From positions 1 through 63,575 of the forward strand of contig CAZRTH010000004.1 of assembly GCA_964602975.1 (NCBI GenBank): a DNA stretch of 63,575 nt, in the 5' to 3' direction. The DNA is from an uncultured Candidatus Saccharibacteria bacterium. GTDB taxonomy: Bacteria; Patescibacteriota; Minisyncoccia; Phycocordibacterales; JBBTRF01. The notes below the pieces were generated by a model. It did not search any database. It saw only the letters and a list, made by a program, of their open reading frames with translations, and was not told the origin of the DNA. This document shows positions 1-63,575 of this stretch, one piece after another. The translations under genes and the position numbers were made by a program. Position 1 is the stretch's first letter; each line of letters opens with the position of its first letter.

Positions 1-88
1 CTTTTCCAGGCCTTCGGTTACCCGCACTACCTCCGGAGGTATTTGGCTGGGGCGTATTTGCATTTTTGTATTGAGCTTATCGAACGGG

Positions 89-159
89 TGCGGATAGGGA
101 GAATCGAACTCCCATCTCAACCTTGGCAAGGTCGTGTTCTACCACTAAACCATGACCGC
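89..159 (-). tRNA. tRNA-Gly (anticodon GCC)
   Basis: Minus-strand cloverleaf read by eye: GCGGTCA-TG-GTTT/AGTGGTA/GAAC-A-CGACC/TTGCCAA/GGTTG-AGAT-GGGAG/TTCGATT/CTCCC-TATCCGC-A. The acceptor stem has two non-Watson-Crick positions (5:68 U-U, 6:67 C-A). No CCA is encoded. Confidence 0.75.
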
Positions 160-272
160 AGTGCGACTATTTTACCTCACTTGTGGAAAAATTCAACAAG
201 TCCGTATTGGCAGGGAGCATTTGCGGCATCGCACGCTGGCTACTGCCCGCAAACTGCACTGCTTCTAACAGG

Positions 273-344
273 TGCACCCATCAGGACTCGAACCTGAACT
301 AACGGTTCCGAAGACCGTTGTGATATCCGTTTCACTATGGGTGC
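273..344 (-). tRNA. tRNA-Arg (anticodon UCG)
   Basis: Minus-strand cloverleaf: GCACCCA-TA-GTGA/AACGGATA/TCAC-A-ACGGT/CTTCGGA/ACCGT-TAGT-TCAGG/TTCGAGT/CCTGA-TGGGTGC-A. All stems are fully paired; 72 nt. Confidence 0.9.
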
Positions 345-404
345 GAACAAAAGCATCATACGCTAAAATTAGCTAAAACACAAAAGCTGTACTAAAATAC
401 GAAC

Positions 405-1889
405 ATGAAGAAGGCTGATTCCTCGACATCGTTTCCGATTCCAAAAGAAGTTTCACGAGTAACCAAGGCTCTAGAAAAGGCCAACTTTAAGGCTTTTTTG
501 GTGGGCGGTTGCGTACGAGATCTTTTGCTTGGAAAAAAACCGAAAGATTGGGATATCACTACCGACGCCACTCCAGAGCAAATCATTGCCTTGTTTCCTG
601 ATACATTTTACGAAAATACCTTTGGCACGGTGGGTGTGGTGAACAGGAAAGAAGGAGTGGATGAGAGCCTGAAAGTCATCGAGGTTACGCCGTTCCGTCT
701 AGAAGCTGAGTATTCCGATGGCCGCAGACCGGACAATGTAACCTTCAGCAAGAACATCGAGGACGATCTAAAACGCCGAGATTTCACATTCAATGCAATC
801 GCACTCAGTGCAACAGGGGAGGTGGTGGATCTTTTTGGAGGACAGGAGGATTTGAAGAACCGCCTCATTCGCGCCGTAGGCAACGCAGACGAACGTTTCA
901 AGGAAGATGCACTCCGTATCATGCGTGCGGTCAGAATCGCGACTGAGCACGGTTTTAGCATCGAAAAGGACACTGAAGCCGCCATTCGCGCCGATGTCTC
1001 TATGCTGAAGAACATCTCCCAGGAGCGGATTCGCGATGAATTCAATCGTATCTTGATGTCGGCTGAACCAATGAAGGGTATTATAATGGCTCAAAATATG
1101 GGTATTATGAAGTATGTTGTACCTGAACTGGAACAGTCAATCGGTGTGGAGCAAAACCAGGCCCATGCGTATACCGTTTGGGAACACCTCCTTCGCTCGC
1201 TTCAGCATGCCGCCGACAAGAAATGGCCCCTGGAAATCCGTATCGCCGCTCTATTCCATGATGTTTCCAAGCCAGAGACTCGCCGTGCTGGCCCAAAAGG
1301 AGAATGGACCTTCTATGGTCACGAGGTGGTTGGTTCACGTGTAACAAAGAAGATCCTCGAGCGCCTCAAATATTCGAACGATATCATTGAAAAGGTGACG
1401 AAACTTGTACGTTGGCACATGTTTTTCAGTGATACCGAGCAGATCAGCCTTTCCGCGGTGCGTCGCATGGTGAATAACGTTGGAAAGGAGCATATCTGGG
1501 ACCTAATGAATGTGCGTGTCTGCGATCGCATCGGCACTGGTCGCCCAAAGGGGAATCCGTACCGGTTGCGCAAGTATCACTCGATGATTGAAGAAGCTCT
1601 GCGTGACCCAATCTCAGTAGGGATGCTCAGAATTGACGGCAATATCCTGATAAAAGAGCTGGGATTGGTGCCCGGACCAAAAATCGGCTTCATTTTGCAT
1701 GCACTGCTCGAGGAAGTGCTCGAGGATCCAAAGCTAAATACTGCTGAATATTTGAAAAATACGGCTGAAAAGCTCAGCAAATTGCCTGAAGACGAACTAC
1801 AGAAGCTTGGTATGGAAGGAAAGGAAACCCGGGCCAAGGCTGACGAGGAGGTAATCGCCGAAATACGCAAGAAACACTGGGTAGAATAG
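405..1889 (+). CDS. cca: CCA-adding tRNA nucleotidyltransferase with HD domain
   Basis: 494 aa. N-terminal class-II nucleotidyltransferase motif LVGGCVRDLLLGKKPKDWDITT and an HD motif (AALFHDVSKPE). The length fits bacterial CCA enzymes. Confidence 0.9.
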   Translation: MKKADSSTSFPIPKEVSRVTKALEKANFKAFLVGGCVRDLLLGKKPKDWDITTDATPEQIIALFPDTFYENTFGTVGVVNRKEGVDESLKVIEVTPFRLEAEYSDGRRPDNVTFSKNIEDDLKRRDFTFNAIALSATGEVVDLFGGQEDLKNRLIRAVGNADERFKEDALRIMRAVRIATEHGFSIEKDTEAAIRADVSMLKNISQERIRDEFNRILMSAEPMKGIIMAQNMGIMKYVVPELEQSIGVEQNQAHAYTVWEHLLRSLQHAADKKWPLEIRIAALFHDVSKPETRRAGPKGEWTFYGHEVVGSRVTKKILERLKYSNDIIEKVTKLVRWHMFFSDTEQISLSAVRRMVNNVGKEHIWDLMNVRVCDRIGTGRPKGNPYRLRKYHSMIEEALRDPISVGMLRIDGNILIKELGLVPGPKIGFILHALLEEVLEDPKLNTAEYLKNTAEKLSKLPEDELQKLGMEGKETRAKADEEVIAEIRKKHWVE

Positions 1890-1901
1890 AAAGTACAGTA
1901 C

Positions 1902-1947
1902 AAATAAAACAACAAAAAACCGCCACAGCGAGAGTACTGCGAGCGGT
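1902..1947 (-). terminator. Rho-independent terminator oriented for the minus strand
   Basis: In the minus sense the sequence reads ACCGCUCGCAG-UACUCUCG-CUGUGGCGGU followed by UUUUUUGUUGUUUUAUUU. In the plus sense an A-run precedes the hairpin and no U-run follows, so it does not look like the cca terminator. Confidence 0.6.
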
Positions 1948-2336
1948 TCGAAGACCGCTACGAACTGGGTAAGACGCTGTATGCGTTGATGCTGCTGCGA
2001 AAGTGATTGCCTTCTGTGGTTAAATTAGTCCTTGAAGGACTGAAAAGGTGTGCGAAGGAATACTTTTACTGCAACGGACGACGACACGATGTCTACCAAA
2101 AAGTTCTGTTTGGTCCTCTAGATTACGAGCATTAGCGGCTCGCGATTGTAGAAGAACATGTTGCCAGTTGTGGGTAGATTCGGACCTTGGTTCCCAATCT
2201 TTTTTCCCGATCAATATCTGGCCTGAAATGATTATATGTCCTTTAGAAGAGGTCGTAAAGGACATACTGTGGATAACTTAGTTGCCATGTCCTTTACAGG
2301 GCGTACAATTATGGACAGTGGGGATTGGGAAAAATT

Positions 2337-2483
2337 ATGAAACACCCTGAACTCTCCGAGCTACTAAGAGCTCGCGAAGCGTTAAAGAGCGCCTATGGCG
2401 AATGCAGGAGTGAAGCTTGGCTCACCCTGTTGATGTTGGCACTGGAAGAACCCGAACCGGTGCTCGAACAGCATGTGGACTAA
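2337..2483 (+). CDS. Hypothetical small protein (48 aa)
   Basis: Not in the ORF track because it is under 60 aa. ATG at 2337 with GGGATTGGGA upstream; MKHPELSELLRAREALKSAYGECRSEAWLTLLMLALEEPEPVLEQHVD; stop TAA at 2481-2483; followed by the hairpin at 2507-2539. There is no homology evidence. Confidence 0.25.
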   Translation: MKHPELSELLRAREALKSAYGECRSEAWLTLLMLALEEPEPVLEQHVD

Positions 2484-2506
2484 ACACCCCGTGTCTGATA
2501 GTTACG

Positions 2507-2539
2507 AAAAGCGGCGCCCCACGGACGCCGCTTTGTTTT
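2507..2539. terminator. Bidirectional hairpin terminator between convergent genes
   Basis: AAAA-GCGGCG-ccccacgga-CGCCGC-TTTGTTTT. It lies between the small plus-strand ORF and the 3' end of the minus-strand TrmB-like gene. Confidence 0.55.
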
Positions 2540-2562
2540 ATATATTTCACCAATCACTTATT

Positions 2563-3324
2563 TTAATTCCCGCTGATCTTTTCTTCGCCACTCTTTTCCC
2601 ATAGAAGCTGAAACCACTTTCGAAAGGAATCAGCGATGGACTGGTTGATGATCACCGTACAGGCTGCATTGTCATCGATCTGCCCGAGAGTGATGTTCGA
2701 CTGAATAACAGTCTGATTACCGAATACGGTAATACCGGAAGTGCTCGAAAATCCCTCAGGGAGAAACCGGTGATCATCGTTTACGATCGAGAGGATCTTG
2801 TGTTTTGCCACTTTTACCTCGTGATCATAGAGAACTTTCACTCTGATACCTTTGCTTTTCGAATCTTTCATGAAACGCTCGAGAAAAACGCTGAGTCTCG
2901 GATCGGACCAGCCTCCCTTGCCGCCGATCACGCAGACATCTTTACCAATCCGCAAAATATCGCGCATGAAGTTCTTCCAACCTTCCACGCCGCGATAAAT
3001 GTAGACGTCCTCCTCATGCGGCTTGGCGTTGTAGAGCTCCTCGAGGTCGGGAAGTATTGCAGCGAGCTGATCCTCCTTTTCTTTGAGCAATTCCATGAGC
3101 TTTTTTGGATCTACCGGCTTGTAGCGGTTCTCGCCTTTCTGCAATATCTCAAAAACAAGACCTTTTTCAATGAGGCGATTGAGAGAATCGTAGACATTTC
3201 GCCTATTTATCTTGGCCTTCAGGGCGATTGCCGCGACAGGGGATTCACCCTCCAGGAGCAGGGTTTCGTAGATCTTTGCCTCGTTCTTTGACAGATCAAG
3301 CTTTGAGAAAATGTCGTTATACAT
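2563..3324 (-). CDS. TrmB-family transcriptional regulator
   Basis: 253 aa. The N-terminal winged-helix pattern LSKNEAKIYETLLLEGESPVAAIALKAKINRRNVYDSLNRLIEKGLV is typical of TrmB HTH domains. Confidence 0.75.
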   Translation of the reverse strand: MYNDIFSKLDLSKNEAKIYETLLLEGESPVAAIALKAKINRRNVYDSLNRLIEKGLVFEILQKGENRYKPVDPKKLMELLKEKEDQLAAILPDLEELYNAKPHEEDVYIYRGVEGWKNFMRDILRIGKDVCVIGGKGGWSDPRLSVFLERFMKDSKSKGIRVKVLYDHEVKVAKHKILSIVNDDHRFLPEGFSSTSGITVFGNQTVIQSNITLGQIDDNAACTVIINQSIADSFRKWFQLLWEKSGEEKISGN

Positions 3325-3447
3325 GAAATTTTGCTATTTTCAGCCCTTAAAATATAGATGTGGGATAGTATAACACCTCGTGGTGATATTTGCCACTCTC
3401 ATACTATACCCCACAATATGGTCGTGAGTCAAATAACCCTCAAACCA

Positions 3448-4548
3448 ATGCAAAAATATATTTTGTCAGCAGTAATTCTCCTGATCATCGGCACGGTCGC
3501 TTTCTCAAGAAGTAACGCTGCTAATGGACACGCCATAAAGATCGGCGTGGCCATACCATTAAGCGGCAATTACGCTTCGATTGGAGAAAAAGTGAGGAAC
3601 GGCCTAGAGCTCGCAAAGCAAGATATCGAGACCAAAAATCCCGGAACGTCTGTCGAAATCATCTACGAGGATGCCTGCCTGCCGAAAGACATTACCTCGG
3701 CAGTTCAGAAACTCGTGAACATCGATAAAGTGAAGGTATTGAATCAGTTCTGCGCAATCGGCCTTGTCCCATCTCTCGAAATCACTGAGCCGAACAAAGT
3801 GATCAGCATCGGGGTCGCGGCCAATGTGAACGATCTCGCGGGCAAGAAATATTATTTCTCTCCAAATTTCTCGGTCAAAGAGAATGCGGTCTCAATCGCC
3901 GACTTCAGTACGAGTGAGTTAAAAGTGAAGAAGGCCGCTTTTATCTATTACAACACTCAGTTCGGCAAAGATTATAGAAAATATATCGGTGAACAGTTCG
4001 TTGCTGACGGTGGCGAGATCGTTGCTGACGAAATGGTCAACCTAGATGTTACCGATTTCCGAACCAACCTAGCGAAGATCAAGTTGTCGAATCCGGATGT
4101 GATCTTTGTTACCCACCTCACCGGTGGCCTGGGCACGATCATCAAACAGACCAAGGACCTGGGTATACAGGTTCCGCTTGTGGGCAATTACCAGAACGAA
4201 GATCCGATTGTTTTGAATGTTGCCGGCAGTGCAGCAGAGGGCTTCATTATTTCATCTGCAGATCCTGAGATCATCGGTAAGAATAGTGGTGGTTTCAAAG
4301 AAGCATACCGGGCGAAGCACGGAGTTGTACCTGATGTGTTTGCTTCCAACGCTTATGACGCGCTCAGCTTGGAGATTCCTGCCTATTTAACTTGCAAAGG
4401 CAATGCTGATTGCATGGCACAGGAGTTGCACAACGTGGCCAATTATAATGGTGTAAGCGGAAACATCACTATCGACAAAAATGGTTTCGCCTCAAAGCCT
4501 ACAGTGTTCAAGATTGTAAAGGATGGAAAGTTTGTGCTGTATAAGTAA
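3448..4548 (+). CDS. Periplasmic-binding-protein type (LivJ/Peripla_BP_6-like) substrate-binding protein, membrane-anchored or secreted
   Basis: The tracked ORF starts at 3358, but the ATG at 3448 gives a signal/anchor sequence (MQKYILSAVILLIIGTVAFS). It is followed by IKIGVAIPLSGNYASIGEKVRNGLELA, typical of branched-chain amino-acid-type SBPs. No permease or ATPase gene is adjacent. Confidence 0.7.
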   Translation: MQKYILSAVILLIIGTVAFSRSNAANGHAIKIGVAIPLSGNYASIGEKVRNGLELAKQDIETKNPGTSVEIIYEDACLPKDITSAVQKLVNIDKVKVLNQFCAIGLVPSLEITEPNKVISIGVAANVNDLAGKKYYFSPNFSVKENAVSIADFSTSELKVKKAAFIYYNTQFGKDYRKYIGEQFVADGGEIVADEMVNLDVTDFRTNLAKIKLSNPDVIFVTHLTGGLGTIIKQTKDLGIQVPLVGNYQNEDPIVLNVAGSAAEGFIISSADPEIIGKNSGGFKEAYRAKHGVVPDVFASNAYDALSLEIPAYLTCKGNADCMAQELHNVANYNGVSGNITIDKNGFASKPTVFKIVKDGKFVLYK

Positions 4549-4584
4549 ACATTGCCTCCGAATTACACCTCTTGCTTGTAAAAA

Positions 4585-5379
4585 CTACTCAATCTCCACC
4601 ACCACCGGACAATGATCCGATCCCATCACTTCAGGCAGGATCGAGGCGCTCTTTAAGCGAGGCAGGAGAGCGGGGGAGATGAGGATATAATCGATCCTCC
4701 AACCGACATTGCGCTCGCGGGCGTTGGCAAAGTGCGACCACCAGGTATAAAAACCGTTGCCTTTGTGAAATTGGCGAAATGTATCGATGAAACCGGCGTC
4801 GATAAATGCCTGGAAGCCTGCTCGCTCCTCGTCGGTAAAGCCCTTCAGCCCTTTATTTTCCTTCGGTCGAGCCAGATCATCTGGAGTGTGAGCGACATTG
4901 AGATCACCGCAGAAGATCACGGGCTTTTTCTTCTCGAGCTGTTTGCAGTAGGCAAGAAATGCCGGATCCCATTGCTTGTGGCGCAGCGGAATGCGGCTCA
5001 GGTCATCCTTAGCATTCGGCGTGTAGACGGTGACCACATAAAAATCGGCATACTCAGCAGCGATCACTCGTCCCTCGGCAAGAGGATCGCCATACCCATC
5101 GGCGCAGAGACCATGCTTCTTCACGATCGCTTCAGGCAGACCGTTCAGCACTGCAAGCGGCTTCTCTTTGGTGAAGATCGCCGTTCCTGAGTAGCCCTTC
5201 TTCAAAGCGGAGTTCCAATATTCGTCATACTTCGGCAGATCGATGACAGATTGATGCTGCTCCGCCTTTGTCTCCTGTAAACAGAGAATGTCCGGATCAT
5301 ATTTTTCGATAAAAGGTACAAAAAGTCCTTTTTTGTGCACCGCCCGAATGCCGTTGACGTTCCAAGAGATGAGTCGCAT
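4585..5379 (-). CDS. xth: Exodeoxyribonuclease III (AP endonuclease)
   Basis: MRLISWNVNGIR at the N-terminus and SDHCPV at the C-terminus. The start is set at the internal ATG (5379) rather than the tracked 5622 extension; 264 aa. Confidence 0.9.
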   Translation of the reverse strand: MRLISWNVNGIRAVHKKGLFVPFIEKYDPDILCLQETKAEQHQSVIDLPKYDEYWNSALKKGYSGTAIFTKEKPLAVLNGLPEAIVKKHGLCADGYGDPLAEGRVIAAEYADFYVVTVYTPNAKDDLSRIPLRHKQWDPAFLAYCKQLEKKKPVIFCGDLNVAHTPDDLARPKENKGLKGFTDEERAGFQAFIDAGFIDTFRQFHKGNGFYTWWSHFANARERNVGWRIDYILISPALLPRLKSASILPEVMGSDHCPVVVEIE

Positions 5380-5395
5380 GAGAGAAGTGGGTCGG

Positions 5396-5899
5396 CTAGC
5401 TCCCGATCGTTGATCGAAGTGCGAGGATCGCTGCATCTTCCTTTGTGGTATCCAAACCAAGATAGTCGAGTCTCTCACGAAAAGCTTCGAGTTTAGCGAG
5501 TTCAAGTTCAGAGTCGGCTCGCTCAGCCTGAGCCTCCTTCTGTCTTGCCTCGGCAGTAGCGACCGCAGCTTGAGCCTCACGAATCTTGCGCATGTCATCG
5601 ATGATGCCGATAATTTCAGCATCAGTAGCTGAAATTTCTCTAAATCTGCGATCTACCTCGGCGTCGAGCTTAGTAAAATCATTCACGACTTCGAACGGAA
5701 CATTTGAGTCACCTTCAATGTCCGCTTTAATGACTCCCTTACGCCTTTTGACAATATCAGCGAGATGTTCCTCATATTCCTGAAAAGCGCCTTCGGGGTT
5801 GTCCGGGAAAACCGCTTCGACACGCTTTCGTATCGCACCCAAAGAAGTGTTGTCACTGGCATTGAAAGCGGCGTTTGCAGATTCAGGTTTTGGGTTCAT
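5396..5899 (-). CDS. Hypothetical coiled-coil protein
   Basis: 167-aa ORF rich in charged and Ala residues (AQAAVATAEARQKEAQAERADSELELAKLEAF). I recognise no motif. Confidence 0.45.
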   Translation of the reverse strand: MNPKPESANAAFNASDNTSLGAIRKRVEAVFPDNPEGAFQEYEEHLADIVKRRKGVIKADIEGDSNVPFEVVNDFTKLDAEVDRRFREISATDAEIIGIIDDMRKIREAQAAVATAEARQKEAQAERADSELELAKLEAFRERLDYLGLDTTKEDAAILALRSTIGS

Positions 5900-5983
5900 C
5901 AGATGTTCCTTATTGATTAAGTGCCTTTAGTATAGCGCACCAAGATAGTGAGCGCCATTTGCCTCGCACAGATCGATCCGGAC

Positions 5984-6940
5984 CTACTTCCGATCGTGAA
6001 ACTTCTTGTGCACCTCGCGTAGCTGCTTGTCGGTGATATGCGTGTAGATCTGGGTCGTGTTGATGTTGGCATGACCAAGGAGCATTTGCACTGAGCGGAT
6101 ATCGGCGCCGTTCTGGAGCAGATCTGTCGCGAAGCTGTGACGAATCACATGCGGTGTCACTTTCTTTGAGATGCCGGCCTTGGTAGCATAGTGCTTCACG
6201 ATGCGTTCGACGGTACGGGAGGTGAGGCGGAGCGTCTCACCGTCCTTGTCTCGCTTCTCGAGCTTGCCCTTGATCGGACTGGCAGTCTGGACAAATAGCG
6301 CGTCGTCCATGTCGACGCGCTTGTCGAGGTATTTCTTCATCGCTTGGCGCGCCGACTCAGACAAAAAGACGACGCGCACCTTCTCGCCCTTGCCACGCAC
6401 CGAAAATTCATCAGCCCGCAGGTCGAGATCGCGCGAGAGGGAACAGAGCTCGGACACGCGTAGTCCGGTAGAGAAGAGCAGTTCCATGATCGCTTTGTCG
6501 CGCAGACCTTTCAGGTCACCCTTGTTGGCTGCCTCATCAGCCGCGTGCATCAAGCGTTTGAGTTCGTCGATAGTGATGAGATCTAGCGATCGTTCGGCCA
6601 CTTTGGCGAGTTCAATGCGCTCAGGAGCATAGGTTTTCACCCCGCGACGGGCGCAATACTTGAGGAACGAGCGCAACGCGATCAAATAGTAGTTCTGACT
6701 CTTCTTTTTCAATGTCGTAGCTACTCGGCCATCGCGAGTTTTGGTCGCAGCCTGGCGATTGAGCCAGAGACGGTACTCGCGGAGTACGTCATCGGTGATG
6801 CCGGCGGGATCTTTGAGCTTGCTGTAGGCGAGGAAACGGTCCAGATAACGTTCGTAGTTAGCCACGGTTTTGAGACTGCGACCCTTTTCGATCTCGGTAT
6901 ACTCAAGAAACTCTCGTTTGAGCTGGTGGAGGTCGGACAT
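5984..6940 (-). CDS. Tyrosine recombinase, XerC/XerD family
   Basis: 318 aa. It has the HVIRHSFAT (HxxR) and LLGHANINTTQIYTH (H...Y) catalytic motifs and an N-terminal SAM-like core-binding domain. Confidence 0.85.
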   Translation of the reverse strand: MSDLHQLKREFLEYTEIEKGRSLKTVANYERYLDRFLAYSKLKDPAGITDDVLREYRLWLNRQAATKTRDGRVATTLKKKSQNYYLIALRSFLKYCARRGVKTYAPERIELAKVAERSLDLITIDELKRLMHAADEAANKGDLKGLRDKAIMELLFSTGLRVSELCSLSRDLDLRADEFSVRGKGEKVRVVFLSESARQAMKKYLDKRVDMDDALFVQTASPIKGKLEKRDKDGETLRLTSRTVERIVKHYATKAGISKKVTPHVIRHSFATDLLQNGADIRSVQMLLGHANINTTQIYTHITDKQLREVHKKFHDRK

Positions 6941-7036
6941 GAGGTCATTATATCAGAGAAGTGGCGATGCGTGTCGCACAATATATTCTCTCCTAAACCC
7001 TTGCATTTTTTAGGCTTTTATGCTATCCTTTATGGG

Positions 7037-7315
7037 ATGATTACTTCAACGAAAAAAGCCAAGATAATCAAAGCAGTCCAGCTCCACGACACGGATACTG
7101 GCTCTCCTGAGGCGCAGATTTCCATTTTGACCAAGCGAATTGAAGAATTGGCTGGGCATTTGAAGAAGCACGCAAAGGACCGACACTCTCGACGAGGTCT
7201 CCTTCAGATGGTTGCTGATCGACAGAACCACATGAAGTACCTCCAGAAGAAGGACACGAAGCGATACAACAGCTTGATGAAGAAGCTCGATCTCAAGCAG
7301 ACCAAGAAGGCATAA
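7037..7315 (+). CDS. rpsO: 30S ribosomal protein S15
   Basis: HLKKHAKDRHSRRGLLQMVADRQNHMKYL matches the S15 signature. Start taken at the ATG at 7037 (92 aa). Confidence 0.9.
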   Translation: MITSTKKAKIIKAVQLHDTDTGSPEAQISILTKRIEELAGHLKKHAKDRHSRRGLLQMVADRQNHMKYLQKKDTKRYNSLMKKLDLKQTKKA

Positions 7316-7409
7316 ACCTTCGGCTATCTCTCGCATTCTCGACCATTTTCATATTCAGTGATCATTTGTACCGCTATACGGTATACTTAGCAGTAGTTAA
7401 TATATTTTT

Positions 7410-8111
7410 ATGACAGTAATCAAACACAAAGAACAGCGTGTCGGTATTTTCATTGACGCGCAAAATCTCTATCATTCAGCAAAGAACCTCTACCACGCCC
7501 GAGTCAATTTCGGACAAGTCGTGAAGGATGCGCTCGCCGGCCGAGCCCTTATTCGTGCGATCGCCTACGTGATCACCACGGAAAGCGGCGAAGAGTCTGC
7601 CTTTTTCGAAGCGCTCACCAAAATGGGTATCGAAGCAAAGACGAAAGACCTTCAGATCTTCGCTGGTGGCAGCAAGAAAGCGGACTGGGACGTCGGACTC
7701 GCGGTGGACGCGATCAAAATGGCACCGAAGCTCGACACTGTGATCCTCGTGACCGGTGACGGTGACTTCGTGCCGCTTGTCGAATACCTCCAGATGAACG
7801 AAGGTTGCCAGGTGGAAGTCATTTCCTTTGGCCGATCTAGCTCTCTCAAGCTAAAAGAAGCGGTGGATGAATTCATTGATCTCGACAAAAATCCTCGCAA
7901 ATACCTTATCGGCGCAGGAAGCGTGGGACGAATGTCTCGCGGTGGAGCAAGCGGCGGAACGAATGGCGCGAGCATGGGCGGACGACGACGCTTCTCTCGA
8001 GCGCGCACCGATGGTCCAGCAGGAGACGCATCATCAGCCAATGGCGATGCCTCAACAACACCTTCTCCCGAACATTCCCGAGCGGAAAACGACGGACCTC
8101 TGATACAATAG
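7410..8111 (+). CDS. NYN-domain (LabA-like) protein with Gly/Arg/Ser-rich C-terminal tail
   Basis: VGIFIDAQNLYHSAK ... LVTGDGDFVPLVEYLQ is the NYN/LabA PIN-like pattern. The C-terminal ~70 aa are low complexity (GGASGGTNGASMGGRRRFSRART). Confidence 0.75.
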   Translation: MTVIKHKEQRVGIFIDAQNLYHSAKNLYHARVNFGQVVKDALAGRALIRAIAYVITTESGEESAFFEALTKMGIEAKTKDLQIFAGGSKKADWDVGLAVDAIKMAPKLDTVILVTGDGDFVPLVEYLQMNEGCQVEVISFGRSSSLKLKEAVDEFIDLDKNPRKYLIGAGSVGRMSRGGASGGTNGASMGGRRRFSRARTDGPAGDASSANGDASTTPSPEHSRAENDGPLIQ

Positions 8112-8115
8112 GGGG

Positions 8116-9984
8116 ATGAACCCGAGAGAGTTTTCCATCAGCGTTGGTGAAAAAACCCTCACAGCATCATTTACCCCTCTCGCTGAACGTGCAGACGGGT
8201 CGGTGATCATTCGATACGGAACGACGGCGCTGCTTGCAACAGCAGTGATGTCGAAGTACAAAAAAGAGTCGGCGGATTTTCTGCCGCTCACGGTTGAATA
8301 CGAGGAAAGATTCTATGCTGTCGGAAAGATCCTCGGCAGTCGATACCAGCGCAGAGAAGGAAAACCTTCCGATGCGGCAATACTGTGCGGACGCGTGGTC
8401 GATAGGACCATCCGTCCGCTTTTTGCTGCCCATATTCGCAATGAGATCCAAGTCACCATCGTCACACTGGCGCTCGACATGGCAGACGAACATCGTCTCC
8501 CGAGCCTTTCGGTGATCGCGGCATCACTTGCGCTTGCGACCTCAGATATTCCCTGGAATGGACCTGTTGGTGCGGCACTCGTAGAGACTGCCCGAGCGCG
8601 ACTGACAGCCTGCGGCAAGGCCGGTACACTTAACATGATCGAATGCCAAGCAAAAGCAGGCGAATTGACCGAAAAAGAGATGGGCGAAGCGCTCGTGTTG
8701 GCACAAAAAGAAGTCGATCGGATCGAGACATTTCAGCAAGAGATCGTTCGTGAGATCGGCGTGGAGAAACGCGTAGCTGAGGCACCCGCCATACCGCCGG
8801 TGTTGCGCTCAACCTTTGACAGTGAATTTGCACCGAAGTTGTTGAAGAGTCTCTTCACTGGCAAGGCTGGTGACGCACAGATAGAAGCGGCGAGAGATGA
8901 GTGGCTTCTTCTAGCCGAAAGCGTGGTGGCAAACAGTACGGGCAAGAATTTTTCAAACGTGCGCTCGCTTACCGCAAGCCTTTTTGAAGAGAGGGTCAAC
9001 GCGATGATCCATGAAGAGGCGATCCAACGGGGAAGGCGCACTGATGGACGAAAACTCACTGATATTCGACCTTTGTTTGCCCAAGCCGGTGGCATTTCAC
9101 CGCGCCTACACGGCTCTGGCATCTTTTATCGCGGACAAACTCACATTTTCACCGCGCTCACTCTCGGTGGACCAAATGAAGGCCAGCTCATCGAGCAGCA
9201 ACATTCAGCGGATGACCCTGGGAAGCGCTTCATGCATCACTACAATTTTCCTCCGTTCTCGACAGGAGAGACAGGAAGGGTGGGTAATGTGAATCGGAGA
9301 ATGGTCGGACACGGAATGCTCGTGGAGCGATCATTCGCGCCTGTCTTGCCACCAGAGATCAGTTTTCCCTATACGATCCGTGTCGTTTCCGAGGCATTTT
9401 CATCAAACGGCTCGACGTCGATGGCTTCAGTGTGTGCCTCTAGCTTGGCCCTCATGGACGGTGGTGTACCGATCATTCGGCCGGTGGCTGGTATTTCCTG
9501 CGGCGCAATGACCCAAGTGGAGCAGGATTCTCACGGCCAAACATTTCTCAAATATGTGCTTCTCACCGATATTCAAGGACCAGAGGATCATTATGGCGAT
9601 ATGGACTTCAAGGTGGCGGGCACTGTCATTGGTATCACCGCAGTACAAATGGATATCAAGACTGAGGGCATGCCGATCACACTTCTCATCGAGGCAATGG
9701 ATCGAGCGAAGACTGCGCGTCTAGAGATCCTAAAATCCATGGAAAAAGCCTTGGCAAAACCGAGAGAACGATTGTCTCCATACGCGCCACGCATCGAAAA
9801 GATGCAAATAGATCAACGCCACATCGGTATCCTCATTGGGCCGGGAGGGAAGACGATCAACGGGATCAAAAAGCAATCCGGTGCCCAGAGTATTGATGTT
9901 TCTGACAGCGGAGAGGTGGTGATCGTCGGGGAAAATGGCTCGACAGAGAAAGCCAAGGGCTTTATTCTCTCCGTCCTGCGTTAG
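8116..9984 (+). CDS. pnp: Polyribonucleotide nucleotidyltransferase (PNPase), apparently lacking the S1 domain
   Basis: 622 aa. It has two RNase-PH-like halves (FMHHYNFPPFSTGE, GPEDHYGDMDFKVAGT) and a KH motif (IGILIGPGGKTINGIKK). The ORF stops about 40 aa after the KH motif. Confidence 0.88.
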   Translation: MNPREFSISVGEKTLTASFTPLAERADGSVIIRYGTTALLATAVMSKYKKESADFLPLTVEYEERFYAVGKILGSRYQRREGKPSDAAILCGRVVDRTIRPLFAAHIRNEIQVTIVTLALDMADEHRLPSLSVIAASLALATSDIPWNGPVGAALVETARARLTACGKAGTLNMIECQAKAGELTEKEMGEALVLAQKEVDRIETFQQEIVREIGVEKRVAEAPAIPPVLRSTFDSEFAPKLLKSLFTGKAGDAQIEAARDEWLLLAESVVANSTGKNFSNVRSLTASLFEERVNAMIHEEAIQRGRRTDGRKLTDIRPLFAQAGGISPRLHGSGIFYRGQTHIFTALTLGGPNEGQLIEQQHSADDPGKRFMHHYNFPPFSTGETGRVGNVNRRMVGHGMLVERSFAPVLPPEISFPYTIRVVSEAFSSNGSTSMASVCASSLALMDGGVPIIRPVAGISCGAMTQVEQDSHGQTFLKYVLLTDIQGPEDHYGDMDFKVAGTVIGITAVQMDIKTEGMPITLLIEAMDRAKTARLEILKSMEKALAKPRERLSPYAPRIEKMQIDQRHIGILIGPGGKTINGIKKQSGAQSIDVSDSGEVVIVGENGSTEKAKGFILSVLR

Positions 9985-10009
9985 GAATTTTTTGCTATAA
10001 TAGCTCAAT

Positions 10010-11329
10010 ATGCAAGCGCAGCACCCTGGCATCATTGATCTGGAAGAGGTGAAGCGGGCGGGCGAAGAAAAGCGCGCGGCGGCTCTTGCTGCAAGCAATG
10101 CCGCCGCGCCTAAGCCAAGCTCACCGCGGCCGACAGGCAACGCGTTCACCCCTATCCGCACCTATCAGCAAGACCTGGCGAAAGCTCAGGGAAAACCATT
10201 CGAGGCAGTGTCGAGAATGAAAAATCCGCTCGAGCAGCACATTCTTTCGGAGCCAAAGGAGATCACCGGACTCGAAGAATTTGCCCCGATCCGACCGACC
10301 GTCAACCCCTACATCGGCAGCAACCGAGAAGTGATCGAACAGGCAGTGTATCACCGGATCGATTCCACCGTGGAAGCTCCGGCTATAAACATTTCTCCGG
10401 CAGTGGAAATGCCTGAACCACGCAAAAAACCTGCCCCTTCTCCATTGGTGAGATCGATCCATACATACAAAGAAGACATCGCCTCTAGCGTGAAGGGTGG
10501 GGCATCGATAACATCGATCGCTGCTGCGGAAAATGCCCGCAGGGTGGAGCGGCTAGGGGAGGATGCTGCGGCTTCCGAGACCTCCCGCAACGTCGTCATC
10601 ATTGCCATAAGCGTTTCTCTCATTCTCATCGGCGGTGTCGGCGGTTGGTATGCGTATTCGGTATACCGTGAGAGAAACAAAGTAGTGGTGGAGCAGGTAC
10701 AGCACGATCCTGTCCAGGCAGAGAAGATCACGGATATCACTGCAAAGAGCGGCGCGGAGAATTTCTCCGTCCAGCTGTACAATGCCGTGCGTAATTCCTC
10801 CGCGCCGCTCAACTCAGTAGAACGGCTCATCCCTATTTCATCGGAAACGATCACCGCCGCGGATGGCAGCGAAAAAACCGTCGCCCTCACTACCAGTCAA
10901 TTTTTTGAGACGATAAAAGCAAATTTGCCAGATACCCTCCTTCGTTCTTTTGATTCAACTTTCTATCTTGGACTCAATGCCATACACGGAAATCAACCGT
11001 TTCTCATCCTAAAAACTAATTCTTTCGACTCTGTTCTCGCGGGCATGTTCCGATGGGAACCAATGATGATACGCGACCTACAGGGGATCTTCCTGAGGCC
11101 GTCAGACAGAGTGGCGCCGCCTTTGTACACAATCGGGACTAGCACGGCATCATACCGCTTTGAGGATGCTATCTTGCAGAACAAGGAGATTCGAGCGGTG
11201 CGAGACCTAAAAGGGAACGTCGTGTTGCTGTATGCTTTTTTGGACACCAAAACGCTGATTATCACGAGCGATGAAGAAACGCTCAAAGACGTTTCGGCAC
11301 GCTTGATTAAGGCACAGTTCGTGAGATAA
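10010..11329 (+). CDS. Hypothetical single-pass membrane protein
   Basis: 439 aa with one hydrophobic span (VVIIAISVSLILIGGVGGWYAY). The N-terminal region has two copies of an I(R/H)TYxxD(L/I)A motif. Confidence 0.6.
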   Translation: MQAQHPGIIDLEEVKRAGEEKRAAALAASNAAAPKPSSPRPTGNAFTPIRTYQQDLAKAQGKPFEAVSRMKNPLEQHILSEPKEITGLEEFAPIRPTVNPYIGSNREVIEQAVYHRIDSTVEAPAINISPAVEMPEPRKKPAPSPLVRSIHTYKEDIASSVKGGASITSIAAAENARRVERLGEDAAASETSRNVVIIAISVSLILIGGVGGWYAYSVYRERNKVVVEQVQHDPVQAEKITDITAKSGAENFSVQLYNAVRNSSAPLNSVERLIPISSETITAADGSEKTVALTTSQFFETIKANLPDTLLRSFDSTFYLGLNAIHGNQPFLILKTNSFDSVLAGMFRWEPMMIRDLQGIFLRPSDRVAPPLYTIGTSTASYRFEDAILQNKEIRAVRDLKGNVVLLYAFLDTKTLIITSDEETLKDVSARLIKAQFVR

Positions 11330-11336
11330 TGGCGAC

Positions 11337-11687
11337 ATGAAAGCTGACCCAAAAACACTGATAGAAGCAGAGATAAAGGTAGTGGAGTCCGAACTGAATA
11401 GCGTGGCTCAGAAAAACCCAGGACAGCCCGGGAAATGGGAAGCGAAGAGGGAGGATCTCGACACGGACAAGGCCGATGAACTTGAGACTGCTGAGGATCT
11501 GGAAGAAATGGAAGGACATGAGTCGATTGCGGCGAAGTTGCAACAAAGACTTGGCGACTTGAAACACGCTCTCGAGCGGGTAGCGAGTGGCAGCTATGGC
11601 ATTTGCGAAGTGTGCAAAAAACCGATCGAGGCCGGCCGTCTGAATGCCAACCCCGCGGCATCCACCTGCGTAGCACACATGAAGTAG
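11337..11687 (+). CDS. DksA/TraR-family C4-type zinc-finger protein
   Basis: 116 aa. A coiled-coil N-terminal half is followed by GICEVCKKPIEAGRLNANPAASTCVAH. Confidence 0.75.
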   Translation: MKADPKTLIEAEIKVVESELNSVAQKNPGQPGKWEAKREDLDTDKADELETAEDLEEMEGHESIAAKLQQRLGDLKHALERVASGSYGICEVCKKPIEAGRLNANPAASTCVAHMK

Positions 11688-11727
11688 TCCGCGAGACAGA
11701 TTTTGGTCTTTATTCTTTCTTTACTTT

Positions 11728-11790
11728 TTCTTGATACTTTCTTGATCAAACCTTAGGCATTTCTTGATACTTTCTTTGCGATTTCTTGAT
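11728..11790 (+). promoter_or_regulatory. Array of TTCTTGAT direct repeats phased at multiples of 11 bp
   Basis: Exact TTCTTGAT copies start at 11728, 11739, 11761 and 11783. Degenerate copies sit at the intervening 11-bp steps. The array lies immediately upstream of the comM-like gene. Confidence 0.45.
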
Positions 11791-11813
11791 CAGCACTGTG
11801 CGATACTTTTGGC

Positions 11814-13331
11814 ATGAAGATCGCAAAAGTGCTCAGCGCGCAAAATGACTGTCTTTCGGGAAACATCATCCAGGTAGAGGTGGACATATCCCGCGGTTTG
11901 CATGCTTTTTCCATTGTCGGAATGGCCGACAAAGCAGTCGCCGAGGCGAAAGATCGGATCGCCTCGGCGATCAAACATTCCGGCTACAAGTCTCCCAAAA
12001 GCCGCAACGAAAAGGTGGTGATCTCACTTGCACCTGCCAAACTTCCGAAAGAAGGTGCAGGGTTCGATCTTGCAATGGCGATCGGATACCTCATTGCCGC
12101 ACAAGAACTTGCACCGATGTCATCTTTCGATATGACGACTGCGCTTTTTGTCGGTGAACTCGCACTAGATGGGAATATCAGAAAAGTTCCAGGCATTATT
12201 TCTATTGCGAAAAGCGCAAAAGATGGCAGTATCAGGCATTTGTTCGTGCCAAAAGAACAGGGGAGCGAAGCTTCGCTCATTTCGGGTCTCACCGTATATG
12301 GCGTGCAGACACTTCGAGAAGTTATCTTGCACTTAGATGGCAGGCAACTGCTGAAACCGGAGAATTCATACTTTGGCATGAGAAATACGGCCGATCGAAG
12401 CGCGGATATCCCTCTGGAACAAATTGACGGTCAAGAGCAAGCGAAAAGAGCTCTGCGAGTCGCTATTGCCGGCCGCCATCCGATCGGCCTCATTGGCCCG
12501 CCAGGCACAGGGAAAACAATGCTCGCTCGAAGCGCGCTCTCAATGCTTCCGGATCTCACGGAGGAAGAGATGATAGAAACGTTAGCGATCCATTCGGTCG
12601 GCGGAACAGAAGCTACTTTATTGGGGCGAGGGCCATTTCGGTCTCCTCACCACAGCGCCTCGTATGCTTCTATCATCGGGGGCGGAGCAAAACAGCCGAT
12701 CGGAGAAATGACCTTGGCCCACAACGGCATCCTCTTTCTCGACGAGTTTCCTGAATTCGATCGGCGAGTGATCGAGGCATTGCGGCAGCCGATGGAGGAG
12801 AAGGTCATTCGAATCGCCAGAGCGGAGCAACATCGAGAACTGCCTGCCGACTGCATCATTATTCTTGCCATGAACCCGTGTCCTTGCGGGTATCGCGGTA
12901 CGGATGTGAAACCGTGCACTTGCAGCCAATCCATGTTGCGAAGGTATGCTGAAAAAATATCAGGTCCGATCATCGATCGAGTCGATCTATGGGTGCAGGT
13001 CGAGAGATCCTCGTATGTGCCGCCATCAAGAAAAAAGGCTTCGGCTGCTCCAGGAAAGGAAGCGGATCCGGCTGCCACGGAAAGACGGTCAATTTGGAAG
13101 ATCCGGAAGATACAAAAATCTCGAAAAGAATCCGGTCAGTCCGATTCACGGATTAAAAACGAAGCATTGAGCATGCTTATCAAAGAAGCCGCGCGGCTCG
13201 CCTTCTCCACTCGGAGCTTTCATCGAACACTTGGCGTGGCCCGGACCATCGCCGATCTCGATGGATCAGAATGGGTGGAAAAAGAGCACGTTTTTGAAGC
13301 TCTACAATATCGGCAGCCGCCGTTTCAGTGA
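11814..13331 (+). CDS. comM: YifB/ComM-family Mg-chelatase-like AAA+ ATPase
   Basis: 505 aa. N-terminal Lon-protease-like fold pattern (VEVDISRGLHAFSIVGMADKAVAEAKDRI), Walker A GPPGTGKTMLA and Walker B LFLDEFPEF. Confidence 0.88.
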   Translation: MKIAKVLSAQNDCLSGNIIQVEVDISRGLHAFSIVGMADKAVAEAKDRIASAIKHSGYKSPKSRNEKVVISLAPAKLPKEGAGFDLAMAIGYLIAAQELAPMSSFDMTTALFVGELALDGNIRKVPGIISIAKSAKDGSIRHLFVPKEQGSEASLISGLTVYGVQTLREVILHLDGRQLLKPENSYFGMRNTADRSADIPLEQIDGQEQAKRALRVAIAGRHPIGLIGPPGTGKTMLARSALSMLPDLTEEEMIETLAIHSVGGTEATLLGRGPFRSPHHSASYASIIGGGAKQPIGEMTLAHNGILFLDEFPEFDRRVIEALRQPMEEKVIRIARAEQHRELPADCIIILAMNPCPCGYRGTDVKPCTCSQSMLRRYAEKISGPIIDRVDLWVQVERSSYVPPSRKKASAAPGKEADPAATERRSIWKIRKIQKSRKESGQSDSRIKNEALSMLIKEAARLAFSTRSFHRTLGVARTIADLDGSEWVEKEHVFEALQYRQPPFQ

Positions 13332-14659
13332 TTTGAGTGCAACTTTGTCATCTCTTCTCGAACAACCGATCGATCATCCCACGGGGTCGAGCCTGATCTT
13401 GTCACCATAGATTGTTCCGCTCCTTTGCCGGTAATGAGGACTACGTCTCCGGTGTTTGCCAGTGCAAGTGCCTTCGCGATACCGGAACGACGATCGCCGA
13501 TCACAAACAGATCTTTTCCGCGTTGTTTTCCACCCGCCTCCACCACTTTGGCGATGTCTTCGCAAATCTCGGTTGGGTCATCATCATACGGATCAACATC
13601 ACTCACGATCACGACATCGGCTTTTTGAGCCGCTATTTCTCCCATAGTCTTGCGCTTCGCTTTGTCGCGCCCGCCGCCTTCAGCACCGAGCAACAGGATC
13701 AACTTCCCCGACTCTCCAAGCATCTTTCGCGAAGCATCTGTTGCAGCAGCCATACTCTGTCCTTCGTGGGCGTAATCGACGATCACTGTACACGATCCAT
13801 CTGCTCCTGCCGGAAAAGGGACAACCTCCATGCGGCCAGGGATGAGAGTGAGTGCTTTCAGGCCGGCGCGCACTTGTTCGTCTGGAACATTCCACAACTT
13901 CATCAGTGCGAGTGCAGGAAGCGCGTTGTATACATTGAAGGCGCCGAGCACAGAGAGTCGATACGAAGCGCCTTTTACGGAAAAAGTCACTCCGCTGGAA
14001 CTCTCCTGTATGTTCTCCGCTTTCGTATCGGACGGCGAGTTCACGGAGAAAGTGTGAGCATCTCCGGACACAAGGCTCAAATAATACGGGGCGTGTTCGC
14101 TGTCGATATTTGCTAACACAATTTTCTGCACCACATTGCCATCAATCGTTTTTTGCGACGAACGTCCAAGAGAACTGAAGAGCGCACCTTTCGCTTTTTT
14201 GTACGCATCAAAACTGCCGCCGTGCGAAGGGAGGTGTTCAGGAGTGAGGTTGGTGAAAATAGCGACATCATATTCGATACCGGAATGGCGCCACTGCTTC
14301 AACCCCTCCGAGGTGGTCTCAACAACGCAGACTTTGCAGCCTTTTCTTGCCATCTCTCGCATTGTCCGCTGGATCGCGAAGCGGCCAGGCATCGTCATGT
14401 GGTACTGATTCATGGTTTCCTCCTCGCCGATACGAATATTGGCAGTGCTGATGATGCCCGCCTTCATTCTGGCTGCCATGCAGCAAGACCAGATGAAATT
14501 GGCGGTAGAAGTCTTGCCCTTGGTTCCGGTGATCCCAACGACGACCATCTTTCGAGAAGGCCGGCCGTAAAGAAGTGCACCGAGCATGGAAAAGCACCAG
14601 TAGTATATAGAGAATATTTGACCCGGAAGCGCGTGTTTAAGGAATGATTTCATGCTCAA
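13325..14659 (-). CDS. murE: Mur ligase, MurE-like (UDP-MurNAc-L-Ala-D-Glu:diamino-acid ligase)
   Basis: GITGTKGKTST P-loop, TSEGL, LTPEHL and GGGRDKAKR motifs. At 444 aa it is short at the N-terminus compared with classical MurE. The usual DNPR specificity motif is not seen (DVDPYDDDP is in that area). Confidence 0.75.
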   Translation of the reverse strand: MSMKSFLKHALPGQIFSIYYWCFSMLGALLYGRPSRKMVVVGITGTKGKTSTANFIWSCCMAARMKAGIISTANIRIGEEETMNQYHMTMPGRFAIQRTMREMARKGCKVCVVETTSEGLKQWRHSGIEYDVAIFTNLTPEHLPSHGGSFDAYKKAKGALFSSLGRSSQKTIDGNVVQKIVLANIDSEHAPYYLSLVSGDAHTFSVNSPSDTKAENIQESSSGVTFSVKGASYRLSVLGAFNVYNALPALALMKLWNVPDEQVRAGLKALTLIPGRMEVVPFPAGADGSCTVIVDYAHEGQSMAAATDASRKMLGESGKLILLLGAEGGGRDKAKRKTMGEIAAQKADVVIVSDVDPYDDDPTEICEDIAKVVEAGGKQRGKDLFVIGDRRSGIAKALALANTGDVVLITGKGAEQSMVTRSGSTPWDDRSVVREEMTKLHSNH

Positions 14660-14660
14660 A

Positions 14661-15728
14661 TTATATATGAATATAGCGCTTTACCCACTTTCTCAAAGCA
14701 AAAAGCAAGTACCAAAAGGGTTGGAAGGTTAGATCGGTAAGCGATGAATATTCTTTCAGATATCCGCCAAAACGCTGCTTGAATGTGGTAATACCAGCCC
14801 ATGTCTTCACTGGATATCGCTCGGAAGAAACGCCACCGAAATTGTATTTCGCGTAGCCGCGGCGCTTTGCCTCTGTTATGGCTGTCCATTGCACAAGAGC
14901 TGGAGCAGACACGTTTCGATGTTGATCTGAAGAGGCACCAAAAGCATAGGTTGCTGTTTTTCCGTAGCCGATCACTACCGCCATTGATACGATAGACCCT
15001 GAATATTGGCCGATCACTAGGAAACAATCTTTCGAACGTTCGAGTTCAGATAACAGCGCCTCGTAATACCTATCTGAATGAGGGACAAACCGATCGCGCT
15101 TTGATGTCTGGCTCATTAGCCGAAGAAAGTCCTTGAGATATTCCGCGTATCCACTCGACACGACGCGAATCTCGACGCCCTTTCTTTGAGCGTATTGGAT
15201 GGAGTAGCGGGATTTTTGATGCATGTCCGCAAGAAGCTCTCCCTCAGCTTTGGAGAGTGTTAGCAGCCAGTCGGCTCGAGGTTGAATTGAACCGTCGAGA
15301 ACAAAACGGCGACAAGGAGATGGGCGAACATCACGATGGCCGACAGAAAGCACTGGGCATGGATCACAGCGAAAAAATACGCTCGGAGAAAAAAGCTCGC
15401 GCGATATCATGATAGCGTTAAACACTCGCTGACGATCAGCATTAGGCGCAAATACAGGGCCATATGGAGCATACCAGTACCCTTTGTTGCCCAAAAAACG
15501 GACTGAGTAGAAAAAACACTGGGCATACGCGACGACCTGCGTCCCGTCTTTTACGACAAAATGCCGCGCGCTTTTTCCAGCGGCAATTTGCCATCGATAA
15601 TACAGATGCGATTGAGTGAACATCGCGTCTGAACACAAAGAAAGCACATCAAAAGCTGCTTCATCTGATAAAAATTCGATCTGGTATCCAACCCGATATT
15701 CGTTCCGCTCTCGCGTTGGGACGTTCAT
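14661..15728 (-). CDS. FemAB-family peptidoglycan interpeptide-bridge peptidyltransferase
   Basis: 355 aa. The YAFGASSDQHRNVSAPALVQWTAITEAKRRGYAKYNFGG pattern is typical of FemX/FemAB. Only 1 nt separates it from murE. Confidence 0.7.
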   Translation of the reverse strand: MNVPTRERNEYRVGYQIEFLSDEAAFDVLSLCSDAMFTQSHLYYRWQIAAGKSARHFVVKDGTQVVAYAQCFFYSVRFLGNKGYWYAPYGPVFAPNADRQRVFNAIMISRELFSPSVFFRCDPCPVLSVGHRDVRPSPCRRFVLDGSIQPRADWLLTLSKAEGELLADMHQKSRYSIQYAQRKGVEIRVVSSGYAEYLKDFLRLMSQTSKRDRFVPHSDRYYEALLSELERSKDCFLVIGQYSGSIVSMAVVIGYGKTATYAFGASSDQHRNVSAPALVQWTAITEAKRRGYAKYNFGGVSSERYPVKTWAGITTFKQRFGGYLKEYSSLTDLTFQPFWYLLFALRKWVKRYIHI

Positions 15729-15776
15729 GTCTGTATCTTAACACCCTAAGCCATAGCGGCTAAAGGCGACGAGCGA

Positions 15777-16859
15777 TTAAAATGGATTTCGAGCTCCTCG
15801 AATCTCGAAGTGCAAATGCGGACCGGTAGAATTGCCCGTTGAGCCGACGTAGCCGATAATATCGCCCTGTGATACGCGCTCTCCCACGGAAACAACTGCC
15901 TGTTTCATATGCGCGTACAATGTCTGAGTGCCGTTTGAGTGGCTGATCACGACATAGTTGCCATACCCTCCGTTCCAACCGCTATTTCGAGAGATGATAA
16001 TATCACCATCAGCAGAAGCATGAATCGGTGTGCCAACAGGAGAGCCGATGTCGATGCCGTTGTAGCCGTGAAGCCCCTGAGTCTTGATGCCGTTTGTCGG
16101 CCTGATGTAGTAGCCGGGGTATTCAGGACCTTTGGTGTCGTGAGCAATTTGTGAGGTTTTATGCGAAGTCTTCGGAGCGGCTGAAGGTACTACGACGGTC
16201 TCTCCTTCAGGTATTGTAATGACTGCGCCCTCGGCGATAACGCTGTCTTCATTCAAATCATTGAAAAGGGCGAGTTCGGCGACGTCAGTTTTGTACTTTT
16301 TGGCAATACTTTTGAGCGTGTCGCCCTTGCTGGCAATATGCGCGATGCCCGAGATCGGAAGGATGGTCAGCGTTTGACCAAGTTGGATGGACTTTCCGCT
16401 GAGATTATTCGCCCATACGATAGTGTTCACAGACACTCCGTACATTTTGGCGATCTGCGTCAACGTGTCTCCCTCATGGACAGTATAGAGGCTGATACGC
16501 TGATAGAGAGGAAAGTCATCAATGTTGCCCATGGTACCAAGAGGACCGCTTTCCGGCATAAGAGCATTGCCAGCGACAATAGTGATATCACCGCCACCTC
16601 GAGCAAAGTCAGGGTCTGGGCTGATATCGGCAGTCAACAGGGCCATATTTTGGGAATTTCGAGTCGGAATCACCGCTTCGTACTCCGGCTTCTCGGCAGC
16701 AAAAAGATTAGTAAACAGGGAATGAACCGCCGCCTGAACGGCGTGAGGAAATGCAAGGGCAGAAACAAGAAAGACCGCCGCGGAGACGGCGATGCTTATT
16801 TTCGCTATATAATGGCTATACTGAGCCATTTTTGTAGATTTCTTAAAAATACGCTTCAA
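15777..16859 (-). CDS. LysM-repeat M23 metallopeptidase
   Basis: N-terminal anchor and two LysM-like repeats (YTVHEGDTLTQIAKMYGVSVNTI; HIASKGDTLKSIAKKYKTDVAEL). The C-terminal M23 core has GIDIG, YAHM and GSTGNSTGPHLHFEIR. Confidence 0.88.
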   Translation of the reverse strand: MKRIFKKSTKMAQYSHYIAKISIAVSAAVFLVSALAFPHAVQAAVHSLFTNLFAAEKPEYEAVIPTRNSQNMALLTADISPDPDFARGGGDITIVAGNALMPESGPLGTMGNIDDFPLYQRISLYTVHEGDTLTQIAKMYGVSVNTIVWANNLSGKSIQLGQTLTILPISGIAHIASKGDTLKSIAKKYKTDVAELALFNDLNEDSVIAEGAVITIPEGETVVVPSAAPKTSHKTSQIAHDTKGPEYPGYYIRPTNGIKTQGLHGYNGIDIGSPVGTPIHASADGDIIISRNSGWNGGYGNYVVISHSNGTQTLYAHMKQAVVSVGERVSQGDIIGYVGSTGNSTGPHLHFEIRGARNPF

Positions 16860-17003
16860 ATTAGGGCTAGATCGTCGTTAGGTATCATTAAATGGCTCTA
16901 TTGAGCCATTTTCATTGCAGGATGCCTTGACCTTAGGGGTCCCTTACAGTCTAGCGAATACCCCCCGGAAGTCAATAGGTTATCCCCATGGTATAGTATC
17001 TCG

Positions 17004-19004
17004 GTGAAACACCTCGAATCTCTCAATTCCGAGCAAAAAGAAGCCGTTTTACAAATCGAGGGACCGCTTTTGATCCTCGCCGGAGCTGGAGCGGGCAAGA
17101 CCAAGACTGTCACTCATCGCATCCTCCACATCGTGAAGCAGGGAATCGCTCCGCATCACGTGCTGGCGATCACTTTCACCAACAAAGCGGCGAAGGAGAT
17201 GCGCGAGCGCGTGCTGAAGCTGATCCGCGAAGACACGACGCTCAACTTGCCGGTAAGCTTCGAGGAAAAGCCATTTGTGAGCACCTTCCACGCGCTCGGA
17301 GTACATATTTTGAAAGAAAACAGCCGGCTCATCGGTCTCAATCGTCATTTCACCATCTTCGACAAGACCGATGCCACCTCCGCGGTGAAAGCGGCAGTCA
17401 TTGAAGCCGGTCTCGACCCCAAACAATTCGAACCGGCGAAAATTCTCCGTGTCATTTCCCGTGAGAAGGGCAATCTTATCACTGTCGAAGCCTTTACCCG
17501 CCTGACCAGCAACGAATATTTTTCCAATATCGTCGCCACCGTCTGGAAAAAGTATGAGGAGCACCTAAAGAAGGAACAGGCGCTCGACTTCGACGACCTG
17601 CTACTGAAAACTGCACTGCTTTTGCGCGATCACAAAGAAGTGCTTGAGCGATACCAGGGTATTTGGAGATATATTCACATCGATGAGTACCAAGACACCA
17701 ACAAAGTGCAGTACATGATCGCCAAATTGCTCGCAAGCAAGACGCGCAACCTCTGTGTGGTCGGTGACATCGACCAAAATATCTATAGCTGGCGCGGGGC
17801 GGACATCAAGAACATTATGGATTTTGAAAAAGATTATCCTGAAGCGAAAGTCGTGACGCTCGAGGAGAATTATCGATCGACCAAAACCATTTTGGACACG
17901 GCCAACGCGGTGATCAAGAAAAACAAGAAGCGTCGCGAGAAAAACCTCTTCACACGGCAGGGGGCGGGGGAGAAGATCGTGATGTTCGAAGGATACGACG
18001 AGGTGGAGGAAGCGCACTATATCGCCGAGAAATCCAACGAGCTGATCCGTGGCGGAGTAGAGCCAAATGAGATCGCTGTGCTGTTTCGAGCCAACTTCCA
18101 ATCGCGCATTCTCGAAGAGGCATTTTTGGCGCACAGCGTGCCGTACCAACTGCTTGGTACCAAATTTTTTGAACGCAAAGAGATCAAGGATGCACTGTCG
18201 TATTTGCGTGCCGCATTGAATCCGCAAGGCTTGGCCGACTTGAAGCGCATTATCAACGAACCGCCGCGCGGCATCGGCAAGGTGACCTTGCTGAAAATAT
18301 TTAGCGGGCAGGAGGAAAGCTTGAGCGGGGCAGTGCGTGACAAAATCCAGAGCTTCCGCAACGTGCTGGCACAGATCCGCGATCTTGCGACCCGCGAGAA
18401 GCCGTCTTCGGTGATGCGCTTTGTGATCTCGGCGAGCGGATTGGAAGCTGAATACAAAAAAGGCACCGAGGAAGACCTCGAACGTCTCGAAAACTTGCAG
18501 GAATTGGTTACACTCTCCACCAAATATGACCATTTGCCGCCGGTCAAATTTGCTGTTGACGGATCGAATCTTGTGAGCGACACCAGCACATCTTCCGGTA
18601 TAGAAAAGCTGATCGAAGAAGCCGCGCTGCAGTCCGACCAAGACGAAATGAAGGAAGCGAAAAATACCGTAAAGCTCATGACCGTCCATGCGTCAAAAGG
18701 ACTCGAATTCGAACACGTCTTCATCAGCGGACTTGAACAAGATCTTTTCCCGCACCTGAAACTGAGCGAGCAATCGATGAGCGAGTCGGAATCCGAAGAA
18801 GAGCGCCGACTTTTCTACGTCGCCCTCACTCGCGCGAAGAAGCGCCTCTACCTCACTTTCGCCGGCGTGCGCACCATTTTCGGCAGCAAACGCATGAATG
18901 TACCCTCGGAATTTCTCGGAGACATCGCTGATCACAATGTCGAGGCAGCCTCATACGAATATCAACGCCCTGCTCGCACCGGCCGCTCTTTCTATTTCGA
19001 CTAA
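17004..19004 (+). CDS. pcrA: ATP-dependent DNA helicase PcrA/UvrD
   Basis: 666 aa with a GTG start. Walker A AGAGAGKTKT, motif II DEYQDTN and C-terminal VALTRAKKRLYL. Confidence 0.9.
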   Translation: MKHLESLNSEQKEAVLQIEGPLLILAGAGAGKTKTVTHRILHIVKQGIAPHHVLAITFTNKAAKEMRERVLKLIREDTTLNLPVSFEEKPFVSTFHALGVHILKENSRLIGLNRHFTIFDKTDATSAVKAAVIEAGLDPKQFEPAKILRVISREKGNLITVEAFTRLTSNEYFSNIVATVWKKYEEHLKKEQALDFDDLLLKTALLLRDHKEVLERYQGIWRYIHIDEYQDTNKVQYMIAKLLASKTRNLCVVGDIDQNIYSWRGADIKNIMDFEKDYPEAKVVTLEENYRSTKTILDTANAVIKKNKKRREKNLFTRQGAGEKIVMFEGYDEVEEAHYIAEKSNELIRGGVEPNEIAVLFRANFQSRILEEAFLAHSVPYQLLGTKFFERKEIKDALSYLRAALNPQGLADLKRIINEPPRGIGKVTLLKIFSGQEESLSGAVRDKIQSFRNVLAQIRDLATREKPSSVMRFVISASGLEAEYKKGTEEDLERLENLQELVTLSTKYDHLPPVKFAVDGSNLVSDTSTSSGIEKLIEEAALQSDQDEMKEAKNTVKLMTVHASKGLEFEHVFISGLEQDLFPHLKLSEQSMSESESEEERRLFYVALTRAKKRLYLTFAGVRTIFGSKRMNVPSEFLGDIADHNVEAASYEYQRPARTGRSFYFD

Positions 19005-19031
19005 TTTCGGGTAGGGTAGAGAGACGAAAAG

Positions 19032-19847
19032 ATGCATCTTCCCGCCAAAAAATCGCTCGGTCAGAACTTCCTCAAATCCAAAGAGGCGGTGCGAGACATT
19101 GTGTCTGCAGCGGACATCCAGCCGGGCGACAATATCCTTGAGATTGGCCCCGGAAATGGTGTTTTGACGGAAGCTCTGCTTGCCAAACTCTCCGCAAGCG
19201 GCCGTCTCATCGCCATCGAAAAAGACGACCGCATGATCCCGCTTCTGCGCGAAGCCTTCGCCGGATCGCTCGCATCAGGCAAACTCATCCTCATCCACGG
19301 CGATATTTTGGAAATGACCATCGAGAAGCTTGCTGAATGTGGCCTGCGCGCAGGGCAGTACAAGATCATCGCCAACATTCCGTACTACATCACTGGCCAG
19401 CTCCTTCGCATGTTTCTCGAATCGGAATATCAGCCAAGCAAAATGGTGCTTATGTTACAAAAAGAAGTGGCTCAACGCATCGTCGCTCGCGATGGCAAAG
19501 AAAGTATCTTGTCTATCAGTGTGAAGGCATATGGTACACCGAAATATATCGCAAAAGTTCCGGCAAAATATTTTTCTCCTGAACCAGCAGTGGATTCCGC
19601 CATTTTGCTTATCGATGGAATATCAAAACGATTCTTCGCTGAAAATAATTTGGCTGAGAAGGCATTTTTTGAAGTGGTGAAGAAAGGCTTCGCGCACAAG
19701 CGAAAGATATTGGCGAGCAATTTAGAGATCCCGCAAGAAAAGCGTGCGGAAATCCTCGCGCCGCTTGGTCTCAACGAAAAAGCTCGGGCGGAGGAGGTCA
19801 CACTCGAACAGTGGAGAGCGCTTTCCTTGTTCAAGATTACTAGTTAG
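19032..19847 (+). CDS. rsmA: 16S rRNA (adenine1518/1519-N6)-dimethyltransferase
   Basis: KSLGQNFL start motif, LEIGPGNGVLT SAM-binding site and NIPYYIT. Confidence 0.9.
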   Translation: MHLPAKKSLGQNFLKSKEAVRDIVSAADIQPGDNILEIGPGNGVLTEALLAKLSASGRLIAIEKDDRMIPLLREAFAGSLASGKLILIHGDILEMTIEKLAECGLRAGQYKIIANIPYYITGQLLRMFLESEYQPSKMVLMLQKEVAQRIVARDGKESILSISVKAYGTPKYIAKVPAKYFSPEPAVDSAILLIDGISKRFFAENNLAEKAFFEVVKKGFAHKRKILASNLEIPQEKRAEILAPLGLNEKARAEEVTLEQWRALSLFKITS

Positions 19848-19861
19848 CGCCGGACGAGCAA

Positions 19862-21319
19862 CTAAAGACGAATATCAGCAACGAGAAAGGCCTGCCCGAC
19901 CGGGACGCTCGTGATCCTTCCTGACGAATCAATAATGGCCGACTCGAGGCCTTTGGTGGAGACGATGATGTGTTTGCCGGATTCGATCGCTTTCATAATT
20001 GCCGTTTGTCTGCCGCGGCGAGCCACGATCGATGATCCAAAAATAGCGTCGTTGCCGCTCACTGCGATGATATCAACTTCACGGGCGCGAGCGATGACGT
20101 CGGAATACAATATCTCTGAACAAATGAGAGGGAATATCCTGCCGGCGGCAGTCTCAAAGAAAAATGGCGACCTGTCGTGATCAGCGGAAAAATCTTTTTC
20201 CGAAAGCGGTAGCGGGTGGTGTTTGTGATAGATGCTTCGAATACTGCCCGCCTCGATGTGTACGATGGAGTTGAACAGTTGGGCATCTTTTTTGCTGTGC
20301 AGACCGATCAGGAAAGCAGTGTTTGGCGAGGCAGCCGACCAACCAAGCAACGTGTCGTACACTTTTTTTATCGTCGATCCGGGCAATTGATATCCGATCG
20401 GCAGGTTGAGTGCTTCGTCGATCACCAAAAAGGAGAGGGTGTTTTCTGGAAACACGATCACTGCCGGTTTTTCCTCGAGTGCAGCCTTGGCCGCAGCTTC
20501 GTAGTAGGTGAATCCGGCTAAACCGATACTCTCCTCTTGAGTAGTGAGGTGTGAATGGATGACTGCGACTCGCACAGTGCGATGCGCCGACCTTGCGACA
20601 TCACCTGCGTCATTACTGCCGATACTATTCAGCATTTCGATGCGATAGTATCCAAAAACAACGGTCGCTACTAGCAAAAAAACCGCTCCAACAAGCTGCG
20701 CCGCGTGTATCTGCACTTTTTCGACGGTCTTCGCGAAGAAACTTTCATGCAAACACACATTGACCGCCACAGCCAATGCTCCTAGTCCATATATGCCGAC
20801 CACTGAAGCAATTTGTCGAATATACGGCTCTGATGCAAGACTTATTCCCAGTTCTTGCCAGGCGATTCCTCCCGGGATGAGTGTTCTGAGGTACTCGAGT
20901 AGCGCCCATACAGCGGCAAGGGCGACAACCCGCAGAGGCCACCATCGAAACCAACGAGAAAGACTGTTTTGGGCACGTATTTTTTTATATGCGAGAGCAA
21001 AAAGTATGAAGAATGGAGCATTGCCGATAGCCGCCAACACCGCAAGGAATGTGTACAGAGCGGCCTCTTTATATTCGAAGAGTGTAGCGGTTCGCTCGAT
21101 CCACCACCACGCATTGGTGCTTGCCAGAGGAAAAAGAGAGTAGCAGCCGTACATCATACCGAGCGCGGCGCTACCAATACAGAGCTGACGAGTATTGGTG
21201 CTTCGTTCGATAAAAATGAGGAATGGGATGAGTGCGACGAAGGCCAGCCAGCCGATTTCGAGCGGCGGAAAGGTAGCGCAGAGCAGGATCGCGGACAACA
21301 CGGGAAGCAGAAAAAGCAT
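19862..21319 (-). CDS. lnt: Apolipoprotein N-acyltransferase
   Basis: 485 aa. Polytopic N-terminal half plus a C-terminal CN-hydrolase domain with putative E-K-C triad contexts (VIVFPENT, YHKHHPLPLSE, PLICSEILY). Confidence 0.8.
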   Translation of the reverse strand: MLFLLPVLSAILLCATFPPLEIGWLAFVALIPFLIFIERSTNTRQLCIGSAALGMMYGCYSLFPLASTNAWWWIERTATLFEYKEAALYTFLAVLAAIGNAPFFILFALAYKKIRAQNSLSRWFRWWPLRVVALAAVWALLEYLRTLIPGGIAWQELGISLASEPYIRQIASVVGIYGLGALAVAVNVCLHESFFAKTVEKVQIHAAQLVGAVFLLVATVVFGYYRIEMLNSIGSNDAGDVARSAHRTVRVAVIHSHLTTQEESIGLAGFTYYEAAAKAALEEKPAVIVFPENTLSFLVIDEALNLPIGYQLPGSTIKKVYDTLLGWSAASPNTAFLIGLHSKKDAQLFNSIVHIEAGSIRSIYHKHHPLPLSEKDFSADHDRSPFFFETAAGRIFPLICSEILYSDVIARAREVDIIAVSGNDAIFGSSIVARRGRQTAIMKAIESGKHIIVSTKGLESAIIDSSGRITSVPVGQAFLVADIRL

Positions 21320-21353
21320 GTTTCAATTGTAACGCACTTTCGACCTACCAGAA

Positions 21354-21362
21354 TGGTATAAT
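21354..21362 (+). promoter_or_regulatory. Extended -10 promoter element (TGgTATAAT) for the T4SS-like operon
   Basis: TGGTATAAT ends 11 nt before the ATG at 21374, which implies a very short or absent leader. No clear -35 is seen. Confidence 0.45.
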
Positions 21363-21373
21363 GCGTTCACCTC

Positions 21374-22414
21374 ATGCATCACCTGCGCCATCGGCATCAT
21401 CGTTCACTGAGCTTGCTGCACGCTTCGCTATTTCTCGCGATCGTCCTCTTTGCTGTAGTTTTTTTTCCGAAAAACTCTCGAGCCGAAGATGAATTTTTGT
21501 ATCGAGCACTCCGACTCGGTGATTCCGGCACTGACGTGACGCTCCTCCAAAAGAAATTGAATGCCGATCCGGATACGCGCGTAGCAGAAACCGGCCCGGG
21601 TTCGCCGGGAAATGAGACGCTTCGTTTCGGCATGCTCACTCGCGATGCAGTCATTCGTTTTCAGGAAAAATATTTTGCTGAGATCCTCGTGCCGATCGGC
21701 TTGAGCAAAGGTACCGGTTTTGTTGGCGAAGCAACAAGACGCGTGCTGAACAAAAGCGCTGTCGTCGCGCCCACGGCACCAGCAACACCTCCATCTACGC
21801 CGGCACCAACTCCAGCTCCTACTCCGGCCCCAACAGCAAAAACCGATCTCTACATCACCTTTCCTTCGAGCTACTATGGCCCGCGCGGCTCCAAGCTCAG
21901 CATCGGTGGGAAGGGTTTCACCAAAACCAAAAATACCCTTTATCTTGGCCCTGAATTTCAGATCACGGATATTTCTTCGAGTGACGGCGCAAATATCACA
22001 GTCACTATTCCTGACAACGCGCCGTATGGAAAACATGTCACCTGGGTGGAGAATGTGAATGGCAAAACGATCAACACTAGCTTCTATGTTGTGACAAAAG
22101 AAGGTTCTGTCCCGCCGGTGATCAAAAGTGTGAGTCCGGAGAGCGGTCTCTACGGTCAGCAGGTGACTGTGTACGGCGAAAACTTTGCTCCACAGGGGAA
22201 TGAGATTTTGACAAACTATCATATAATTAAAGACGTGCCGTCGCCCGATGGCACGTCACTCACCTTCTCCGTCACGCCCTTTCCTGATATTCCGCAGCTT
22301 CAGGTGGGAGTAGACCTCAAGAGAGGGATCGAAGCAGTGATGACCTTCTATGTTGTCAACGAGAACGGCGTGAGCAACAAAGAAAAGCCGGGGAAATTCA
22401 CTCTCAAAATATAA
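21374..22414 (+). CDS. Secreted peptidoglycan-binding (PG_binding_1-like) protein with IPT/TIG-like repeats
   Basis: Signal/anchor sequence, then LRLGDSGTDVTLLQKKLN...LTRDAVIRFQEKY (PG-binding pattern). A Pro/Thr/Ala linker follows, then two similar beta-rich modules (ITFPSSYYGPRGSKLSIGGKGF / IKSVSPESGLYGQQVTVYGENF). Confidence 0.65.
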   Translation: MHHLRHRHHRSLSLLHASLFLAIVLFAVVFFPKNSRAEDEFLYRALRLGDSGTDVTLLQKKLNADPDTRVAETGPGSPGNETLRFGMLTRDAVIRFQEKYFAEILVPIGLSKGTGFVGEATRRVLNKSAVVAPTAPATPPSTPAPTPAPTPAPTAKTDLYITFPSSYYGPRGSKLSIGGKGFTKTKNTLYLGPEFQITDISSSDGANITVTIPDNAPYGKHVTWVENVNGKTINTSFYVVTKEGSVPPVIKSVSPESGLYGQQVTVYGENFAPQGNEILTNYHIIKDVPSPDGTSLTFSVTPFPDIPQLQVGVDLKRGIEAVMTFYVVNENGVSNKEKPGKFTLKI

Positions 22415-22786
22415 ATGCTCGCTTTTTTCAAAAAATTCCGTCTCTCCATCGCGATCATCCTCGCGGCCTGCTTGATAGCTGGCACTTTTGTGTACAGAGC
22501 GAACGCTGTCACCGGTCTACCTTTCGGCGGAATGGTCGTTTCCACAGTCTACTGCACCTGCACGAATGCTTTTCTCATCACCATCGCTCTCCCTATTCCC
22601 GGAAATTACCTCTACTTTCCGGGCACACCGCAGTTTGCCTACTACCAGCTCCCACGAACCGGAGTGTGGACGATCGGCCTATATGCTCCAGGCGGTGCCT
22701 GCCTGATGTTTGCGGGCAAAGCCGGCTGCGTGCCGTATGCACTCCAACCATTTGGAACGATCGAATTTGCCGGAACCTCGCTATGA
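22415..22786 (+). CDS. Hypothetical small secreted Cys-containing protein
   Basis: 123 aa with an N-terminal signal (AACLIAGTFVYRANA) and six Cys. Its ATG directly abuts the upstream stop codon. Confidence 0.55.
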   Translation: MLAFFKKFRLSIAIILAACLIAGTFVYRANAVTGLPFGGMVVSTVYCTCTNAFLITIALPIPGNYLYFPGTPQFAYYQLPRTGVWTIGLYAPGGACLMFAGKAGCVPYALQPFGTIEFAGTSL

Positions 22787-23664
22787 AACCTCTTTACACA
22801 AAAATCGCACTTGGAATCATTGTTGCCGGCCTAGCGGGTGGGATCGTAGTGCTTGCGCGCACTGAAAAGAGCATTGATCTCGGATTGGCAGACGAAAATA
22901 GCGGACCGAAGATTCAACCGATATCCGGAAGCAACGAGGGACTTTTCAGAGACACTTTTAACGCTTCCGATCCTGAAAATGGAGTCTCCGTCACCGAATC
23001 CAAGGTCTCCGAAGCCGCGAAAAGTTTCGACAAGCGCAATCTGACCGACCGCATCTCCATCGACCTCTTTGCCAAGTATCTCGTCCTGAAAAATAACGGG
23101 CAGGAGATCACCCCCGAGGTGCAGGAGGCTCTGGTAAAGAACGTGATCGAGGAAAATATGCAGAAAATCGAGTATCAGAGCTATTCTACGGCCAATCTGA
23201 AGGGTATTTCGAATCCAACTATCGCCCAAATCCGAGAGTATGGAAATACTCTTGCCACGCTGATCATCGAAAATTCGCCCAAAAAACAGGCTGAAAACGA
23301 ACTCGCCTTGTTGGCAAAAGTGGCGGACGAAGGCGGCAATTCGGAGAGTTTGGCTGAACTGAAGGCCATAGCGACTGCCTACAGGATCGTGGCTGAAAAA
23401 CTGCTCGCAATGACAGTACCGATCGATGCAAGAGCGAACCATATCGCCCTCGCCGAGATCGCCGGCAAGATCGGGGTCAATATCAGCAATTTTGCCCTAT
23501 TCGAGACTGATCCAGCCTCCACGATCTCTCACGTAGCTGCTTATGATGAGAATGTCTCGACCCTAAACACGGTACTGCACGCGATCAGCAGTTACTTCGC
23601 TCAAAAAGGCATTGTGTACTCCACAAAAGAGCCCGGTTATGCCTTTACCCTTATAGGGCAGTGA
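22783..23664 (+). CDS. Hypothetical membrane-anchored protein
   Basis: Start chosen at the ATG at 22783 (ATGA overlap with the upstream stop), giving MKPLYTKIALGIIVAGLAGGIVVLA. The rest is helical and acidic. The tracked ORF 22666 extension was rejected. Confidence 0.6.
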   Translation: MKPLYTKIALGIIVAGLAGGIVVLARTEKSIDLGLADENSGPKIQPISGSNEGLFRDTFNASDPENGVSVTESKVSEAAKSFDKRNLTDRISIDLFAKYLVLKNNGQEITPEVQEALVKNVIEENMQKIEYQSYSTANLKGISNPTIAQIREYGNTLATLIIENSPKKQAENELALLAKVADEGGNSESLAELKAIATAYRIVAEKLLAMTVPIDARANHIALAEIAGKIGVNISNFALFETDPASTISHVAAYDENVSTLNTVLHAISSYFAQKGIVYSTKEPGYAFTLIGQ

Positions 23665-23678
23665 GCTAAAATTGAGGG

Positions 23679-24584
23679 GTGAAGCGATTTCGCATTGCCA
23701 ATGCCGGAAAAGGCGCGTTGTGCTCGTTGCTCGTGGCCTCGATCCTCCTTGTTTCCCTCGTACCGAGCGATCTTGCCTTCGCGCCAAAGAAAGCAGAGGC
23801 TTTTTTCGGGTGTGTTCCAAGGCCGGCAATACCAGCAGTAGTGCCGATCGCAGTTCCGACCATTGATCTTGGCGTGATTTCAGTCACAACGCAAATAGGA
23901 CTGTCGCAAAACGCCATCACCGATCGAAAGTGTTTCCTCGACTTCATTGTGAAAACTATTTCGAGAGCAGTGGTGCATGCGCTGGTATCTTCCATCATCG
24001 ACTGGATCAACCGCGGATTCGAGGGCGGACCGACATTCGTCACTGACCCTGCCGGATTTTTTGGAAACATTGCCGATCAAGAAATTGGGCGAATGATTGA
24101 CGGCTCGGCTCTCGGATTCGTCTGCGACCCATTCCGTCTTCAACTACAACTTTCCTTCCTCCAACAACGAAACCGTGCGGTCTCGCCTTCGCGCTGTAGC
24201 ATCACGAGCATTGTGAAAAACTTCCAAGGATTCGTGAATGGCAATTTCAATCAGGGAGGGTGGCAGGGTTGGGTGTCGATGACAAGCAAGCCCCAAAACA
24301 ATCCCTTTGGCTCGCAGATACTCGCGGAAGAAGTGCTCGCCGCTCGAGTGACCAGCCGCCAAAATACCGCTAAAGTCTCGCTCGATTGGGGCAAGGGCTT
24401 CAAATCGCTGCTTTCGAGCGATGGCACCATCAAGACTCCCGGCTCACTCATCGAAGGCCAGCTACAGAAAGCTACGGGCAACGAGTTGGATTACCTCAAC
24501 TTGGCCCGAGAGTTCGACGATATCGTAATCGCTTTGATAAACCAGGGCCTCAGTCAGATCATGAGTAGCGGCCTGAAGAAATAA
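23679..24584 (+). CDS. Hypothetical secreted protein
   Basis: 301 aa with a GTG start and a signal peptide (LVASILLVSLVPSDLAFA). I recognise no motif. Confidence 0.55.
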   Translation: MKRFRIANAGKGALCSLLVASILLVSLVPSDLAFAPKKAEAFFGCVPRPAIPAVVPIAVPTIDLGVISVTTQIGLSQNAITDRKCFLDFIVKTISRAVVHALVSSIIDWINRGFEGGPTFVTDPAGFFGNIADQEIGRMIDGSALGFVCDPFRLQLQLSFLQQRNRAVSPSRCSITSIVKNFQGFVNGNFNQGGWQGWVSMTSKPQNNPFGSQILAEEVLAARVTSRQNTAKVSLDWGKGFKSLLSSDGTIKTPGSLIEGQLQKATGNELDYLNLAREFDDIVIALINQGLSQIMSSGLKK

Positions 24585-24585
24585 C

Positions 24586-27213
24586 ATGAGATCGAATCCT
24601 TTCTACAAATACCTCGGAATCGCGCTCATGGCGGTCTTTGTTTTGTCTTTAGGATTTTCGCTTATTTCTGAAACAGCGCTTGCGCAAGGCAGCCTCCAAA
24701 CTCCTAAAGATGACACGAACTATAACGACACTGTAGCCCAGCGCATCAATGAAGGAGACAACCCGACTTATGACGACGTTGTTAATCAGCGTGCCGACGA
24801 AATAGCAAATCCGAGCTACGACGATGTCGTAAACGATCGGATCAATGAGACTCAGAATCCTTCCAACACTTCTGCGAATGGTCAGAGCCAAAATGCAAGC
24901 GCGCCCGGAAATGCCGCGACAGGCGGCAACGGCCAGCAGGACACGAGCTTCTCACTGAGAATGCTGTCCCCATACTACTTCATCCCAGCGATGATGAAGA
25001 TACTCGGGAATATGATCCTTGGAATTTTCGGTTGGGTCCTCGGCTTGGTCGGCTTGATCTTCAACTTCATCATCGACAAAACGATCGTGAATTTGAAAAC
25101 GACCATCGACAGCCTTGGCGTCATCAATGATATCTGGAAAGTGATCCGCGATTTCATCAATCTCTTCTTCATCTTCGCGCTTCTCTATGCTGCGGTCGGC
25201 ACAATCCTTGGTCTAGAGAAAGTCGATTGGAAAAAGACAGTTTCCAATTTGATCATTGCCGCGCTTCTCATGAACTTCAGTCTTTTCATCACCAAGGTGG
25301 TTCTCGACGTTTCCAATATCGTGACAATCGGCTTCTACAACCAGCTTCCGGGAGTAGGGGCGCAGGGTTTGGTCGGGGCGGACAAGGGCATATCGAACAG
25401 CATCATGCAGTCACTGAAATTGGAGACGATATACAAGCCGAAATACACCGGTACAGCCATCGGAGACATGGAGAACTCTCCAGCCACGGCATTTGCGTAC
25501 GTTCTGTCGACTTTCATGGCAAGCATTTTCATCTGCGTCACTATCGTAGTGATCGTTGCCGCCGGCTGGCTCTTCCTGAGGCGATTCATCGATATCATAT
25601 TCCTAATGATCCGCTCGCCGATCGCCTTTGCCGGACTAGTGCTGCCACAACTCGACGAATACCAAAAAAATTGGTGGAAAGAATTGCAAGCAAATGCCAC
25701 CTTCCCACCGGTATACATGGCGATGATGTGGATCACTTTCAAAATACTTCAGAGTCCCGGCTTCCAGACGGTAGCTCCGGGAGTGGACGGATTTTCGGGC
25801 CTTTTTTCAAGCTTGACCGGAACCACGATAAATATCGTCTTCCGTTTTATTGTCGTGATCGCCATGATGGTGTACGCGCTCAAGAGCGCGGGCAAAGTGG
25901 GTATCGAGGGCGGCGAGATCTTTACGGAATTCTTGTCGAAGAAGAAGGGGCAGCTGAAGGGTGTGATCGGAAGGAATACTCTCGGACGTGCAGCAGCTGC
26001 GGCAAGAGAAAGTGGTTTTGCCAAAAATGTTGAGGCTATTAGCCCTCTCGCTGGACGCCTCATGAACAGCAATTTGAAGACTATCAGCGGAGCTTCCTTT
26101 GGCGGGGCAAAGGGTGGTTTTGATGCTGCGGTAAAGCAATCAGAAAAAGACGCGAAGGAGGGTTATGAAAGAGTGTCTAAAGCAGTTGCATGGACCGAAG
26201 CGGCTCCATACAAGCGCACTTTTGAGAGCGACGAAGCCTTTGCCGCAAGAAACACTGCATACACCGAGAGGAAAGCTGCTTTTGAAAAGGAGGCCGGCAA
26301 AGACAAGGAGAAACGACAGAAAGACTACGTTGAATCTCTCAAGACCGGCGTGCCTGTTCTGCCTGATCTAAATGTAGGGGTGAAGACCAATATAAAGGCG
26401 CTCGATCCTTCTACTTGGACCAAAGAAAATCTCAAAAATACTAAGGTATCGGCAAATATTCAACCGTTCCGTGTTGGAGAGGAATGGAAGGAGAATATCT
26501 CTGCGGTAAACGCTGTCGATGAGCAAATCAAAGAAGACGCGAAGAAAGAGGACAAGAAGACAAGGGCAAAGACAGATCTCGGAAGGATCAAGACCGAGCA
26601 AGCGGAGGCCGAGGAAGAAATGTTGGCTTCATACAAGAAATACGCTGAAGCAGCTGGTGCAACACCGGAGGCGATCAACAAGCTTGTCGCTCTGCTGACA
26701 AAGCGATTCGAAGACATACCGAATGAAGGGGAGAGGATAGCGGCGATCGCGGCAAACAAGCAGGAGATTCGATCGGTCCTCGAGGAGATCCAGGTTTCTG
26801 AGGAGAGAAAGATCGAGGAGGAAACCAAGAAGATTGCCCAGCAGGAAGCAACGATGAGAAGCATTGAGATTGAATTGAATGCGGCATTCGAGGAAAAACG
26901 CTCAGCAGAAAAACCGACGACAGAAAAGAATATTCAGAGACTTCAGGGCGAATTGGCGGCGGCGACTTTGAACAGGAAAGTTCTTGAGAAGGCACCGGAC
27001 AAGCGAGCAGGTTTCTTAAAAACCGCTGAATCGAAAAAGAATGAAGCTGCCACCAAGCGGGAGCAGGTGATCACTCGAGAAAATCAACTTGCGCAAGAAG
27101 AGAAGCTCGACACTCTTGGCAAGGATATCGGCGCTGTGAAAGAGAGTTCTGGGAAAAAAGATGACGATGGCGGCGGAAAGGGTGGCGGCAAGCCAAAGGA
27201 GGATAAGAAATAA
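24586..27213 (+). CDS. Large polytopic membrane protein, VirB6/TrbL-like by architecture, with Lys/Glu-rich coiled-coil tail
   Basis: 875 aa. It has a signal peptide, three tandem ~16-aa NP(T/S)YDDVVNxR repeats, about 7 hydrophobic spans between residues ~125 and 470, then ~380 aa of charged coiled coil ending in GGGKGGGKPKEDKK. It sits upstream of the PrgI/VirB4 genes. The VirB6 call rests on topology and context only. Confidence 0.5.
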   Translation: MRSNPFYKYLGIALMAVFVLSLGFSLISETALAQGSLQTPKDDTNYNDTVAQRINEGDNPTYDDVVNQRADEIANPSYDDVVNDRINETQNPSNTSANGQSQNASAPGNAATGGNGQQDTSFSLRMLSPYYFIPAMMKILGNMILGIFGWVLGLVGLIFNFIIDKTIVNLKTTIDSLGVINDIWKVIRDFINLFFIFALLYAAVGTILGLEKVDWKKTVSNLIIAALLMNFSLFITKVVLDVSNIVTIGFYNQLPGVGAQGLVGADKGISNSIMQSLKLETIYKPKYTGTAIGDMENSPATAFAYVLSTFMASIFICVTIVVIVAAGWLFLRRFIDIIFLMIRSPIAFAGLVLPQLDEYQKNWWKELQANATFPPVYMAMMWITFKILQSPGFQTVAPGVDGFSGLFSSLTGTTINIVFRFIVVIAMMVYALKSAGKVGIEGGEIFTEFLSKKKGQLKGVIGRNTLGRAAAAARESGFAKNVEAISPLAGRLMNSNLKTISGASFGGAKGGFDAAVKQSEKDAKEGYERVSKAVAWTEAAPYKRTFESDEAFAARNTAYTERKAAFEKEAGKDKEKRQKDYVESLKTGVPVLPDLNVGVKTNIKALDPSTWTKENLKNTKVSANIQPFRVGEEWKENISAVNAVDEQIKEDAKKEDKKTRAKTDLGRIKTEQAEAEEEMLASYKKYAEAAGATPEAINKLVALLTKRFEDIPNEGERIAAIAANKQEIRSVLEEIQVSEERKIEEETKKIAQQEATMRSIEIELNAAFEEKRSAEKPTTEKNIQRLQGELAAATLNRKVLEKAPDKRAGFLKTAESKKNEAATKREQVITRENQLAQEEKLDTLGKDIGAVKESSGKKDDDGGGKGGGKPKEDKK

Positions 27214-27225
27214 AAAGCGAACACC

Positions 27226-27759
27226 ATGATACCAAGATCAATACGAACTGCGGCAGAAATGGAAAGCTACTTCAATAGCCTTCCTTCTGATATTCAGAAC
27301 GCATTGACCGATACTCATCTTCAGGAACAGATCAGTGAGATTTGTGATCGGAATGGGGTTGCAGGTAGCTGTGAGTTGATCACGAAAGAGACGACCGCAA
27401 CGCTCATGGGAGTACAACCGATAAAAGGTTTTGTCTCTCGATTGGCAGCACAGGCAAAGATCGCCGCGCCGGTAGCGCAGAAAATTGCCGACGAGATCAA
27501 CGAAAATATCTTTCGAGCAGTGCGACAATCGCTCATCCTCATCCATGAAATACCGCAGAATGAGCAGGCACAGATACCGGCAGTGGAGCAGCATTTCGAG
27601 CACTTGATCGAAAACCACACTCCGGCGAAAATTGCTTTGTCTCGCCCAGCTGCTCCCGCCCCAAAAACCCTCGCTGAGCAGAAAATGAGCCGCCCGACCA
27701 GCCTGCCGCCCCAGATCTCCCGCAATGAACCGGATCCATACAGAGAGTCGATCGAATAG
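27226..27759 (+). CDS. Hypothetical protein (no signal peptide)
   Basis: 177-aa ORF inside the operon. I recognise no motif. Confidence 0.5.
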   Translation: MIPRSIRTAAEMESYFNSLPSDIQNALTDTHLQEQISEICDRNGVAGSCELITKETTATLMGVQPIKGFVSRLAAQAKIAAPVAQKIADEINENIFRAVRQSLILIHEIPQNEQAQIPAVEQHFEHLIENHTPAKIALSRPAAPAPKTLAEQKMSRPTSLPPQISRNEPDPYRESIE

Positions 27760-27776
27760 TGCGGTATAATAACGCC

Positions 27777-28226
27777 ATGCGATTCCAAGTTCCACAATTC
27801 ATCGAGGTGGAAGACAAGATCATCGGTCCCTTGACCATCAAGCAATTCATTTACATCGCTGGCGGCGCCGGCATGTGCTTCGTCATTGTGCGATTCCTGC
27901 CGCTCTTTATCGGCATCTTGGTAGCGCTTCCGATAGGAGCCTTTGCCCTAGCTCTCGCGTTCTATCATCCCAACGAGCGGCAAACATTTATCCTCTTTGT
28001 GGAGAATGCTTTTCGCTACTTCATTGGCAACAAGCTATACATCTGGAAAAAGCAGGAGAAAAAGCCAGTAGCAAAGACAGCGGAAGAGAGGGAATCCACC
28101 AACGATCTGGACAATCTGTACGTGCCGCGCCTAGCAGACAGCAAGCTGAAAGACATGACATGGAACCTAGATATCACGACGAAGGAGCTGGCTAATCCCG
28201 TTACGAAAAACAATAAACAGGTATAA
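27777..28226 (+). CDS. PrgI-family (VirB3-like) small membrane protein
   Basis: MRFQVPQFIEVEDKIIGPLTIKQFIYIAGGAG followed by two hydrophobic helices is the characteristic PrgI-family N-terminus. Start set at the ATG at 27777 rather than the tracked GTG at 27759. Confidence 0.75.
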   Translation: MRFQVPQFIEVEDKIIGPLTIKQFIYIAGGAGMCFVIVRFLPLFIGILVALPIGAFALALAFYHPNERQTFILFVENAFRYFIGNKLYIWKKQEKKPVAKTAEERESTNDLDNLYVPRLADSKLKDMTWNLDITTKELANPVTKNNKQV

Positions 28227-28244
28227 TTCAGTTATCGCACCACA

Positions 28245-28877
28245 ATGGCACTCACCAAATCAGCACCGAGCCAACAGTTTGTCCCTATCAAAGAAGTGAG
28301 GGATGGCATTGCCATCCTCAAAGACGGCTCAATGCGTGCGCTTCTGCTCACTTCTTCCCTCAACTTCGCACTCAAATCCACCGAGAGTCAGGAGGCGATC
28401 ATCTACCAGTTCCAAAATTTCCTCAATTCACTGGATTTCACTGTGCAGATATTCATCACTTCACGCCGGCTCGACATTCGGCCATACATCGCGCTGCTCG
28501 AGAACCGATACAAGGAGCAAACAGGGGAGTTGCTACGCCTTCAGACTCGGGAGTATATCGAATTCATCAAAAAGTTCACCGAATCTGCCAATATCATGAC
28601 AAAAAGCTTCTTCGTGGTGGTGCCGTATAGCTCGGCGATCCTCAACAAGGGCAGCGCTTCCGGCATTTTCGGCAAAAAAGACGTGCAGAAGGAGACAGTT
28701 CAGAAAAATGAGGCATTCGAGGAAGCAAAATCACAAATTCAGCAGCGTGTGAGCGTCGTCGAGCAGGGATTGACCCGTGTCGGAGTGCGAGTAGCACAGC
28801 TCGGAACCGAAGAGATCATCGAGCTCTTCTACAAGATCTTTAACCCCGGCGAAACTGACAAGCCGATCCAGCTATAA
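28245..28877 (+). CDS. Hypothetical protein, possible stand-alone paralog of the VirB4 N-terminal domain
   Basis: 210 aa. By eye, its motif order resembles residues ~30-190 of the downstream VirB4. Examples: FLNSLDFTVQIFITSRRLDIRPYIALLENR versus IINLDKIFDISIFIHPIDTAQVLRQFQKKV, and SFFVVVPYS versus VGLYISIYG. Confidence 0.4.
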   Translation: MALTKSAPSQQFVPIKEVRDGIAILKDGSMRALLLTSSLNFALKSTESQEAIIYQFQNFLNSLDFTVQIFITSRRLDIRPYIALLENRYKEQTGELLRLQTREYIEFIKKFTESANIMTKSFFVVVPYSSAILNKGSASGIFGKKDVQKETVQKNEAFEEAKSQIQQRVSVVEQGLTRVGVRVAQLGTEEIIELFYKIFNPGETDKPIQL

Positions 28878-28885
28878 ACACTACT

Positions 28886-30730
28886 ATGGGATTTCTTTCA
28901 AACATGTTTAGCAAAAAGGGGAGTGCGGATGCTCAATTGAAAGCATCGATCTTGCCGCAGGACATTTACAATGCTAGCACCCTCGACCTAAAAGACGTCA
29001 TCGCCCCTTCCGCGCTCAAGGTAAGCCCTCGTTCGCTCAACCTCGGCGAAAAGCTCGTGCGCACCTTCTTCGTCATTTCATACCCACGATACCTTTCTGA
29101 AGGTTGGTTCTCGCCGATCATCAATCTCGACAAGATCTTCGATATTTCGATCTTTATCCATCCGATCGATACGGCGCAAGTGCTCCGACAATTTCAAAAG
29201 AAGGTGGCCGAGGTGCAGAGCCAGATCCATGACCGAGAGCGCAAAGGTTTGGTGCGAGACCCAATGCTCGATACCGCATATCAAGATCTCGAGTCCCTTC
29301 GAGACAATTTGATGCAGGCACAGGAAAAGCTTTTCGACGTCGGTCTCTATATCTCTATCTATGGAGACACTGAACAGGAGCTCGACAAGATCGAATCCGA
29401 GATCAAGTCTATCCTCGAATCGAAGCTGATCTACCTGCGCCCTGCGCTGTTCCAGCAGGAGCAGGGTTTGCGCAGCGTGTTGCCGATCGCGACAGACGAG
29501 CTCAATGTGCTCTCAAAGCTCAATTCTTCGCCACTTTCCAGCCTTTTTCCATTCACCTCATTCGACCTCACTTCGGACAAAGGTATTTTGTACGGTATCA
29601 ACCGCCACAATTCTTCGCTGGTGCTCTTCGATCGCTTCTCCCTCGAAAACTACAACTCCATCACCTTTGCAAAGTCCGGTTCCGGAAAATCATACTGTAC
29701 CAAGCTTGAGATCTTGAGAACATTGATGTTTGATACCGAGGTGATCGTCATTGACCCTGAAAAGGAGTACGAATACATGGCGCAAGCGTCGGGAGGGAAG
29801 TATTTCAATATCTCGCTGAACTCGCCGCACCATATCAACCCATTCGACTTGCCGGTACCGCGCGAAGATGAGTCGGGTGCCGATGTGCTCCGCTCAAACA
29901 TCATCAACTTGGTGGGTATTTTCCGAATCATGCTTGGCGGACTCACGCCGGAGGAAGATGCGATCATCGACCGTGCGATCACCGAGACCTACGCGCTCAA
30001 AGATATCACTCCGGATGCTGATCTCAGCAAGGTGGAAGCACCGCTGATGTCCGATTTCGAATTGGTGCTTGCTGGCATGCAAGGAGCAGAGTCACTCGTC
30101 CAACGTCTCACCAAATACACGCGAGGTACTTGGTCCGGCTTTCTCAATCGTCCAACCAACGTCGATATCAACAACAAGTTCATCGTCTTCTCGCTCCGCG
30201 ACATGGAAGAGGAGCTCAAGCCGGTGGCAATGTACATCGTGACGCACTTCATTTGGAACGCTGTGCGCAAAAATCTCCGCAAGCGCCTGCTGGTGATCGA
30301 CGAAGCATGGTGGATGATGAAATCCGAAGATACGGCTTCATTCCTGCTTAGTTTGGCGAAACGCGGTCGAAAATACTACCTCGGCCTCGCCACCATCACC
30401 CAAGACGTCGACGACTTTTTGAAATCGCCATACGGTCTGCCGATCATCACCAACTCTTCCATTCAGATCCTCCTCAAGCAGTCACCAACTTCGATCGACA
30501 AGCTCCAGGCGACCTTCAACCTCACCGATGAGGAAAAGTTTTTGCTCCTCGAGTCGGGCGTTGGTGAGGGTTTGTTCTTTGTTGGCCTCAAACATGTCGC
30601 GATCAAGATCATTGCCTCATACACCGAAGACCAGATCATCACCTCCGACCCATCGCAGATATTGGCGATCCAAAAAGCCAAGGCCGACCTCTCTGCGAGC
30701 GCGAATGAGGCAGCTAGCCAAAAGGCGTAG
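28886..30730 (+). CDS. virB4: VirB4/TrsE/PrgJ-like type IV secretion ATPase
   Basis: 614 aa. Walker A FAKSGSGKSY, Walker B LLVIDEAWWMM, and an N-terminal domain pattern (TFFVISYPRYLSEGWFSPIIN) typical of VirB4 proteins from monoderm systems. Confidence 0.85.
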   Translation: MGFLSNMFSKKGSADAQLKASILPQDIYNASTLDLKDVIAPSALKVSPRSLNLGEKLVRTFFVISYPRYLSEGWFSPIINLDKIFDISIFIHPIDTAQVLRQFQKKVAEVQSQIHDRERKGLVRDPMLDTAYQDLESLRDNLMQAQEKLFDVGLYISIYGDTEQELDKIESEIKSILESKLIYLRPALFQQEQGLRSVLPIATDELNVLSKLNSSPLSSLFPFTSFDLTSDKGILYGINRHNSSLVLFDRFSLENYNSITFAKSGSGKSYCTKLEILRTLMFDTEVIVIDPEKEYEYMAQASGGKYFNISLNSPHHINPFDLPVPREDESGADVLRSNIINLVGIFRIMLGGLTPEEDAIIDRAITETYALKDITPDADLSKVEAPLMSDFELVLAGMQGAESLVQRLTKYTRGTWSGFLNRPTNVDINNKFIVFSLRDMEEELKPVAMYIVTHFIWNAVRKNLRKRLLVIDEAWWMMKSEDTASFLLSLAKRGRKYYLGLATITQDVDDFLKSPYGLPIITNSSIQILLKQSPTSIDKLQATFNLTDEEKFLLLESGVGEGLFFVGLKHVAIKIIASYTEDQIITSDPSQILAIQKAKADLSASANEAASQKA

Positions 30731-30742
30731 CGAAACATTCCC

Positions 30743-31231
30743 ATGGCCTCGAAAGATCATCACGAACCTATCACCAATCTCGGTTGGTTTTTCCTTTTCG
30801 CTTTTACCATCACTATCGACATTGCTCAAATACTACTGGATCTCGCTTTTGGGGCCGGCGTAATAGCAAATCGGATCATTGATGTGGGTGTCGCCTTTGC
30901 ACTCCTCCTGATCTTCTATCTGAAAGGTGTGTCGCTCACCCCCGCGCAATACAGCAGCATCTGTGCGGCTTTTATTGGCGAAGAGATCCCCGCGATCGAT
31001 GTCCTCCCAATGTGGACACTCGATGTGTTCTATATTTTCATGAGCATCAAAGGGCAGGAACTCGCTGAAAAGGCCGGAGTGGCAGGGAAGGTGGTGGAAA
31101 TGGCGGTCAAAGCCGCAAAGAAAGGGCAGGGAGGCGGCGGATCGGCCGCTGCCTCTGCCGCGAACGAGGCTGAATTGCCTCCACCACTCCCAACCAATAC
31201 AGTAGACCTGCGACCGCCGAGCAGCGCTTAG
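30743..31231 (+). CDS. Hypothetical small polytopic membrane protein
   Basis: 162 aa with 3-4 hydrophobic spans and a Gly/Ala/Pro-rich tail. Confidence 0.55.
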   Translation: MASKDHHEPITNLGWFFLFAFTITIDIAQILLDLAFGAGVIANRIIDVGVAFALLLIFYLKGVSLTPAQYSSICAAFIGEEIPAIDVLPMWTLDVFYIFMSIKGQELAEKAGVAGKVVEMAVKAAKKGQGGGGSAAASAANEAELPPPLPTNTVDLRPPSSA

Positions 31232-31275
31232 TTATTCACTACAGCAACAAGGGCTTTGTGATAAAATGAAGGGGC

Positions 31276-32484
31276 ATGAGATCTCACAACGTTCTCACAT
31301 ACGCCGTTGCATCTTTCTGTATTTGCCTCATTTCCCTATGGGTACTCGGCACAGTTGTCGCCACTCCTGCTTTTGCCCAAACAACGGCCTCGACCGCAAC
31401 CTCATCAGCCTCATCGGCCACCTCCACCCCCGAAAGCGCGCTTGATGAATACCTGAAACAGCTCAACTCAGCCACATCGAGCATTCCTGACTATCTAAAG
31501 AACGCGAAGCCTCCAACCGAAGCGGATATTCCCGAGCTTCCGGACGAATTCAAGCAGGTGCCGATCATCGTCACGTTGAAGCCCGAGTTTCCGACAGCTT
31601 TTCAAGATGTGGTAGCAAGCGTGGACAGCTATTCGGCCGACATGGATCGAAGCCAGATCACTTGGTCGATCAATGGCAAGACGGTCAAGAAGGGTACCGG
31701 TGTAAAAACGTTTAATTTCAAAGCAGGAAAGAATGGCAGCTACACTACGCTCGGCGTTTCGATTCTTTTCAACGGCGTCACGAGCAAGAAAAGTGTGAGC
31801 ATCACCCCAGCCACCGTGGATCTTGTATGGCAGTCCGATTCATACGTTCCACCCTTCTATAAAGGCAAGGCTCTCTTTTCTCATCAAAGCAACGTCAAGG
31901 TGGTCGCCATTCCAAACATCTTCACAAAGGACGGCGTACTGATCCCTGCCTCGAAACTCATCTATCGATGGAAGCTCGATCGGGAATTCGTAGCGGCTGT
32001 CTCGGGAGTTGGCAAAAATATCGTCGTCTTCAATGAAGCAATCCCTGTCGATGAAAAAGCGATTAGTGTAGAGGTCTCGACCGCCGACTCCAGCGTGAGC
32101 ACATTTGGACAGATTTTCGTGCACAGCGTCGGAACCAATCCTGTATTGTACCAAGATGCACCTCTTACCGGCATCTCATACGAACGGGCGCTGCCGAGCA
32201 GCTTGAGCTTGGCTGATTCTGAAATGAAGCTCGTCGTCGAACCCTATTTCTTCTCAGTGAAAAGCCGCGATAGCAGCAACTTGTACTACTCATGGTCTCT
32301 CAATGGCAATACGGTTCCCGAAGTGAGCCGCAGCAGCATCGTGTTCAAAGTGCCTGAAGCAGAAAAGGGGACTGCGCAGGTGAATGTCGAGCTAAAGCAG
32401 CCAAATAAAGTGTTTCAAACCAATGCCGGCAGCTTGCTGATCAATTATTCCAGCCCAGGCAGCGGTAAATCTCTCTTTCAATGA
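31276..32484 (+). CDS. Hypothetical secreted protein
   Basis: 402 aa. Signal peptide (SLWVLGTVVATPAFA), a Ser/Thr/Ala-rich linker, then beta-rich sequence. Confidence 0.55.
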   Translation: MRSHNVLTYAVASFCICLISLWVLGTVVATPAFAQTTASTATSSASSATSTPESALDEYLKQLNSATSSIPDYLKNAKPPTEADIPELPDEFKQVPIIVTLKPEFPTAFQDVVASVDSYSADMDRSQITWSINGKTVKKGTGVKTFNFKAGKNGSYTTLGVSILFNGVTSKKSVSITPATVDLVWQSDSYVPPFYKGKALFSHQSNVKVVAIPNIFTKDGVLIPASKLIYRWKLDREFVAAVSGVGKNIVVFNEAIPVDEKAISVEVSTADSSVSTFGQIFVHSVGTNPVLYQDAPLTGISYERALPSSLSLADSEMKLVVEPYFFSVKSRDSSNLYYSWSLNGNTVPEVSRSSIVFKVPEAEKGTAQVNVELKQPNKVFQTNAGSLLINYSSPGSGKSLFQ

Positions 32485-33518
32485 TAACAACGATGCTCGC
32501 TAGAAGTATAAAACGATCGGGAAGCCTTCTGAAGCATTCAATGATTTTTGCCTGTTTGCTTCTCGCTCTCGCAGGAACGATGTTGCCAGCGACGGCCTCC
32601 GCTGTAGCAGGTTTTGGCAACGCGGGAACCTACGTGTTGCTTGCGCCGATTCCGGGTACATACGACGAAGGTAGCTGTGCGCCAGGAATCGCAAATAGCT
32701 ACACCAACGGAGGACCTTCGGGAGGAAATGATGCGAGCGTACAAAATTGTACGACCAACTTTGTGACCTACATAAAGGGGTTTTTCAAGCTCGTAATTTC
32801 GCTATCATCGATCATCGCCGTGCTCGTGATCACTGCAGAGGGCTTCAAATTGGCCATTTCTACCAGTGAAGGGGCTCGAGACACTGCCAAAGAACGAATT
32901 GAACAGGCGCTGATCGGACTGGGTTTGGTGCTCGGATCGTATTTGATTCTGAATACCATAAATCCCGAACTCACCAAGATCAATTTCTACGTGGACAAGG
33001 TAGCGGATTACGCCGGCACATCAGCCTTCTTGCAAGATGGCCTGACTCAGGCACTCACCAATGAACAGGTGGCGGAAGCGCAGCGACGTGCTGATAGAGA
33101 AGCGAATGCCAATTTCAGCGCGCTTGCCACGCCGATACGAAAAGAGCTCGAGGAGCTCGGCGATTGCGCGGAGAAAGACGCGGCAGTCATGAATGACTGT
33201 TACAATAGGAAAACTGAGCTTGAGGAAGCCTTGAAACAAGCTGAGGCGAGCACAGATGTCCGAGCGGCAACAAACGCGCTTACGAGGCAGGTGAGAGAAC
33301 AAGTCGATCCGCTGCTCGTTCCGCCAACAACGTCAGCGGAAATCCACCAAGCGAGAACTGAGCTGGCTCAAATGTGGCGGATCGCTTCACAAAGGATCAC
33401 TGCATTGAGAGCGGAGGGCAAGACCGCTCAAGCCGATGCGGTCTTGGTGGAGGCACAGAAGATTCAACAGGAGACGAGCGCGCGTATCGATTTTCGAGCA
33501 AATCATCCGGATGGATGA
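32481..33518 (+). CDS. T4SS pilin-like (TrbC/VirB2-type hairpin) protein with long C-terminal coiled-coil extension
   Basis: Signal peptide (LLLALAGTMLPATASA), then a two-helix hydrophobic hairpin: FVTYIKGFFKLVISLSSIIAVLVITAEGFKLAISTSEGARDTAKERIEQALIGLGLVLGSYLILNTINPEL. This resembles the T4SS_pilin pattern common in candidate phyla (recollection; needs hmmscan). About 170 extra C-terminal residues follow. ATGA overlap with the upstream gene. Confidence 0.55.
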   Translation: MITTMLARSIKRSGSLLKHSMIFACLLLALAGTMLPATASAVAGFGNAGTYVLLAPIPGTYDEGSCAPGIANSYTNGGPSGGNDASVQNCTTNFVTYIKGFFKLVISLSSIIAVLVITAEGFKLAISTSEGARDTAKERIEQALIGLGLVLGSYLILNTINPELTKINFYVDKVADYAGTSAFLQDGLTQALTNEQVAEAQRRADREANANFSALATPIRKELEELGDCAEKDAAVMNDCYNRKTELEEALKQAEASTDVRAATNALTRQVREQVDPLLVPPTTSAEIHQARTELAQMWRIASQRITALRAEGKTAQADAVLVEAQKIQQETSARIDFRANHPDG

Positions 33519-33564
33519 TAATGGTGAATATTCGTCTGGCGGATTCGGCACGTAAAACAATCGT

Positions 33565-34893
33565 ATGAAAAAGAGCACTGCATATACAATACTCGGGATC
33601 ATCATTGGCATCATCGTCGTTGCCCTTGGCATCTTGTATTTCCTTTTCTTGAGGACGCCGGCGAAATCTCCGGACCTTGGACCTGATACAAATAGCGAGG
33701 GGAAGGCAGAACACGGTGGTTTCGGCGGGACAGGGGAGACGAATCCTCCGGCAGTTGATACGGGAGTGCCGACAGGATCCGGAGCGACCACCACCGAAGA
33801 AGTTCCTCCGCCGCCTCGACTACGAAAGATCTCTGCTGGCCCTGTCGCCGGAGCTGTCGCTTTTGACCAAACAGTGAAGGTTGGTACGACCACAAAGACT
33901 GAAACTCATGTTCGGTTCATCGAGCGCATCAACGGCGCCGTATATGAGACTCGTACAGACGTTCTCGATACTCAGAAGATCGCCAGCGCCTCTATTCAAA
34001 AGATCCGCCAAGCACTTTGGGCAAAAGATGGCGCTAGCGTCTATCTTCGATATACCACAGACCAAAATCCGTACGCGGTGGAGACATACGTCGCGAAATT
34101 GACACCATCGAAGACAGCCACCTCGAGCCAAGCCGCCCTGCCGAGCGATATCAACTTTCTGCCGCAAGAGCTACGCGGGAGCTTCCTTGCCAGAAACCTT
34201 GTCGAGGTGATCCCTTCTCCATTCACCCTTGGTACCGTCTTCTACTCGTTGCCAAAATCAGGAAATCTGCAGGGTATTTTGTCGAGCCGAGATGATACGA
34301 GAAAGGTGGAAGTGCTCAATTCGCCTGTACTCGAATGGAGTAGCCAGTGGTTGGCAACCAATCTGTTTGCGCTCACCACCAAAGCATCCGCTTTCTCTGA
34401 TGGGTTCCTCTACTTCCTAAACACCGACACTCAGAAGCTCGATCGTGTGCTGGGTAATATCCGCGGCCTCACCACGCTCACTAGCGCCGATCAAAAATAT
34501 GTCATTTACTCGAACTCGAGCGACAACGGTTTCAGTACCCGACTTTTCAACACAAAGACCGGCGCGCTCGATGCTTTCTCCTTCACTGTCTTGCCAGAAA
34601 AATGCGTCTGGAGCAAGAAGCGTGTATCGATCGTATACTGCGCAGTGCCCCGGGATGTTCCAAATGGCGCCTATCCGGACAGCTGGTATCAAGGAACGAT
34701 GAGTTTTGTAGACGACATTTGGGGCATCGATGCATCGACAGGATCGACCAAGCTGCTCGTCAGCCTGACCGCCGTATCAAAAGAGGAGGTCGATGTAATA
34801 CAACCATTCCTCAGCGCGAGGGAGGATTATCTTTTCTTCACTAACAAAAAAGACGGCTCGCTATGGAGTCTGTTTCTTTCGACGAACAAATAG
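33565..34893 (+). CDS. Hypothetical membrane-anchored extracytoplasmic protein (beta-propeller-like)
   Basis: 442 aa. N-terminal anchor (ILGIIIGIIVVALGILYFLFL), a Gly/Pro/Thr linker, then a repetitive beta-rich body. It is the last gene of the same-strand block. Confidence 0.55.
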   Translation: MKKSTAYTILGIIIGIIVVALGILYFLFLRTPAKSPDLGPDTNSEGKAEHGGFGGTGETNPPAVDTGVPTGSGATTTEEVPPPPRLRKISAGPVAGAVAFDQTVKVGTTTKTETHVRFIERINGAVYETRTDVLDTQKIASASIQKIRQALWAKDGASVYLRYTTDQNPYAVETYVAKLTPSKTATSSQAALPSDINFLPQELRGSFLARNLVEVIPSPFTLGTVFYSLPKSGNLQGILSSRDDTRKVEVLNSPVLEWSSQWLATNLFALTTKASAFSDGFLYFLNTDTQKLDRVLGNIRGLTTLTSADQKYVIYSNSSDNGFSTRLFNTKTGALDAFSFTVLPEKCVWSKKRVSIVYCAVPRDVPNGAYPDSWYQGTMSFVDDIWGIDASTGSTKLLVSLTAVSKEEVDVIQPFLSAREDYLFFTNKKDGSLWSLFLSTNK

Positions 34894-35580
34894 TTCCTGG
34901 CAGATGGCAAAAATGTTGCTCGTGGTCCAGTAGATAGCAATACCGGCGTTGATGCTGTATGAGGCAAAGAACACAAAAACAGGGAGGACGTACTTCATTT
35001 GCGTACTCATGGCATGAGCGAGGTCTCCGCCGAATGACGGTTCCGCTTTCGGATCCTTCTTCATCGCCGGCATTGAATATTTGATCTGGAAAAATTGCGT
35101 TACGGACGCCAACAAGGCCAGTTCCCAGCTTTTTTTGGTGATATCAATGAAAAGGAGCTTCATTTCCACTACGGCTGGAATATGAACGAAGGAGTACAGC
35201 AAAGAAGGATCGATCTTTGGCAAACCGCCACGATAAAAGATCTGGTAAAGCGCGATGATGATCGGGATCTGGATGAAAATAAGCAGGATGTTCGAAAAAG
35301 GATTGATGCCGACCTCTTTGTACAACTTCATGGTCTGCATCGATTGCTCGGCAGGGTCTTTGTACTGCTTTTTCAGCTCATTGATGCGAGGTTCGAGCTC
35401 TTTCATTCTCATCTGGCTCACCACGGCCTTGCGGGAGAGAGGGAAGAGGATGAGCTTTACGATCACCGTGAAAAGCATGATAGCTATGCCGAAATCAGCC
35501 CATTGAGGCAGCGCGTTGAGCAGTAAAATAAGGCCGTTATACAACGGCTCGTAGAAAAACGTATGGTAGAGATAACTCAT
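34861..35580 (-). CDS. yidC: Membrane protein insertase YidC (short type)
   Basis: 239 aa. GIAIMLFTVIVKLILFPLSRKAVVSQMRMKELEPRINELKKQY and position upstream of rnpA-rpmH. Confidence 0.88.
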   Translation of the reverse strand: MSYLYHTFFYEPLYNGLILLLNALPQWADFGIAIMLFTVIVKLILFPLSRKAVVSQMRMKELEPRINELKKQYKDPAEQSMQTMKLYKEVGINPFSNILLIFIQIPIIIALYQIFYRGGLPKIDPSLLYSFVHIPAVVEMKLLFIDITKKSWELALLASVTQFFQIKYSMPAMKKDPKAEPSFGGDLAHAMSTQMKYVLPVFVFFASYSINAGIAIYWTTSNIFAICQELFVRRKKQTP

Positions 35581-35589
35581 CAGGCTATT

Positions 35590-35946
35590 CTAGACCAGTT
35601 TCACTTTTTTGAGAAGCCAAAGGATTTCGGCCTCCAAATCACTGATTGGTATCTCTTTTGCGTCCTTTCCACCAATCCTCACGAAAAACGCCGCGGCAAA
35701 GGGTTGCCTGAGGAGGTTCTTTTTTTTGAGGTCAGCTAGTACGTGTTCTAGGGCAGCGGAGAAGCGGCGTTTTATGCGGTTTCGCAACACAGCCGTTCCA
35801 GCCACCTTCTTTGAGACCACTACGGAGCACTTTGTCTTTGGAGATGGAATGATCCGAGCCGAAAAGCTGGTCGATGAACAAAAAACACCCTTCCCGAGCA
35901 ATTCGGGGAAGAGCGTCTTTGTGACTCGTTGAGCTTTTGGGAGCAT
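35590..35946 (-). CDS. rnpA: Ribonuclease P protein component
   Basis: 118 aa. RNRIKRR motif and conserved rpmH-rnpA-yidC order. Confidence 0.85.
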   Translation of the reverse strand: MLPKAQRVTKTLFPELLGKGVFCSSTSFSARIIPSPKTKCSVVVSKKVAGTAVLRNRIKRRFSAALEHVLADLKKKNLLRQPFAAAFFVRIGGKDAKEIPISDLEAEILWLLKKVKLV

Positions 35947-35995
35947 GTTTACAACACGTTTACAGACAGCGGCGTAGAGGCCGCCGGAAACGGGC

Positions 35996-36142
35996 TTATT
36001 TCGACTTCTTTACCGAGAGCTTCTTTCGTCCTTTGAGTCGTCGTCGAGCGAGCACTCGCTTGCCGCCGGAAGTCCGTCCTCGTACGAGGAAGCCGTGGGT
36101 CTTCGCGCGCTTTCGCTTTTTTGGATTATATGTGAATGACAT
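35996..36142 (-). CDS. rpmH: 50S ribosomal protein L34
   Basis: [44 protein letters not shown]. Start set at the internal ATG (36142). Confidence 0.9.
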
Positions 36143-36249
36143 GAGCAATAGCGTAACACAGAGTACAAAAATGTTCAATATTTATAGCCATGCCTTGCAG
36201 AGAAATGGGGGATTTTATGCTTCGGAGTCTACATCGCGGTGTTTTGGAG

Positions 36250-36304
36250 TACCCGCGGATTTTGCATACGAAAGTATGAAGAAAGTATGCAAAATCCGCG
36301 GGTA
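36250..36304. repeat. Perfect 20-bp inverted repeat with 15-nt spacer
   Basis: TACCCGCGGATTTTGCATAC (36250-36269) is the exact reverse complement of 36285-36304. The spacer is GAAAGTATGAAGAAA. Confidence 0.9.
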
Positions 36305-36364
36305 GTCACATTTGCTAAAGCAACTCGACCAGAAATTGGAGGGAGGTGTTAAAATCTTGCGAGT

Positions 36365-36476
36365 AGGGAGGACCCGCAAACACACCGGAGGAACTGCGGA
36401 GGCCGACGGGCCGAGCCGGAGCGAAATTTCAGCAGAAATTTACGCCTATCCTCCGGTGTGTTTGCGGGTCCTCCCT
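36365..36476. repeat. Perfect 28-bp inverted repeat with 56-nt spacer
   Basis: AGGGAGGACCCGCAAACACACCGGAGGA (36365-36392) is the exact reverse complement of 36449-36476. The spacer contains a small AAATTTC/GAAATTT hairpin. Confidence 0.9.
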
Positions 36477-36556
36477 TGTCCACAACTTATCAACATGTTT
36501 CTCCACTCTCCACAAGTGTTGCATTTCCTTGCTAACTTATATAATACGAGTCACTT

Positions 36557-37903
36557 ATGGATTACAAACACATGTGGGATAAGGTACTGGTGGAGATCGA
36601 GCTCGCTATCTCCAAGGCTACTTTCATCACTTGGTTTACCAGCACCCACATTCAAAAGATCGAGGACGGAACCGTTCATTTGCACGTGCCCAATGTTTTC
36701 GCGAAGGACTGGATCAGCAACAAGTACCACAAACAGATCCTAAAAAACCTCCGCGGCCAAAACGACACTATTCGTGCCATGACCTACGTCATCGCAAAAG
36801 AGGATGGTAGCAAGAAGAAGCTCGAAGAAGCTCCGAAGGCTGCTTTCAACCCGACTACACAGCTGCCGCTTCAAGATCTCCAGATCAACAAAGACGACAA
36901 CTTGAATCCCCGCTACACTTTCGACACATTGGTTGTCGGCAGTTTCAACGAATTGGCTCATGCGGCCGCGCAAGCGATCATAAAAAAGCCTGGGCAGGCC
37001 TACAACCCTTTTTTCATCTACGGAAGCACCGGGCACGGCAAGACTCACCTAGTACAGGCGATAGGCAACCATATTAAAACGCACCACGCAGGGAAGAAGG
37101 TGTATTATCTGACATCGGAAAAGTTCGGCCAGGAGTGCATCAACGCCCTTCAAACGAACAAAATGAATTTGTTCAAGGAGAAATATCGAAAATACGATGT
37201 CATCATCATGGATGACGTGCAATTCTTCTCAAACAAGGACAAGATCCAGGAAGAACTCTTCCATTTGTTCAATTTCTTCTTCGATAACAACCGTCAAATC
37301 ATCTTTTCTGCCGACAAACACCCGAACTTCATCGCCAATGTGGAAGATCGCCTTCGTTCTCGATTCAGCTCTGGCATGTTGGTAGAGCTTCCATACCCTG
37401 ACCTCGAGTCTCGAACCGCTATTTTGAAGGCAAAGGCTTCTCAGAGCGGCTTCACTCTCAACAATGAGACGGCGGAGTACCTCGCTTCTTCGGTGGAGGG
37501 CAACATTCGAGAGCTCGAAGGTGCTCTCAACTCTATCGTCTGCCAAGCGCAGCTGAAAGGGAAGGAGTTGAGCATGCTCGAAATCAAGAATTTGGTAAAA
37601 AATAGTGCCAAGCCAAAGAAAACCATCGCCGCGAAGGATATTATCAAAGTGATCGCCGACTATTACAATATCGACGAGGCGAGCATCTACGACAAGACCC
37701 GCCGAAAGGAGGTGGTTCGCCCTCGCCAGATGGTGATGTACATTTTGCGTGAGGATTGCAGTGTTTCATATCCGTCGATCGGGCAAAAGCTCGGCGGTCG
37801 AGACCACACCACCGTCATCCACTCGTGCGAGAAGATAAAGCATGAGATCAAGACAGACCCCGTCTTGATGCAAGAATTGAGCCAGATCCGAGCTCTTTTG
37901 TAG
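36557..37903 (+). CDS. dnaA: Chromosomal replication initiator protein DnaA
   Basis: 448 aa. Walker A GSTGHGKTHL, Walker B IIMDDVQF and C-terminal DNA-binding signature GGRDHTTVIHS. A TATAAT at 36540-36545 lies only 11 nt upstream of the ATG. Confidence 0.95.
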   Translation: MDYKHMWDKVLVEIELAISKATFITWFTSTHIQKIEDGTVHLHVPNVFAKDWISNKYHKQILKNLRGQNDTIRAMTYVIAKEDGSKKKLEEAPKAAFNPTTQLPLQDLQINKDDNLNPRYTFDTLVVGSFNELAHAAAQAIIKKPGQAYNPFFIYGSTGHGKTHLVQAIGNHIKTHHAGKKVYYLTSEKFGQECINALQTNKMNLFKEKYRKYDVIIMDDVQFFSNKDKIQEELFHLFNFFFDNNRQIIFSADKHPNFIANVEDRLRSRFSSGMLVELPYPDLESRTAILKAKASQSGFTLNNETAEYLASSVEGNIRELEGALNSIVCQAQLKGKELSMLEIKNLVKNSAKPKKTIAAKDIIKVIADYYNIDEASIYDKTRRKEVVRPRQMVMYILREDCSVSYPSIGQKLGGRDHTTVIHSCEKIKHEIKTDPVLMQELSQIRALL

Positions 37904-38215
37904 TCTGGCAGTCCGACGTAGCCAGAGATATTTTCTTACAGGTGGGGAAAAGAGTGGGGATAACTGCCTAACAAGCCACCGAAAGGTGTGGAACGGCTTG
38001 GGGACAGGCTGTAGGGAGAGTGGGGGTAAGGTGGGGGAAATAATTGCTCATTTCAACAAAAAACCCTTATCCCTCCACACCTGTCCAGAGTATCCCCAAT
38101 CGAGGTGGGGAGGAAGATTTGAAAAGCACGGCCTAGTTGAGAGCTCCCCTGAGTTATACACATATCCACAGTCTTAATAATAGTAATAAGTATTTATATA
38201 CAATATAGTAAGAAC
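37904..38215. other. Candidate oriC (DnaA-box cluster plus AT-rich unwinding element)
   Basis: The dnaA-dnaN spacer carries near-consensus boxes TGGGGATAA (37955-37963), TTATCCCTC (38067-38075), GTATCCCCA (38090-38098) and ATATCCACA (38162-38170). GTGGGG(G)WAA-type repeats occur near 37942, 38020, 38031 and 38104. An AT-rich run spans 38174-38212. Confidence 0.65.
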
Positions 38216-39316
38216 ATGAGGATCGAATGCGTGAGAGAAAAATTCGCGGCAGCAGTCCAGAAAGCAGAACGAGTGACTGGAAAGAATCTGACCCTACCCG
38301 TACTCAAGTGTCTCTATCTAAAAGCAGAGCAGGGCAATTTGCTCATTCGAGCTACCAATCTTGACCTGGGTATCGAGATAAACTTGCCAGTGAAGGTCGA
38401 GATTCCCGGCTCGGTGGCCATCCCTGGGGCAGTACTCTCGAATTTTTTGCAATACGTGAAGAATGACAAGAATATCGTGCTTGAGACAGCGGACGGCAAT
38501 CTCTCGGTATCCACTCAGAACAACTCCACCATTATCAAAGCTCTTCCGCACGAAGATTTTCCAACAGTGCCGGTCTTTTTGAGAGAGAACAGCATCACCT
38601 TGGCGCCAAAGGAGTTCGTCCGCGGTCTCAAAGCCGTCTGGTATGCCTCTGGAACCTCTCAGGTGAAGCCGGAGCTGGCCAGCGTGTACGTATTCGCGGA
38701 CCAAGACGAACTGGTCTTCGTAGCCACCGATTCATTTCGATTGGCCGAGAAGCGAATACGGGTAAAAAAGGCACAGGATTTTTCACACGTACTCATTCCA
38801 TTCAAAAATGTCACTGAGATCATGCGAATTTTGGAAGAGATCAGCGATGATGTTGAGATCACCTTCGACAAAAACCAGATCGCCTTCTCCGCTGAGAATA
38901 TCTACCTCACCTCTCGGCTAATTGATGGCTCATTCCCAGACTACAAGCAGATCATTCCAAAAGAGCACCACACAGAAGCCACCTTGCTGAAAGAAGACCT
39001 CATGAGTTCTCTGAAACTCGCCCACATTTTCTCGGATAAGTTCAATCAAGTGTCATTTTCTGTCGCACCATCGACAAAAAAATTCGAATTGAAAACCAAA
39101 AATGCCGATGTTGGAGAAAATGTGAATAAACTCAAAGCCAGTCTCTCTGGAGAAGATCTCGATATGAATTTTAACCATAAATATGTCACAGATTGCTTCC
39201 AATCGATCGACTCCGACAGCATTTCACTTCATTTCAATGGCCCGAGCCGTCCAGTAGTGCTGCGAGGCATTTCAGACAAGTCGTTTTTGTACCTTGTGAT
39301 GCCAATGAATCGATAG
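38216..39316 (+). CDS. dnaN: DNA polymerase III beta sliding clamp
   Basis: 366 aa, located immediately after dnaA. Three-domain length and an N-terminal pattern typical of DnaN. Confidence 0.88.
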   Translation: MRIECVREKFAAAVQKAERVTGKNLTLPVLKCLYLKAEQGNLLIRATNLDLGIEINLPVKVEIPGSVAIPGAVLSNFLQYVKNDKNIVLETADGNLSVSTQNNSTIIKALPHEDFPTVPVFLRENSITLAPKEFVRGLKAVWYASGTSQVKPELASVYVFADQDELVFVATDSFRLAEKRIRVKKAQDFSHVLIPFKNVTEIMRILEEISDDVEITFDKNQIAFSAENIYLTSRLIDGSFPDYKQIIPKEHHTEATLLKEDLMSSLKLAHIFSDKFNQVSFSVAPSTKKFELKTKNADVGENVNKLKASLSGEDLDMNFNHKYVTDCFQSIDSDSISLHFNGPSRPVVLRGISDKSFLYLVMPMNR

Positions 39317-39322
39317 TGTCCG

Positions 39323-39574
39323 ATGTTCAATATATCGAATTTTTTCGAAAGATTCTCACAGCTTAAAAACAACGCATTCGTTGTTCGTGATGCGGTCATC
39401 CAAGCGATCCATACAGTCACCGGAATACAACTCGAAGGCGCGAATGTCGAGGTAAAAGAGGGAGTTGCCCGTATTCAGATCGATCCTCTGCGCAAGAACG
39501 TGATCTACATCAAGAAAACCGCTATTCTCGATGCTTTGAAACAGCAAGGTGTCAACCTAAAGGACATTAAATAG
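39323..39574 (+). CDS. Small protein, possibly DUF721/DciA-like
   Basis: 83 aa directly downstream of dnaN. VEVKEGVARIQIDPLRKNVIYIKKTAILDALK resembles the DUF721 core. Weak call based on pattern and position. Confidence 0.35.
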   Translation: MFNISNFFERFSQLKNNAFVVRDAVIQAIHTVTGIQLEGANVEVKEGVARIQIDPLRKNVIYIKKTAILDALKQQGVNLKDIK

Positions 39575-42220
39575 CACGGTCGCTTCCACCTTGTTGCCTA
39601 CACTGTCCTTCGCCACCACCTTCAAGTTGTTCTGACCAGAAAGGTTCGCCGAATCCGCATCGCTTAGGTTGAAAGAGAAGGTCCACGGAGCCTGTTCTTT
39701 GGTGCCGAGATAGGCACTGTTCAGATAATAATCGATGCGAGCTAGAGGGAAGTGGCTCTTCACCTCAGCGACCACTGTCACGATCCCATTTCTTGGAAAA
39801 GAGGAGTTTGCTGCTGGGAATTGGATATTCAGAGTTGGTAAGTATTCTGGCAAATGCATATCGTCCTTCTGCGTCGGCGCAACCTCGATTCCTTGGCTGG
39901 TGATATGATTCACTTCCGCCCATTTTTGCACGGCATATTCCCAGTTTGCGAATTGTGAGTCAGCACTCGGCATGAGCGGCTGCGGACCAGTCGGATCGTC
40001 TTTATTGATCCAAAACAGGATCGAATGGATGTCTTGCAGCCCGCGCTCCTCTCGGAGCTCAGGTGGAGTATTCTCGGTTGCCAATTTGCCGCTGATCTTG
40101 TCGACAAAATATGTTTGGTTGCCCTTCCAAAAACCGCGAAGGATCGGTTTTGCCGTCTCGTCCAGTAAGGGGATCGGTTTTGGAAAATTCTCTGCTGGAT
40201 ATTTCTTGAATGTCTCATACATGAAGGCATTCCATAGCGGAGCGATCACTTGGCGAGCCGAATTTTCCTTTGCGATAGGGCGACCGTCGTTGTTTCCCGC
40301 CCACGCGCCGACGGTGATATTCGGAGTGTATCCAACCACCCACATATCCTTGAAATCGTTCGTCGTTCCTGTTTTGACTGCTACGTCGTAGCCAGGGAAG
40401 TGAAGTGCGGAATTGCTACCGAAGATCGGGGCGCGAGCGACATTGTCTGAAAGCACATCGGAGATGGTGAGGGCAATGTTTGGATCCAGCACGGCGATCG
40501 GTCGAGGCTCAAATTTTTCCAATATCTCGCCATCGCTATTCTCCACCTTGAGGATGCCCGTGCTTGGATTGCGGACTCCTTGATTCGCGAAAACGGAATA
40601 CGCACTCGTCATCTCCAGCGGAGTCACCTCGCCACCGCCGAGCACCAAAGTGAGGCCGTACTGGTCGGCATTGGTGAGGCTCTCAACCCCCATGTCCTTG
40701 GCTAGACGCAGTGAGTCCTGGATGCCGGCAAGGTACAGGGTTTGAATAGCCGGCACGTTGATCGACTGAGCCAAAGCATTGCGCAGGCTTATCGGTCCGC
40801 GGAAATTGCCATCATAGTTGCGTGGGGAATAGCACACAGCATCTGCGCGTTTTGGCGTACTAGATCCAACGACCAAAGTGCCGGCAGGGCTAACGCTCAG
40901 ATTCGGGCTGCAATCGCTGGAAAACTCGATTGGCACGTCGAAGACCACCGTGTCAGGGGAATATCCTTTGATGAAAGCCTCCGCGTACGCGAACGGCTTA
41001 AACGATGAACCTGGCTGGCGCCGCGCCAATGTGACATTGAAATTTCCATTGATATCTTTGTCGAAATAATCGCGGGAACCGACCATGGTGAGGATCTGAC
41101 CGGTCTTCGGGTCGATCGCTACCAAAGCGGCATTCTCCGCGTCGAGCTGCTTTTTGTTCTCGAGCGCGTACTTCTTCACGATCTGTTCGCCCTTCTGCTG
41201 CAGCTCGTAATCCAAAGTGGTGGTAACCTTCAGTCCGCCCTCGGAAACAGTCTGCTCGCCATACTTATTCACCAAATATTCTCGAATGAAGAACACAAAA
41301 TGCGGTGCCTTTATGCCCTTGTCATCCGGCTTGCTGAAATCCACCTTCTCCTTTTTCGCCGCATCGTACTCTGTTTGGGTGATGAAATCATTATCGAGCA
41401 TTTTTTGAAGTACCAAATCTTTTCGGACCTCTAACCTGTCCCGATGGTTGCCAAAAGGAGAAAAGAAGGTCGGCGCTTGGGGAAGGGCTGCCAAGTATGC
41501 CGATTGTGCCAAGGTAAGTTCGCTCGCATGTACGCCGAAGAACTCTTCAGAGGCCTGCTCGACGCCATAGATCGTTCCGCCGTACGGCGCCTCATTCAGA
41601 TAAATGCCCAAGATTTGATCTTTCGTGAGCACCTGCTCCAATTTCAACGCCAGTACCCACTCTTTTAGCTTTCTGGTGGCTGTCTTCTCCCTGGTGAGCA
41701 GGGCATTTTTGATGACCTGTTGGGTGATCGTCGAACCGCCTTGGGCGAGTTGGAGGGTAAAAATGTCAGTGACGATCGCTCGGAGAATCGCCTTCGGCTT
41801 GATTCCATGGTGTTGATAAAACTCAGTGTCTTCAATGGCGACTGTTGCATTCTTTATATTTCGGGAAATATCCTCGTAGGGAATCTTTTCACGCTTGATA
41901 TCGTTGTACACGTCATACAACAGGATCTTGCCTGTGCGGTCGTATATTTTGGTCGATTGACTCACTTTTCGCTGCTCAAAAGCGCTCATGTCGGGGAGTT
42001 GGAAGGTCGATACCCAAAATGCTCCGAGGCCGCCGATGACAAAACAGAGGGAAATAGCCACGACAGCCAATTCTTTCAAAAGAAGCGCGTGGCGCCTGAA
42101 CCAATGGCCGGTCTTTCGACCAAAAATAGAGCCGTGGTGACCTACTAGACGAGCATGTCGAGAAAACTGAGCGGTTGTTTGCTGGACAATACGGCGCGGA
42201 TGTTTCATTTGGTACAACAA
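39557..42220 (-). CDS. Bifunctional class A penicillin-binding protein (glycosyltransferase/transpeptidase)
   Basis: 887 aa. GT51 motifs EDTEFYQHHGI, GGSTITQQ and RKLKE. Transpeptidase motifs SSFKP, SIN and KTGTT. There is an extra Ig-like C-terminal domain. Confidence 0.9.
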   Translation of the reverse strand: MLYQMKHPRRIVQQTTAQFSRHARLVGHHGSIFGRKTGHWFRRHALLLKELAVVAISLCFVIGGLGAFWVSTFQLPDMSAFEQRKVSQSTKIYDRTGKILLYDVYNDIKREKIPYEDISRNIKNATVAIEDTEFYQHHGIKPKAILRAIVTDIFTLQLAQGGSTITQQVIKNALLTREKTATRKLKEWVLALKLEQVLTKDQILGIYLNEAPYGGTIYGVEQASEEFFGVHASELTLAQSAYLAALPQAPTFFSPFGNHRDRLEVRKDLVLQKMLDNDFITQTEYDAAKKEKVDFSKPDDKGIKAPHFVFFIREYLVNKYGEQTVSEGGLKVTTTLDYELQQKGEQIVKKYALENKKQLDAENAALVAIDPKTGQILTMVGSRDYFDKDINGNFNVTLARRQPGSSFKPFAYAEAFIKGYSPDTVVFDVPIEFSSDCSPNLSVSPAGTLVVGSSTPKRADAVCYSPRNYDGNFRGPISLRNALAQSINVPAIQTLYLAGIQDSLRLAKDMGVESLTNADQYGLTLVLGGGEVTPLEMTSAYSVFANQGVRNPSTGILKVENSDGEILEKFEPRPIAVLDPNIALTISDVLSDNVARAPIFGSNSALHFPGYDVAVKTGTTNDFKDMWVVGYTPNITVGAWAGNNDGRPIAKENSARQVIAPLWNAFMYETFKKYPAENFPKPIPLLDETAKPILRGFWKGNQTYFVDKISGKLATENTPPELREERGLQDIHSILFWINKDDPTGPQPLMPSADSQFANWEYAVQKWAEVNHITSQGIEVAPTQKDDMHLPEYLPTLNIQFPAANSSFPRNGIVTVVAEVKSHFPLARIDYYLNSAYLGTKEQAPWTFSFNLSDADSANLSGQNNLKVVAKDSVGNKVEATVLFNVL

Positions 42221-42255
42221 TAGCAGAAAAAGTCTCGGCGTGGTAGATTATTTGC

Positions 42256-43482
42256 ATGAAACTGTCTTTTTTCGGCCTCCGGAAAGGGCCAATCGTCGAT
42301 ACTGATCCAAAAAAGGTAAGGGAGATCCTCACTCGAGGCGTTGAAGACGTGTTCGTGAAGGAATCTCTGGAGAAAAAACTGCTCTCTGGAAAGCAACTAC
42401 GCGTCAAGCTTGGTATCGATCCAACCGGTCCAAAACTTCACATTGGCCGGGCGGCCGTGTTGCGGAAGCTACGAGCGTTTCAGGATCTCGGTCATCAGGT
42501 GGTTTTGATTGTCGGCGATTTCACCGCGCTCATTGGCGATCCTTCCGACAAGCTCGACAAACGGCCGATGCTTACGCCGGCGAAGATCAAGGAAAATTTG
42601 AAGGAGTACAAGAAGCAGATCGGCAAAATCGTCGACGTCGACAAAGCTGAGTTTGTATACAACAGCACCTGGCTCTCGAGGCTGGGCTTTGCCGAGATCG
42701 CCACCTTGGCCGAATCCTTCTCGATCCAGCAGATGTCCGCCCGACGTAATTTCAAAGACCGATTCGATCGCGGGGAAGAAGTGTCTTTGCGAGAGTTTCT
42801 CTATCCACTGATGCAGGGATACGATTCGGTGGCTGTCAGGGCAGACGTTGAGCTCGGCGGTTTTGATCAATTGTTCAATCTGAAAGCGGGCCGCGTCATC
42901 CAGAGGCACTATGGCCAAGAAGAGCAGGATGTGCTCACCACCGCGATGCTTGAGGGTACCGATGGCCGCAAAATGTCCACCAGTTGGGGCAATGTCATCA
43001 CCGTGATGGACGATGCAAACGACATGTTCGGCAAGGTGATGTCGGTGAAGGACGAACTGGTGTCAAAATATTTCTTGCTTTGCACCGATATGTCCACAGA
43101 GGAGATCAGTGCTGGTGAGGCAGAGGTGGCAAAAGGAGCCAGCCCTCGCGACCGAAAAGTACGCCTTGCCAAGGCCATTGTTGCTCTCTATCATGGCGAC
43201 AAAGCCGCCAATGCTGCTGAAGAGCGGTTCAATAAAGTATTTTCAGGCGGAGCAATGCCCGACGATGCGCCGGAGATATCTGTTGAGAAGGGAGCCATCC
43301 TCGCCGATGTGTTGGTGGCAAACAATGTCGTCGTTTCAAAATCCGATTGGCGACGGCTCGTCGATGGCGGCGGTGTTCATATGATGAGCGGGGGCAGTAT
43401 CACCGACCACCGCTTCGCTATATCCTCAGATCTCGATCTCAAGATTGGATCACGACGATTTATCAAGATTCGGGTGAAATAG
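42256..43482 (+). CDS. tyrS: Tyrosine--tRNA ligase
   Basis: 408 aa. HIGH-type motif (LHIGR), KMSKS-type motif (KMSTS) and a C-terminal S4-like domain. Confidence 0.85.
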   Translation: MKLSFFGLRKGPIVDTDPKKVREILTRGVEDVFVKESLEKKLLSGKQLRVKLGIDPTGPKLHIGRAAVLRKLRAFQDLGHQVVLIVGDFTALIGDPSDKLDKRPMLTPAKIKENLKEYKKQIGKIVDVDKAEFVYNSTWLSRLGFAEIATLAESFSIQQMSARRNFKDRFDRGEEVSLREFLYPLMQGYDSVAVRADVELGGFDQLFNLKAGRVIQRHYGQEEQDVLTTAMLEGTDGRKMSTSWGNVITVMDDANDMFGKVMSVKDELVSKYFLLCTDMSTEEISAGEAEVAKGASPRDRKVRLAKAIVALYHGDKAANAAEERFNKVFSGGAMPDDAPEISVEKGAILADVLVANNVVVSKSDWRRLVDGGGVHMMSGGSITDHRFAISSDLDLKIGSRRFIKIRVK

Positions 43483-43521
43483 TTTGTAAAACAAGAACGA
43501 GAAATTGTCTCGCGCCTGTTT

Positions 43522-43782
43522 TTACCACTCTTCTTCCTCGTCATCCATATCCGGCGAAAAGTTTTCCTCGGTGATCTCATCGAGCGTTTCCTCCGATAGT
43601 GCCGCCTCAGGATCCTCCACTTTCTCTTCAACTTCTTCAAGCACTTTTTCCACCTCTTTGCTCAAGGGCACAACAGCGTCATCCTCTTTTTTCTTCTCTG
43701 GTTTTTTCGAAATAGGCTTTACGAGGGCCTTTGCCGGAGCCTTTATCCTCGCCGTCATTGTCCTGCTGGATTTCTTCGCCAT
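43522..43782 (-). CDS. Hypothetical protein with basic N-terminus and very acidic C-terminus
   Basis: 86 aa with a KKPEKKKED centre and an EENFSPDMDDEEEEW end. Preferred over the antisense Ser-rich ORF, but the low complexity makes this uncertain. Confidence 0.35.
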   Translation of the reverse strand: MAKKSSRTMTARIKAPAKALVKPISKKPEKKKEDDAVVPLSKEVEKVLEEVEEKVEDPEAALSEETLDEITEENFSPDMDDEEEEW

Positions 43783-43914
43783 GCGATTTCGCTTCTTAGT
43801 GTGATGATTAAGATTCGGTATGCCTTGCGAGATATTATTAACAAACCAATATATTTTGCAAGCCGGCTTTTGAGAAGCTGTGGATAATCGGCTATCACCG
43901 ACCGCTCGGGGTAG

Positions 43915-44427
43915 CTAGGCCCGATATGAGGCGAGACAGGTAATGGCGCAGGCGATTGCGTCATATTCGTCATCATGCTCGATATCTTTGGCAATCTTGA
44001 TGAGCTTGGGGATCATGCTTGTCACCTGCTTCTTATCGCTCTTGCCATAGCCGGTGACAGCGTTTTTGATCTGATTGGGGCCATATTCAGCGACAGGGAG
44101 GCCGTGGCGAGCTGCTTCGTAGACGATTACTCCACGAGCCTCCGCCACATTCATTGCCGTCTTTTGGTTGTTGGTGAAAAAGAGCGTTTCGATCGCCAGA
44201 ACTGTCGGCTCGAATTCCTCAATGACTCGTGTGATCTCTTCGCCAAGCGCGCGCAGACGCACTGAGAAAGCGGCTTTGGCAGAAGTTTGGAAACACTCTG
44301 AAAAGAGCAGCATGTCTTTGCCGCGCATTGGGCCGTCTGTCACGCGTTCAGCTACGGCGATGCCGAGGCGTTCATACCCAGGGTCGATGGCAAGGACGCG
44401 CAAAGGTTTTGTGTTCGCATCGGCCAT
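43915..44427 (-). CDS. ruvC: Crossover junction endodeoxyribonuclease RuvC
   Basis: LRVLAIDPGYERLGIAV N-terminal catalytic motif. Start set at the ATG at 44427, 1 nt after the yebC stop. Confidence 0.88.
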   Translation of the reverse strand: MADANTKPLRVLAIDPGYERLGIAVAERVTDGPMRGKDMLLFSECFQTSAKAAFSVRLRALGEEITRVIEEFEPTVLAIETLFFTNNQKTAMNVAEARGVIVYEAARHGLPVAEYGPNQIKNAVTGYGKSDKKQVTSMIPKLIKIAKDIEHDDEYDAIACAITCLASYRA

Positions 44428-44428
44428 G

Positions 44429-44974
44429 TTATTCGGCATTAGTGAATACCTCCTGTACCTCATCATTCTCCTCAAGCGCCTCGGTGAGGGCAACGAGCTT
44501 GGCACCATCTTCTTCGGAGAGGGGAATGGTGGTGGTTGGATTCCAGATCTCGTGGCCATCTTCTGCACGAGTTTTTTCAAATGCCCAATTTGCCGAGCCG
44601 ATTCCCGCCAGCTCAAAACCGTGGTCAGAGAGAATGTGCTTCACTTCCTGCGCGGCTTTGTTGCGATTGTCGGTGAGAGTCTCGATGATCATGGCGCAGC
44701 CGCCAGGGCCGTATGCTTCGTAGACGATATGTTCCATAACCCCGCCGCCAGCCTCCGTGGCCTTCTTGATCGCCCGATCGATGTTGTCGTTCGGCATGTT
44801 GGCAGCGCGAGCGCGCTCGATCACCGCCTTCACATTTGGTGCATCTTTCTTGCCCCCAGCCTTCTTGGCCTCGACGGTGAGTAGGCGCGCGTACTTGGTG
44901 AAGGCGCGACTTTTCTGAGCATCGGTCTTGCCCTTCTTCTCTTTGATCTGTTTCCATTTGTTGTGACCAGACAT
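44429..44974 (-). CDS. yebC: YebC/PmpR-family transcriptional regulator (short form)
   Basis: MSGHNKWKQIKEKKGKTDAQKSRAF N-terminus. 181 aa, shorter than the usual ~240. Confidence 0.85.
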   Translation of the reverse strand: MSGHNKWKQIKEKKGKTDAQKSRAFTKYARLLTVEAKKAGGKKDAPNVKAVIERARAANMPNDNIDRAIKKATEAGGGVMEHIVYEAYGPGGCAMIIETLTDNRNKAAQEVKHILSDHGFELAGIGSANWAFEKTRAEDGHEIWNPTTTIPLSEEDGAKLVALTEALEENDEVQEVFTNAE

Positions 44975-45089
44975 GCGTGTATTGTACCGAAGTTTTATCA
45001 GCAGCTACTATTGACAAAGCTCTCTCTCTGAGGCAATCTTCTGCCTAGAAAGGGTTCCTGAGCATAACAACAGGAACAATCGTTTGACT

Positions 45090-45515
45090 ATGAGTGCTAC
45101 CCGCAGACGCACCTCATCAGGTGCCACCGTGATTGACTACAACCGCCGCCAGGCCTTCGGGCTCACTGAGCCGGACCCACTGCCGCAAAACACAGTCGTT
45201 CTTCGTCATCGCGGCTTCGGCCCCGAAATCTCCCAGCCCTGTCACGGTGCCACCGGTTGGACCGAGGACGGTGAGCGCGTGATCTTCGCCAAAAGCTTCA
45301 CTTTCCTGCCCACCCACCACAACGGTGTCGAAACGGTTCATGTCCGCCAGGGCTGGTATCTCGAGGAAAAATACCGGGTCCTGAAGGTCGTGTGCACCGG
45401 CCGCATCGATTGGCGTGTTGCCACGCTGGACATGAGCGAAGCGATCACTCTGGCGCGGCTCGCGCAGGAAGCCGAGGAACGGCGAAGGATGATGTCCCGG
45501 ATGACCAACTGGTAG
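45090..45515 (+). CDS. Hypothetical protein in a visibly GC-richer segment
   Basis: 141 aa from the ATG at 45090 (the tracked ORF uses TTG at 45084). I recognise no motif. A strong terminator follows. Confidence 0.5.
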   Translation: MSATRRRTSSGATVIDYNRRQAFGLTEPDPLPQNTVVLRHRGFGPEISQPCHGATGWTEDGERVIFAKSFTFLPTHHNGVETVHVRQGWYLEEKYRVLKVVCTGRIDWRVATLDMSEAITLARLAQEAEERRRMMSRMTNW

Positions 45516-45560
45516 GTCTCGTGCCGGCTCCGTTACTAAGCCTCAACATCTCATCTCTCG

Positions 45561-45587
45561 AATCTCCGCGCCGGGCGGGGATTTTTT
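45561..45587 (+). terminator. Rho-independent terminator
   Basis: AATCTCCGC-gccgg-GCGGGGATT followed by TTTTTT. Confidence 0.7.
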
Positions 45588-45631
45588 AGTACAAACCTTG
45601 CTTTTTTCACCCCGAGGCGTATTATTTTGGC

Positions 45632-45922
45632 ATGTCTATAGAAACACAAATGCCAGCAATGGAATCGGAGCCAGAGCAGATTGCATATGCAAAAAACGAG
45701 GCTCTTGTCGCTGAAGCGAAAGGCTTTGAGAGTTTAGCGGCCGCGATTACAAAAATCGGACCATTCGAATCTTCCGGCGCTCAGAGAACGCCGGAAGAGA
45801 TCATCGCTAAGATCAACTCTCTGGAAAACGCTCCGGATGAAAAAGAAATAGGAAGTATTCTTCAAACTATTCCGCGCAAATTCGGCATTCGCGGCAAAGT
45901 CATGGACATCATGGGTTTGTAG
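45632..45922 (+). CDS. Hypothetical protein
   Basis: 96-aa ORF, acidic. I recognise no motif. Confidence 0.45.
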   Translation: MSIETQMPAMESEPEQIAYAKNEALVAEAKGFESLAAAITKIGPFESSGAQRTPEEIIAKINSLENAPDEKEIGSILQTIPRKFGIRGKVMDIMGL

Positions 45923-46138
45923 CAATACAAATTAGACGGCGCGTTGAGGCAAGTAAAAAAAGTTTCGCTGGAAGAAAAAAGTTGTCCACATACGGACGGC
46001 TTTTTTCATTGTACTTTCGCAGATTGAGCGCATAATGAAGCGAGTCAATGTAATGTGTTTTTGCGCGACGGCGCGAGGTCGAAAAAATACGTTATACACT
46101 TTTATAGGAAAATTCATTTCTCAGATATTCATACTCAC

Positions 46139-46234
46139 ATGGCAAAAAAGCGAAAGGCTGTAAAGCGAACCAAGAAGACCGCGAAGCGATCGACCAAGCG
46201 CAAGGCAGCGAAGAAGACTTCAAAGCGACGCTAA
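46139..46234 (+). CDS. Hypothetical ultra-basic 31-aa peptide
   Basis: Not in the ORF track. MAKKRKAVKRTKKTAKRSTKRKAAKKTSKRR: 18 of 31 residues are K or R. A hairpin plus T-run follows at about 46262-46291. Confidence 0.35.
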   Translation: MAKKRKAVKRTKKTAKRSTKRKAAKKTSKRR

Positions 46235-46298
46235 CTTCGAGAGGGAATAGCCCTCAAGAAACAAAAAACACCGGTAATACGGCGTTTTTTTGTTTATG

Positions 46299-46327
46299 TT
46301 GACAGTAGTTCTTCACTCGGCTATACT
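46299..46327 (+). promoter_or_regulatory. Sigma70-type promoter of the RHH-RelE pair
   Basis: TTGACA (46299-46304), 17-nt spacer, TATACT (46322-46327), about 35 nt upstream of the antitoxin ATG. Confidence 0.6.
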
Positions 46328-46361
46328 TACATTGTATTACAAACTATACACAATATATTAC

Positions 46362-46577
46362 ATGCGAACCGTACTCAACATTTCTCTCCCAAACGATCTA
46401 GCGAAAGAAGTTCGACGGGAGGTAAAAAACGCAGGCTTTGCTTCAACAAGCGAATTCATTCGTCACCTTATTCGTCTGTGGAATACCGAAAAGCTGGCGT
46501 TGCAGCTGAAACATGACAAAGCGAGATTTGAAAAAAGAAAGGGCAAAACGCTCCGTTCCTTTGCTTCGCTTCGATAA
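46362..46577 (+). CDS. Ribbon-helix-helix (CopG-like) antitoxin
   Basis: 71 aa. MRTVLNISLPNDLAKEVRREVKNAGFASTSEFIRHLIR is the RHH beta-strand/helix pattern. Start set at the ATG at 46362. Confidence 0.7.
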   Translation: MRTVLNISLPNDLAKEVRREVKNAGFASTSEFIRHLIRLWNTEKLALQLKHDKARFEKRKGKTLRSFASLR

Positions 46578-46597
46578 TACCGAAATATTTTCTAGCA

Positions 46598-46858
46598 ATG
46601 CTAATTCTCCTGTATTCGCCTCGATTTGCACGACATTATAAAAAGCTGTCGACAGAGATCAAAGATCTAGCGGAGAGGAAGGAATTAGTCTTTAGAAAAG
46701 ATCCATTTGATAAGTCGTTAAAAACCCACAAATTGCAAGGCCCGCTTGAGGGATTTTACGCGTTTTCAATCACATCTGAATATCGGATCATCTTTGACTT
46801 CCTCAACAAAAACACAATACGTCTTTACGACATCGGTAACCACGATATATATTACTGA
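46598..46858 (+). CDS. RelE/ParE-family toxin
   Basis: 86 aa. KTHKLQGPLEGFYAFSITSEYRIIFDF...IRLYDIGNHDIYY matches the RelE/YafQ-type layout. It lies 20 nt after the antitoxin. Confidence 0.75.
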   Translation: MLILLYSPRFARHYKKLSTEIKDLAERKELVFRKDPFDKSLKTHKLQGPLEGFYAFSITSEYRIIFDFLNKNTIRLYDIGNHDIYY

Positions 46859-46873
46859 TTCTGCCTCGTCGGT

Positions 46874-47884
46874 CTAAAGTAACTTTCCCGAAGCCTTCAG
46901 ACCAAGATGCTCATGCGCTTTGCTAGTGGCGATGCGGCCGCGCGGAGTACGCTCGATGAATCCGAGCTGGAGCAGGTAGGGTTCATGCACCTCTTCGATG
47001 GTCGCTTCTTCCTCGGAGAGCGCGGCCGCGAGCGTGTTGAGGCCCACAGGGCCGCCATTGAATTTCTCGATCAAGACGGTGAGCACGGCGCGATCAGAGG
47101 GGAGGAGGCCGATATGATCGACACCGAGCAAATCGAGTGCCTTCTTCACCACACCCGCATCAAGCCTGCCCTTTTTCACTTGAGCAAAATCTCGGCAGCG
47201 TTTGAGCAGATAATTGGCGGTACGCGGCGTGAAGCGGCTGCGCTTGGCGATTTCCGTGATCGCGGCCGGCTCGATCTCCACTCCGAGGATCTTCGCGGAG
47301 CGCTTCACGATCTCCTCGATCTCGTGCTGAGTATAGAACTCGAGACGGAAGGTGCCACCGCTGAAGCGAGAGCGAAGCGGCGAGGAGAGCATGGCGATGC
47401 GTGTGGTGGCGGCGATGAGCGTGAAAGCCGGCAGCTCAAGCTGTATGGTGCGTGCCGAAGGTCCTTTGCCGATGATGATGTCGAGCGAACCCGATTCCAT
47501 GGCAGGGTAGAGGATCTCTTCGATGGAACGATTCAACCGATGGATCTCATCGACAAAGAGAATGTCGCCGGCCGAAAGGTTGGTCAAAATAGAGGCCAGA
47601 TCACCGACCTTTTCGATCGCTGGACCGGAGGTCACCTTCATCTGAGCGTTCATCTCCTTGGAGATGAGGTGGGCGAGAGTGGTCTTGCCGAGCCCTGGCG
47701 GGCCGTAAAAGAGAATGTGCTCCGGCGGATGGTTACGCTCACGAGCAGCAGTCAGCAGGATGCTGAGATTCTCCTTGATATTTTTCTGACCAATGTAATC
47801 ATCCCACTGCGATGGGCGCAAAGTCTGGTCGAGAAAACTCTCGTCGGCAGGTACTGCGGCAGCAGTCTCTTCATTCTTCAGCAT
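46874..47884 (-). CDS. ruvB: Holliday junction branch migration helicase RuvB
   Basis: Walker [12 protein letters not shown] and Walker [10 protein letters not shown]. Start at the ATG at 47884 puts the P-loop at the usual distance from the N-terminus; the tracked ORF extends to 47956. Confidence 0.9.
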
Positions 47885-47995
47885 GGCTCCATTATAGCGC
47901 CTTTTCAGCCTGTCAGCCTTTACTTTTTGATAGATTCTGTTACTCTTAGGAGCCATCGCTTGACGGGATAGGTAGCAAAAAGAGGTTGAAAATAC

Positions 47996-48024
47996 TTGAC
48001 ATTTTACCCCTTTTGTGCTAGACT
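47996..48024 (+). promoter_or_regulatory. Near-consensus sigma70 promoter with no CDS downstream
   Basis: TTGACA (47996-48001), 17-nt spacer, TAGACT (48019-48024). Confidence 0.6.
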
Positions 48025-48030
48025 TGTCAC

Positions 48031-48269
48031 TGAAGCAGACGGAGATACGGATCTGATTGAAAGAGAAAGGAACGAAAAAAGCCCAAAACAGGGCCTTTTT
48101 TCACGAGTTCCAGCATAGTAATCTCTAAGCAATATGCCTGCAAGGGTTTAGTAGTTTCTCGCCAAGGATGTTCTGGCTCCGGCTGTGACTCTCCTTAGTC
48201 GCTTAACTTGGCTTTTCGTCTAGTATGAAAAGCATTGCTTAGAGATTACTGCGCTCGAATTCCTTTTTC
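48031..48269 (+). ncRNA. Candidate ncRNA: purine-rich 5' part plus a ~160-nt long imperfect hairpin; class unknown
   Basis: No ORF is present. A weak hairpin GCCC-aaaaca-GGGC sits at 48081-48094. A perfect 17-bp inverted repeat AGTAATCTCTAAGCAAT (48117-48133) pairs with 48234-48250 and extends to about 30 imperfect bp. A TTTTT run lies at 48264-48268 immediately after the 3' arm. Confidence 0.45.
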
Positions 48270-48365
48270 TGCCACCATCTTATCGTACATATTTGTTCCC
48301 GCAACTTCCATTTCGAAAAAAATGTGTTGCGGTTTTCGCTGCACGAAGCGCTCCCCTAAAAGTTT

Positions 48366-50063
48366 CTAAAACTCGTCGAACAGATCGATCACTCGAGACA
48401 ATTCTTCGAGTGAGGTAACGCCGCGTAACATTTTCAACACACCGTCCTGTCGCATGTCGAGCATTCCTTGGGGCAGGGCGGCCTTTTTGATCTCTCGTTC
48501 GCTCGGATTGGCGATCACCGCTTTCTCCACCGCTTCGCTACGCAAAATGCCCTCATAGATACCGATGCGACCTTTATATCCGGTCATATTGCATTGAGCG
48601 CAGCCAGCCGGTAGCCATTGCTTGGTCGCGTCGATATTTTCTTTGGTCAAAGCTTCTCGATATGACGGATCGGCGATATTCGCAAGCGTCTTCGCCACAA
48701 GCCCCGCATTTTCGGCGTCGAGCGGCGCCTGTTTTTTACACGAAGAACAAAGTACGCGCACCAATCGCTGTGCCAATGCGATATTCACCGCCGAGGTGAT
48801 GATCTTTGGATTTACTCCGAGGTCGATCAGGCGGGGGAAGGTTCCCGCCGCGCTGTTGGTGTGCAAAGTCGAGAACACCAGGTGTCCGGTCTGAGCGGAA
48901 TTCACCGCGATCTTTGCTGTTTCGTTGTCTCGAATTTCACCGACCATGATCACGTCTGGGTCTTGGCGCAGGGCGGCACGCAACCCATTGAGAAAGTCAT
49001 ATCCCTTGTCCGACTCCACTTGGGTCTGCACAATGCCCGGCAAGTGATACTCGATCGGATCTTCGATAGTGATGATCTTGATCTCCGGCTTGCTCACAGT
49101 ACGCAAAAAGGCATACAGCGTCGTGGTTTTTCCGGATCCAGTCGGACCAGTGGTGAGGATCATTCCCTCTGGGCGGTCGATCTCGCGCTTCAGGATAGCG
49201 AGTAGTTTCGAATCGATCCCCATGCTCTCTAGCGGCACCGAAATACTTTTTGGATTGAGGATACGCATCACGATAGACTCGCTGTACGATCCCGGCAGCA
49301 CCGACACACGGATCTCGATCTCACTTTCGTTTAACTTCACACTGATGCGTCCATCCTGCGCGTCGTTTTTGATATTGAGCTTCATTCCTGAGAGCAGCTT
49401 CACTCGAGAGAGAAGCAAATGGTATGTCTCGTGGTCGATCGACAACACATTGCTCAACACGCCGTCGAGTCGCAGGCGCAAACGAATAAAATCTTCTTCC
49501 GGCTCGAGGTGAATATCCGAAGCACCCGTTGCCAATGCACCGGCAAGGATGATCTCGAATATTTTTGAGATTCGGAAACCCTTATTTTGCGAAAGCACGT
49601 CCGTCACTGTTTTTTTTACATCGCCGATCGTCTGTACCTTTGAGAGCATCTCGGCGATCTCTTCATTTGACACCTCAAGCGAGCCAGCTTTCGTCTCAGA
49701 AGCGAAGGAGAGGTCTTTGTACATCTCCCACGCGCGAGTGAGGCTGTTGATCGATGCTACTGATTGGGTCACCTTGTATCCTTTTTGCTCGAGTTCGCCA
49801 ATGAGGGCGATAGTGGCGTCATTTTTAGGCGAAAGGACAGCGAGGTCGAGGCGCTTGTCCACACGATTGTACGCAGCGCATTTTGCTGTGCGTGCTTTTG
49901 CTTCCTCAATCACTCGCAGTGCGTCGCTGTTGATAGGGATTTGGGAAAAGTTTACATACAAAAGGCCGTATCGAGTGGCAAGCATTTGAGCCAACTCCTC
50001 TTCTTCGGCGGAGTAGAGGTCTTTTACCTTCTTGTTCTGCTTGTCTTCGTCGAACTGGATCAT
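48366..50063 (-). CDS. pilB: GspE/PilB-family secretion ATPase (type IV pilus assembly ATPase-like)
   Basis: 565 aa. Walker A GPTGSGKTTT, Walker B/Asp box DPDVIMVGEIRD, His box GHLVFSTLHTN and a tetracysteine motif (CSSCKK...CAQCNMTGYKGR). Confidence 0.88.
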   Translation of the reverse strand: MIQFDEDKQNKKVKDLYSAEEEELAQMLATRYGLLYVNFSQIPINSDALRVIEEAKARTAKCAAYNRVDKRLDLAVLSPKNDATIALIGELEQKGYKVTQSVASINSLTRAWEMYKDLSFASETKAGSLEVSNEEIAEMLSKVQTIGDVKKTVTDVLSQNKGFRISKIFEIILAGALATGASDIHLEPEEDFIRLRLRLDGVLSNVLSIDHETYHLLLSRVKLLSGMKLNIKNDAQDGRISVKLNESEIEIRVSVLPGSYSESIVMRILNPKSISVPLESMGIDSKLLAILKREIDRPEGMILTTGPTGSGKTTTLYAFLRTVSKPEIKIITIEDPIEYHLPGIVQTQVESDKGYDFLNGLRAALRQDPDVIMVGEIRDNETAKIAVNSAQTGHLVFSTLHTNSAAGTFPRLIDLGVNPKIITSAVNIALAQRLVRVLCSSCKKQAPLDAENAGLVAKTLANIADPSYREALTKENIDATKQWLPAGCAQCNMTGYKGRIGIYEGILRSEAVEKAVIANPSEREIKKAALPQGMLDMRQDGVLKMLRGVTSLEELSRVIDLFDEF

Positions 50064-50139
50064 GCCTATCAGTATACCTGCAATGGGTGTCGAAATCGAG
50101 GGAAAATAGGGGATTTCTAGGCAAATTATACGTAAATCA

Positions 50140-50169
50140 TTGACTTTTTGGTGCTAAGTGTGGTATAAT
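50140..50169 (+). promoter_or_regulatory. Sigma70 promoter with extended -10
   Basis: TTGACT (50140-50145), 18-nt spacer ending in TGG, TATAAT (50164-50169). Confidence 0.6.
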
Positions 50170-50193
50170 TGTTTTAGCTTAGAAAGGCCCTTT

Positions 50194-50748
50194 ATGAACA
50201 CAAAAACTTGGTCGCTCCGTCCGCTCCGTCCGCTCCTGCCGCTTTTGGCCGCAGGACTCGCTCTGCTCTTCGGCATTGGGTGCAGCACCCTCCCAGAGCG
50301 GCTCTACAGCATCACGCAAGCGCCGGACGGGAAGTTTTACACCCCTACCGGCGAACAACGCCTCCCGTCCCATGCGACAGTGAAGGTCGAGAACACGCTC
50401 GACAAAACGACGCTGGCGATCTTCGCTCGAGAAGACAAGATCATCACCATTGTGCCTCCGCACGAAATTCGAACGGTCCACGTTGAGCTCGACTACTATC
50501 AACAGGACTACCATCTGATCCTCTTCGCCAAGCCGAGTGAGGATATGGCGGGGAAGGAATTGGCCAAGGGATCCTTCCGTTTCTCGAACTACAGATACTA
50601 CGATGCGGTCTACGGCCAGAACTTCGGAGCCGTCCGACCGGAAACAAAGGTCTGGGTGATTCGGAGGAACGATTTCACCCCTCAGAAATCCTACAGGTCG
50701 TCGAGCGTCGGCAATAACTCCACGATTGGTCTCGGTTGGTTCCGCTAG
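50194..50748 (+). CDS. Hypothetical lipoprotein in a visibly GC-richer segment
   Basis: Start at the ATG at 50194. Signal peptide with lipobox LLFGIGC. A tandem CGCTCCGTC repeat encodes LRPLRPL. I recognise no motif in the mature part. Confidence 0.6.
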   Translation: MNTKTWSLRPLRPLLPLLAAGLALLFGIGCSTLPERLYSITQAPDGKFYTPTGEQRLPSHATVKVENTLDKTTLAIFAREDKIITIVPPHEIRTVHVELDYYQQDYHLILFAKPSEDMAGKELAKGSFRFSNYRYYDAVYGQNFGAVRPETKVWVIRRNDFTPQKSYRSSSVGNNSTIGLGWFR

Positions 50749-50752
50749 CCCC

Positions 50753-50793
50753 GCCGGGCGCCCGCAAATTGTTTGCGCGGGCGCCCGGCTTTT
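50753..50793 (+). terminator. Strong GC-rich rho-independent terminator
   Basis: Perfect 13-bp stem GCCGGGCGCCCGC / GCGGGCGCCCGGC with an 11-nt loop, followed by TTTT. Confidence 0.75.
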
Positions 50794-50808
50794 ACTATAC
50801 TTGGCTGA

Positions 50809-51333
50809 ATGAAAAAAGATCCTCAACCTCAAATGCCAGCCACTTTCATGCAAACCATTTTCACGAGTCGCAGTTTCGCCGATACCGCGCGATTCGCTCA
50901 GGAGATCGTCGCTATCTTCCAGACCGAGCAGATCGACCAGCCCAATTCACCTACAGCCACTCTCCTCACCTTGTCTGGCGATCTCGGATCGGGGAAGACA
51001 GCATTTGTGAAAGCGCTCGCTGAGGCTCTCGGGATCAAGGAAACGATCACCAGCCCCACTTTTGTGATCGAGCAGATCTATCAGTTGCCGAAAAGCGCGA
51101 CCTTCGATCGGCTCATTCATATCGATGCGTATCGTCTCGAAAAGGCGAGCGAACTCGAGCGCTTGGGTTGGGCAGAGATCGTAGCGGATCCGCGAAACCT
51201 CATTTGCCTCGAATGGCCGGAAAATGTCGCCGGATTGAGCAATTTGTCGTCAAGTACATCGAAGAATACGAATGTCCGCTGGTTGCAATTCCGATTTGTT
51301 GACGAAAACACCAGAGAGATTTCCTTTAAATAA
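50809..51333 (+). CDS. tsaE: tRNA t6A37 biosynthesis ATPase TsaE
   Basis: LSGDLGSGKTAFVKALAEALGI ... ITSPTFVIEQIY ... IHIDAYRL. Confidence 0.85.
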   Translation: MKKDPQPQMPATFMQTIFTSRSFADTARFAQEIVAIFQTEQIDQPNSPTATLLTLSGDLGSGKTAFVKALAEALGIKETITSPTFVIEQIYQLPKSATFDRLIHIDAYRLEKASELERLGWAEIVADPRNLICLEWPENVAGLSNLSSSTSKNTNVRWLQFRFVDENTREISFK

Positions 51334-51362
51334 CGCCGCATACGGAGTGATACAATAGCTTC

Positions 51363-53828
51363 ATGAAAAAGAAAGGAGTCGCTTCGGTTGCAAAGAAGCC
51401 GTCTACCGTGCCGAAACGCTTGGTGTTGCTCGACGTGCATGCTATTTTGCATCGCGCGTATCACGCCCTGCCCGAATTTTCTTCCAGCAAAGGCGAGCCG
51501 ACCGGAGGTCTGTACGGCCTTTGCACCATGATCATCAAAATAGTCGGAGAACTCCACCCCAACTATATAGCCGCCTGCTACGACCTTCCCGGCCCAACTT
51601 ATCGCCACGAAGCATACAAAGACTACAAAGCCGGTCGCTCGAAGACCGATGATGCCCTCGTCGCGCAGATCATTCGATCGAAAGATATTTTCAAAGCATT
51701 CAATATTCCTGTGTATGAAATGGCCGGCTTCGAGGCCGATGATATGCTCGGCACTATCGTTGAGCAAGTGTTGACGCGAAAAGATTTGGCGAATTTCGAC
51801 GTGATGATCGCTTCAGGAGACATGGACACCTTGCAACTCGTAAAGGGCGACCGCGTGCAGGTATACACGCTCAAAAAAGGGATCAAAGACACCGTGATCT
51901 ATGACGAGGCCGGCGTGAAAGAGCGCTTTAGCTTCGGCCCTGAGCTGCTACCCGATTACAAAGGCTTGCGAGGGGATCCATCCGACAATATTGTCGGCAT
52001 CAAAGGTATCGGCGAAAAGACTGCCACCATTTTGATCCAAAAATTCGGTTCGATTGAAGAGATGTATAAAGTGTTACAGAAAAACCCGAACGCTTTCGAA
52101 GGTGTGGTGTCGCCGCGTATCGCCGAACTGCTCAAGCAGGGTGAGGAGGAGGCGAAGTTTTCGAAAATGCTCGCATCGATCCGTCGCGACGCGCCGGTGA
52201 CCTATACGATCCCAGAAAAGCCGTGGAAAGAAGGCATCGAGACACAAGCTATTCTCGATCTGTTCAGTGCACTGGAATTTCGCGCGCTCGGTTCGCGTGT
52301 GAAGGAGGCGTTTTCGCTGCAGGGAAGTTTGTTGGATGGGATGTCAGCAGCTGCTGGTGCAAACGGCGAAAGCGGTGACGCTGCTGGCCTCTCTGGTACC
52401 GCTGAGCCTGCCCAAGTCGTTGACCCGGCCCAACTCAAAGAAACCTCCATTGCGCTGTATCTCGTGAACTCCAATCTCAGCAATCCTGGCCTCGAGGAGA
52501 TCTTGCAATTCGCGAAGACACGCGATTTTACCAAGGCGCGCAGCACCATCCTCTACGAGCTCAAAAAGCGTGGCGGGGAAAAGGTGTTGCGCGATATCGA
52601 AATGCCGATCGTGCCCGTGGTGGAAAAGATGGAGCAACTCGGCGTGAAGGTCGACAAAGCGTATCTGAAAGAGCTCTCCGTTCGATATCACAAAGAGCTC
52701 AACAAACTTGAAAAATCGATCTGGGAGATGTCTGGCGGCATGGAGTTTAATATCAATTCGCCGAAGCAGCTCGGCGAGGTCTTGTTTGTGAAGATGGGAT
52801 TGGTTGGCAAAAATATGAAGAAGACCGAAGGCGGCGTGCCATCCACTCGCGAATCTGAGCTGGAAAAATTGCGCGAATTGCATCCGATCATTGGCAAGAT
52901 CCTCGAATATCGAGAGTTTCAAAAGCTGCTTTCGACCTACATCGACAATATTCCCGGCATGCTTGACGACAACAGCCGCCTACACGCCACCTTTTTGCAG
53001 GCCGGCGCGGCGACGGGGCGCATGTCTTCGAATAGTCCAAATTTGCAGAACATTCCGATCAAGACTGAGCTTGGTCGCAATATCCGCAAAGCCTTTGTCG
53101 CGGAGAAAGGTTTCGTGCTGCTCGATCTCGACTATTCGCAGATCGAATTGCGCATCGCGGCCTTTTTGTCTGGCGATGAAAAGTTGAAGGGTATCTTCAA
53201 GAGAGGGGAGGACGTTCACACGGCAGTGGCCGCACAAGTGTTCAAGGTGCCGCTGGAAAAGGTCGATAAAGAAATGCGTCGTCGTGCCAAGGTGATCAAC
53301 TTCGGTATTTTGTATGGCATGGGCATCAACGCGTTGCGTGCGAACCTTGGCACTGACCGCAAAGAAGCGCAGGCCTTCCACGATGCCTACTTCGAGACGT
53401 TTAGCGAGCTGGCAAAGTATATCGACGCGACCAAAGCGGCGGCGGCACGGCAGGGCTACGTAGAGACGTTCTTTGGCCGCCGCCGCAACTTCGAAGGCAT
53501 CAAATCGCCGATCCCATACATCCGTGCCGCCGCCGAGCGCATGGCCGTGAACGCGCCGATGCAGGGCACTCAGGCCGACCTTATCAAGCTCGCCATGGGC
53601 AAGATCGACGCGCACCTCAACGAAAAAGGTCTCGCCAACGACGTCCGCCTCATCCTCCAGGTGCACGACGAGCTCGTGTACGAAGTCCGCGAATCGATCG
53701 TCAAAAAGATCGGCGCTGAGATTCGCACGCTGATGGAAGGCGTCATCACCCAAAAGGAGACCGACGGCGTGCCCATACAAGCCAACGCCTCCATTGGTCC
53801 GAACTGGGGCGAAGTTGAGCTGCTCTAA
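51363..53828 (+). CDS. polA: DNA polymerase I (5'-nuclease plus polymerase; no obvious 3'-5' exonuclease motifs)
   Basis: 821 aa. 5'-nuclease N-terminus and polymerase motifs A (DLDYSQIELR), B (RRRAKVINFGILYG) and C (QVHDELV). Confidence 0.92.
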   Translation: MKKKGVASVAKKPSTVPKRLVLLDVHAILHRAYHALPEFSSSKGEPTGGLYGLCTMIIKIVGELHPNYIAACYDLPGPTYRHEAYKDYKAGRSKTDDALVAQIIRSKDIFKAFNIPVYEMAGFEADDMLGTIVEQVLTRKDLANFDVMIASGDMDTLQLVKGDRVQVYTLKKGIKDTVIYDEAGVKERFSFGPELLPDYKGLRGDPSDNIVGIKGIGEKTATILIQKFGSIEEMYKVLQKNPNAFEGVVSPRIAELLKQGEEEAKFSKMLASIRRDAPVTYTIPEKPWKEGIETQAILDLFSALEFRALGSRVKEAFSLQGSLLDGMSAAAGANGESGDAAGLSGTAEPAQVVDPAQLKETSIALYLVNSNLSNPGLEEILQFAKTRDFTKARSTILYELKKRGGEKVLRDIEMPIVPVVEKMEQLGVKVDKAYLKELSVRYHKELNKLEKSIWEMSGGMEFNINSPKQLGEVLFVKMGLVGKNMKKTEGGVPSTRESELEKLRELHPIIGKILEYREFQKLLSTYIDNIPGMLDDNSRLHATFLQAGAATGRMSSNSPNLQNIPIKTELGRNIRKAFVAEKGFVLLDLDYSQIELRIAAFLSGDEKLKGIFKRGEDVHTAVAAQVFKVPLEKVDKEMRRRAKVINFGILYGMGINALRANLGTDRKEAQAFHDAYFETFSELAKYIDATKAAAARQGYVETFFGRRRNFEGIKSPIPYIRAAAERMAVNAPMQGTQADLIKLAMGKIDAHLNEKGLANDVRLILQVHDELVYEVRESIVKKIGAEIRTLMEGVITQKETDGVPIQANASIGPNWGEVELL

Positions 53829-53858
53829 ACAAGCGCCACCTATCCACTATTCATCACC

Positions 53859-54620
53859 ATGATCTACCTCTTGCACGGCGAAGACACCGAAAAAGCTCGC
53901 GCCAAGGCACACGAGCTGGTGGACATGTTGCGCGCGAAAAAGCCGGACGCGTCTTTTTTCAAAATAGAGGCTGCGGAATTTTCCGCGGAGAAGCTCGACG
54001 AACTGGTCAATTCGCAAGGTCTCTTCGAGAGCAAGTACATTGTTCTCCTCGATCGTGTTTTTGAAAACAAAGAGGCAAAGGAGCAGCTCATCGATGCGCG
54101 CAAGGATCTTGCCGAGTCGCCTCACATTTTTATTTTTCTCGAGAGCAAGGTCGACAAAGCATCACTCACCAAGCTCGAAAAGGTGGCGACAAAATCCCAG
54201 GTGTTTGAGCTTGGAGGAGGGGCAGGCAAGGCACGAACCTTCGCGATGGGGGAGACCTTTGGGCAATTTTTGATTAGCGAGTTCAACATTTTCTCGCTCG
54301 GCGATGCCTTCGGCCGCCGCGACAAAAAAGAGCTGTGGTTTTTGTATAGCAAGGCGGCAATGCGAAATATTCCGGCCGAAGAGATCCACGGCATTTTGTT
54401 TTGGGCTTGGAAATCCATGGCGCTTTCAGCGGGCGCGAAAGACGCCGCCGAGGCCGGTCTTAATCCATTCGTTTTTCAAAAAAGCTCCGGTTTTGCTCGA
54501 AATTTTTCAACAGAGGAATTGACGAATATAGGCGGACGGTTGGTGCGAATGTATCACGATGCGCATCGCGGGAAGGTAGATTTTGATATTGAGCTAGAGC
54601 GGTTTGTGTTGGGGGTGTAG
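53859..54620 (+). CDS. holA: DNA polymerase III delta subunit-like protein (short)
   Basis: 253 aa. MIYLLHGEDTEKARAKAHELVDML... resembles the HolA N-terminal pattern. Call based on pattern and position only. Confidence 0.5.
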   Translation: MIYLLHGEDTEKARAKAHELVDMLRAKKPDASFFKIEAAEFSAEKLDELVNSQGLFESKYIVLLDRVFENKEAKEQLIDARKDLAESPHIFIFLESKVDKASLTKLEKVATKSQVFELGGGAGKARTFAMGETFGQFLISEFNIFSLGDAFGRRDKKELWFLYSKAAMRNIPAEEIHGILFWAWKSMALSAGAKDAAEAGLNPFVFQKSSGFARNFSTEELTNIGGRLVRMYHDAHRGKVDFDIELERFVLGV

Positions 54621-54716
54621 GGCTGCCGATCGCTTGTGAATAAAAAAGAGACCGGCCCAGAGAGTTTCTAGGTCGGTCTTTCGTGTCTGCGCTGTTCTCG
54701 ACAGCTTTAATTTCGT

Positions 54717-55772
54717 TCAGGACTCGTCCTCGAATCCTGGCAAAAGTTCGCCAAGGATATTCGTTGAGATGAACTGCTGGATCAGATCGGGTCGGTCAGG
54801 GTGCTTTGCGATCGCATGTCGAAACTTCGCGTCGCCCATTGCTGGGGTCAGGCTTTCGAGGCTGATTGCGCCAGCTTCTTTGGCCTTTTGTCCAAGTGCA
54901 TAGCGTCTAAGATTAACGCGACCATCTTCGAAGGGAGAAAGGATGCCGACGTGAATGCCTTTTGCTGTGGCTGTCCGAACTACGTCGATCCAAGAGCAGG
55001 TGCGACCACCTGTCAACTCCCAGTTTCGGTCGGGAAGATTTCCCGCCCCCTTGCACTCCAATATCAGGCCACGGACCTTTTCCAAATCCAAAATGTCCAT
55101 GATGATGTCCGGTGGATTGTCGGCTGAAACATTCAGTGTCAAAACGCGCTGCTCGAATTTGGTGTCGAGCCGCAAGCCCTGAACGGCGAGCACCCCATCT
55201 TTCCTCCGTGCCTTGTCTTGGATCAATACATGCGGCCAGGACTGAGCGACGGGATGGATGCCGGGAGTGTAGAAAGCCGAGAAGTCAGAATCTCTCCGCT
55301 TGCGAATCCGTGCGCCGTCCAATACATCGCCGAGGCAGACACTGTAAACACCGACGACATTGGTGCGGACGAATGCTCCTGCGACGCGGAAAGTGTTCGC
55401 GATCTGCATGGGAACATCCGATCCGGACTCATCTTTGCTCATTTGCGAGCCTATTACGAAAAGTGGCTTCTGAAGCGACAACTTGAATGTCATCGCGAGG
55501 AAGGCGCATGTTTCGGCAAGTGAGTCTGTGCCGTGGAAGATCACGAATGCGTCATGAGCATCGTATGTCCTCGCTATCGCGTTGGCCATTTCGACACGAT
55601 CTTTGTGCATCACATTCGTGGAATCTTGGCGGAGAGGAAAGTCCTCCAGCGTCAATTCGATGCCGGCAGGGACGTTGATTCCTGTAAGCAATTCTGCCGC
55701 CGACTTTGCAGGGCTGAGTGGGGTGCCTGTCATTCCAAGCGTTCCACCACCGTTAAGGGCGAAGAGTTTCAT
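54717..55772 (-). CDS. L-asparaginase family protein (type I / GatD-like)
   Basis: Start at the ATG at 55772. N-terminal NGGGTLGMT (TGGTI-type) and HGTDSLAET motifs. Confidence 0.75.
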   Translation of the reverse strand: MKLFALNGGGTLGMTGTPLSPAKSAAELLTGINVPAGIELTLEDFPLRQDSTNVMHKDRVEMANAIARTYDAHDAFVIFHGTDSLAETCAFLAMTFKLSLQKPLFVIGSQMSKDESGSDVPMQIANTFRVAGAFVRTNVVGVYSVCLGDVLDGARIRKRRDSDFSAFYTPGIHPVAQSWPHVLIQDKARRKDGVLAVQGLRLDTKFEQRVLTLNVSADNPPDIIMDILDLEKVRGLILECKGAGNLPDRNWELTGGRTCSWIDVVRTATAKGIHVGILSPFEDGRVNLRRYALGQKAKEAGAISLESLTPAMGDAKFRHAIAKHPDRPDLIQQFISTNILGELLPGFEDES

Positions 55773-55871
55773 ATTTTGTGATGTGCTACTTGGCCTTATT
55801 GTGGCCGGTTTCTTGTTAGCTAAAAACACCATACCATTTTCACAAACAATACGTCAATAATTTATGCTCAC

Positions 55872-56310
55872 AAAAGAAAAAACCAGCATCGGCTCGGGCC
55901 TAGCTGGTTGGAAGAATCGGGACGAGGAGATATCTACCCCATTGCCTGGACGGTCAGGCTTTGCTCATTGGCTTGAAGGCCTATTGAGCACGAGCAGAGC
56001 TTGCTGCACGAGGAATCTTTTGGCGACTTAACGCCAGGATCCCCCAATAACTTGCTCCGATGATAGCAGGTGCTTCGTTAGGCGAGAGAGCTTCACTAAT
56101 GTTGCTCTCTAATTGGGTTGGTTCGATACGCACTTAGCACACTGTCTGGGTCTATTTACTGTCCACCTCACAGATCGTAGTCCCTCAATCGGGCACATTG
56201 ATGGTGAACGCGGCACAGAAACACGACTCGTCTTTCGACTTGTTGTTTTATAACCCTCTCGTCACTCTCTTGCGAGAGCTAACTTTCAATATCCTGTTCG
56301 TCCCGATTCA
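55872..56310 (-). ncRNA. Large (~0.4 kb) highly structured ncRNA with its own promoter and terminator; class unassigned
   Basis: The 500-bp gap has no ORF of 60 aa or more in any frame. The predicted TSS coincides with the 5' arm of a 12-bp closing helix: GAAUCGGGACGA (rc of 56298-56309) pairs with UCGUCCCGAUUC (rc of 55914-55925), enclosing ~370 nt. Internal hairpins include CUCUC-GCAA-GAGAG, GUC-GAAA-GAC, AGAGAGC...GCUCUCU, GGCG-UUAAGU-CGCC and CCUG-ACCGUC-CAGG. The terminator AACCAGC-15 nt-GCUGGUU plus a U-run is at 55872-55909. Confidence 0.65.
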
Positions 56311-56316
56311 ATAGAG

Positions 56317-56345
56317 AGTCTATTCCTTTGGGGAGGGGATGTCAA
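56317..56345 (-). promoter_or_regulatory. Near-consensus sigma70 promoter driving the large ncRNA
   Basis: In the minus sense: TTGACA (56345-56340), 17-nt spacer, TAGACT (56322-56317). These are the same hexamers and spacing as the promoter at 47996. Confidence 0.6.
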
Positions 56346-56363
56346 CTTTTGTTGGTCACCTGA

Positions 56364-57206
56364 CTATTTCTTAAACAACTTCTCAAACGCATCCCGCGAC
56401 ATATCATAATTGAACCCCGCTACTTTCTCTTGGAGTCGGCCATGCGAGGTCTTGTCATATTTCGGAGTTTTCTTTAGCTGGACGAAGCAGACGGCGGAAT
56501 AGCGGCCATCTTTGGCGGTGCGGTCGGTGGCGACTACGCGATGGCAGGTGGCTTTCAGTGTGCCGCCAGAGCGCAGCTGCATCTGCATCGATGGGATGAT
56601 CACGGTCTCGCTGCTTGAGACCGGCATGTCGATCCATTGCTTCTGGTGGGTGAGGCATTGTAGCCCGGCTTCGCTTTCGTAGAGGTGTGGCGTGAAGCCG
56701 CTCTGGTCTGTGTGTGCGCTCGCCGTCTCTTCGCCGACTTTTCGATCGCCAAAATAATGAATGAAGCGGATGAAGTATGCATCCTCACTCGAAGCTACCT
56801 CCTGCGCGAAGTCTTTGATCGAAAAAGCACTTTCTGCTTGCTCGGCGAAGTCCACTATCAGTGGCTTGGCGAGGCGGACCAGCTCGACGGCATCGGTGAT
56901 AAAACGCAAGGCAGTTTGATTGCCGATCTTGCCGGCGTTGTCCAGCAGCCACTTTTGGCCAGCGGTCGTGATATCAAAATTTTCTTTTCGATCGGTCTTG
57001 TTGCCGATGCCGTCCTTCATCTCGTACCCAACTCCATCAGCGTTGTTGCTGTAGGGGAGTCCGCGCTTTGTCTCTGTCGGCAGAGCACAAAACGCTTTCC
57101 ATGATTCAGCCGCTTTTTCGACTGCCGCCCGCAATTCTGGCGGATAGGTCATCTTTATATAGCCAACATCGACAAGATTTTTGATATTTTTGATTGAAGC
57201 AGTCAT
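56364..57206 (-). CDS. 2-oxoglutarate/Fe(II)-dependent oxygenase family protein
   Basis: 280 aa. The HxD facial-triad context (ASAHTDQSGFT), GLQCL...WIDMP and the distal His/Arg context (ATCHRVV) fit the isopenicillin-N-synthase-like fold. Confidence 0.7.
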   Translation of the reverse strand: MTASIKNIKNLVDVGYIKMTYPPELRAAVEKAAESWKAFCALPTETKRGLPYSNNADGVGYEMKDGIGNKTDRKENFDITTAGQKWLLDNAGKIGNQTALRFITDAVELVRLAKPLIVDFAEQAESAFSIKDFAQEVASSEDAYFIRFIHYFGDRKVGEETASAHTDQSGFTPHLYESEAGLQCLTHQKQWIDMPVSSSETVIIPSMQMQLRSGGTLKATCHRVVATDRTAKDGRYSAVCFVQLKKTPKYDKTSHGRLQEKVAGFNYDMSRDAFEKLFKK

Positions 57207-57296
57207 TTTTTCAGCATGAGGAATAATGAGGTAAGTATGCTCCGCGGCAGAAAAGAAAAAAGCGAGGAAGTCCTCGGTAACAGTTTTTTGTGCAAG

Positions 57297-57328
57297 AAAA
57301 AAGCCGGCTACGCTTGCGCGCAGCCGGC
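57297..57328 (-). terminator. Rho-independent terminator of the NfeD-flotillin operon
   Basis: In the minus sense: GCCGGCU-12 nt-AGCCGGC followed by UUUUUU. Confidence 0.65.
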
Positions 57329-57364
57329 CGTGAGGTTCACTTCATAACACAACGATCCGCCTTC

Positions 57365-59170
57365 TTATCTGCCTTCGTCGGGCTTGACGATAATGGGCGG
57401 AGCCTCCGGTTCCTGAATCGGGGCTGGGGGCGGTGTCGTGGTTTCGTTGGTGGTTTTTACCGTTGCGACTGTCGCAGCGGAACCCAACATGTTTGCCAGT
57501 GCCGCAGGGTCCATTTTCAGGAAGGTCAGCAGACCGGTGACATCAACTCCGCTTGCTTTCGCGCGAGAGAAGAAGTCAACAACGATCTGCGGAACAAGTT
57601 GACCCAGTGCCGCCATGCCGTTCTTTGCGGTGTTGCCACCGCCGAGATCGGTGATCTGCACGTTGCCCATTTTGGCGACACCGGCAGCGACTGGTTCGAA
57701 GATGGCTCGCGCGATCTTCTCTGCGGCATCACCACCGTGGTCCAACAGGCCAGGCAGACGTTCGAGGACGAACATGAGCTTTCCGGCCTCGTTCAGTTGC
57801 TGGAGGGCTTCCGCCAGCTTTTGATTGCCCTCGGCCTGCGCCAAGAGCTTCGCTTTTTCGCCGACTGCGACTGCCAGAAGCTGAGCCTCGGTGCCCTTGG
57901 CCTGCGCCAAGAGTTGGGCTTGTTCACCTTCGGCCTGCGCCAACATCGTCTTCTGATTTCCAGTCGCTGTCGCCTCTGCGATGAGCAGGAGCTTCTGCGA
58001 CTCGCCTTGACCGGTGAAGATTGCGGCATTCTTCTGACCCTCCGCCGTCAACTTGACGGTTTCGGCTTCGAGAGTGGCCACGTTCTTGCGGGTTTCGGCT
58101 TCGATGCGTTCGGCATTTTGTTTGCCGGTCGCTCGGATGCTCATCGCTTTGGCCTCTGCCTCTGCAGTGACAATGGTCGTCGCTTGAAGCTCAGCCGACT
58201 TGCGAGTGGCTTCCAGCTGCTGAACCTTCGTCTGGGCTTCTGCGGTTGCGCCATCGCGTTCCGCCTCGAGCACGGCCAATCTCTGCTCCTGGGCAGTTTT
58301 GGCGATTTGTCCGGCCATGTCGGCCTCTGCTTGTTTGGTGGCGGTCTCGAGCTTGAACTGAGCGACCTGAACATCACGCGTCTTTTCGGCGTCCTTGATC
58401 TTCGCATCGTTTTGAGCCTTCGCCTCGGCGGCAGCGCGCTGGGCATCGCTGGTCTTGATGGTGGTTTCGCGTTCGGCTTCGGCCGTGGCGATCTGTGCAT
58501 CTCGCTTTGCCACGGCGACGGCTTGTTTGCCGAGGGCCTCGATGTAGCCTTCCTTGTCCTTCACATCCTGGATGACCAGGGTGAGGATTTTGATGCCCAT
58601 ACGTGCCAGCTCCTGGGAGCATTCGTGCACGACCATCTCGTTGAACTTCGAACGCTCGCGTAGGAGTTCTTCGACCTCGAGGCCGCCGACGATCGAGCGC
58701 AGGTGGCCGCGGAGGATCTCGCCGATCATGTTCTCCATACTCTCCACCGGTTTGCCAAGGAAGTTTTGGACAGCGTTTACTTGTTCCTCCAGAATGGGGG
58801 AGATGCGACAGGTTGCGACACCTGCTACGTGGACGCTGACATTCTTCTTGGTCGGGATGTTGTCCTCGGCGATCTTGATTTGGAATGCTTCCGTGGACAT
58901 TTCCTTGAATTCCTCAACGACGGGCCAGACGAACACGCCGCCGCCGTTGACCATCCTGAAGCCGACCTCGGTGGTCTTGCCGTCAGGTGTCGTGATCCGG
59001 CTCTTCTTGCCGAAGATGACGCCGATCACGTTGGGTGCAATGCGTTTGTAGCGCTTGGTCATGGCCCACACGATGAAGAGGAGGCCAAGGAACAGTCCGA
59101 CGATCAGGGCAGGGATAGTGACCTTGCCGACGTCGAACTCTGTCAATGCTGCAATACTATAGAGGTGCAT
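57365..59170 (-). CDS. Flotillin-like SPFH/band-7 protein with long Ala/Glu/Lys coiled coil
   Basis: Start set at the ATG at 59170 (the tracked TTG at 59245 was rejected). N-terminal anchor (IPALIVGLFLGLLFIVWAM), an SPFH core, then ~250 aa of AEAxA-type repeats. Confidence 0.85.
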   Translation of the reverse strand: MHLYSIAALTEFDVGKVTIPALIVGLFLGLLFIVWAMTKRYKRIAPNVIGVIFGKKSRITTPDGKTTEVGFRMVNGGGVFVWPVVEEFKEMSTEAFQIKIAEDNIPTKKNVSVHVAGVATCRISPILEEQVNAVQNFLGKPVESMENMIGEILRGHLRSIVGGLEVEELLRERSKFNEMVVHECSQELARMGIKILTLVIQDVKDKEGYIEALGKQAVAVAKRDAQIATAEAERETTIKTSDAQRAAAEAKAQNDAKIKDAEKTRDVQVAQFKLETATKQAEADMAGQIAKTAQEQRLAVLEAERDGATAEAQTKVQQLEATRKSAELQATTIVTAEAEAKAMSIRATGKQNAERIEAETRKNVATLEAETVKLTAEGQKNAAIFTGQGESQKLLLIAEATATGNQKTMLAQAEGEQAQLLAQAKGTEAQLLAVAVGEKAKLLAQAEGNQKLAEALQQLNEAGKLMFVLERLPGLLDHGGDAAEKIARAIFEPVAAGVAKMGNVQITDLGGGNTAKNGMAALGQLVPQIVVDFFSRAKASGVDVTGLLTFLKMDPAALANMLGSAATVATVKTTNETTTPPPAPIQEPEAPPIIVKPDEGR

Positions 59171-59241
59171 AGTGCGTTCTTTCTGTCTTTGTATTCTTTC
59201 GGTGTTTGTTGTCGCTACTGTTTTTTCTTCACTCGTTGCTT

Positions 59242-59835
59242 TCAAGCGGCAACGGCGCTCCGTGCTTTCACGACGACACGGTCGCCGAGATCTTGGGTGA
59301 CCACGATCATGGTGCCAGCCTTGATGCTGCCGATCCCGTCAGCGGTCGCCGTGTAACCCACGATCTGACCATTGACAGAAACGTTCACTTCGCCGATACC
59401 TCCGGCGGGAATTGCTGTGACCACGGTGCCGTGTGCGCCTATGACCTGTCCTGGTCGCAAGCTCGAATTTGCCTGCTGTTTATACAGGAAGGAGGCAACG
59501 CCCCAGGCGATGAGCGCCATAACGAGACCTGGAATGAAGCCGATCGCCGTAGCGATGGCCGCACTGGCTCCGTATGCCGTGGCAATCGCGCCGGCAGTGC
59601 TGAAGCCAAGCAGGAAGGCGAAGAAGGCGCGAGGTGACAGGAATGATGGACCACTTTCACCGCCGGCATGACCGACGTCATGATCGTGACCCATATCCGT
59701 GTCGTGGTGATCGCCAAAAACTGCCGAGAAACCAAGGCAAATGAGGGCGCCTAGCACCATCGCGGCGAAGACGAGAAACTGCATTGAGGACAAAATGTCA
59801 CTGGCAATGCTTACCGCAAACAGGTTTGCTGTCAT
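59242..59835 (-). CDS. NfeD-family membrane protein
   Basis: Start at the ATG at 59835 with AAAGG about 10 nt upstream. It has a His/Asp-rich loop (HHDTDMGHDHDVGH), hydrophobic spans and a C-terminal NfeD OB-fold pattern (GQVIGAHGTVVTAIPAGGIGEVNVSVNGQ). Confidence 0.8.
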   Translation of the reverse strand: MTANLFAVSIASDILSSMQFLVFAAMVLGALICLGFSAVFGDHHDTDMGHDHDVGHAGGESGPSFLSPRAFFAFLLGFSTAGAIATAYGASAAIATAIGFIPGLVMALIAWGVASFLYKQQANSSLRPGQVIGAHGTVVTAIPAGGIGEVNVSVNGQIVGYTATADGIGSIKAGTMIVVTQDLGDRVVVKARSAVAA

Positions 59836-59910
59836 AACTGGAGACCTTTCGTAGTTTGTTGTTTTCGTTGTGTTAGAAGTGTCAAAGAGCCACTGCACAC
59901 TTCGTCGCCA

Positions 59911-59938
59911 ACTCTACATATTTTTACGAATTTGTCAA
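59911..59938 (-). promoter_or_regulatory. Sigma70 promoter of the NfeD-flotillin operon
   Basis: In the minus sense: TTGACA (59938-59933), 16-nt spacer, TAGAGT (59916-59911). Confidence 0.55.
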
Positions 59939-59960
59939 CTGTTGCGTAAGGTAGCCATTT

Positions 59961-60671
59961 TTACCGTCCTACCTGCTCATCCTCCTCATAGAAAAAGGGT
60001 AGCGAGTCGATTTTGCCATTGCGAATAGCGATGAGCACTTTGGCGATGGCCTTGAGAGAGTCGAACTCGGCCGATTCATTTTGGATCGCTTGATCGATCG
60101 GCACCCACATATTTTTTCCGAATTCCGTGTCGGTCAATTCACCAGTGTGAGTAGCGGCGTAGGCGATAGGGAAGAAGATATCCGAGAACAGCTCATCTTT
60201 CACATACAACATTCGGCGCTGGATGCCGACTAGCTTAAAAGTAGCACTTAGCCCGGTCTCTGCTTTCAATTTTCGTGCTGCGGCCTGTTCAACAGGCTCG
60301 GCTTTTTGGACGATACCGCCAGGAACACCGATTTTACCAAAAGAGGGATGACTTTGCCGAAGTTGGTTGAGGATCTCGATTTTTCCATCGCGAATGCGAG
60401 AAACGATCGTGATGACATTCACCTTAAAGAGACTTGCGATCTTTTCCCGCCCGCCATCTAAATGGGGGTCTGCGACATGCTTGATACCGCTCTGCGCGAG
60501 AGAGTACCCGTCATCCATGCGCTCCACCAACCCCTTTTTCACGAGAAATTGCAGGTGATAGTTGAAGAGGTCGTTTGGAATCTTTCCCGGCGCGAGTTCA
60601 CTGTACCGAAGTTGCTTCGCGTTCTTGAGTTTGGTGAGAATATGGTTTTGGATGGGGGAGAAGGAAGGCAT
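59961..60671 (-). CDS. Winged-helix (ArsR-like) plus Nudix hydrolase fusion protein
   Basis: 236 aa. N-terminal wHTH pattern (ILTKLKNAKQLRYSELA...FLVKKGLVE) and Nudix box GGIVQKAEPVEQAAARKLKAETGL. Confidence 0.78.
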   Translation of the reverse strand: MPSFSPIQNHILTKLKNAKQLRYSELAPGKIPNDLFNYHLQFLVKKGLVERMDDGYSLAQSGIKHVADPHLDGGREKIASLFKVNVITIVSRIRDGKIEILNQLRQSHPSFGKIGVPGGIVQKAEPVEQAAARKLKAETGLSATFKLVGIQRRMLYVKDELFSDIFFPIAYAATHTGELTDTEFGKNMWVPIDQAIQNESAEFDSLKAIAKVLIAIRNGKIDSLPFFYEEDEQVGR

Positions 60672-60785
60672 TGTTGCAGGTATCTTAGCAGAAAATCCAA
60701 AATAGGTAACGCAGATCGCCGATTCACCCCTTGTAACGCTTTCCCTGTAAAAACGGCATCAATGCATCAGCCAATCATACCCATC

Positions 60786-62204
60786 ATGAAATCATACGGA
60801 AACACAAAAACTCATTTTCTCCAAATACTCAGTAGCTTAGCCCTATTTGCTTTTCTATTCACCGCTTCTCCAGTCTTAGCCCACAGAAGCCCTGCTGGCT
60901 GTAGCGGCAGTGGTCTTGGTATCGAGCTATACGCCACGCCGCAACAAGTTCCGATCGGCGGTGTTGTGTCCTACTCTGTGACTGTATACAACGGCAACGG
61001 AGGCCCGGTCTCCTGCGACGCTACCGGTATTCAAGCATTCATCGTGACACCCGATGGGCAAAGCCACCCTCTAGCACTCGTACGAACGACTCTCTCGAAC
61101 GGGCAGTTTGATGTGTACTCCGACGTCGTTAGCTACACCGCGCGTGCGCAAGACGTCTCAGCTGGCGGCATCTTGGCGGCAACAGCAAATGATACCGGAG
61201 ACGTTCATCAGAATAATACGGACAGTAGAGGAGGCGGTTTTCAAGGGTTGAATGTCACGATCGGCACCACTCCGCCTCCTCCAGTAGTGCCACCACCTCC
61301 AGTGACTCCGCCACCTTCTTCTTTTGCTCCGTTGCCATTGATCGATATTGTGAAGATCGCCTATCCGCCTTCACTTCCTTCCGGTCCCGGCTCCGTCACG
61401 TTTAGCTACTCGGTAATAAACACTGCTACTGTGACGATGCGCGGTGTTTGGGTGAAAGATGACAAATGTAGTCCGGTCACCTTCGTCTCCGGCGATGCCA
61501 ACAGCGACTCGTTGCTCCAGGTTGGCGAATCTTGGCTGTTTGAATGTACAAAAATAGTCAGCCAAACGGAGACAAATATTGCCATCACTCATGGTCAGGC
61601 AAATGGTTGGGATACATACGACACGGCAAGCACGACTGTCGTCGTCAGTCTTCCGCCACCACCCGTTCCGCAATTCTTCACTCCACCGATCATTCCGAAC
61701 TTCCCGAATGCCGGAGTTTCACCAACTCTTACGTCCGTCTTCGTTGCCAAGACCGATCGTCCTGGAATGCCGGTTCGACTGCTGATCCCACAGATCGGGG
61801 TAGACGCTGAGATTGAGTCTGTGAACATCACTTCAAATGGAGCACTTGCAGTCCCAAAGGGACCCACTCGAGTAGGTTGGTTTGATCTCGGTGCTCGGCC
61901 AGGGGAGGTCGGCACAGCGGTGATCGATGGTCACTTTGGTTGGTACAAGAAACAGCCGGCAGTATTTGATAATTTGAGACTCCTTCGCCAAGGCGACAAG
62001 ATCTCCGTAGTGGATGATGCTGGCGTCACAGTGAAGTTTGTCGTGCGCGAAGTGAAGACTTTCGCATGGAACGAAGACACTCAATCGGTATTCACCTCAA
62101 ATGATGGCAAGGCGCATCTCAATCTGATCACCTGTGGCGGTCTGTGGGACACGGTCCTGAACATGTTCTCGCGAAGAGTGGTGGTATTTGCGGAGAGGGA
62201 GTAG
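60786..62204 (+). CDS. Secreted sortase-domain protein fused to two Ig-like (DUF11/CARDB-like) modules
   Basis: Start at the ATG at 60786 gives a signal peptide (ILSSLALFAFLFTASPVLA). Two beta-rich modules are separated by PPPP linkers. The C-terminal sortase pattern is LLIPQIGVDAEI...VIDGH...LNLITCGG...RRVVVFAE. Confidence 0.75.
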   Translation: MKSYGNTKTHFLQILSSLALFAFLFTASPVLAHRSPAGCSGSGLGIELYATPQQVPIGGVVSYSVTVYNGNGGPVSCDATGIQAFIVTPDGQSHPLALVRTTLSNGQFDVYSDVVSYTARAQDVSAGGILAATANDTGDVHQNNTDSRGGGFQGLNVTIGTTPPPPVVPPPPVTPPPSSFAPLPLIDIVKIAYPPSLPSGPGSVTFSYSVINTATVTMRGVWVKDDKCSPVTFVSGDANSDSLLQVGESWLFECTKIVSQTETNIAITHGQANGWDTYDTASTTVVVSLPPPPVPQFFTPPIIPNFPNAGVSPTLTSVFVAKTDRPGMPVRLLIPQIGVDAEIESVNITSNGALAVPKGPTRVGWFDLGARPGEVGTAVIDGHFGWYKKQPAVFDNLRLLRQGDKISVVDDAGVTVKFVVREVKTFAWNEDTQSVFTSNDGKAHLNLITCGGLWDTVLNMFSRRVVVFAERE

Positions 62205-62221
62205 TGGAGTTGAGAGGCGGG

Positions 62222-63127
62222 CTATTTTTTGATTAAGAGGTATTTCAGTAATGCCATTCGGACATAGAGTCCGTGCTCAGCCTGTTTGAAATACAAAGCC
62301 TTCGGTGAAGCATCTACTTCTGGTAGGATCTCATCGATTCTCGGCAGGGGGTGCATGATGATCGCTTTAGTTTTCATGAGTGAGACCAATTTTAGGTCAA
62401 TACGATAGCAACCCTTCACTTTCTGGTATTCAGCATCGTTTCTAAACCGTTCTTTTTGGATGCGGGTCTGGTACAGCACGTCGATTTTTCCGATCACGGT
62501 TCGCAGGTCGGTGATCTCTTCGTACTCGACACTGTGTTTTTCCAAGTAGGCCTTAATGTCGTCGCCGACTCGTAGTGCCACTGGCGAGACGAAAGAAATG
62601 TGGACTTTTTTGTACTTGCCCAATAAATAGGCGAGCGAGCGGATTGTGCGACCGTGCTTCAGGTCGCCGACAAACGCGATTTTGATCCCATCAATGCGGC
62701 CGAGTTCTTTTTTGATCGTGTATAGATCGAGAAGCGCTTGGGTGGGGTGTTGGCCGGTACCGTCGCCGGCATTGATGATCGGCACTAGCGATATTTTTGC
62801 TGCTCTTTCGGATGAGCCGGATTCGTAGTGACGTAGTACGATGACATCGGCGTAATTGTTCACAACGCGGATCGAGTCCTCGAGCGTCTCACCTTTTGCC
62901 GCGGAAGAAAATTCTCTCGCGTTTTCGGTGGTGATGACATTTCCACCCAAACGGATCATTGCTGACTCAAAAGAAAACCGAGTTCTGGTACTCGGTTCAT
63001 AGAACAGGGAGGCCATTATTTTCCCCTTGAGCGGGGCGCCCGGTTTCTTTTTCAGGGCGTCGGCGATAGAGAAGATTACGTTGATACGTTTTTGATCAAA
63101 CTGCTGGGATTCGACGAGATGGTGCAT
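62222..63127 (-). CDS. pyrB: Aspartate carbamoyltransferase catalytic subunit
   Basis: STRTRFSFE, HPTQALLD and HPLPR motifs; 301 aa. Confidence 0.92.
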   Translation of the reverse strand: MHHLVESQQFDQKRINVIFSIADALKKKPGAPLKGKIMASLFYEPSTRTRFSFESAMIRLGGNVITTENAREFSSAAKGETLEDSIRVVNNYADVIVLRHYESGSSERAAKISLVPIINAGDGTGQHPTQALLDLYTIKKELGRIDGIKIAFVGDLKHGRTIRSLAYLLGKYKKVHISFVSPVALRVGDDIKAYLEKHSVEYEEITDLRTVIGKIDVLYQTRIQKERFRNDAEYQKVKGCYRIDLKLVSLMKTKAIIMHPLPRIDEILPEVDASPKALYFKQAEHGLYVRMALLKYLLIKK

Positions 63128-63164
63128 TGATAGTATCTTAGCTCATTTGGGCGGCAAGGCAAAG

Positions 63165-63192
63165 TTGACAGCGTTGGGTCAAAATATAAAAT
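63165..63192 (+). promoter_or_regulatory. Sigma70 promoter positioned for a leaderless transcript
   Basis: TTGACA (63165-63170), 16-nt spacer, TAAAAT (63187-63192). The ATG at 63200 lies 8 nt after the -10. Confidence 0.5.
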
Positions 63193-63199
63193 GTACCCC

Positions 63200-63319
63200 A
63201 TGAGTAAAGACTCGACTCTAGAAAAGGATATTAAAAAAGCCCGGGCAGATTTTACCAAAGGCAATTTCAATGGTCCCTTTTCTGGTGAGGAGTTTATTGA
63301 GCACCTGAAGAGTCTTTAG
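63200..63319 (+). CDS. Hypothetical 39-aa protein
   Basis: Not in the ORF track. MSKDSTLEKDIKKARADFTKGNFNGPFSGEEFIEHLKSL with stop TAG at 63317-63319. There is no homology evidence. Confidence 0.3.
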   Translation: MSKDSTLEKDIKKARADFTKGNFNGPFSGEEFIEHLKSL

Positions 63320-63461
63320 GTGTGGTCAGGGATAATCTCCTCGCCGTCGCTCGGAGATTTCCCACCACACTAAAGAGTGTGGTCAGGCGTCGTTTGCTCG
63401 TCGTCACTCGCAAACGCGCCCGACCCGGCCTCGGCTGTTTTGCCTGCTGGCAAAACATGCC
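63320..63461. repeat. Three consecutive structured hairpins; two share architecture and loop with different stems
   Basis: H1 (63320-63370) and H2 (63381-63425) both start within GTGTGGTCAGG and carry 12-nt loops TCGCCGTCGCTC and TCGTCGTCACTC. Their inner stems differ (AATCTCC/GGAGATT versus CGTTTGC/GCAAACG). H3 is GTTTTGCC-tgct-GGCAAAAC (63437-63456). Confidence 0.7.
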
Positions 63462-63469
63462 TCCGGCTC

Positions 63470-63517
63470 GCACAAGGCGAAAAAATCCGGAGCAGTCCGG
63501 ATTTTTTCGCCTTGTGC
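63470..63517. terminator. Perfect 22-bp hairpin / bidirectional terminator abutting tRNA-Lys
   Basis: GCACAAGGCGAAAAAATCCGGA-gcag-TCCGGATTTTTTCGCCTTGTGC. The inner part (ATCCGGA...TCCGGAT flanked by A6/T6) is a classic bidirectional terminator. Confidence 0.7.
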
Positions 63518-63575
63518 GCCCGGTTGGAATCGAACCAACGACCCTCTGCGTAAAAGGCAGGTGCTCTACCGACTG
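63515..63575 (-). tRNA. tRNA-Lys (anticodon UUU), 5' end cut by the window edge
   Basis: Minus sense: ...CAGTCGGTAGAGC-A-CCTGC/CTTTTAC/GCAGA-GGGTC-GTTGG/TTCGATT/CCAAC-CGGGCGC-A. Confidence 0.8.

Follow-up and report, generated by a model that had tools for sequence, protein, structure and literature searches.

Thirteen open reading frames (ORFs) adjacent to the replication origin probably encode the chromosomal type IV secretion system (T4SS) typical of Patescibacteria, in the arrangement of the class Paceibacteria (Parcubacteria), with a role that we infer to be non-conjugative and directed at host contact. In the block, a membrane core is accompanied by a single VirB2-like pilin (O12) and by several proteins that are exported or anchored in the membrane; gene order and origin-side position are conserved. 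An earlier note on this DNA had read it as a chromosomal, origin-proximal, non-conjugative T4SS-like apparatus, and that reading is supported by HMM searches, synteny, and the literature (PMC12102498; PMC10633639).

The window, by which we mean the entire 63,575-nucleotide stretch of DNA analyzed, was read for ORFs, and all 13 ORFs of the block were found on the + strand between 21374 and 34893. With the starts of O3 and O7 corrected to the ATG codons at 22783 and 27777, respectively, the spacings from O1 through O13 were 0, -4 (ATGA), 14, 1, 12, 17, 18, 8, 12, 44, -4 (ATGA), and 46 nt, and the packed same-strand layout reported earlier was thus confirmed, with gaps of 0 to 46 nt or ATGA overlaps. 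Confirmed virB4 relatives in Patescibacteria genomes numbered 555, and the best 80 of these, from species-level genomes and chosen by VirB4 similarity, formed the synteny set to which the counts of relatives below refer. The features are as follows.

21354-21362, +, extended -10 promoter-like element TGGTATAAT, read from the sequence, 11 nt before the O1 ATG
21374-22414, +, O1, 346 aa, signal/anchor, PG_binding_1-like domain, Pro/Thr-rich linker, IPT/TIG domain(s)
22415-22786, +, O2, 123 aa, predicted small Cys-rich exported protein with an N-terminal hydrophobic segment
22783-23664, +, O3, 293 aa, predicted from sequence and hydropathy to be bitopic in the membrane and to carry an extracytoplasmic domain; ATGA overlap with O2
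23679-24584, +, O4, 301 aa, predicted exported protein, mainly helical, with conserved positions in the orthologue alignment
24586-27213, +, O5, 875 aa, polytopic, putative "extended VirB6-like" protein, from hydropathy and weak orthologue matches
27226-27759, +, O6, 177 aa, soluble (no transmembrane [TM] segment), poorly conserved, detectable in 8/80 relatives
27777-28226, +, O7, 149 aa, PrgI/VirB3-like membrane protein (Pfam PrgI)
28245-28877, +, O8, 210 aa, TrsD/TraD-like (NCBIfam TrsD, E 3.8e-6)
28886-30730, +, O9, 614 aa, CD1110-type (Gram-positive/MPF-FATA) VirB4 ATPase (NCBIfam, Pfam)
30743-31231, +, O10, 162 aa, small membrane protein with a tail rich in Gly/Ala and, by hydropathy, 2-3 TM helices
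31276-32484, +, O11, 402 aa, exported, with a Ser/Thr-rich linker and, from weak matches, Ig-like beta domains in repeats
32481-33518, +, O12, 345 aa, VirB2-like T4SS pilin (Pfam T4SS_pilin)
33565-34893, +, O13, 442 aa, anchored by an N-terminal TM segment, followed by a disordered linker and a predicted extracytoplasmic beta-propeller (AlphaFold2)

Kyte-Doolittle hydropathy, the sole basis for this count, indicated an N-terminal hydrophobic segment or TM helices in 10 of the 13 proteins. The block is bounded by uvrD, ksgA, and lnt on one side and by yidC, rnpA, rpmH, dnaA, and dnaN on the other, such that annotation of the flanks agreed with the core-gene neighbors named previously (lnt; yidC-rnpA-rpmH-dnaA). 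The last 33 nt of O13 overlap the convergent yidC, and a cluster of DnaA-box-like sites surrounds dnaA.

Profile searches supported the VirB4, PrgI, and pilin assignments of the earlier note, all three above their cut-offs. O9, called a VirB4 ATPase, matched NCBIfam conju_CD1110 (E 2.5e-115; 386 bits versus a cut-off of 325) over model positions 180 to 733, also matched Pfam P-loop_TraG and AAA_10, and retained intact Walker A (GSGKS) and Walker B (VIDEAW) motifs. The VirB4 family HMM matched PrgJ of pCF10 (5.8e-52) far more strongly than TrwK of R388 (3e-8), and O9 was therefore taken to be of the Gram-positive type. O7, called PrgI/VirB3-like, scored 35.8 bits against a Pfam PrgI cut-off of 27, and was found in 76/80 relatives at a median identity of 51%. 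O8 had been left unassigned and is TrsD-like: it aligned to positions 2 to 119 of the CD1110 VirB4 model and 100 to 233 of the Mbov_0397 model, its orthologues carry Pfam TraC-like PF26593, and it was found in 78/80 relatives at a median identity of 62%. These alignments indicate that VirB4 is split, with O8 as a separate copy of its N-terminal domain.

The polytopic nature of O5 was supported by hydropathy, which gave six hydrophobic segments and a layout of a signal segment, a low-complexity stretch, approximately 5 to 6 TM helices (residues 140 to 425), and a charged coiled-coil tail of approximately 450 aa. Its earlier designation as a VirB6/TrbL-like giant is consistent with weak evidence: O5 itself had no Pfam match, 6/36 orthologues matched Pfam TrbL/VirB6 (best E 1.6e-4), and hhalign against R388 VirB6 (TrwI) gave 43% probability (E 2.5e-4) over a conserved SP...W segment. 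Moreover, O5 lies a short way upstream of PrgI-TrsD-VirB4, which is also the position of SEML1_0011 in Southlakia. We consider O5 weakly supported as VirB6-like and conclude that the cytoplasmic-membrane core is ordered VirB6-like (O5), PrgI/VirB3 (O7), TrsD (O8), and VirB4 (O9).

The pilin-like two-helix character ascribed to O12 held up, as O12 scored just above the Pfam T4SS_pilin cut-off (27.3 versus 26.6 bits) and the same family was matched by 39/40 orthologues, with TrbC/VirB2 matched by 3. Hydropathy and charge indicated a signal peptide, two TM helices (residues 92 to 158), and a variable helical C-terminal tail of approximately 185 aa that is predicted to be extracellular; orthologues ranged from 140 to 555 aa in length.

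Several of the remaining proteins have features of envelope components. O1 matched Pfam TIG (33 bits versus a cut-off of 20.9) and no hydrolase domain was found in it; the peptidoglycan-binding domain claimed for it matched PG_binding_1 at 22.4 bits, just under the cut-off of 23, and O1 is probably a wall-associated scaffold. O4 is a short form of its family, most orthologues being 500 to 800 aa with C-terminal discoidin, Ig-like, or fn3 domains, and W109, G116, P118, and Cys pairs were conserved in the orthologue alignment. The O4 family showed no similarity to VirB5 of R388 and the AlphaFold model was not usable (pLDDT 48.5); O4 is a candidate for a surface or adhesin role. For O11 and for 6/40 orthologues, the matches to BiPBP_C, PKD, and Ig were weak, and O11 was the most widely detectable accessory gene (76/80 relatives). 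An AlphaFold2 model of O13 built from 119 sequences (pLDDT 89.6, pTM 0.82) had TolB and S9-peptidase propellers as its best Foldseek PDB matches (E ~1e-8, TM 0.4 to 0.5), and profiles gave weak TolB/PD40 matches. O13 is thus modeled as a membrane-anchored beta-propeller, and its more than 660 homologues are all unnamed, the labeled ones being from Parcubacteria/Paceibacteria. O3 (36/80 relatives, 20 to 30% identity) had no PDB or PrgL similarity. Profile searches gave no family match for O2, O6, or O10; O6 is presumably cytoplasmic, and O10 was found in 14/80 relatives.

The order uvrD-ksgA-...-O3-O4-O5-O7-O8-O9-O11-O12-O13-yidC-rnpA-dnaA-dnaN was common to the best 80 of the 555 relatives, such that the core O3-O13 and its flanks recur, and recurrence in 80 related genomes indicates that the block is more than chance. 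In the same genomes, median identity was 80% for VirB4, a figure somewhat inflated because the loci were picked by VirB4 similarity, compared with 60% for DnaA and 53% for DnaN; O9 was 77 to 86% identical across these best 80 of 555 loci. The greater conservation of VirB4, together with its intact Walker motifs, argues for strong purifying selection. O1 was found in only 16/80 relatives, mainly on the opposite strand, and was accompanied by O2. We conclude that O1-O2 is a separable module, encoded on the other strand in the less closely related genomes, whereas all 13 genes are on one strand in close relatives.

The strand of O1-O2 bears on transcription. The earlier note had placed all 13 genes behind a single extended -10 promoter. 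The element TGGTATAAT is indeed present and is promoter-like, a putative promoter of O1, but the strand flip in distant relatives makes the one-strand, 13-gene operon, with its putative single promoter, a feature of the close clade. The position of TGGTATAAT relative to the O1 ATG would imply a leaderless or near-leaderless mRNA. The motif TGNTATAAT occurred at 4 sites in the window versus 0.8 expected; 3 of these precede a start codon by no more than 12 nt, and no start was assigned to the remaining one. At the equivalent position, a close relative carries TGGTATACT.

One way in which the block could function is as a working conjugation or mobilization machine that moves chromosomal or element DNA to other cells with a coupling protein (T4CP) and relaxase encoded elsewhere on the chromosome. 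VirB4 belongs to the conjugative CD1110 family, T4CP genes are often far from virB4, VirD4-like genes occur elsewhere in most Patescibacteria genomes (PMC12102498), and partners could lie outside the 63.6 kb of the genome inspected. Against this, no T4CP or relaxase was found among the 20 other large ORFs scanned in the window, and tblastn found no PcfC-, TrwB-, PcfG-, or TrwC-like sequences in 1.45 Mb comprising the window and 84 related loci (+/-10 kb around virB4), where a PrgJ control matched 84/85 records. The only recombinase in the window was XerC/D-like (5984-6940, 14 kb from the block), no tRNA was found adjoining the block, and flanking direct repeats were limited to short, chance-level matches. 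Of the absences noted previously, those of a coupling protein and a relaxase hold for the window and, in relatives, for the 10 kb on either side of virB4, and those of an adjacent integrase and flanking repeats hold for the window. Moreover, relaxases occur in just 103 of 3,035 Patescibacteria genomes, and a distant T4CP homologue in Southlakia is non-essential whereas its T4SS genes are essential (PMC12102498). Finally, the block is fixed at a single origin-adjacent chromosomal site in the related genomes examined, unlike a mobile element. We consider conjugation unlikely.

A role in DNA uptake, as suggested previously, by a machine analogous to Helicobacter ComB or archaeal Ced working with the comM and pilB of the window, is similarly improbable. 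In its favor, comM (11814-13331) and a PilB-type ATPase gene (48366-50063) are present, VirB4 weakly matched CedB (38 bits), and Patescibacteria, which do not synthesize nucleotides, must import nucleic-acid building blocks (PMC10633639). However, matches to CedB and CedD were far under the cut-offs of 700 and 600 bits, and comM and pilB lie 8 to 14 kb from the operon amid unrelated housekeeping genes. In the account of Southlakia given in PMC12857230 (citing Wang 2023), transformation requires comEC and type IV pili, and deletion of comEC abolishes transformation but leaves cells viable, whereas the T4SS is essential; DNA uptake for transformation is therefore not the essential T4SS role there, and these published genetics disfavor the suggestion. 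Finally, that the block is a decaying remnant of an integrated conjugative element, its mobility genes and function lost, is strongly disfavored and very improbable: relaxase, T4CP, integrase, and cell-wall hydrolase are absent and several ORFs have no detectable family, but none of the 13 tightly packed ORFs is disrupted, both Walker motifs are preserved, VirB4 exceeds DnaA in conservation within the same genomes, order and location are kept in the best 80 of 555 relatives, GC content is in line with that of the surroundings, and the homologous Southlakia locus is essential (PMC10633639).

We return to a host-contact T4SS, in which the VirB4/TrsD ATPase would dock on VirB3 and VirB6 in the membrane and drive ATP-dependent extraction of pilin and its polymerization into a short wall-crossing pilus or conduit. 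Scaffolding within the envelope and contact with the host cell may be provided by wall-binding O1, Ig-like O11, the O13 beta-propeller, and the O4 family, which bears adhesin-type domains in most relatives. Instead of conjugation, the outcome would be contact-dependent exchange with the host, through the export of proteins or the uptake of macromolecules. The origin-side position may raise expression through gene dosage. Counting against this explanation, nothing in the sequence identifies a substrate, support for VirB6 is weak, no VirB5-, VirB8-, or VirB1-type parts were recognized in the operon, and the long C-terminal tail is unusual for a polymerizing VirB2. Further, we know of no Paceibacteria T4SS with a demonstrated pilus. 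By analogy with the Southlakia epibionticum ML1 locus SEML1_0006-0019, which Tn-seq showed to be essential for epibiotic growth (Wang et al. 2023, Cell, PMC10633639), the machine is probably needed for such growth here, although that evidence comes only from a member of a different class (Saccharimonadia) and counts against the explanation to that extent.

Like Gram-negative VirB/Trw systems (R388, Agrobacterium), the block has VirB2-, VirB3-, VirB4-, and, weakly, VirB6-like parts, the minimal set linked to building pili at the inner membrane. It differs in being without VirB5, VirB7 to VirB11, and VirD4, and relative to R388 the VirB4 similarity is distant (E 3e-8) and the O4 family is unlike VirB5. 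Like Gram-positive Prg/Pcf of pCF10, it has a PrgI family protein and a VirB4 in the CD1110 family of PrgJ (HMM E 5.8e-52); the split of TrsD from VirB4 is shared with the Trs subclass of pGO1/pSK41 (MPF-FATA), and the lack of outer-membrane core proteins (VirB7, VirB9, VirB10) with Gram-positive conjugative T4SSs. Missing from it, in comparison with Prg/Pcf, are a T4CP (PcfC), a relaxase (PcfG), a PrgK-type hydrolase, and any recognizable PrgL/VirB8-like protein. Gram-positive conjugative systems lack the VirB2-like pilin and reside on a plasmid or ICE, whereas the block is chromosomal and immobile.

Southlakia (Saccharimonadia) shares with this Paceibacteria block the core order VirB6-like, PrgI, TrsD position, and VirB4, the TrsD position being filled in Southlakia by an unnamed gene of 294 aa (PMC10633639), and ML1 has a VirB4-associated TrsD homologue (PMC12102498). 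Also shared are PF18895 pilins, the absence of a recognizable relaxase or coupling protein from the locus, and an origin-proximal position (genes 6 to 19). The Southlakia locus differs in having six small pilins in an array, where the present block has a single pilin bearing a 185-aa tail, and a VirB1-like lysozyme/peptidase encoded right behind VirB4, where no hydrolase was found in this operon; it has no recorded counterpart of the O13 beta-propeller. The Patescibacteria system has been reviewed as a pilin-bearing monoderm T4SS (PMC12857230), and tubular structures reported from a parasite-host interface may be T4SS pili (preprint 10.64898/2026.06.21.733656).

The T4SS of Patescibacteria has been described as MPF-FATA-derived and relaxase-less, adjoining dnaA/ksgA/rnpA in Paceibacteria (Quinonero-Coronel et al. 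2025, Microb Genom, PMC12102498). The block resembles it in its MPF-FATA-type VirB4 with TrsD directly upstream, its PrgI/VirB3, VirB6-like, and VirB2-like pilin proteins, the absence of a nearby relaxase or T4CP, and its chromosomal site beside dnaA, dnaN, rnpA, rpmH, and ksgA; nothing essential is different. The earlier suggestion of an undescribed architecture is accordingly superseded, since the T4SS type, the absence of relaxase, and the dnaA/dnaN/rnpA/ksgA/rpmH site were published in 2025 (PMC12102498). That account leaves the other neighboring genes unassigned, and the new but minor additions here are the O13 beta-propeller, the Ig-like O11, the adhesin-type domains of O4 orthologues, the 185-aa pilin tail, and, in this close clade, the O1-O2 pair, which is inverted to the common strand in comparison with less closely related genomes and lies next to an inserted lnt. 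We conclude that the block is interesting biology but no new discovery, being a system already described between 2023 and 2025 for the ultra-small, host-dependent Patescibacteria.

Thirteen forward-strand ORFs, here called O1 to O13, were proposed in an earlier note, made by a model without database searches, to form a nonconjugative operon resembling a type IV secretion system (T4SS). The tight packing described there was borne out: with the likeliest start codons for O3 (ATG at 22783) and O7 (ATG at 27777), the spacings from O1 to O13 are 0, −4, 14, 1, 12, 17, 18, 8, 12, 44, −4, and 46 nt, and both −4-nt overlaps are ATGA. The core-gene neighbors that it named were also identified, with lnt on one side of the block and yidC-rnpA-rpmH-dnaA on the other.

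Features of the T4SS-like block and its flanks
17004-19004, uvrD, upstream of the block
19032-19847, ksgA, upstream of the block
19862-21319, strand opposite to O1-O13, lnt, upstream of the block
21354-21362, forward strand, extended −10 motif
21374-34893, forward strand, O1 to O13
34861-35580, strand opposite to O1-O13, yidC, downstream of the block, followed on that strand by rnpA and rpmH
36557-37903, dnaA, beyond rpmH, with dnaN next

The 3′ ends of O13 and the convergent yidC overlap by 33 nt (34861-34893), which leaves the T4SS operon and yidC-rnpA-rpmH without space for an intervening terminator. DnaA-box-like sites are clustered on both sides of dnaA, and those at 36476 and 36487 adjoin two strong inverted repeats in the rpmH-dnaA intergenic region. 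In one repeat, perfect arms of 28 nt are separated by 56 nt (36365-36392 and 36449-36476), and in the other, arms of 23 nt are separated by 15 nt (36247-36269 and 36285-36307). These repeats may be oriC-associated structures or the rpmH terminator.

The extended −10 element reported ahead of O1 was present as an exact motif, TGGTATAAT, at 21354-21362, 11 nt 5′ of the O1 start codon, and TGGTATACT was found at the equivalent position in a close relative, L081. The window contains four copies of the motif TGNTATAAT (6947-6955 on the reverse strand and 9993-10001, 21354-21362, and 50161-50169 on the forward strand), where 0.8 would be expected. Of these sites, three lie only 6 to 11 nt before a start codon, those of an xerC/D-like gene, an ORF at 10010, and O1, a proximity which suggests that leaderless or near-leaderless mRNAs are common in the source organism. 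The second of these ORFs (10010-11329, 439 aa) had no Pfam match; it sits directly behind its TGCTATAAT element, between the polynucleotide phosphorylase gene (8116-9984) and comM. Generic scanning returned 10 sigma-70 promoter-like sites, no excess over shuffled sequence (mean, 13.3; SD, 3.5), and 25 terminator-like sites, a modest excess (mean, 17.2; SD, 3.4). The generic scan is uninformative on internal promoters and terminators.

Profile searches supported the ATPase call made for O9. O9 is a VirB4 of the Gram-positive (MPF-FATA) CD1110 type (NCBIfam conju_CD1110, 386 bits against a cutoff of 325) with Pfam matches to P-loop_TraG and AAA_10, and its nucleotide-binding motifs, as read in the sequence, are intact (Walker A GSGKS and Walker B VIDEAW). 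Its nearest VirB4 relatives are 77 to 86% identical; records that bear a taxon label name Patescibacteria, and several others are titled only "bacterium." When HMMs of all 13 families were run against the pCF10 Prg/Pcf and R388 Trw proteins (plasmid records NC_028464 and NC_006827), VirB4 alone gave a significant match, to PrgJ (5.8e-52), which is approximately 27% identical to O9. The O9 protein spans only positions 180 to 733 of the VirB4 model. O8, which the earlier note had left unassigned, proved to be TrsD-like (NCBIfam TrsD, 3.8e-6) and also matched the N-terminal part of VirB4 models; its orthologues matched Pfam TraC-like PF26593. Because O8 matches the N-terminal part that is absent from O9, VirB4 is split into O8 and O9, and a split into TrsD and VirB4 is common to the window and the pGO1/pSK41 subclass. 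The PrgI/VirB3 assignment of O7 likewise stood (Pfam PrgI, 35.8 bits; cutoff, 27).

Confirmed VirB4 relatives, 555 in all, were collected from species-representative Patescibacteria genomes, and the best 80 of these 555 loci (L001 to L080) were inspected. Within the best 80, TrsD-like O8 was found in 78 loci and PrgI-like O7 in 76. Where labeled by taxon, the best 80 belong to Patescibacteria, mainly under Parcubacteria or Paceibacteria names. Many of the nearest genomes are TPA assemblies titled "uncultured Candidatus Saccharibacteria bacterium," and their similarity neighbors are labeled Paceibacteria, Parcubacteria, Taylorbacteria, or Zambryskibacteria. The Saccharibacteria label appears to be a generic one, and Paceibacteria is the likelier source class for the window.

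Support for the VirB6/TrbL call for O5 was weak but consistent. In O5 (875 aa), roughly six hydrophobic helices precede a long, charged tail, and the protein's own sequence gave no Pfam, NCBIfam, or PDB match. TrbL/VirB6 matches were nonetheless found in 6 of 36 orthologues (best E value, 1.6e-4), and hhalign gave a 43% probability against the VirB6 of R388 (TrwI) over a conserved segment and 8% against PrgH. Moreover, O5 occupies the position of the VirB6-like gene in the T4SS locus of Southlakia epibionticum, a cultivated relative of the class Saccharimonadia. With moderate confidence we regard O5 as "extended VirB6-like," as PMC12857230 uses the term. The pilin call for O12 also stood: the protein itself exceeded the T4SS_pilin cutoff (27.3 bits; cutoff, 26.6), and 39 of 40 orthologues matched that family (best E value, 2.2e-11), with 3 also matching TrbC/VirB2. 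Past the second membrane helix, O12 extends for about 185 aa as a variable helical tail that, judging from topology, should be extracellular.

O1 contains IPT/TIG domains above cutoff and no hydrolase domain; the peptidoglycan-binding domain attributed to it was found as a PG_binding_1 match that falls slightly below threshold. O11 is secreted and has Ig-like repeats. O4 is conserved and exported, and most of its orthologues are 500 to 800 aa with terminal discoidin, Ig-like, or fn3 domains. The AlphaFold model of O13, built on a 119-sequence alignment (pLDDT, 89.6), confidently predicts a membrane helix joined by a disordered linker to a beta-propeller whose closest solved folds are the propellers of TolB and S9 peptidases. 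The O4 model drew on only 27 sequences, and at a pLDDT of 48.5 it gave no usable fold. When the O3, O4, O5, O11, and O13 families were searched by profile against the sequences in the PDB, coiled-coil noise alone was returned, apart from weak TolB similarity for O13. Profile searches assigned no family to O2, O3, O6, or O10, and a Pfam scan of the O2, O6, and O10 orthologues gave no match. Elsewhere in the window, a 580-aa protein (60462-62204) combines a C-terminal sortase domain with DUF7507, and a 626-aa SPFH/Band 7 protein (57365-59245) is encoded antisense to an overlapping 457-aa ORF that had no family match; local GC rises to 0.56 to 0.57 around 57 to 60 kb.

Candidates for further T4SS parts were also weighed. 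A VirB5-like pilus-tip role for O4 had been raised by single orthologues matching DUF4141 (1.3e-5) and TrbJ (0.017) and by the adhesin domains of its orthologues, and it was not supported, with an hhalign probability of 0.6% against the VirB5 of R388. O3 as a VirB8/PrgL-like protein was likewise unsupported, at 0.8% and with no PDB match. No sequence similarity to the VirB8-like PrgL or TrwG was detected in the operon. Two O3 orthologues (L005:2455-3372 and L070:3289-4185) contain an in-frame stop codon in the ORF reconstruction, possibly through pseudogenization, assembly error, or an artifact of extending tblastn hits. O1 to O13 contain no VirB1-type hydrolase domain and no PrgK-like sequence. 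A LysM+M23 peptidase is encoded 4.5 kb upstream among cell-wall genes, in a reverse-strand cluster (13325-16859) that also encodes a Mur ligase and a FemAB-family peptidyl transferase, lies just upstream of uvrD, and is also present in loci L081 to L083. Of candidate wall-remodeling enzymes that could serve the T4SS, this peptidase lies nearest, though it may simply act in cell division.

Conservation of the gene order, which the earlier note had raised for checking, was evident. The order that recurs among the best 80 of the 555 loci is uvrD-ksgA, O3-O4-O5-(O6)-O7-O8-O9-(O10)-O11-O12-O13, and yidC-rnpA-dnaA-dnaN. Median identity to the window in these 80 loci was 80% for VirB4 (range, 77 to 86%), a figure biased upward because the loci were picked by VirB4 similarity, and the contrast within genomes is still large: TrsD stood at 62%, PrgI at 51%, the other operon proteins at 25 to 36%, DnaA at 60%, UvrD at 54%, and DnaN at 53%. 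In these genomes VirB4 seems to rank with the most constrained proteins, and its partners evolve fast.

The full block of 13 same-strand genes is conserved over a shorter range. O1 and O2 were detectable in fewer genomes than the O3-O13 core, and in more distant relatives (L014, L038, L046, L048, L055, L056, L063, and L067) they lie on the opposite strand, divergent from O3. In the window, O1-O2 are co-oriented with O3 and overlap it by ATGA, and the same co-orientation was found in two close relatives, GCA_974945995.1 and GCA_037130265.1, where all 13 genes are on one strand and one of which is without lnt. The lnt gene adjoins O1-O2 in the window and in L081; L083 lacks it, and among the 80 other loci only 1 had a detectable copy. 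The pattern points to a history of local inversion or insertion where the operon begins on its upstream side. Because distant relatives carry O1-O2 on the opposite strand, we conclude from gene order that the deeper unit is O3-O13 plus a separable O1-O2 pair and that the 13-gene operon is a feature of the close clade.

The earlier note had also stated that the block is without relaxase, coupling protein, integrase, or direct repeats, and ORF scans and a repeat search of the window agreed. Neither a coupling protein nor a relaxase was found among the 13 operon ORFs and 27 other window ORFs scanned. Moreover, PcfC, TrwB, PcfG, TrwC, and PrgK had no tblastn match in the window and 84 related loci (1.45 Mb), where a VirB4 control query matched 84 of 85 records. 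The sole recombinase among the scanned window ORFs is XerC/D-like and lies 14 kb from the block, tRNA genes are confined to the extreme ends of the window, and no meaningful flanking direct repeat or notable repeat adjoining the block was detected. Base composition is even, GC is uniform, and the site of the block is fixed across the related genomes examined.

One alternative is that the apparatus conjugates DNA by means of partners encoded at a distance, which is possible but unlikely because the chromosomal site is fixed and relaxases are rare in the phylum. A second, offered by the earlier note, is DNA uptake. We disfavor uptake for transformation because deletion of comEC in Southlakia abolishes competence and leaves the cells viable, whereas the T4SS is essential. 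ComB-type parts were likewise lacking, as no VirB8, VirB9, or VirB10 similarity was found, and Ced-type matches fell far below cutoff (CedB, 38 bits against 700; CedD, 14.7 bits against 600). A decaying mobile element is highly improbable given the level of conservation, and an ICE was rejected for lack of a tRNA gene, flanking repeat, or adjacent integrase at the block and for uniform GC, no combination of relaxase, coupling protein, and att sites having been found to flank the block.

If VirB3, VirB4, VirB6, and VirB2 act as they are established to do elsewhere among T4SSs, the VirB4/TrsD ATPase would dock on PrgI and the VirB6-like protein, pull pilin from the membrane, and polymerize it into a pilus or conduit. 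O1, O4, O11, and O13 would provide a scaffold in the wall and contact with the host. It is conceivable, if rather unlikely, that the long surface tail of O12 and a lineage-specific extracellular module (the O13 beta-propeller, the Ig repeats of O11, and O4, whose adhesin domains of the discoidin, Ig, or fn3 kind would be exchangeable) make up a distinct Paceibacteria sub-architecture in which a host-docking conduit is run in reverse, importing host macromolecules, for example RNA or nucleotides, that the cell cannot make, with O3 and O4 as unrecognized VirB8 and VirB5 equivalents.

Transposon sequencing by Wang et al. in 2023 showed that SEML1_0006-0019 is essential for epibiotic growth of Southlakia epibionticum, and the T4SS encoded there is Gram-positive-like, with pilins and without recognizable coupling or relaxase proteins (PMC10633639). 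Quinonero-Coronel et al. in 2025 surveyed 3,035 Patescibacteria genomes, found VirB4 in 2,417, and placed it as a clade nested in MPF-FATA (PMC12102498). That survey reported TrsD, PrgI/VirB3, VirB6, and VirB2-like pilins near virB4, relaxases almost absent, and T4CP homologues mostly distant; in Paceibacteria, the locus adjoins dnaA, dnaN, rnpA, ksgA, and rpmH, which its authors read as a gene-dosage effect. A 2025 nomenclature review treats the Patescibacteria T4SS as a distinct newcomer to the superfamily (PMC12857230), and a 2026 preprint describes tubular structures, possibly T4SS pili, at a parasite-host interface (10.64898/2026.06.21.733656). We conclude that the O1-O13 block is the published Patescibacteria T4SS in its Paceibacteria arrangement, and placement of its VirB4 in that clade is strongly suggested. 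Recognition of a T4SS from raw sequence was therefore correct, and the system, which the earlier note thought might be a minimal architecture with undescribed accessory components, had already been described (PMC10633639 and PMC12102498).

Novelty is low, as the system has already been described, and the locus adds nothing categorical; it is a clean and complete example of the Paceibacteria arrangement. Its modest additions are the O13 beta-propeller, adhesin-type domains in the O4 family, a single pilin with a tail, the inverted O1-O2 pair, and strong constraint on VirB4, whose conservation in these genomes exceeds that of DnaA. All but the inverted pair could help in modeling the machine's extracellular portion or in choosing targets in a cultivable Paceibacterium. 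The Patescibacteria T4SS is among the more intriguing of its superfamily, being monoderm yet pilin encoding, and to our knowledge it is the only T4SS reported to be essential to the bacterium encoding it. With the T4SSs of the Patescibacteria clade, the window shares a CD1110-type VirB4, TrsD, PrgI, a pilin, the lack of a nearby relaxase, and neighbors of the Paceibacteria pattern. Its core gene order is that of Southlakia (PMC10633639 supplement), and whereas Southlakia encodes an array of six pilins, the window encodes a single tailed one.

Follow-up and report, generated by a model that had tools for sequence, protein, structure and literature searches.

The window, as the whole stretch of 63,575 nucleotides (63.5 kb) analysed here is called, contains a gap of 531 nt between an asparaginase-like gene (54717-55832, minus strand) and a 2OG-Fe(II) oxygenase gene (56364-57206, minus strand). 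The first-pass annotation had described this gap as free of any ORF of at least 60 aa, and the longest ORF lying wholly between the flanking genes is indeed 55 aa long. The best similarity of the flanking proteins is to proteins of Patescibacteria (CPR): the closest taxon-named homologue of the asparaginase belongs to Candidatus Kaiserbacteria (75% identity), and homologues of the oxygenase (52-66% identity) occur in MAGs named Taylorbacteria, Paceibacteria, Parcubacteria and Saccharibacteria. A search of the 63.5-kb window with Rfam 15 at gathering score recovered tRNAs only. The gene rnpA, reported earlier at position 35590, was located at 35590-35946 on the minus strand (Pfam Ribonuclease_P, 42.5 bits). 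Approximately 8 kb from the 440-nt RNA gene described here, a second conserved RNA is present, to which no family is assigned.

Five further full-length copies of the RNA were found in related CPR assemblies (L005/L006, L007/L008/L040, L009, L041 and L043/L044), with nhmmer E-values of 1e-48 to 1e-120. Those of L005/L006 (GCA_974945995.1), L007/L008 (GCA_038065315.1, a 680-kb contig from Hainich groundwater) and L009 were reached via the oxygenase gene and gave E-values of 1e-48 to 1e-57 with the single sequence as query and as low as 1e-120 with a profile, while the copy of L043/L044 was found by using a spurious 84-aa ORF of L041 as protein query. Pairwise identity among the six copies is 60-72%, with the exception of L009 and L041 (87%), and 150 of 408 columns (about 37% of the nucleotides) are invariant over all six, mostly in junction linkers and internal loops. 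All copies lie within a NUDIX-2OG oxygenase-holA-polA neighbourhood, though the slot varies: L005, L007, L009 and L041 have the RNA upstream of NUDIX, the window has it in the oxygenase/asparaginase gap, and in L043/L044 it is convergent with holA. A pseudogene of the 340-aa membrane protein that fills the slot in relatives was considered as a candidate and rejected, as tblastn returned no similarity.

The predicted transcription unit comprises the following features:
56340..56345, minus strand: −35 hexamer TTGACA; AGTTGACA(T/C)CCC shows no variation among the six copies
56317..56322, minus strand: −10 hexamer TAGACT, after a 17-nt spacer; TAGACT, TATGCT or TACGCT in the homologues
55872..56311, minus strand: predicted primary transcript of about 440 nt (folded body of about 400 nt plus terminator), from the promoter and terminator positions and the full-length nhmmer homologues
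55872..55909, minus strand: intrinsic terminator, an AACCAGC...GCUGGUU hairpin followed by the U-run UUUUUUCUUUU

The TTGACA-17-TAGACT promoter proposed earlier for the minus strand is of the sigma-70 type and matches 10 of the 12 consensus positions. The homologues carry AGTTGACAYCCC, a 17-nt spacer and then one of the three −10 hexamers, with the same spacing throughout, and in the window copy and homologues alike the −10 hexamer stands 6 nt from UGAAUC. The promoter hexamers of the window copy had also been described as shared with an ncRNA candidate at 47996; the exact pair with this spacing occurs twice in the window, against none expected, and 47996 is indeed its second site. As for the transcription start, which had been placed exactly at the first base of the end-pairing helix P1, a start 6-8 nt past the −10 hexamer would fall 0-2 nt from the first P1 pair and is thus plausible, but such exactness goes beyond what can be shown. 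The rho-independent terminator reported at 55872-55909 is present there, although its long loop caused a simple scanner to overlook it. In all homologues a GC-rich hairpin and a U-run occupy the same place, with covarying stems of differing sequence (for example, GCCGGC/GCCGGU).

The 441-nt stretch has a minimum free energy of −159.9 kcal/mol, compared with −128.4 ± 5.6 kcal/mol for dinucleotide shuffles (z = −5.6), and none of 100 shuffles is as stable. Its fold is composed of the following elements, given in order along the transcript except where two strands of a helix are listed together:
56298..56309, minus strand: P1 5′ strand GAAUCGGGACGA, pairing with 55914-55925
55914..55925, minus strand: P1 3′ strand UCGUCCCGAUUC, pairing with 56298-56309
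56289..56293, minus strand: P2 5′ strand GAUAU, pairing with 55929-55933
55929..55940, minus strand: block GGGGUAGAUAUC, containing the P2 3′ strand AUAUC (55929-55933) and part of the P8 3′ strand
56261..56283, minus strand: P3 hairpin with a GCAA tetraloop; five of nine pairs change on both sides
56252..56256, minus strand: P4 5′ strand GGGUU, closing the 5′ domain (P5, P6) by pairing with GACCC at 56148-56152
56223..56246, minus strand: P5 hairpin with a GAAA tetraloop; two of seven pairs change on both sides
56159..56218, minus strand: P6, a long variable three-tier hairpin, from per-sequence folding
56129..56157, minus strand: conserved linker AAAUAGACCCAGACAG..UGCUAAGUGCG, including the P4 3′ strand (56148-56152), from the six-copy alignment
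56082..56131, minus strand: P7 hairpin, with a GCG/CGC closing helix and a variable inner stem AGAGAGC/GCUCUCU
56058..56080, minus strand: the most conserved block, UAACGAAGCACCUGCUAUCAUCG, made up of a junction linker and the P8 5′ strand ACC..CUAU (56063-56071)
55936..55942, minus strand: P8 3′ strand AUGGGGU, of the long-range helix that closes the 3′ domain (P9-P11)
55995..56059, minus strand: P9, a tiered hairpin with two conserved internal loops
55962..55990, minus strand: P10, a variable hairpin found in every copy with differing sequence
55944..55959, minus strand: P11, a variable hairpin, GCCUG/CAGGC

In this architecture a stalk of P1 and P2 leads to a five-way junction with P3, the P4-closed 5′ domain (P5 and P6), P7 and the P8-closed 3′ domain (P9-P11). 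The earlier description of the fold held for each element checked: the 12-bp helix joining the ends is formed by 56309-56298 and 55925-55914, the second helix stacked on it (GGAUAU/AUAUCU) corresponds to P2 at 56294-56289 and 55933-55928, the two GNRA-capped hairpins (GCAA and GAAA) lie at 56261-56283 and 56223-56246, and the many internal hairpins amount to seven internal arms plus the terminator. P1 measures 12-13 bp across the copies; its outer 7-8 bp are invariant and its inner part varies yet remains paired (G-C, G-U and A-U at one pair), with 95.7% of cells paired. P2 shows a compensatory change from U-A to C-G in L043, and GGGUAGAU, within the block at 55929-55940, is invariant in all six copies. 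P3 folds identically in every copy, while the tetraloop of P5 is GCAA in L005 and L041. P4 is paired in six of six copies and invariant, hence outside the reach of covariation. In P7, three of six inner pairs change on both sides, and the closing GCG/CGC is invariant and paired throughout. Twenty of the 23 positions of the block UAACGAAGCACCUGCUAUCAUCG are invariant, and P8, ACC(UG)CUAU/AUGGGGU, is a helix of 7 bp with a 2-nt bulge that is 100% paired in the six copies, one pair occurring as U-G, C-G and U-A. The tip hairpin of P9 is variable and is missing in L007; with a covariance model of the P9 sub-domain, each of the six copies is recovered, the scores being 64-114 bits. The most conserved sequences are the junction linkers UGAAAG, GAYRARA, AAAUAGACCCARA..UAAGUGCG and UAACGAAGC.

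An explicit model of 66 pairs in nine helices (P1, P2, P3, P4, P5, the P7 closing helix, P8 and two P9 tiers) was evaluated over the six copies. In this model 95.6% of cells pair, as against 35-47% when partners are slid, and 10 pairs (16 cells) change on both sides, a figure reached by none of 500 shuffles. The power of these covariation statistics is low, as they rest on six copies from one narrow clade with one pair 87% identical, and related sequences can beat shuffles even without structure; moreover, P4, the P7 closing helix and most of P8 are invariant, so covariation cannot probe them. Segments that MAFFT could not align (P6, inner P7, P10 and P11) fold in each copy into hairpins that agree in number and type, mostly with z-scores of −2 to −4. 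Since RNAalifold on MAFFT alignments failed for P6 and was poor for P10 and P11, per-sequence folding was used instead: P6 is unalignable between copies, yet in each copy it folds into a single long hairpin (60-68 nt; z = −0.6 to −3.0), and the P10 plus P11 segments gave z-scores of −2.3 to −3.9 in the six copies. RNAalifold also proposed a pairing of the 5′ block, AGCAGG/CCUGCU, which competes with P2; this pairing and a hairpin GGGG..CCUC (the two compete with P2 and inner P1) were dropped in favour of P2, the sequence of L043 being decisive. Likewise, a CUGCU/GGUAG pairing was dropped for ACC(UG)CUAU/AUGGGGU because L007 breaks it. The collection and alignment of homologues, suggested earlier as a check on the locus, thus yielded five homologues with conserved structure and compensatory changes.

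As far as searched so far, the family is confined to a small clade of Paceibacteria-like Patescibacteria (CPR), ultra-small bacteria from groundwater. At 30 GTDB loci anchored on the oxygenase (52-66% identity), no copy was recovered by nhmmer, motif clusters or the sub-domain covariance model. The strict core pattern TAACGAAGCACCTNCNATCATCG had no match among GTDB representatives and, in JGI metagenomes, matched only L007's own contig; this pattern is too strict, as L041 has ATTATCG. A listing of ORF-free gaps from stop to stop did not pick out even the known loci and thus says nothing on distant copies. Following asparaginase synteny, the homologues of 75% identity (L001-L003) were found in entirely different contexts, where the upstream gaps hold tRNAs and the RNA is absent. 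The viral collections gave no match, hence the RNA is not phage-borne. In L004, the closest relative sampled at the locus (81-82% protein identity), no copy is present there and neither slot is occupied, so the RNA may be dispensable or may have been relocated. A local role within the NUDIX-2OG-holA-polA neighbourhood may also be considered, as the RNA is always found there. A literature search gave no account of an RNA of this kind in CPR.

Whether the locus holds an RNA gene at all, and if so whether that RNA merely controls its neighbour, can be weighed on the reading frames and on the gene order. Gene callers placed ORFs of 84-88 aa on the RNA in two public assemblies, which speaks for the view that there is no RNA gene here but a DNA element conserved as such, a gene in decay or several clustered small ORFs; however, the called ORFs are not conserved, stops interrupt all six frames of every copy, the compensatory changes that maintain the helices are strand-specific, and one strand carries both the conserved promoter and the conserved terminator. 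Such an origin is therefore scarcely credible. A giant cis-regulatory leader (a riboswitch or attenuator) controlling the downstream gene through the terminator would account for the next gene lying on the same strand in five of six genomes (35-50 nt past the terminator in the relatives), for the lack of a separate promoter in front of NUDIX in a promoter scan of the relatives' loci, and for a terminator placed directly after P1, as in many riboswitch expression platforms. Against it, the downstream gene is not constant: four genomes have NUDIX there and one has asparaginase, while in the sixth holA lies on the opposite strand, and this difference between copies makes a leader unlikely; furthermore, L004 has the NUDIX-2OG pair without such a leader, and the asparaginase gene of the window has a promoter-like site of its own past the terminator. 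From copy to copy the stem of the terminator changes, whereas the sequence upstream of it is invariant; on inspection of the alignments no conserved antiterminator pairing could be made out, and no riboswitch or T-box model matched. Control in cis is thus considered quite improbable, and the absence of both a constant cis target and a visible conserved antiterminator favours a stable RNA acting in trans.

Among stable RNAs acting in trans, the first-pass annotation had left two possibilities, an RNase P RNA that has diverged very far or a large structured RNA of a new kind. Two of the outcomes named earlier as speaking against this reading, a confident Rfam match and homologous regions lacking covariation, did not come about. 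The novel branch is supported by the conserved fold and by the absence of any Rfam match, while the RNase P branch found no support, neither RF00010 or RF00011 nor the CR-I and CR-V elements being detected. No Rfam 15 family was matched at gathering score or at E≤10 by the window copy and its homologues. These searches covered the 621-nt region, the whole window and two homologue loci at E≤10, and 58 kb of clade DNA at gathering score; in the 621-nt search E≤10 amounts to a floor of about 13 bits, weaker matches being unlisted. The RNase P reading, in which the RNA is the clade's own RNase P RNA, diverged beyond the Rfam models and the classical conserved regions, and binds RnpA to cleave the 5′ leaders of pre-tRNAs, draws on the fact that RnpA is encoded and an RNase P RNA must therefore exist, neither the 63.5-kb window nor about 58 kb of clade loci having yielded one; as the window and the loci searched make up less than 20% of a genome, the absence of a canonical rnpB there is uninformative, and so is that of a canonical tmRNA gene from the clade and related loci. 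A length of about 400 nt, an own promoter and terminator and a 5′ order of P1, P2 and P3 are in keeping with this reading, as is the expectation of very few RNAs of about 400 nt in a 0.7-Mb genome. The resemblance to RNase P RNA (type A, RF00010; type B, RF00011), which likewise is a stand-alone gene of about 350-400 nt, in which P1 joins the ends, P2 and a P3 hairpin come next and the multi-domain fold has GNRA loops, is however generic only. In RNase P RNA, two elements pair to give the long-range P4 helix: CR-I, GGAAAGUCC, which comes after P3, and CR-V, ACAGAA..GGCUUA, which sits between P2 and P1 on the 3′ side. Here, in contrast, the sequences of CR-I, CR-IV and CR-V are absent and the conserved blocks are unrelated in sequence: the earlier failure to find GGAAAGUCC and ACAGAA extends from the window copy to the five homologues, with ACAGAA absent from six of six copies and no conserved element like GGAAAGUCC or AGAUGAAUG. 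The topology is also wrong, as the stretch from the P2 to the P1 3′ strand, in which RNase P RNA places the 3′ strand of its P4, is only 0-3 nt long here, and a covariation scan gave no P4-type pseudoknot. RF00010, RF00011 and RF00373 were without a match at E≤10 in the 621-nt search (about 13 bits or less) and none was found in the homologues. That result is not decisive alone, since the RNase P RNAs of CPR bacteria may score under the Rfam cutoffs: in 10 of 35 circular CPR genomes, RNase P RNAs were found only below the RF00010 noise cutoff, and helices were frequently lacking in them (Lui et al., 2021; PMC8172020). Those diverged RNAs nonetheless matched RF00010 and kept ‘many conserved features’ (PMC8172020), and a further diverged RNase P RNA at this locus is judged very unlikely. 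A highly aberrant tmRNA (ssrA), rescuing stalled ribosomes, would share the size, the paired termini, the many hairpins and the housekeeping-style promoter and terminator, and A-CC follows P1 in three of six copies; to these may be added CAGGAUAUUGAA and AAAUAGAC, which we take to resemble loosely the tmRNA 5′ element CUGGAUUCGAC and the stretch that precedes the resume codon in E. coli, respectively. The tRNA-like domain of tmRNA has a 7-bp acceptor stem with G3-U70, the T-arm GGUUCGAnUCC and, at its 3′ end, CCA or a discriminator. None of this is found here, P1 being 12-13 bp long and variable in sequence with A-U at position 3 in place of G3-U70, the GGUUCGAnUCC T-arm occurring in none of the six copies and no CCA being consistent; nor is there a conserved frame or an Ala-Ala-stop tag ORF, the candidate region being interrupted by indels. 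ARAGORN and a T-arm motif search were negative in the window and homologues, in agreement with the earlier exclusion of tmRNA; ARAGORN remained so with thresholds lowered to 80%, and at 70% gave two mutually inconsistent matches on different strands. RF00023 and the permuted-tmRNA models of Rfam had no match at E≤10, and a tmRNA identity is thus extremely doubtful. A catalytic five-way-junction core, representing either a new class of natural ribozyme retained by these ultra-reduced CPR bacteria or a re-invented RNase P RNA that would work with RnpA while lacking the universal P4/CR-I/CR-V core, is regarded as improbable; since this core is invariant, covariation cannot probe it.

The reading preferred here is that of an independent gene for a trans-acting RNA of about 440 nt, belonging to an undescribed family of a narrow CPR clade, to which a probability of roughly 0.6 is given. 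On the evidence of sequence, it is highly likely that the locus is a real structured ncRNA gene with a predicted transcript, and it is likely, with good confidence, that the family is new and is not a diverged RNase P RNA or tmRNA. Such an RNA would act in trans as a compact folded molecule, and not by coding, in cis on the next gene or as RNase P RNA or tmRNA. The invariant junction core would be its functional site, most likely a protein-binding surface (that is, an RNP scaffold) or a site of RNA-only tertiary assembly; the two GNRA loops may dock and thereby stabilise the fold, and the variable peripheral hairpins would serve as struts. For a trans-acting scaffold mechanism the odds are about even, no partner gene being evident. 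The scaffold or assembly step is proposed by analogy with other large bacterial RNAs, several of the large ornate RNAs being reported to form RNA-only homo-oligomers (PMC12286853).

The closest parallels in general character are OLE, ROOL, GOLLD, raiA and HEARO, which are likewise long, elaborately folded, independently transcribed and narrow in range, and which combine invariant junction nucleotides with variable peripheral stems and a function that cannot be deduced from sequence. Neither the window copy nor the homologues matched their covariance models at E≤10. The RNA described here is smaller than OLE, ROOL and GOLLD and larger than raiA, and, in contrast to these ornate RNAs, it lies among core housekeeping genes of CPR bacteria and not in prophage or mobile contexts. 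With 6S RNA and other stable RNAs that sequester proteins it shares a promoter of the abundant type, a terminator and end pairing, and possibly a protein-binding mode of action in trans; 6S RNA, however, is rod-shaped, about 180 nt long and opened by a central bubble; the present RNA is built on a five-way junction and measures about 400 nt, and RF00013 had no match.

To our knowledge, structured RNAs of more than about 300 nt are rare in bacteria, with only about a dozen classes. Each class of large RNA has taught something, be it catalysis, ribosome rescue, membrane RNPs or RNA-only cages. A large part of the diversity of bacteria belongs to the CPR/Patescibacteria, which have genomes of about 0.7 Mb, and their non-coding RNAs are, as far as we know, almost unexplored. 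The spurious proteins annotated on this RNA, together with the second conserved and unassigned RNA 8 kb away, indicate that Rfam-based annotation misses real RNA genes in this lineage. The RNA provides a concrete, clonable target for structure determination and the identification of partners. An RNA gene of 440 nt, with about 150 invariant nucleotides, that is kept in a tiny genome implies a function worth its cost.

Short open reading frames have been called on top of the structured RNA (55872-56311, reverse strand) in public assemblies of relatives, as 'hypothetical proteins' of 84-88 aa.

L041:292-546, P0241, called on a copy of the RNA
L043:489-755 and L044:137-403, P0242, called on further copies

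These proteins are annotation artefacts, because their frames are not conserved; even so, they served as protein-database handles by which homologues of the RNA could be located.

A second conserved non-coding unit carries the promoter TTGACA-17-TAGACT, identical to that of the RNA under study, and has counterparts in two relatives that hold a full-length copy of the RNA.

47996-48350, forward strand, the unit, between a RuvB-like gene and a T2SS-ATPase gene
L005:18346-18859 and L007:18380-18892, reverse strand, its counterparts

The promoter is followed by a predicted transcript of ~70 nt ending in a terminator, the stem of which covaries, and beyond this lies a block of ~165 nt (48105-48270) that is nearly invariant across three genomes and whose predicted fold is a long stem, branched at its tip (z = -6.2). 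No Rfam match was found for the unit. It is probably a further RNA gene of unassigned class.

Elsewhere in the window, a stretch of 1.3 kb (45515-46874) is devoid of any ORF of at least 120 aa; no Rfam match was found for it, and several terminator-like hairpins lie inside it, two of which are listed with a strong promoter-like site.

45974-46007, forward strand, terminator-like hairpin
46290-46263, reverse strand, terminator-like hairpin
46299-46327, forward strand, promoter-like site TTGACA-17-TATACT

Immediately upstream of dnaA (36557-37903), a long, near-perfect palindrome (36330-36512), neighboured by rnpA (35590-35946) and yidC (34861-35580), yields weak 'hits' to microRNA precursors in either orientation and probably belongs to the replication-origin region.

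The asparaginase-like ORF probably starts ~18 codons downstream of its first ATG (55832), in the region 55780-55832, because its homologues span just 94-95% of the ORF. A further promoter-like site precedes this gene.

55857-55828, TTGACG-18-TATGGT, between the terminator of the RNA and the asparaginase-like gene

Upstream of the asparaginase gene in a relative where its context differs, L002:3540-3900 harbours two tandem units of ~240 nt, both ending in tRNA 3'-half-like sequence (GAGTTCGATTCTCG...CCGCA) and adjoined by an intact tRNA. These two units may represent tRNA genes that are split, interrupted by an intron or duplicated. L003:3690-3960, also upstream of the asparaginase gene, contains promoter-like sites with TTGACA, and downstream of these lie a structured segment rich in GC and a terminator-like hairpin; this region has no Rfam match at gathering score, and its sequence is unrelated to that of the RNA under study.

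The nearest relative at the RNA locus is L004 (L004:1-2863 versus window 53859-60671), with 81% identity in the oxygenase and 82% in HolA. Its gene order is sigma70-NUDIX-oxygenase, directly followed by convergent holA, and the RNA, the asparaginase and a 340-aa membrane protein are all absent. In this clade, the interval separating the oxygenase gene from holA is a gain/loss hotspot for gene content.
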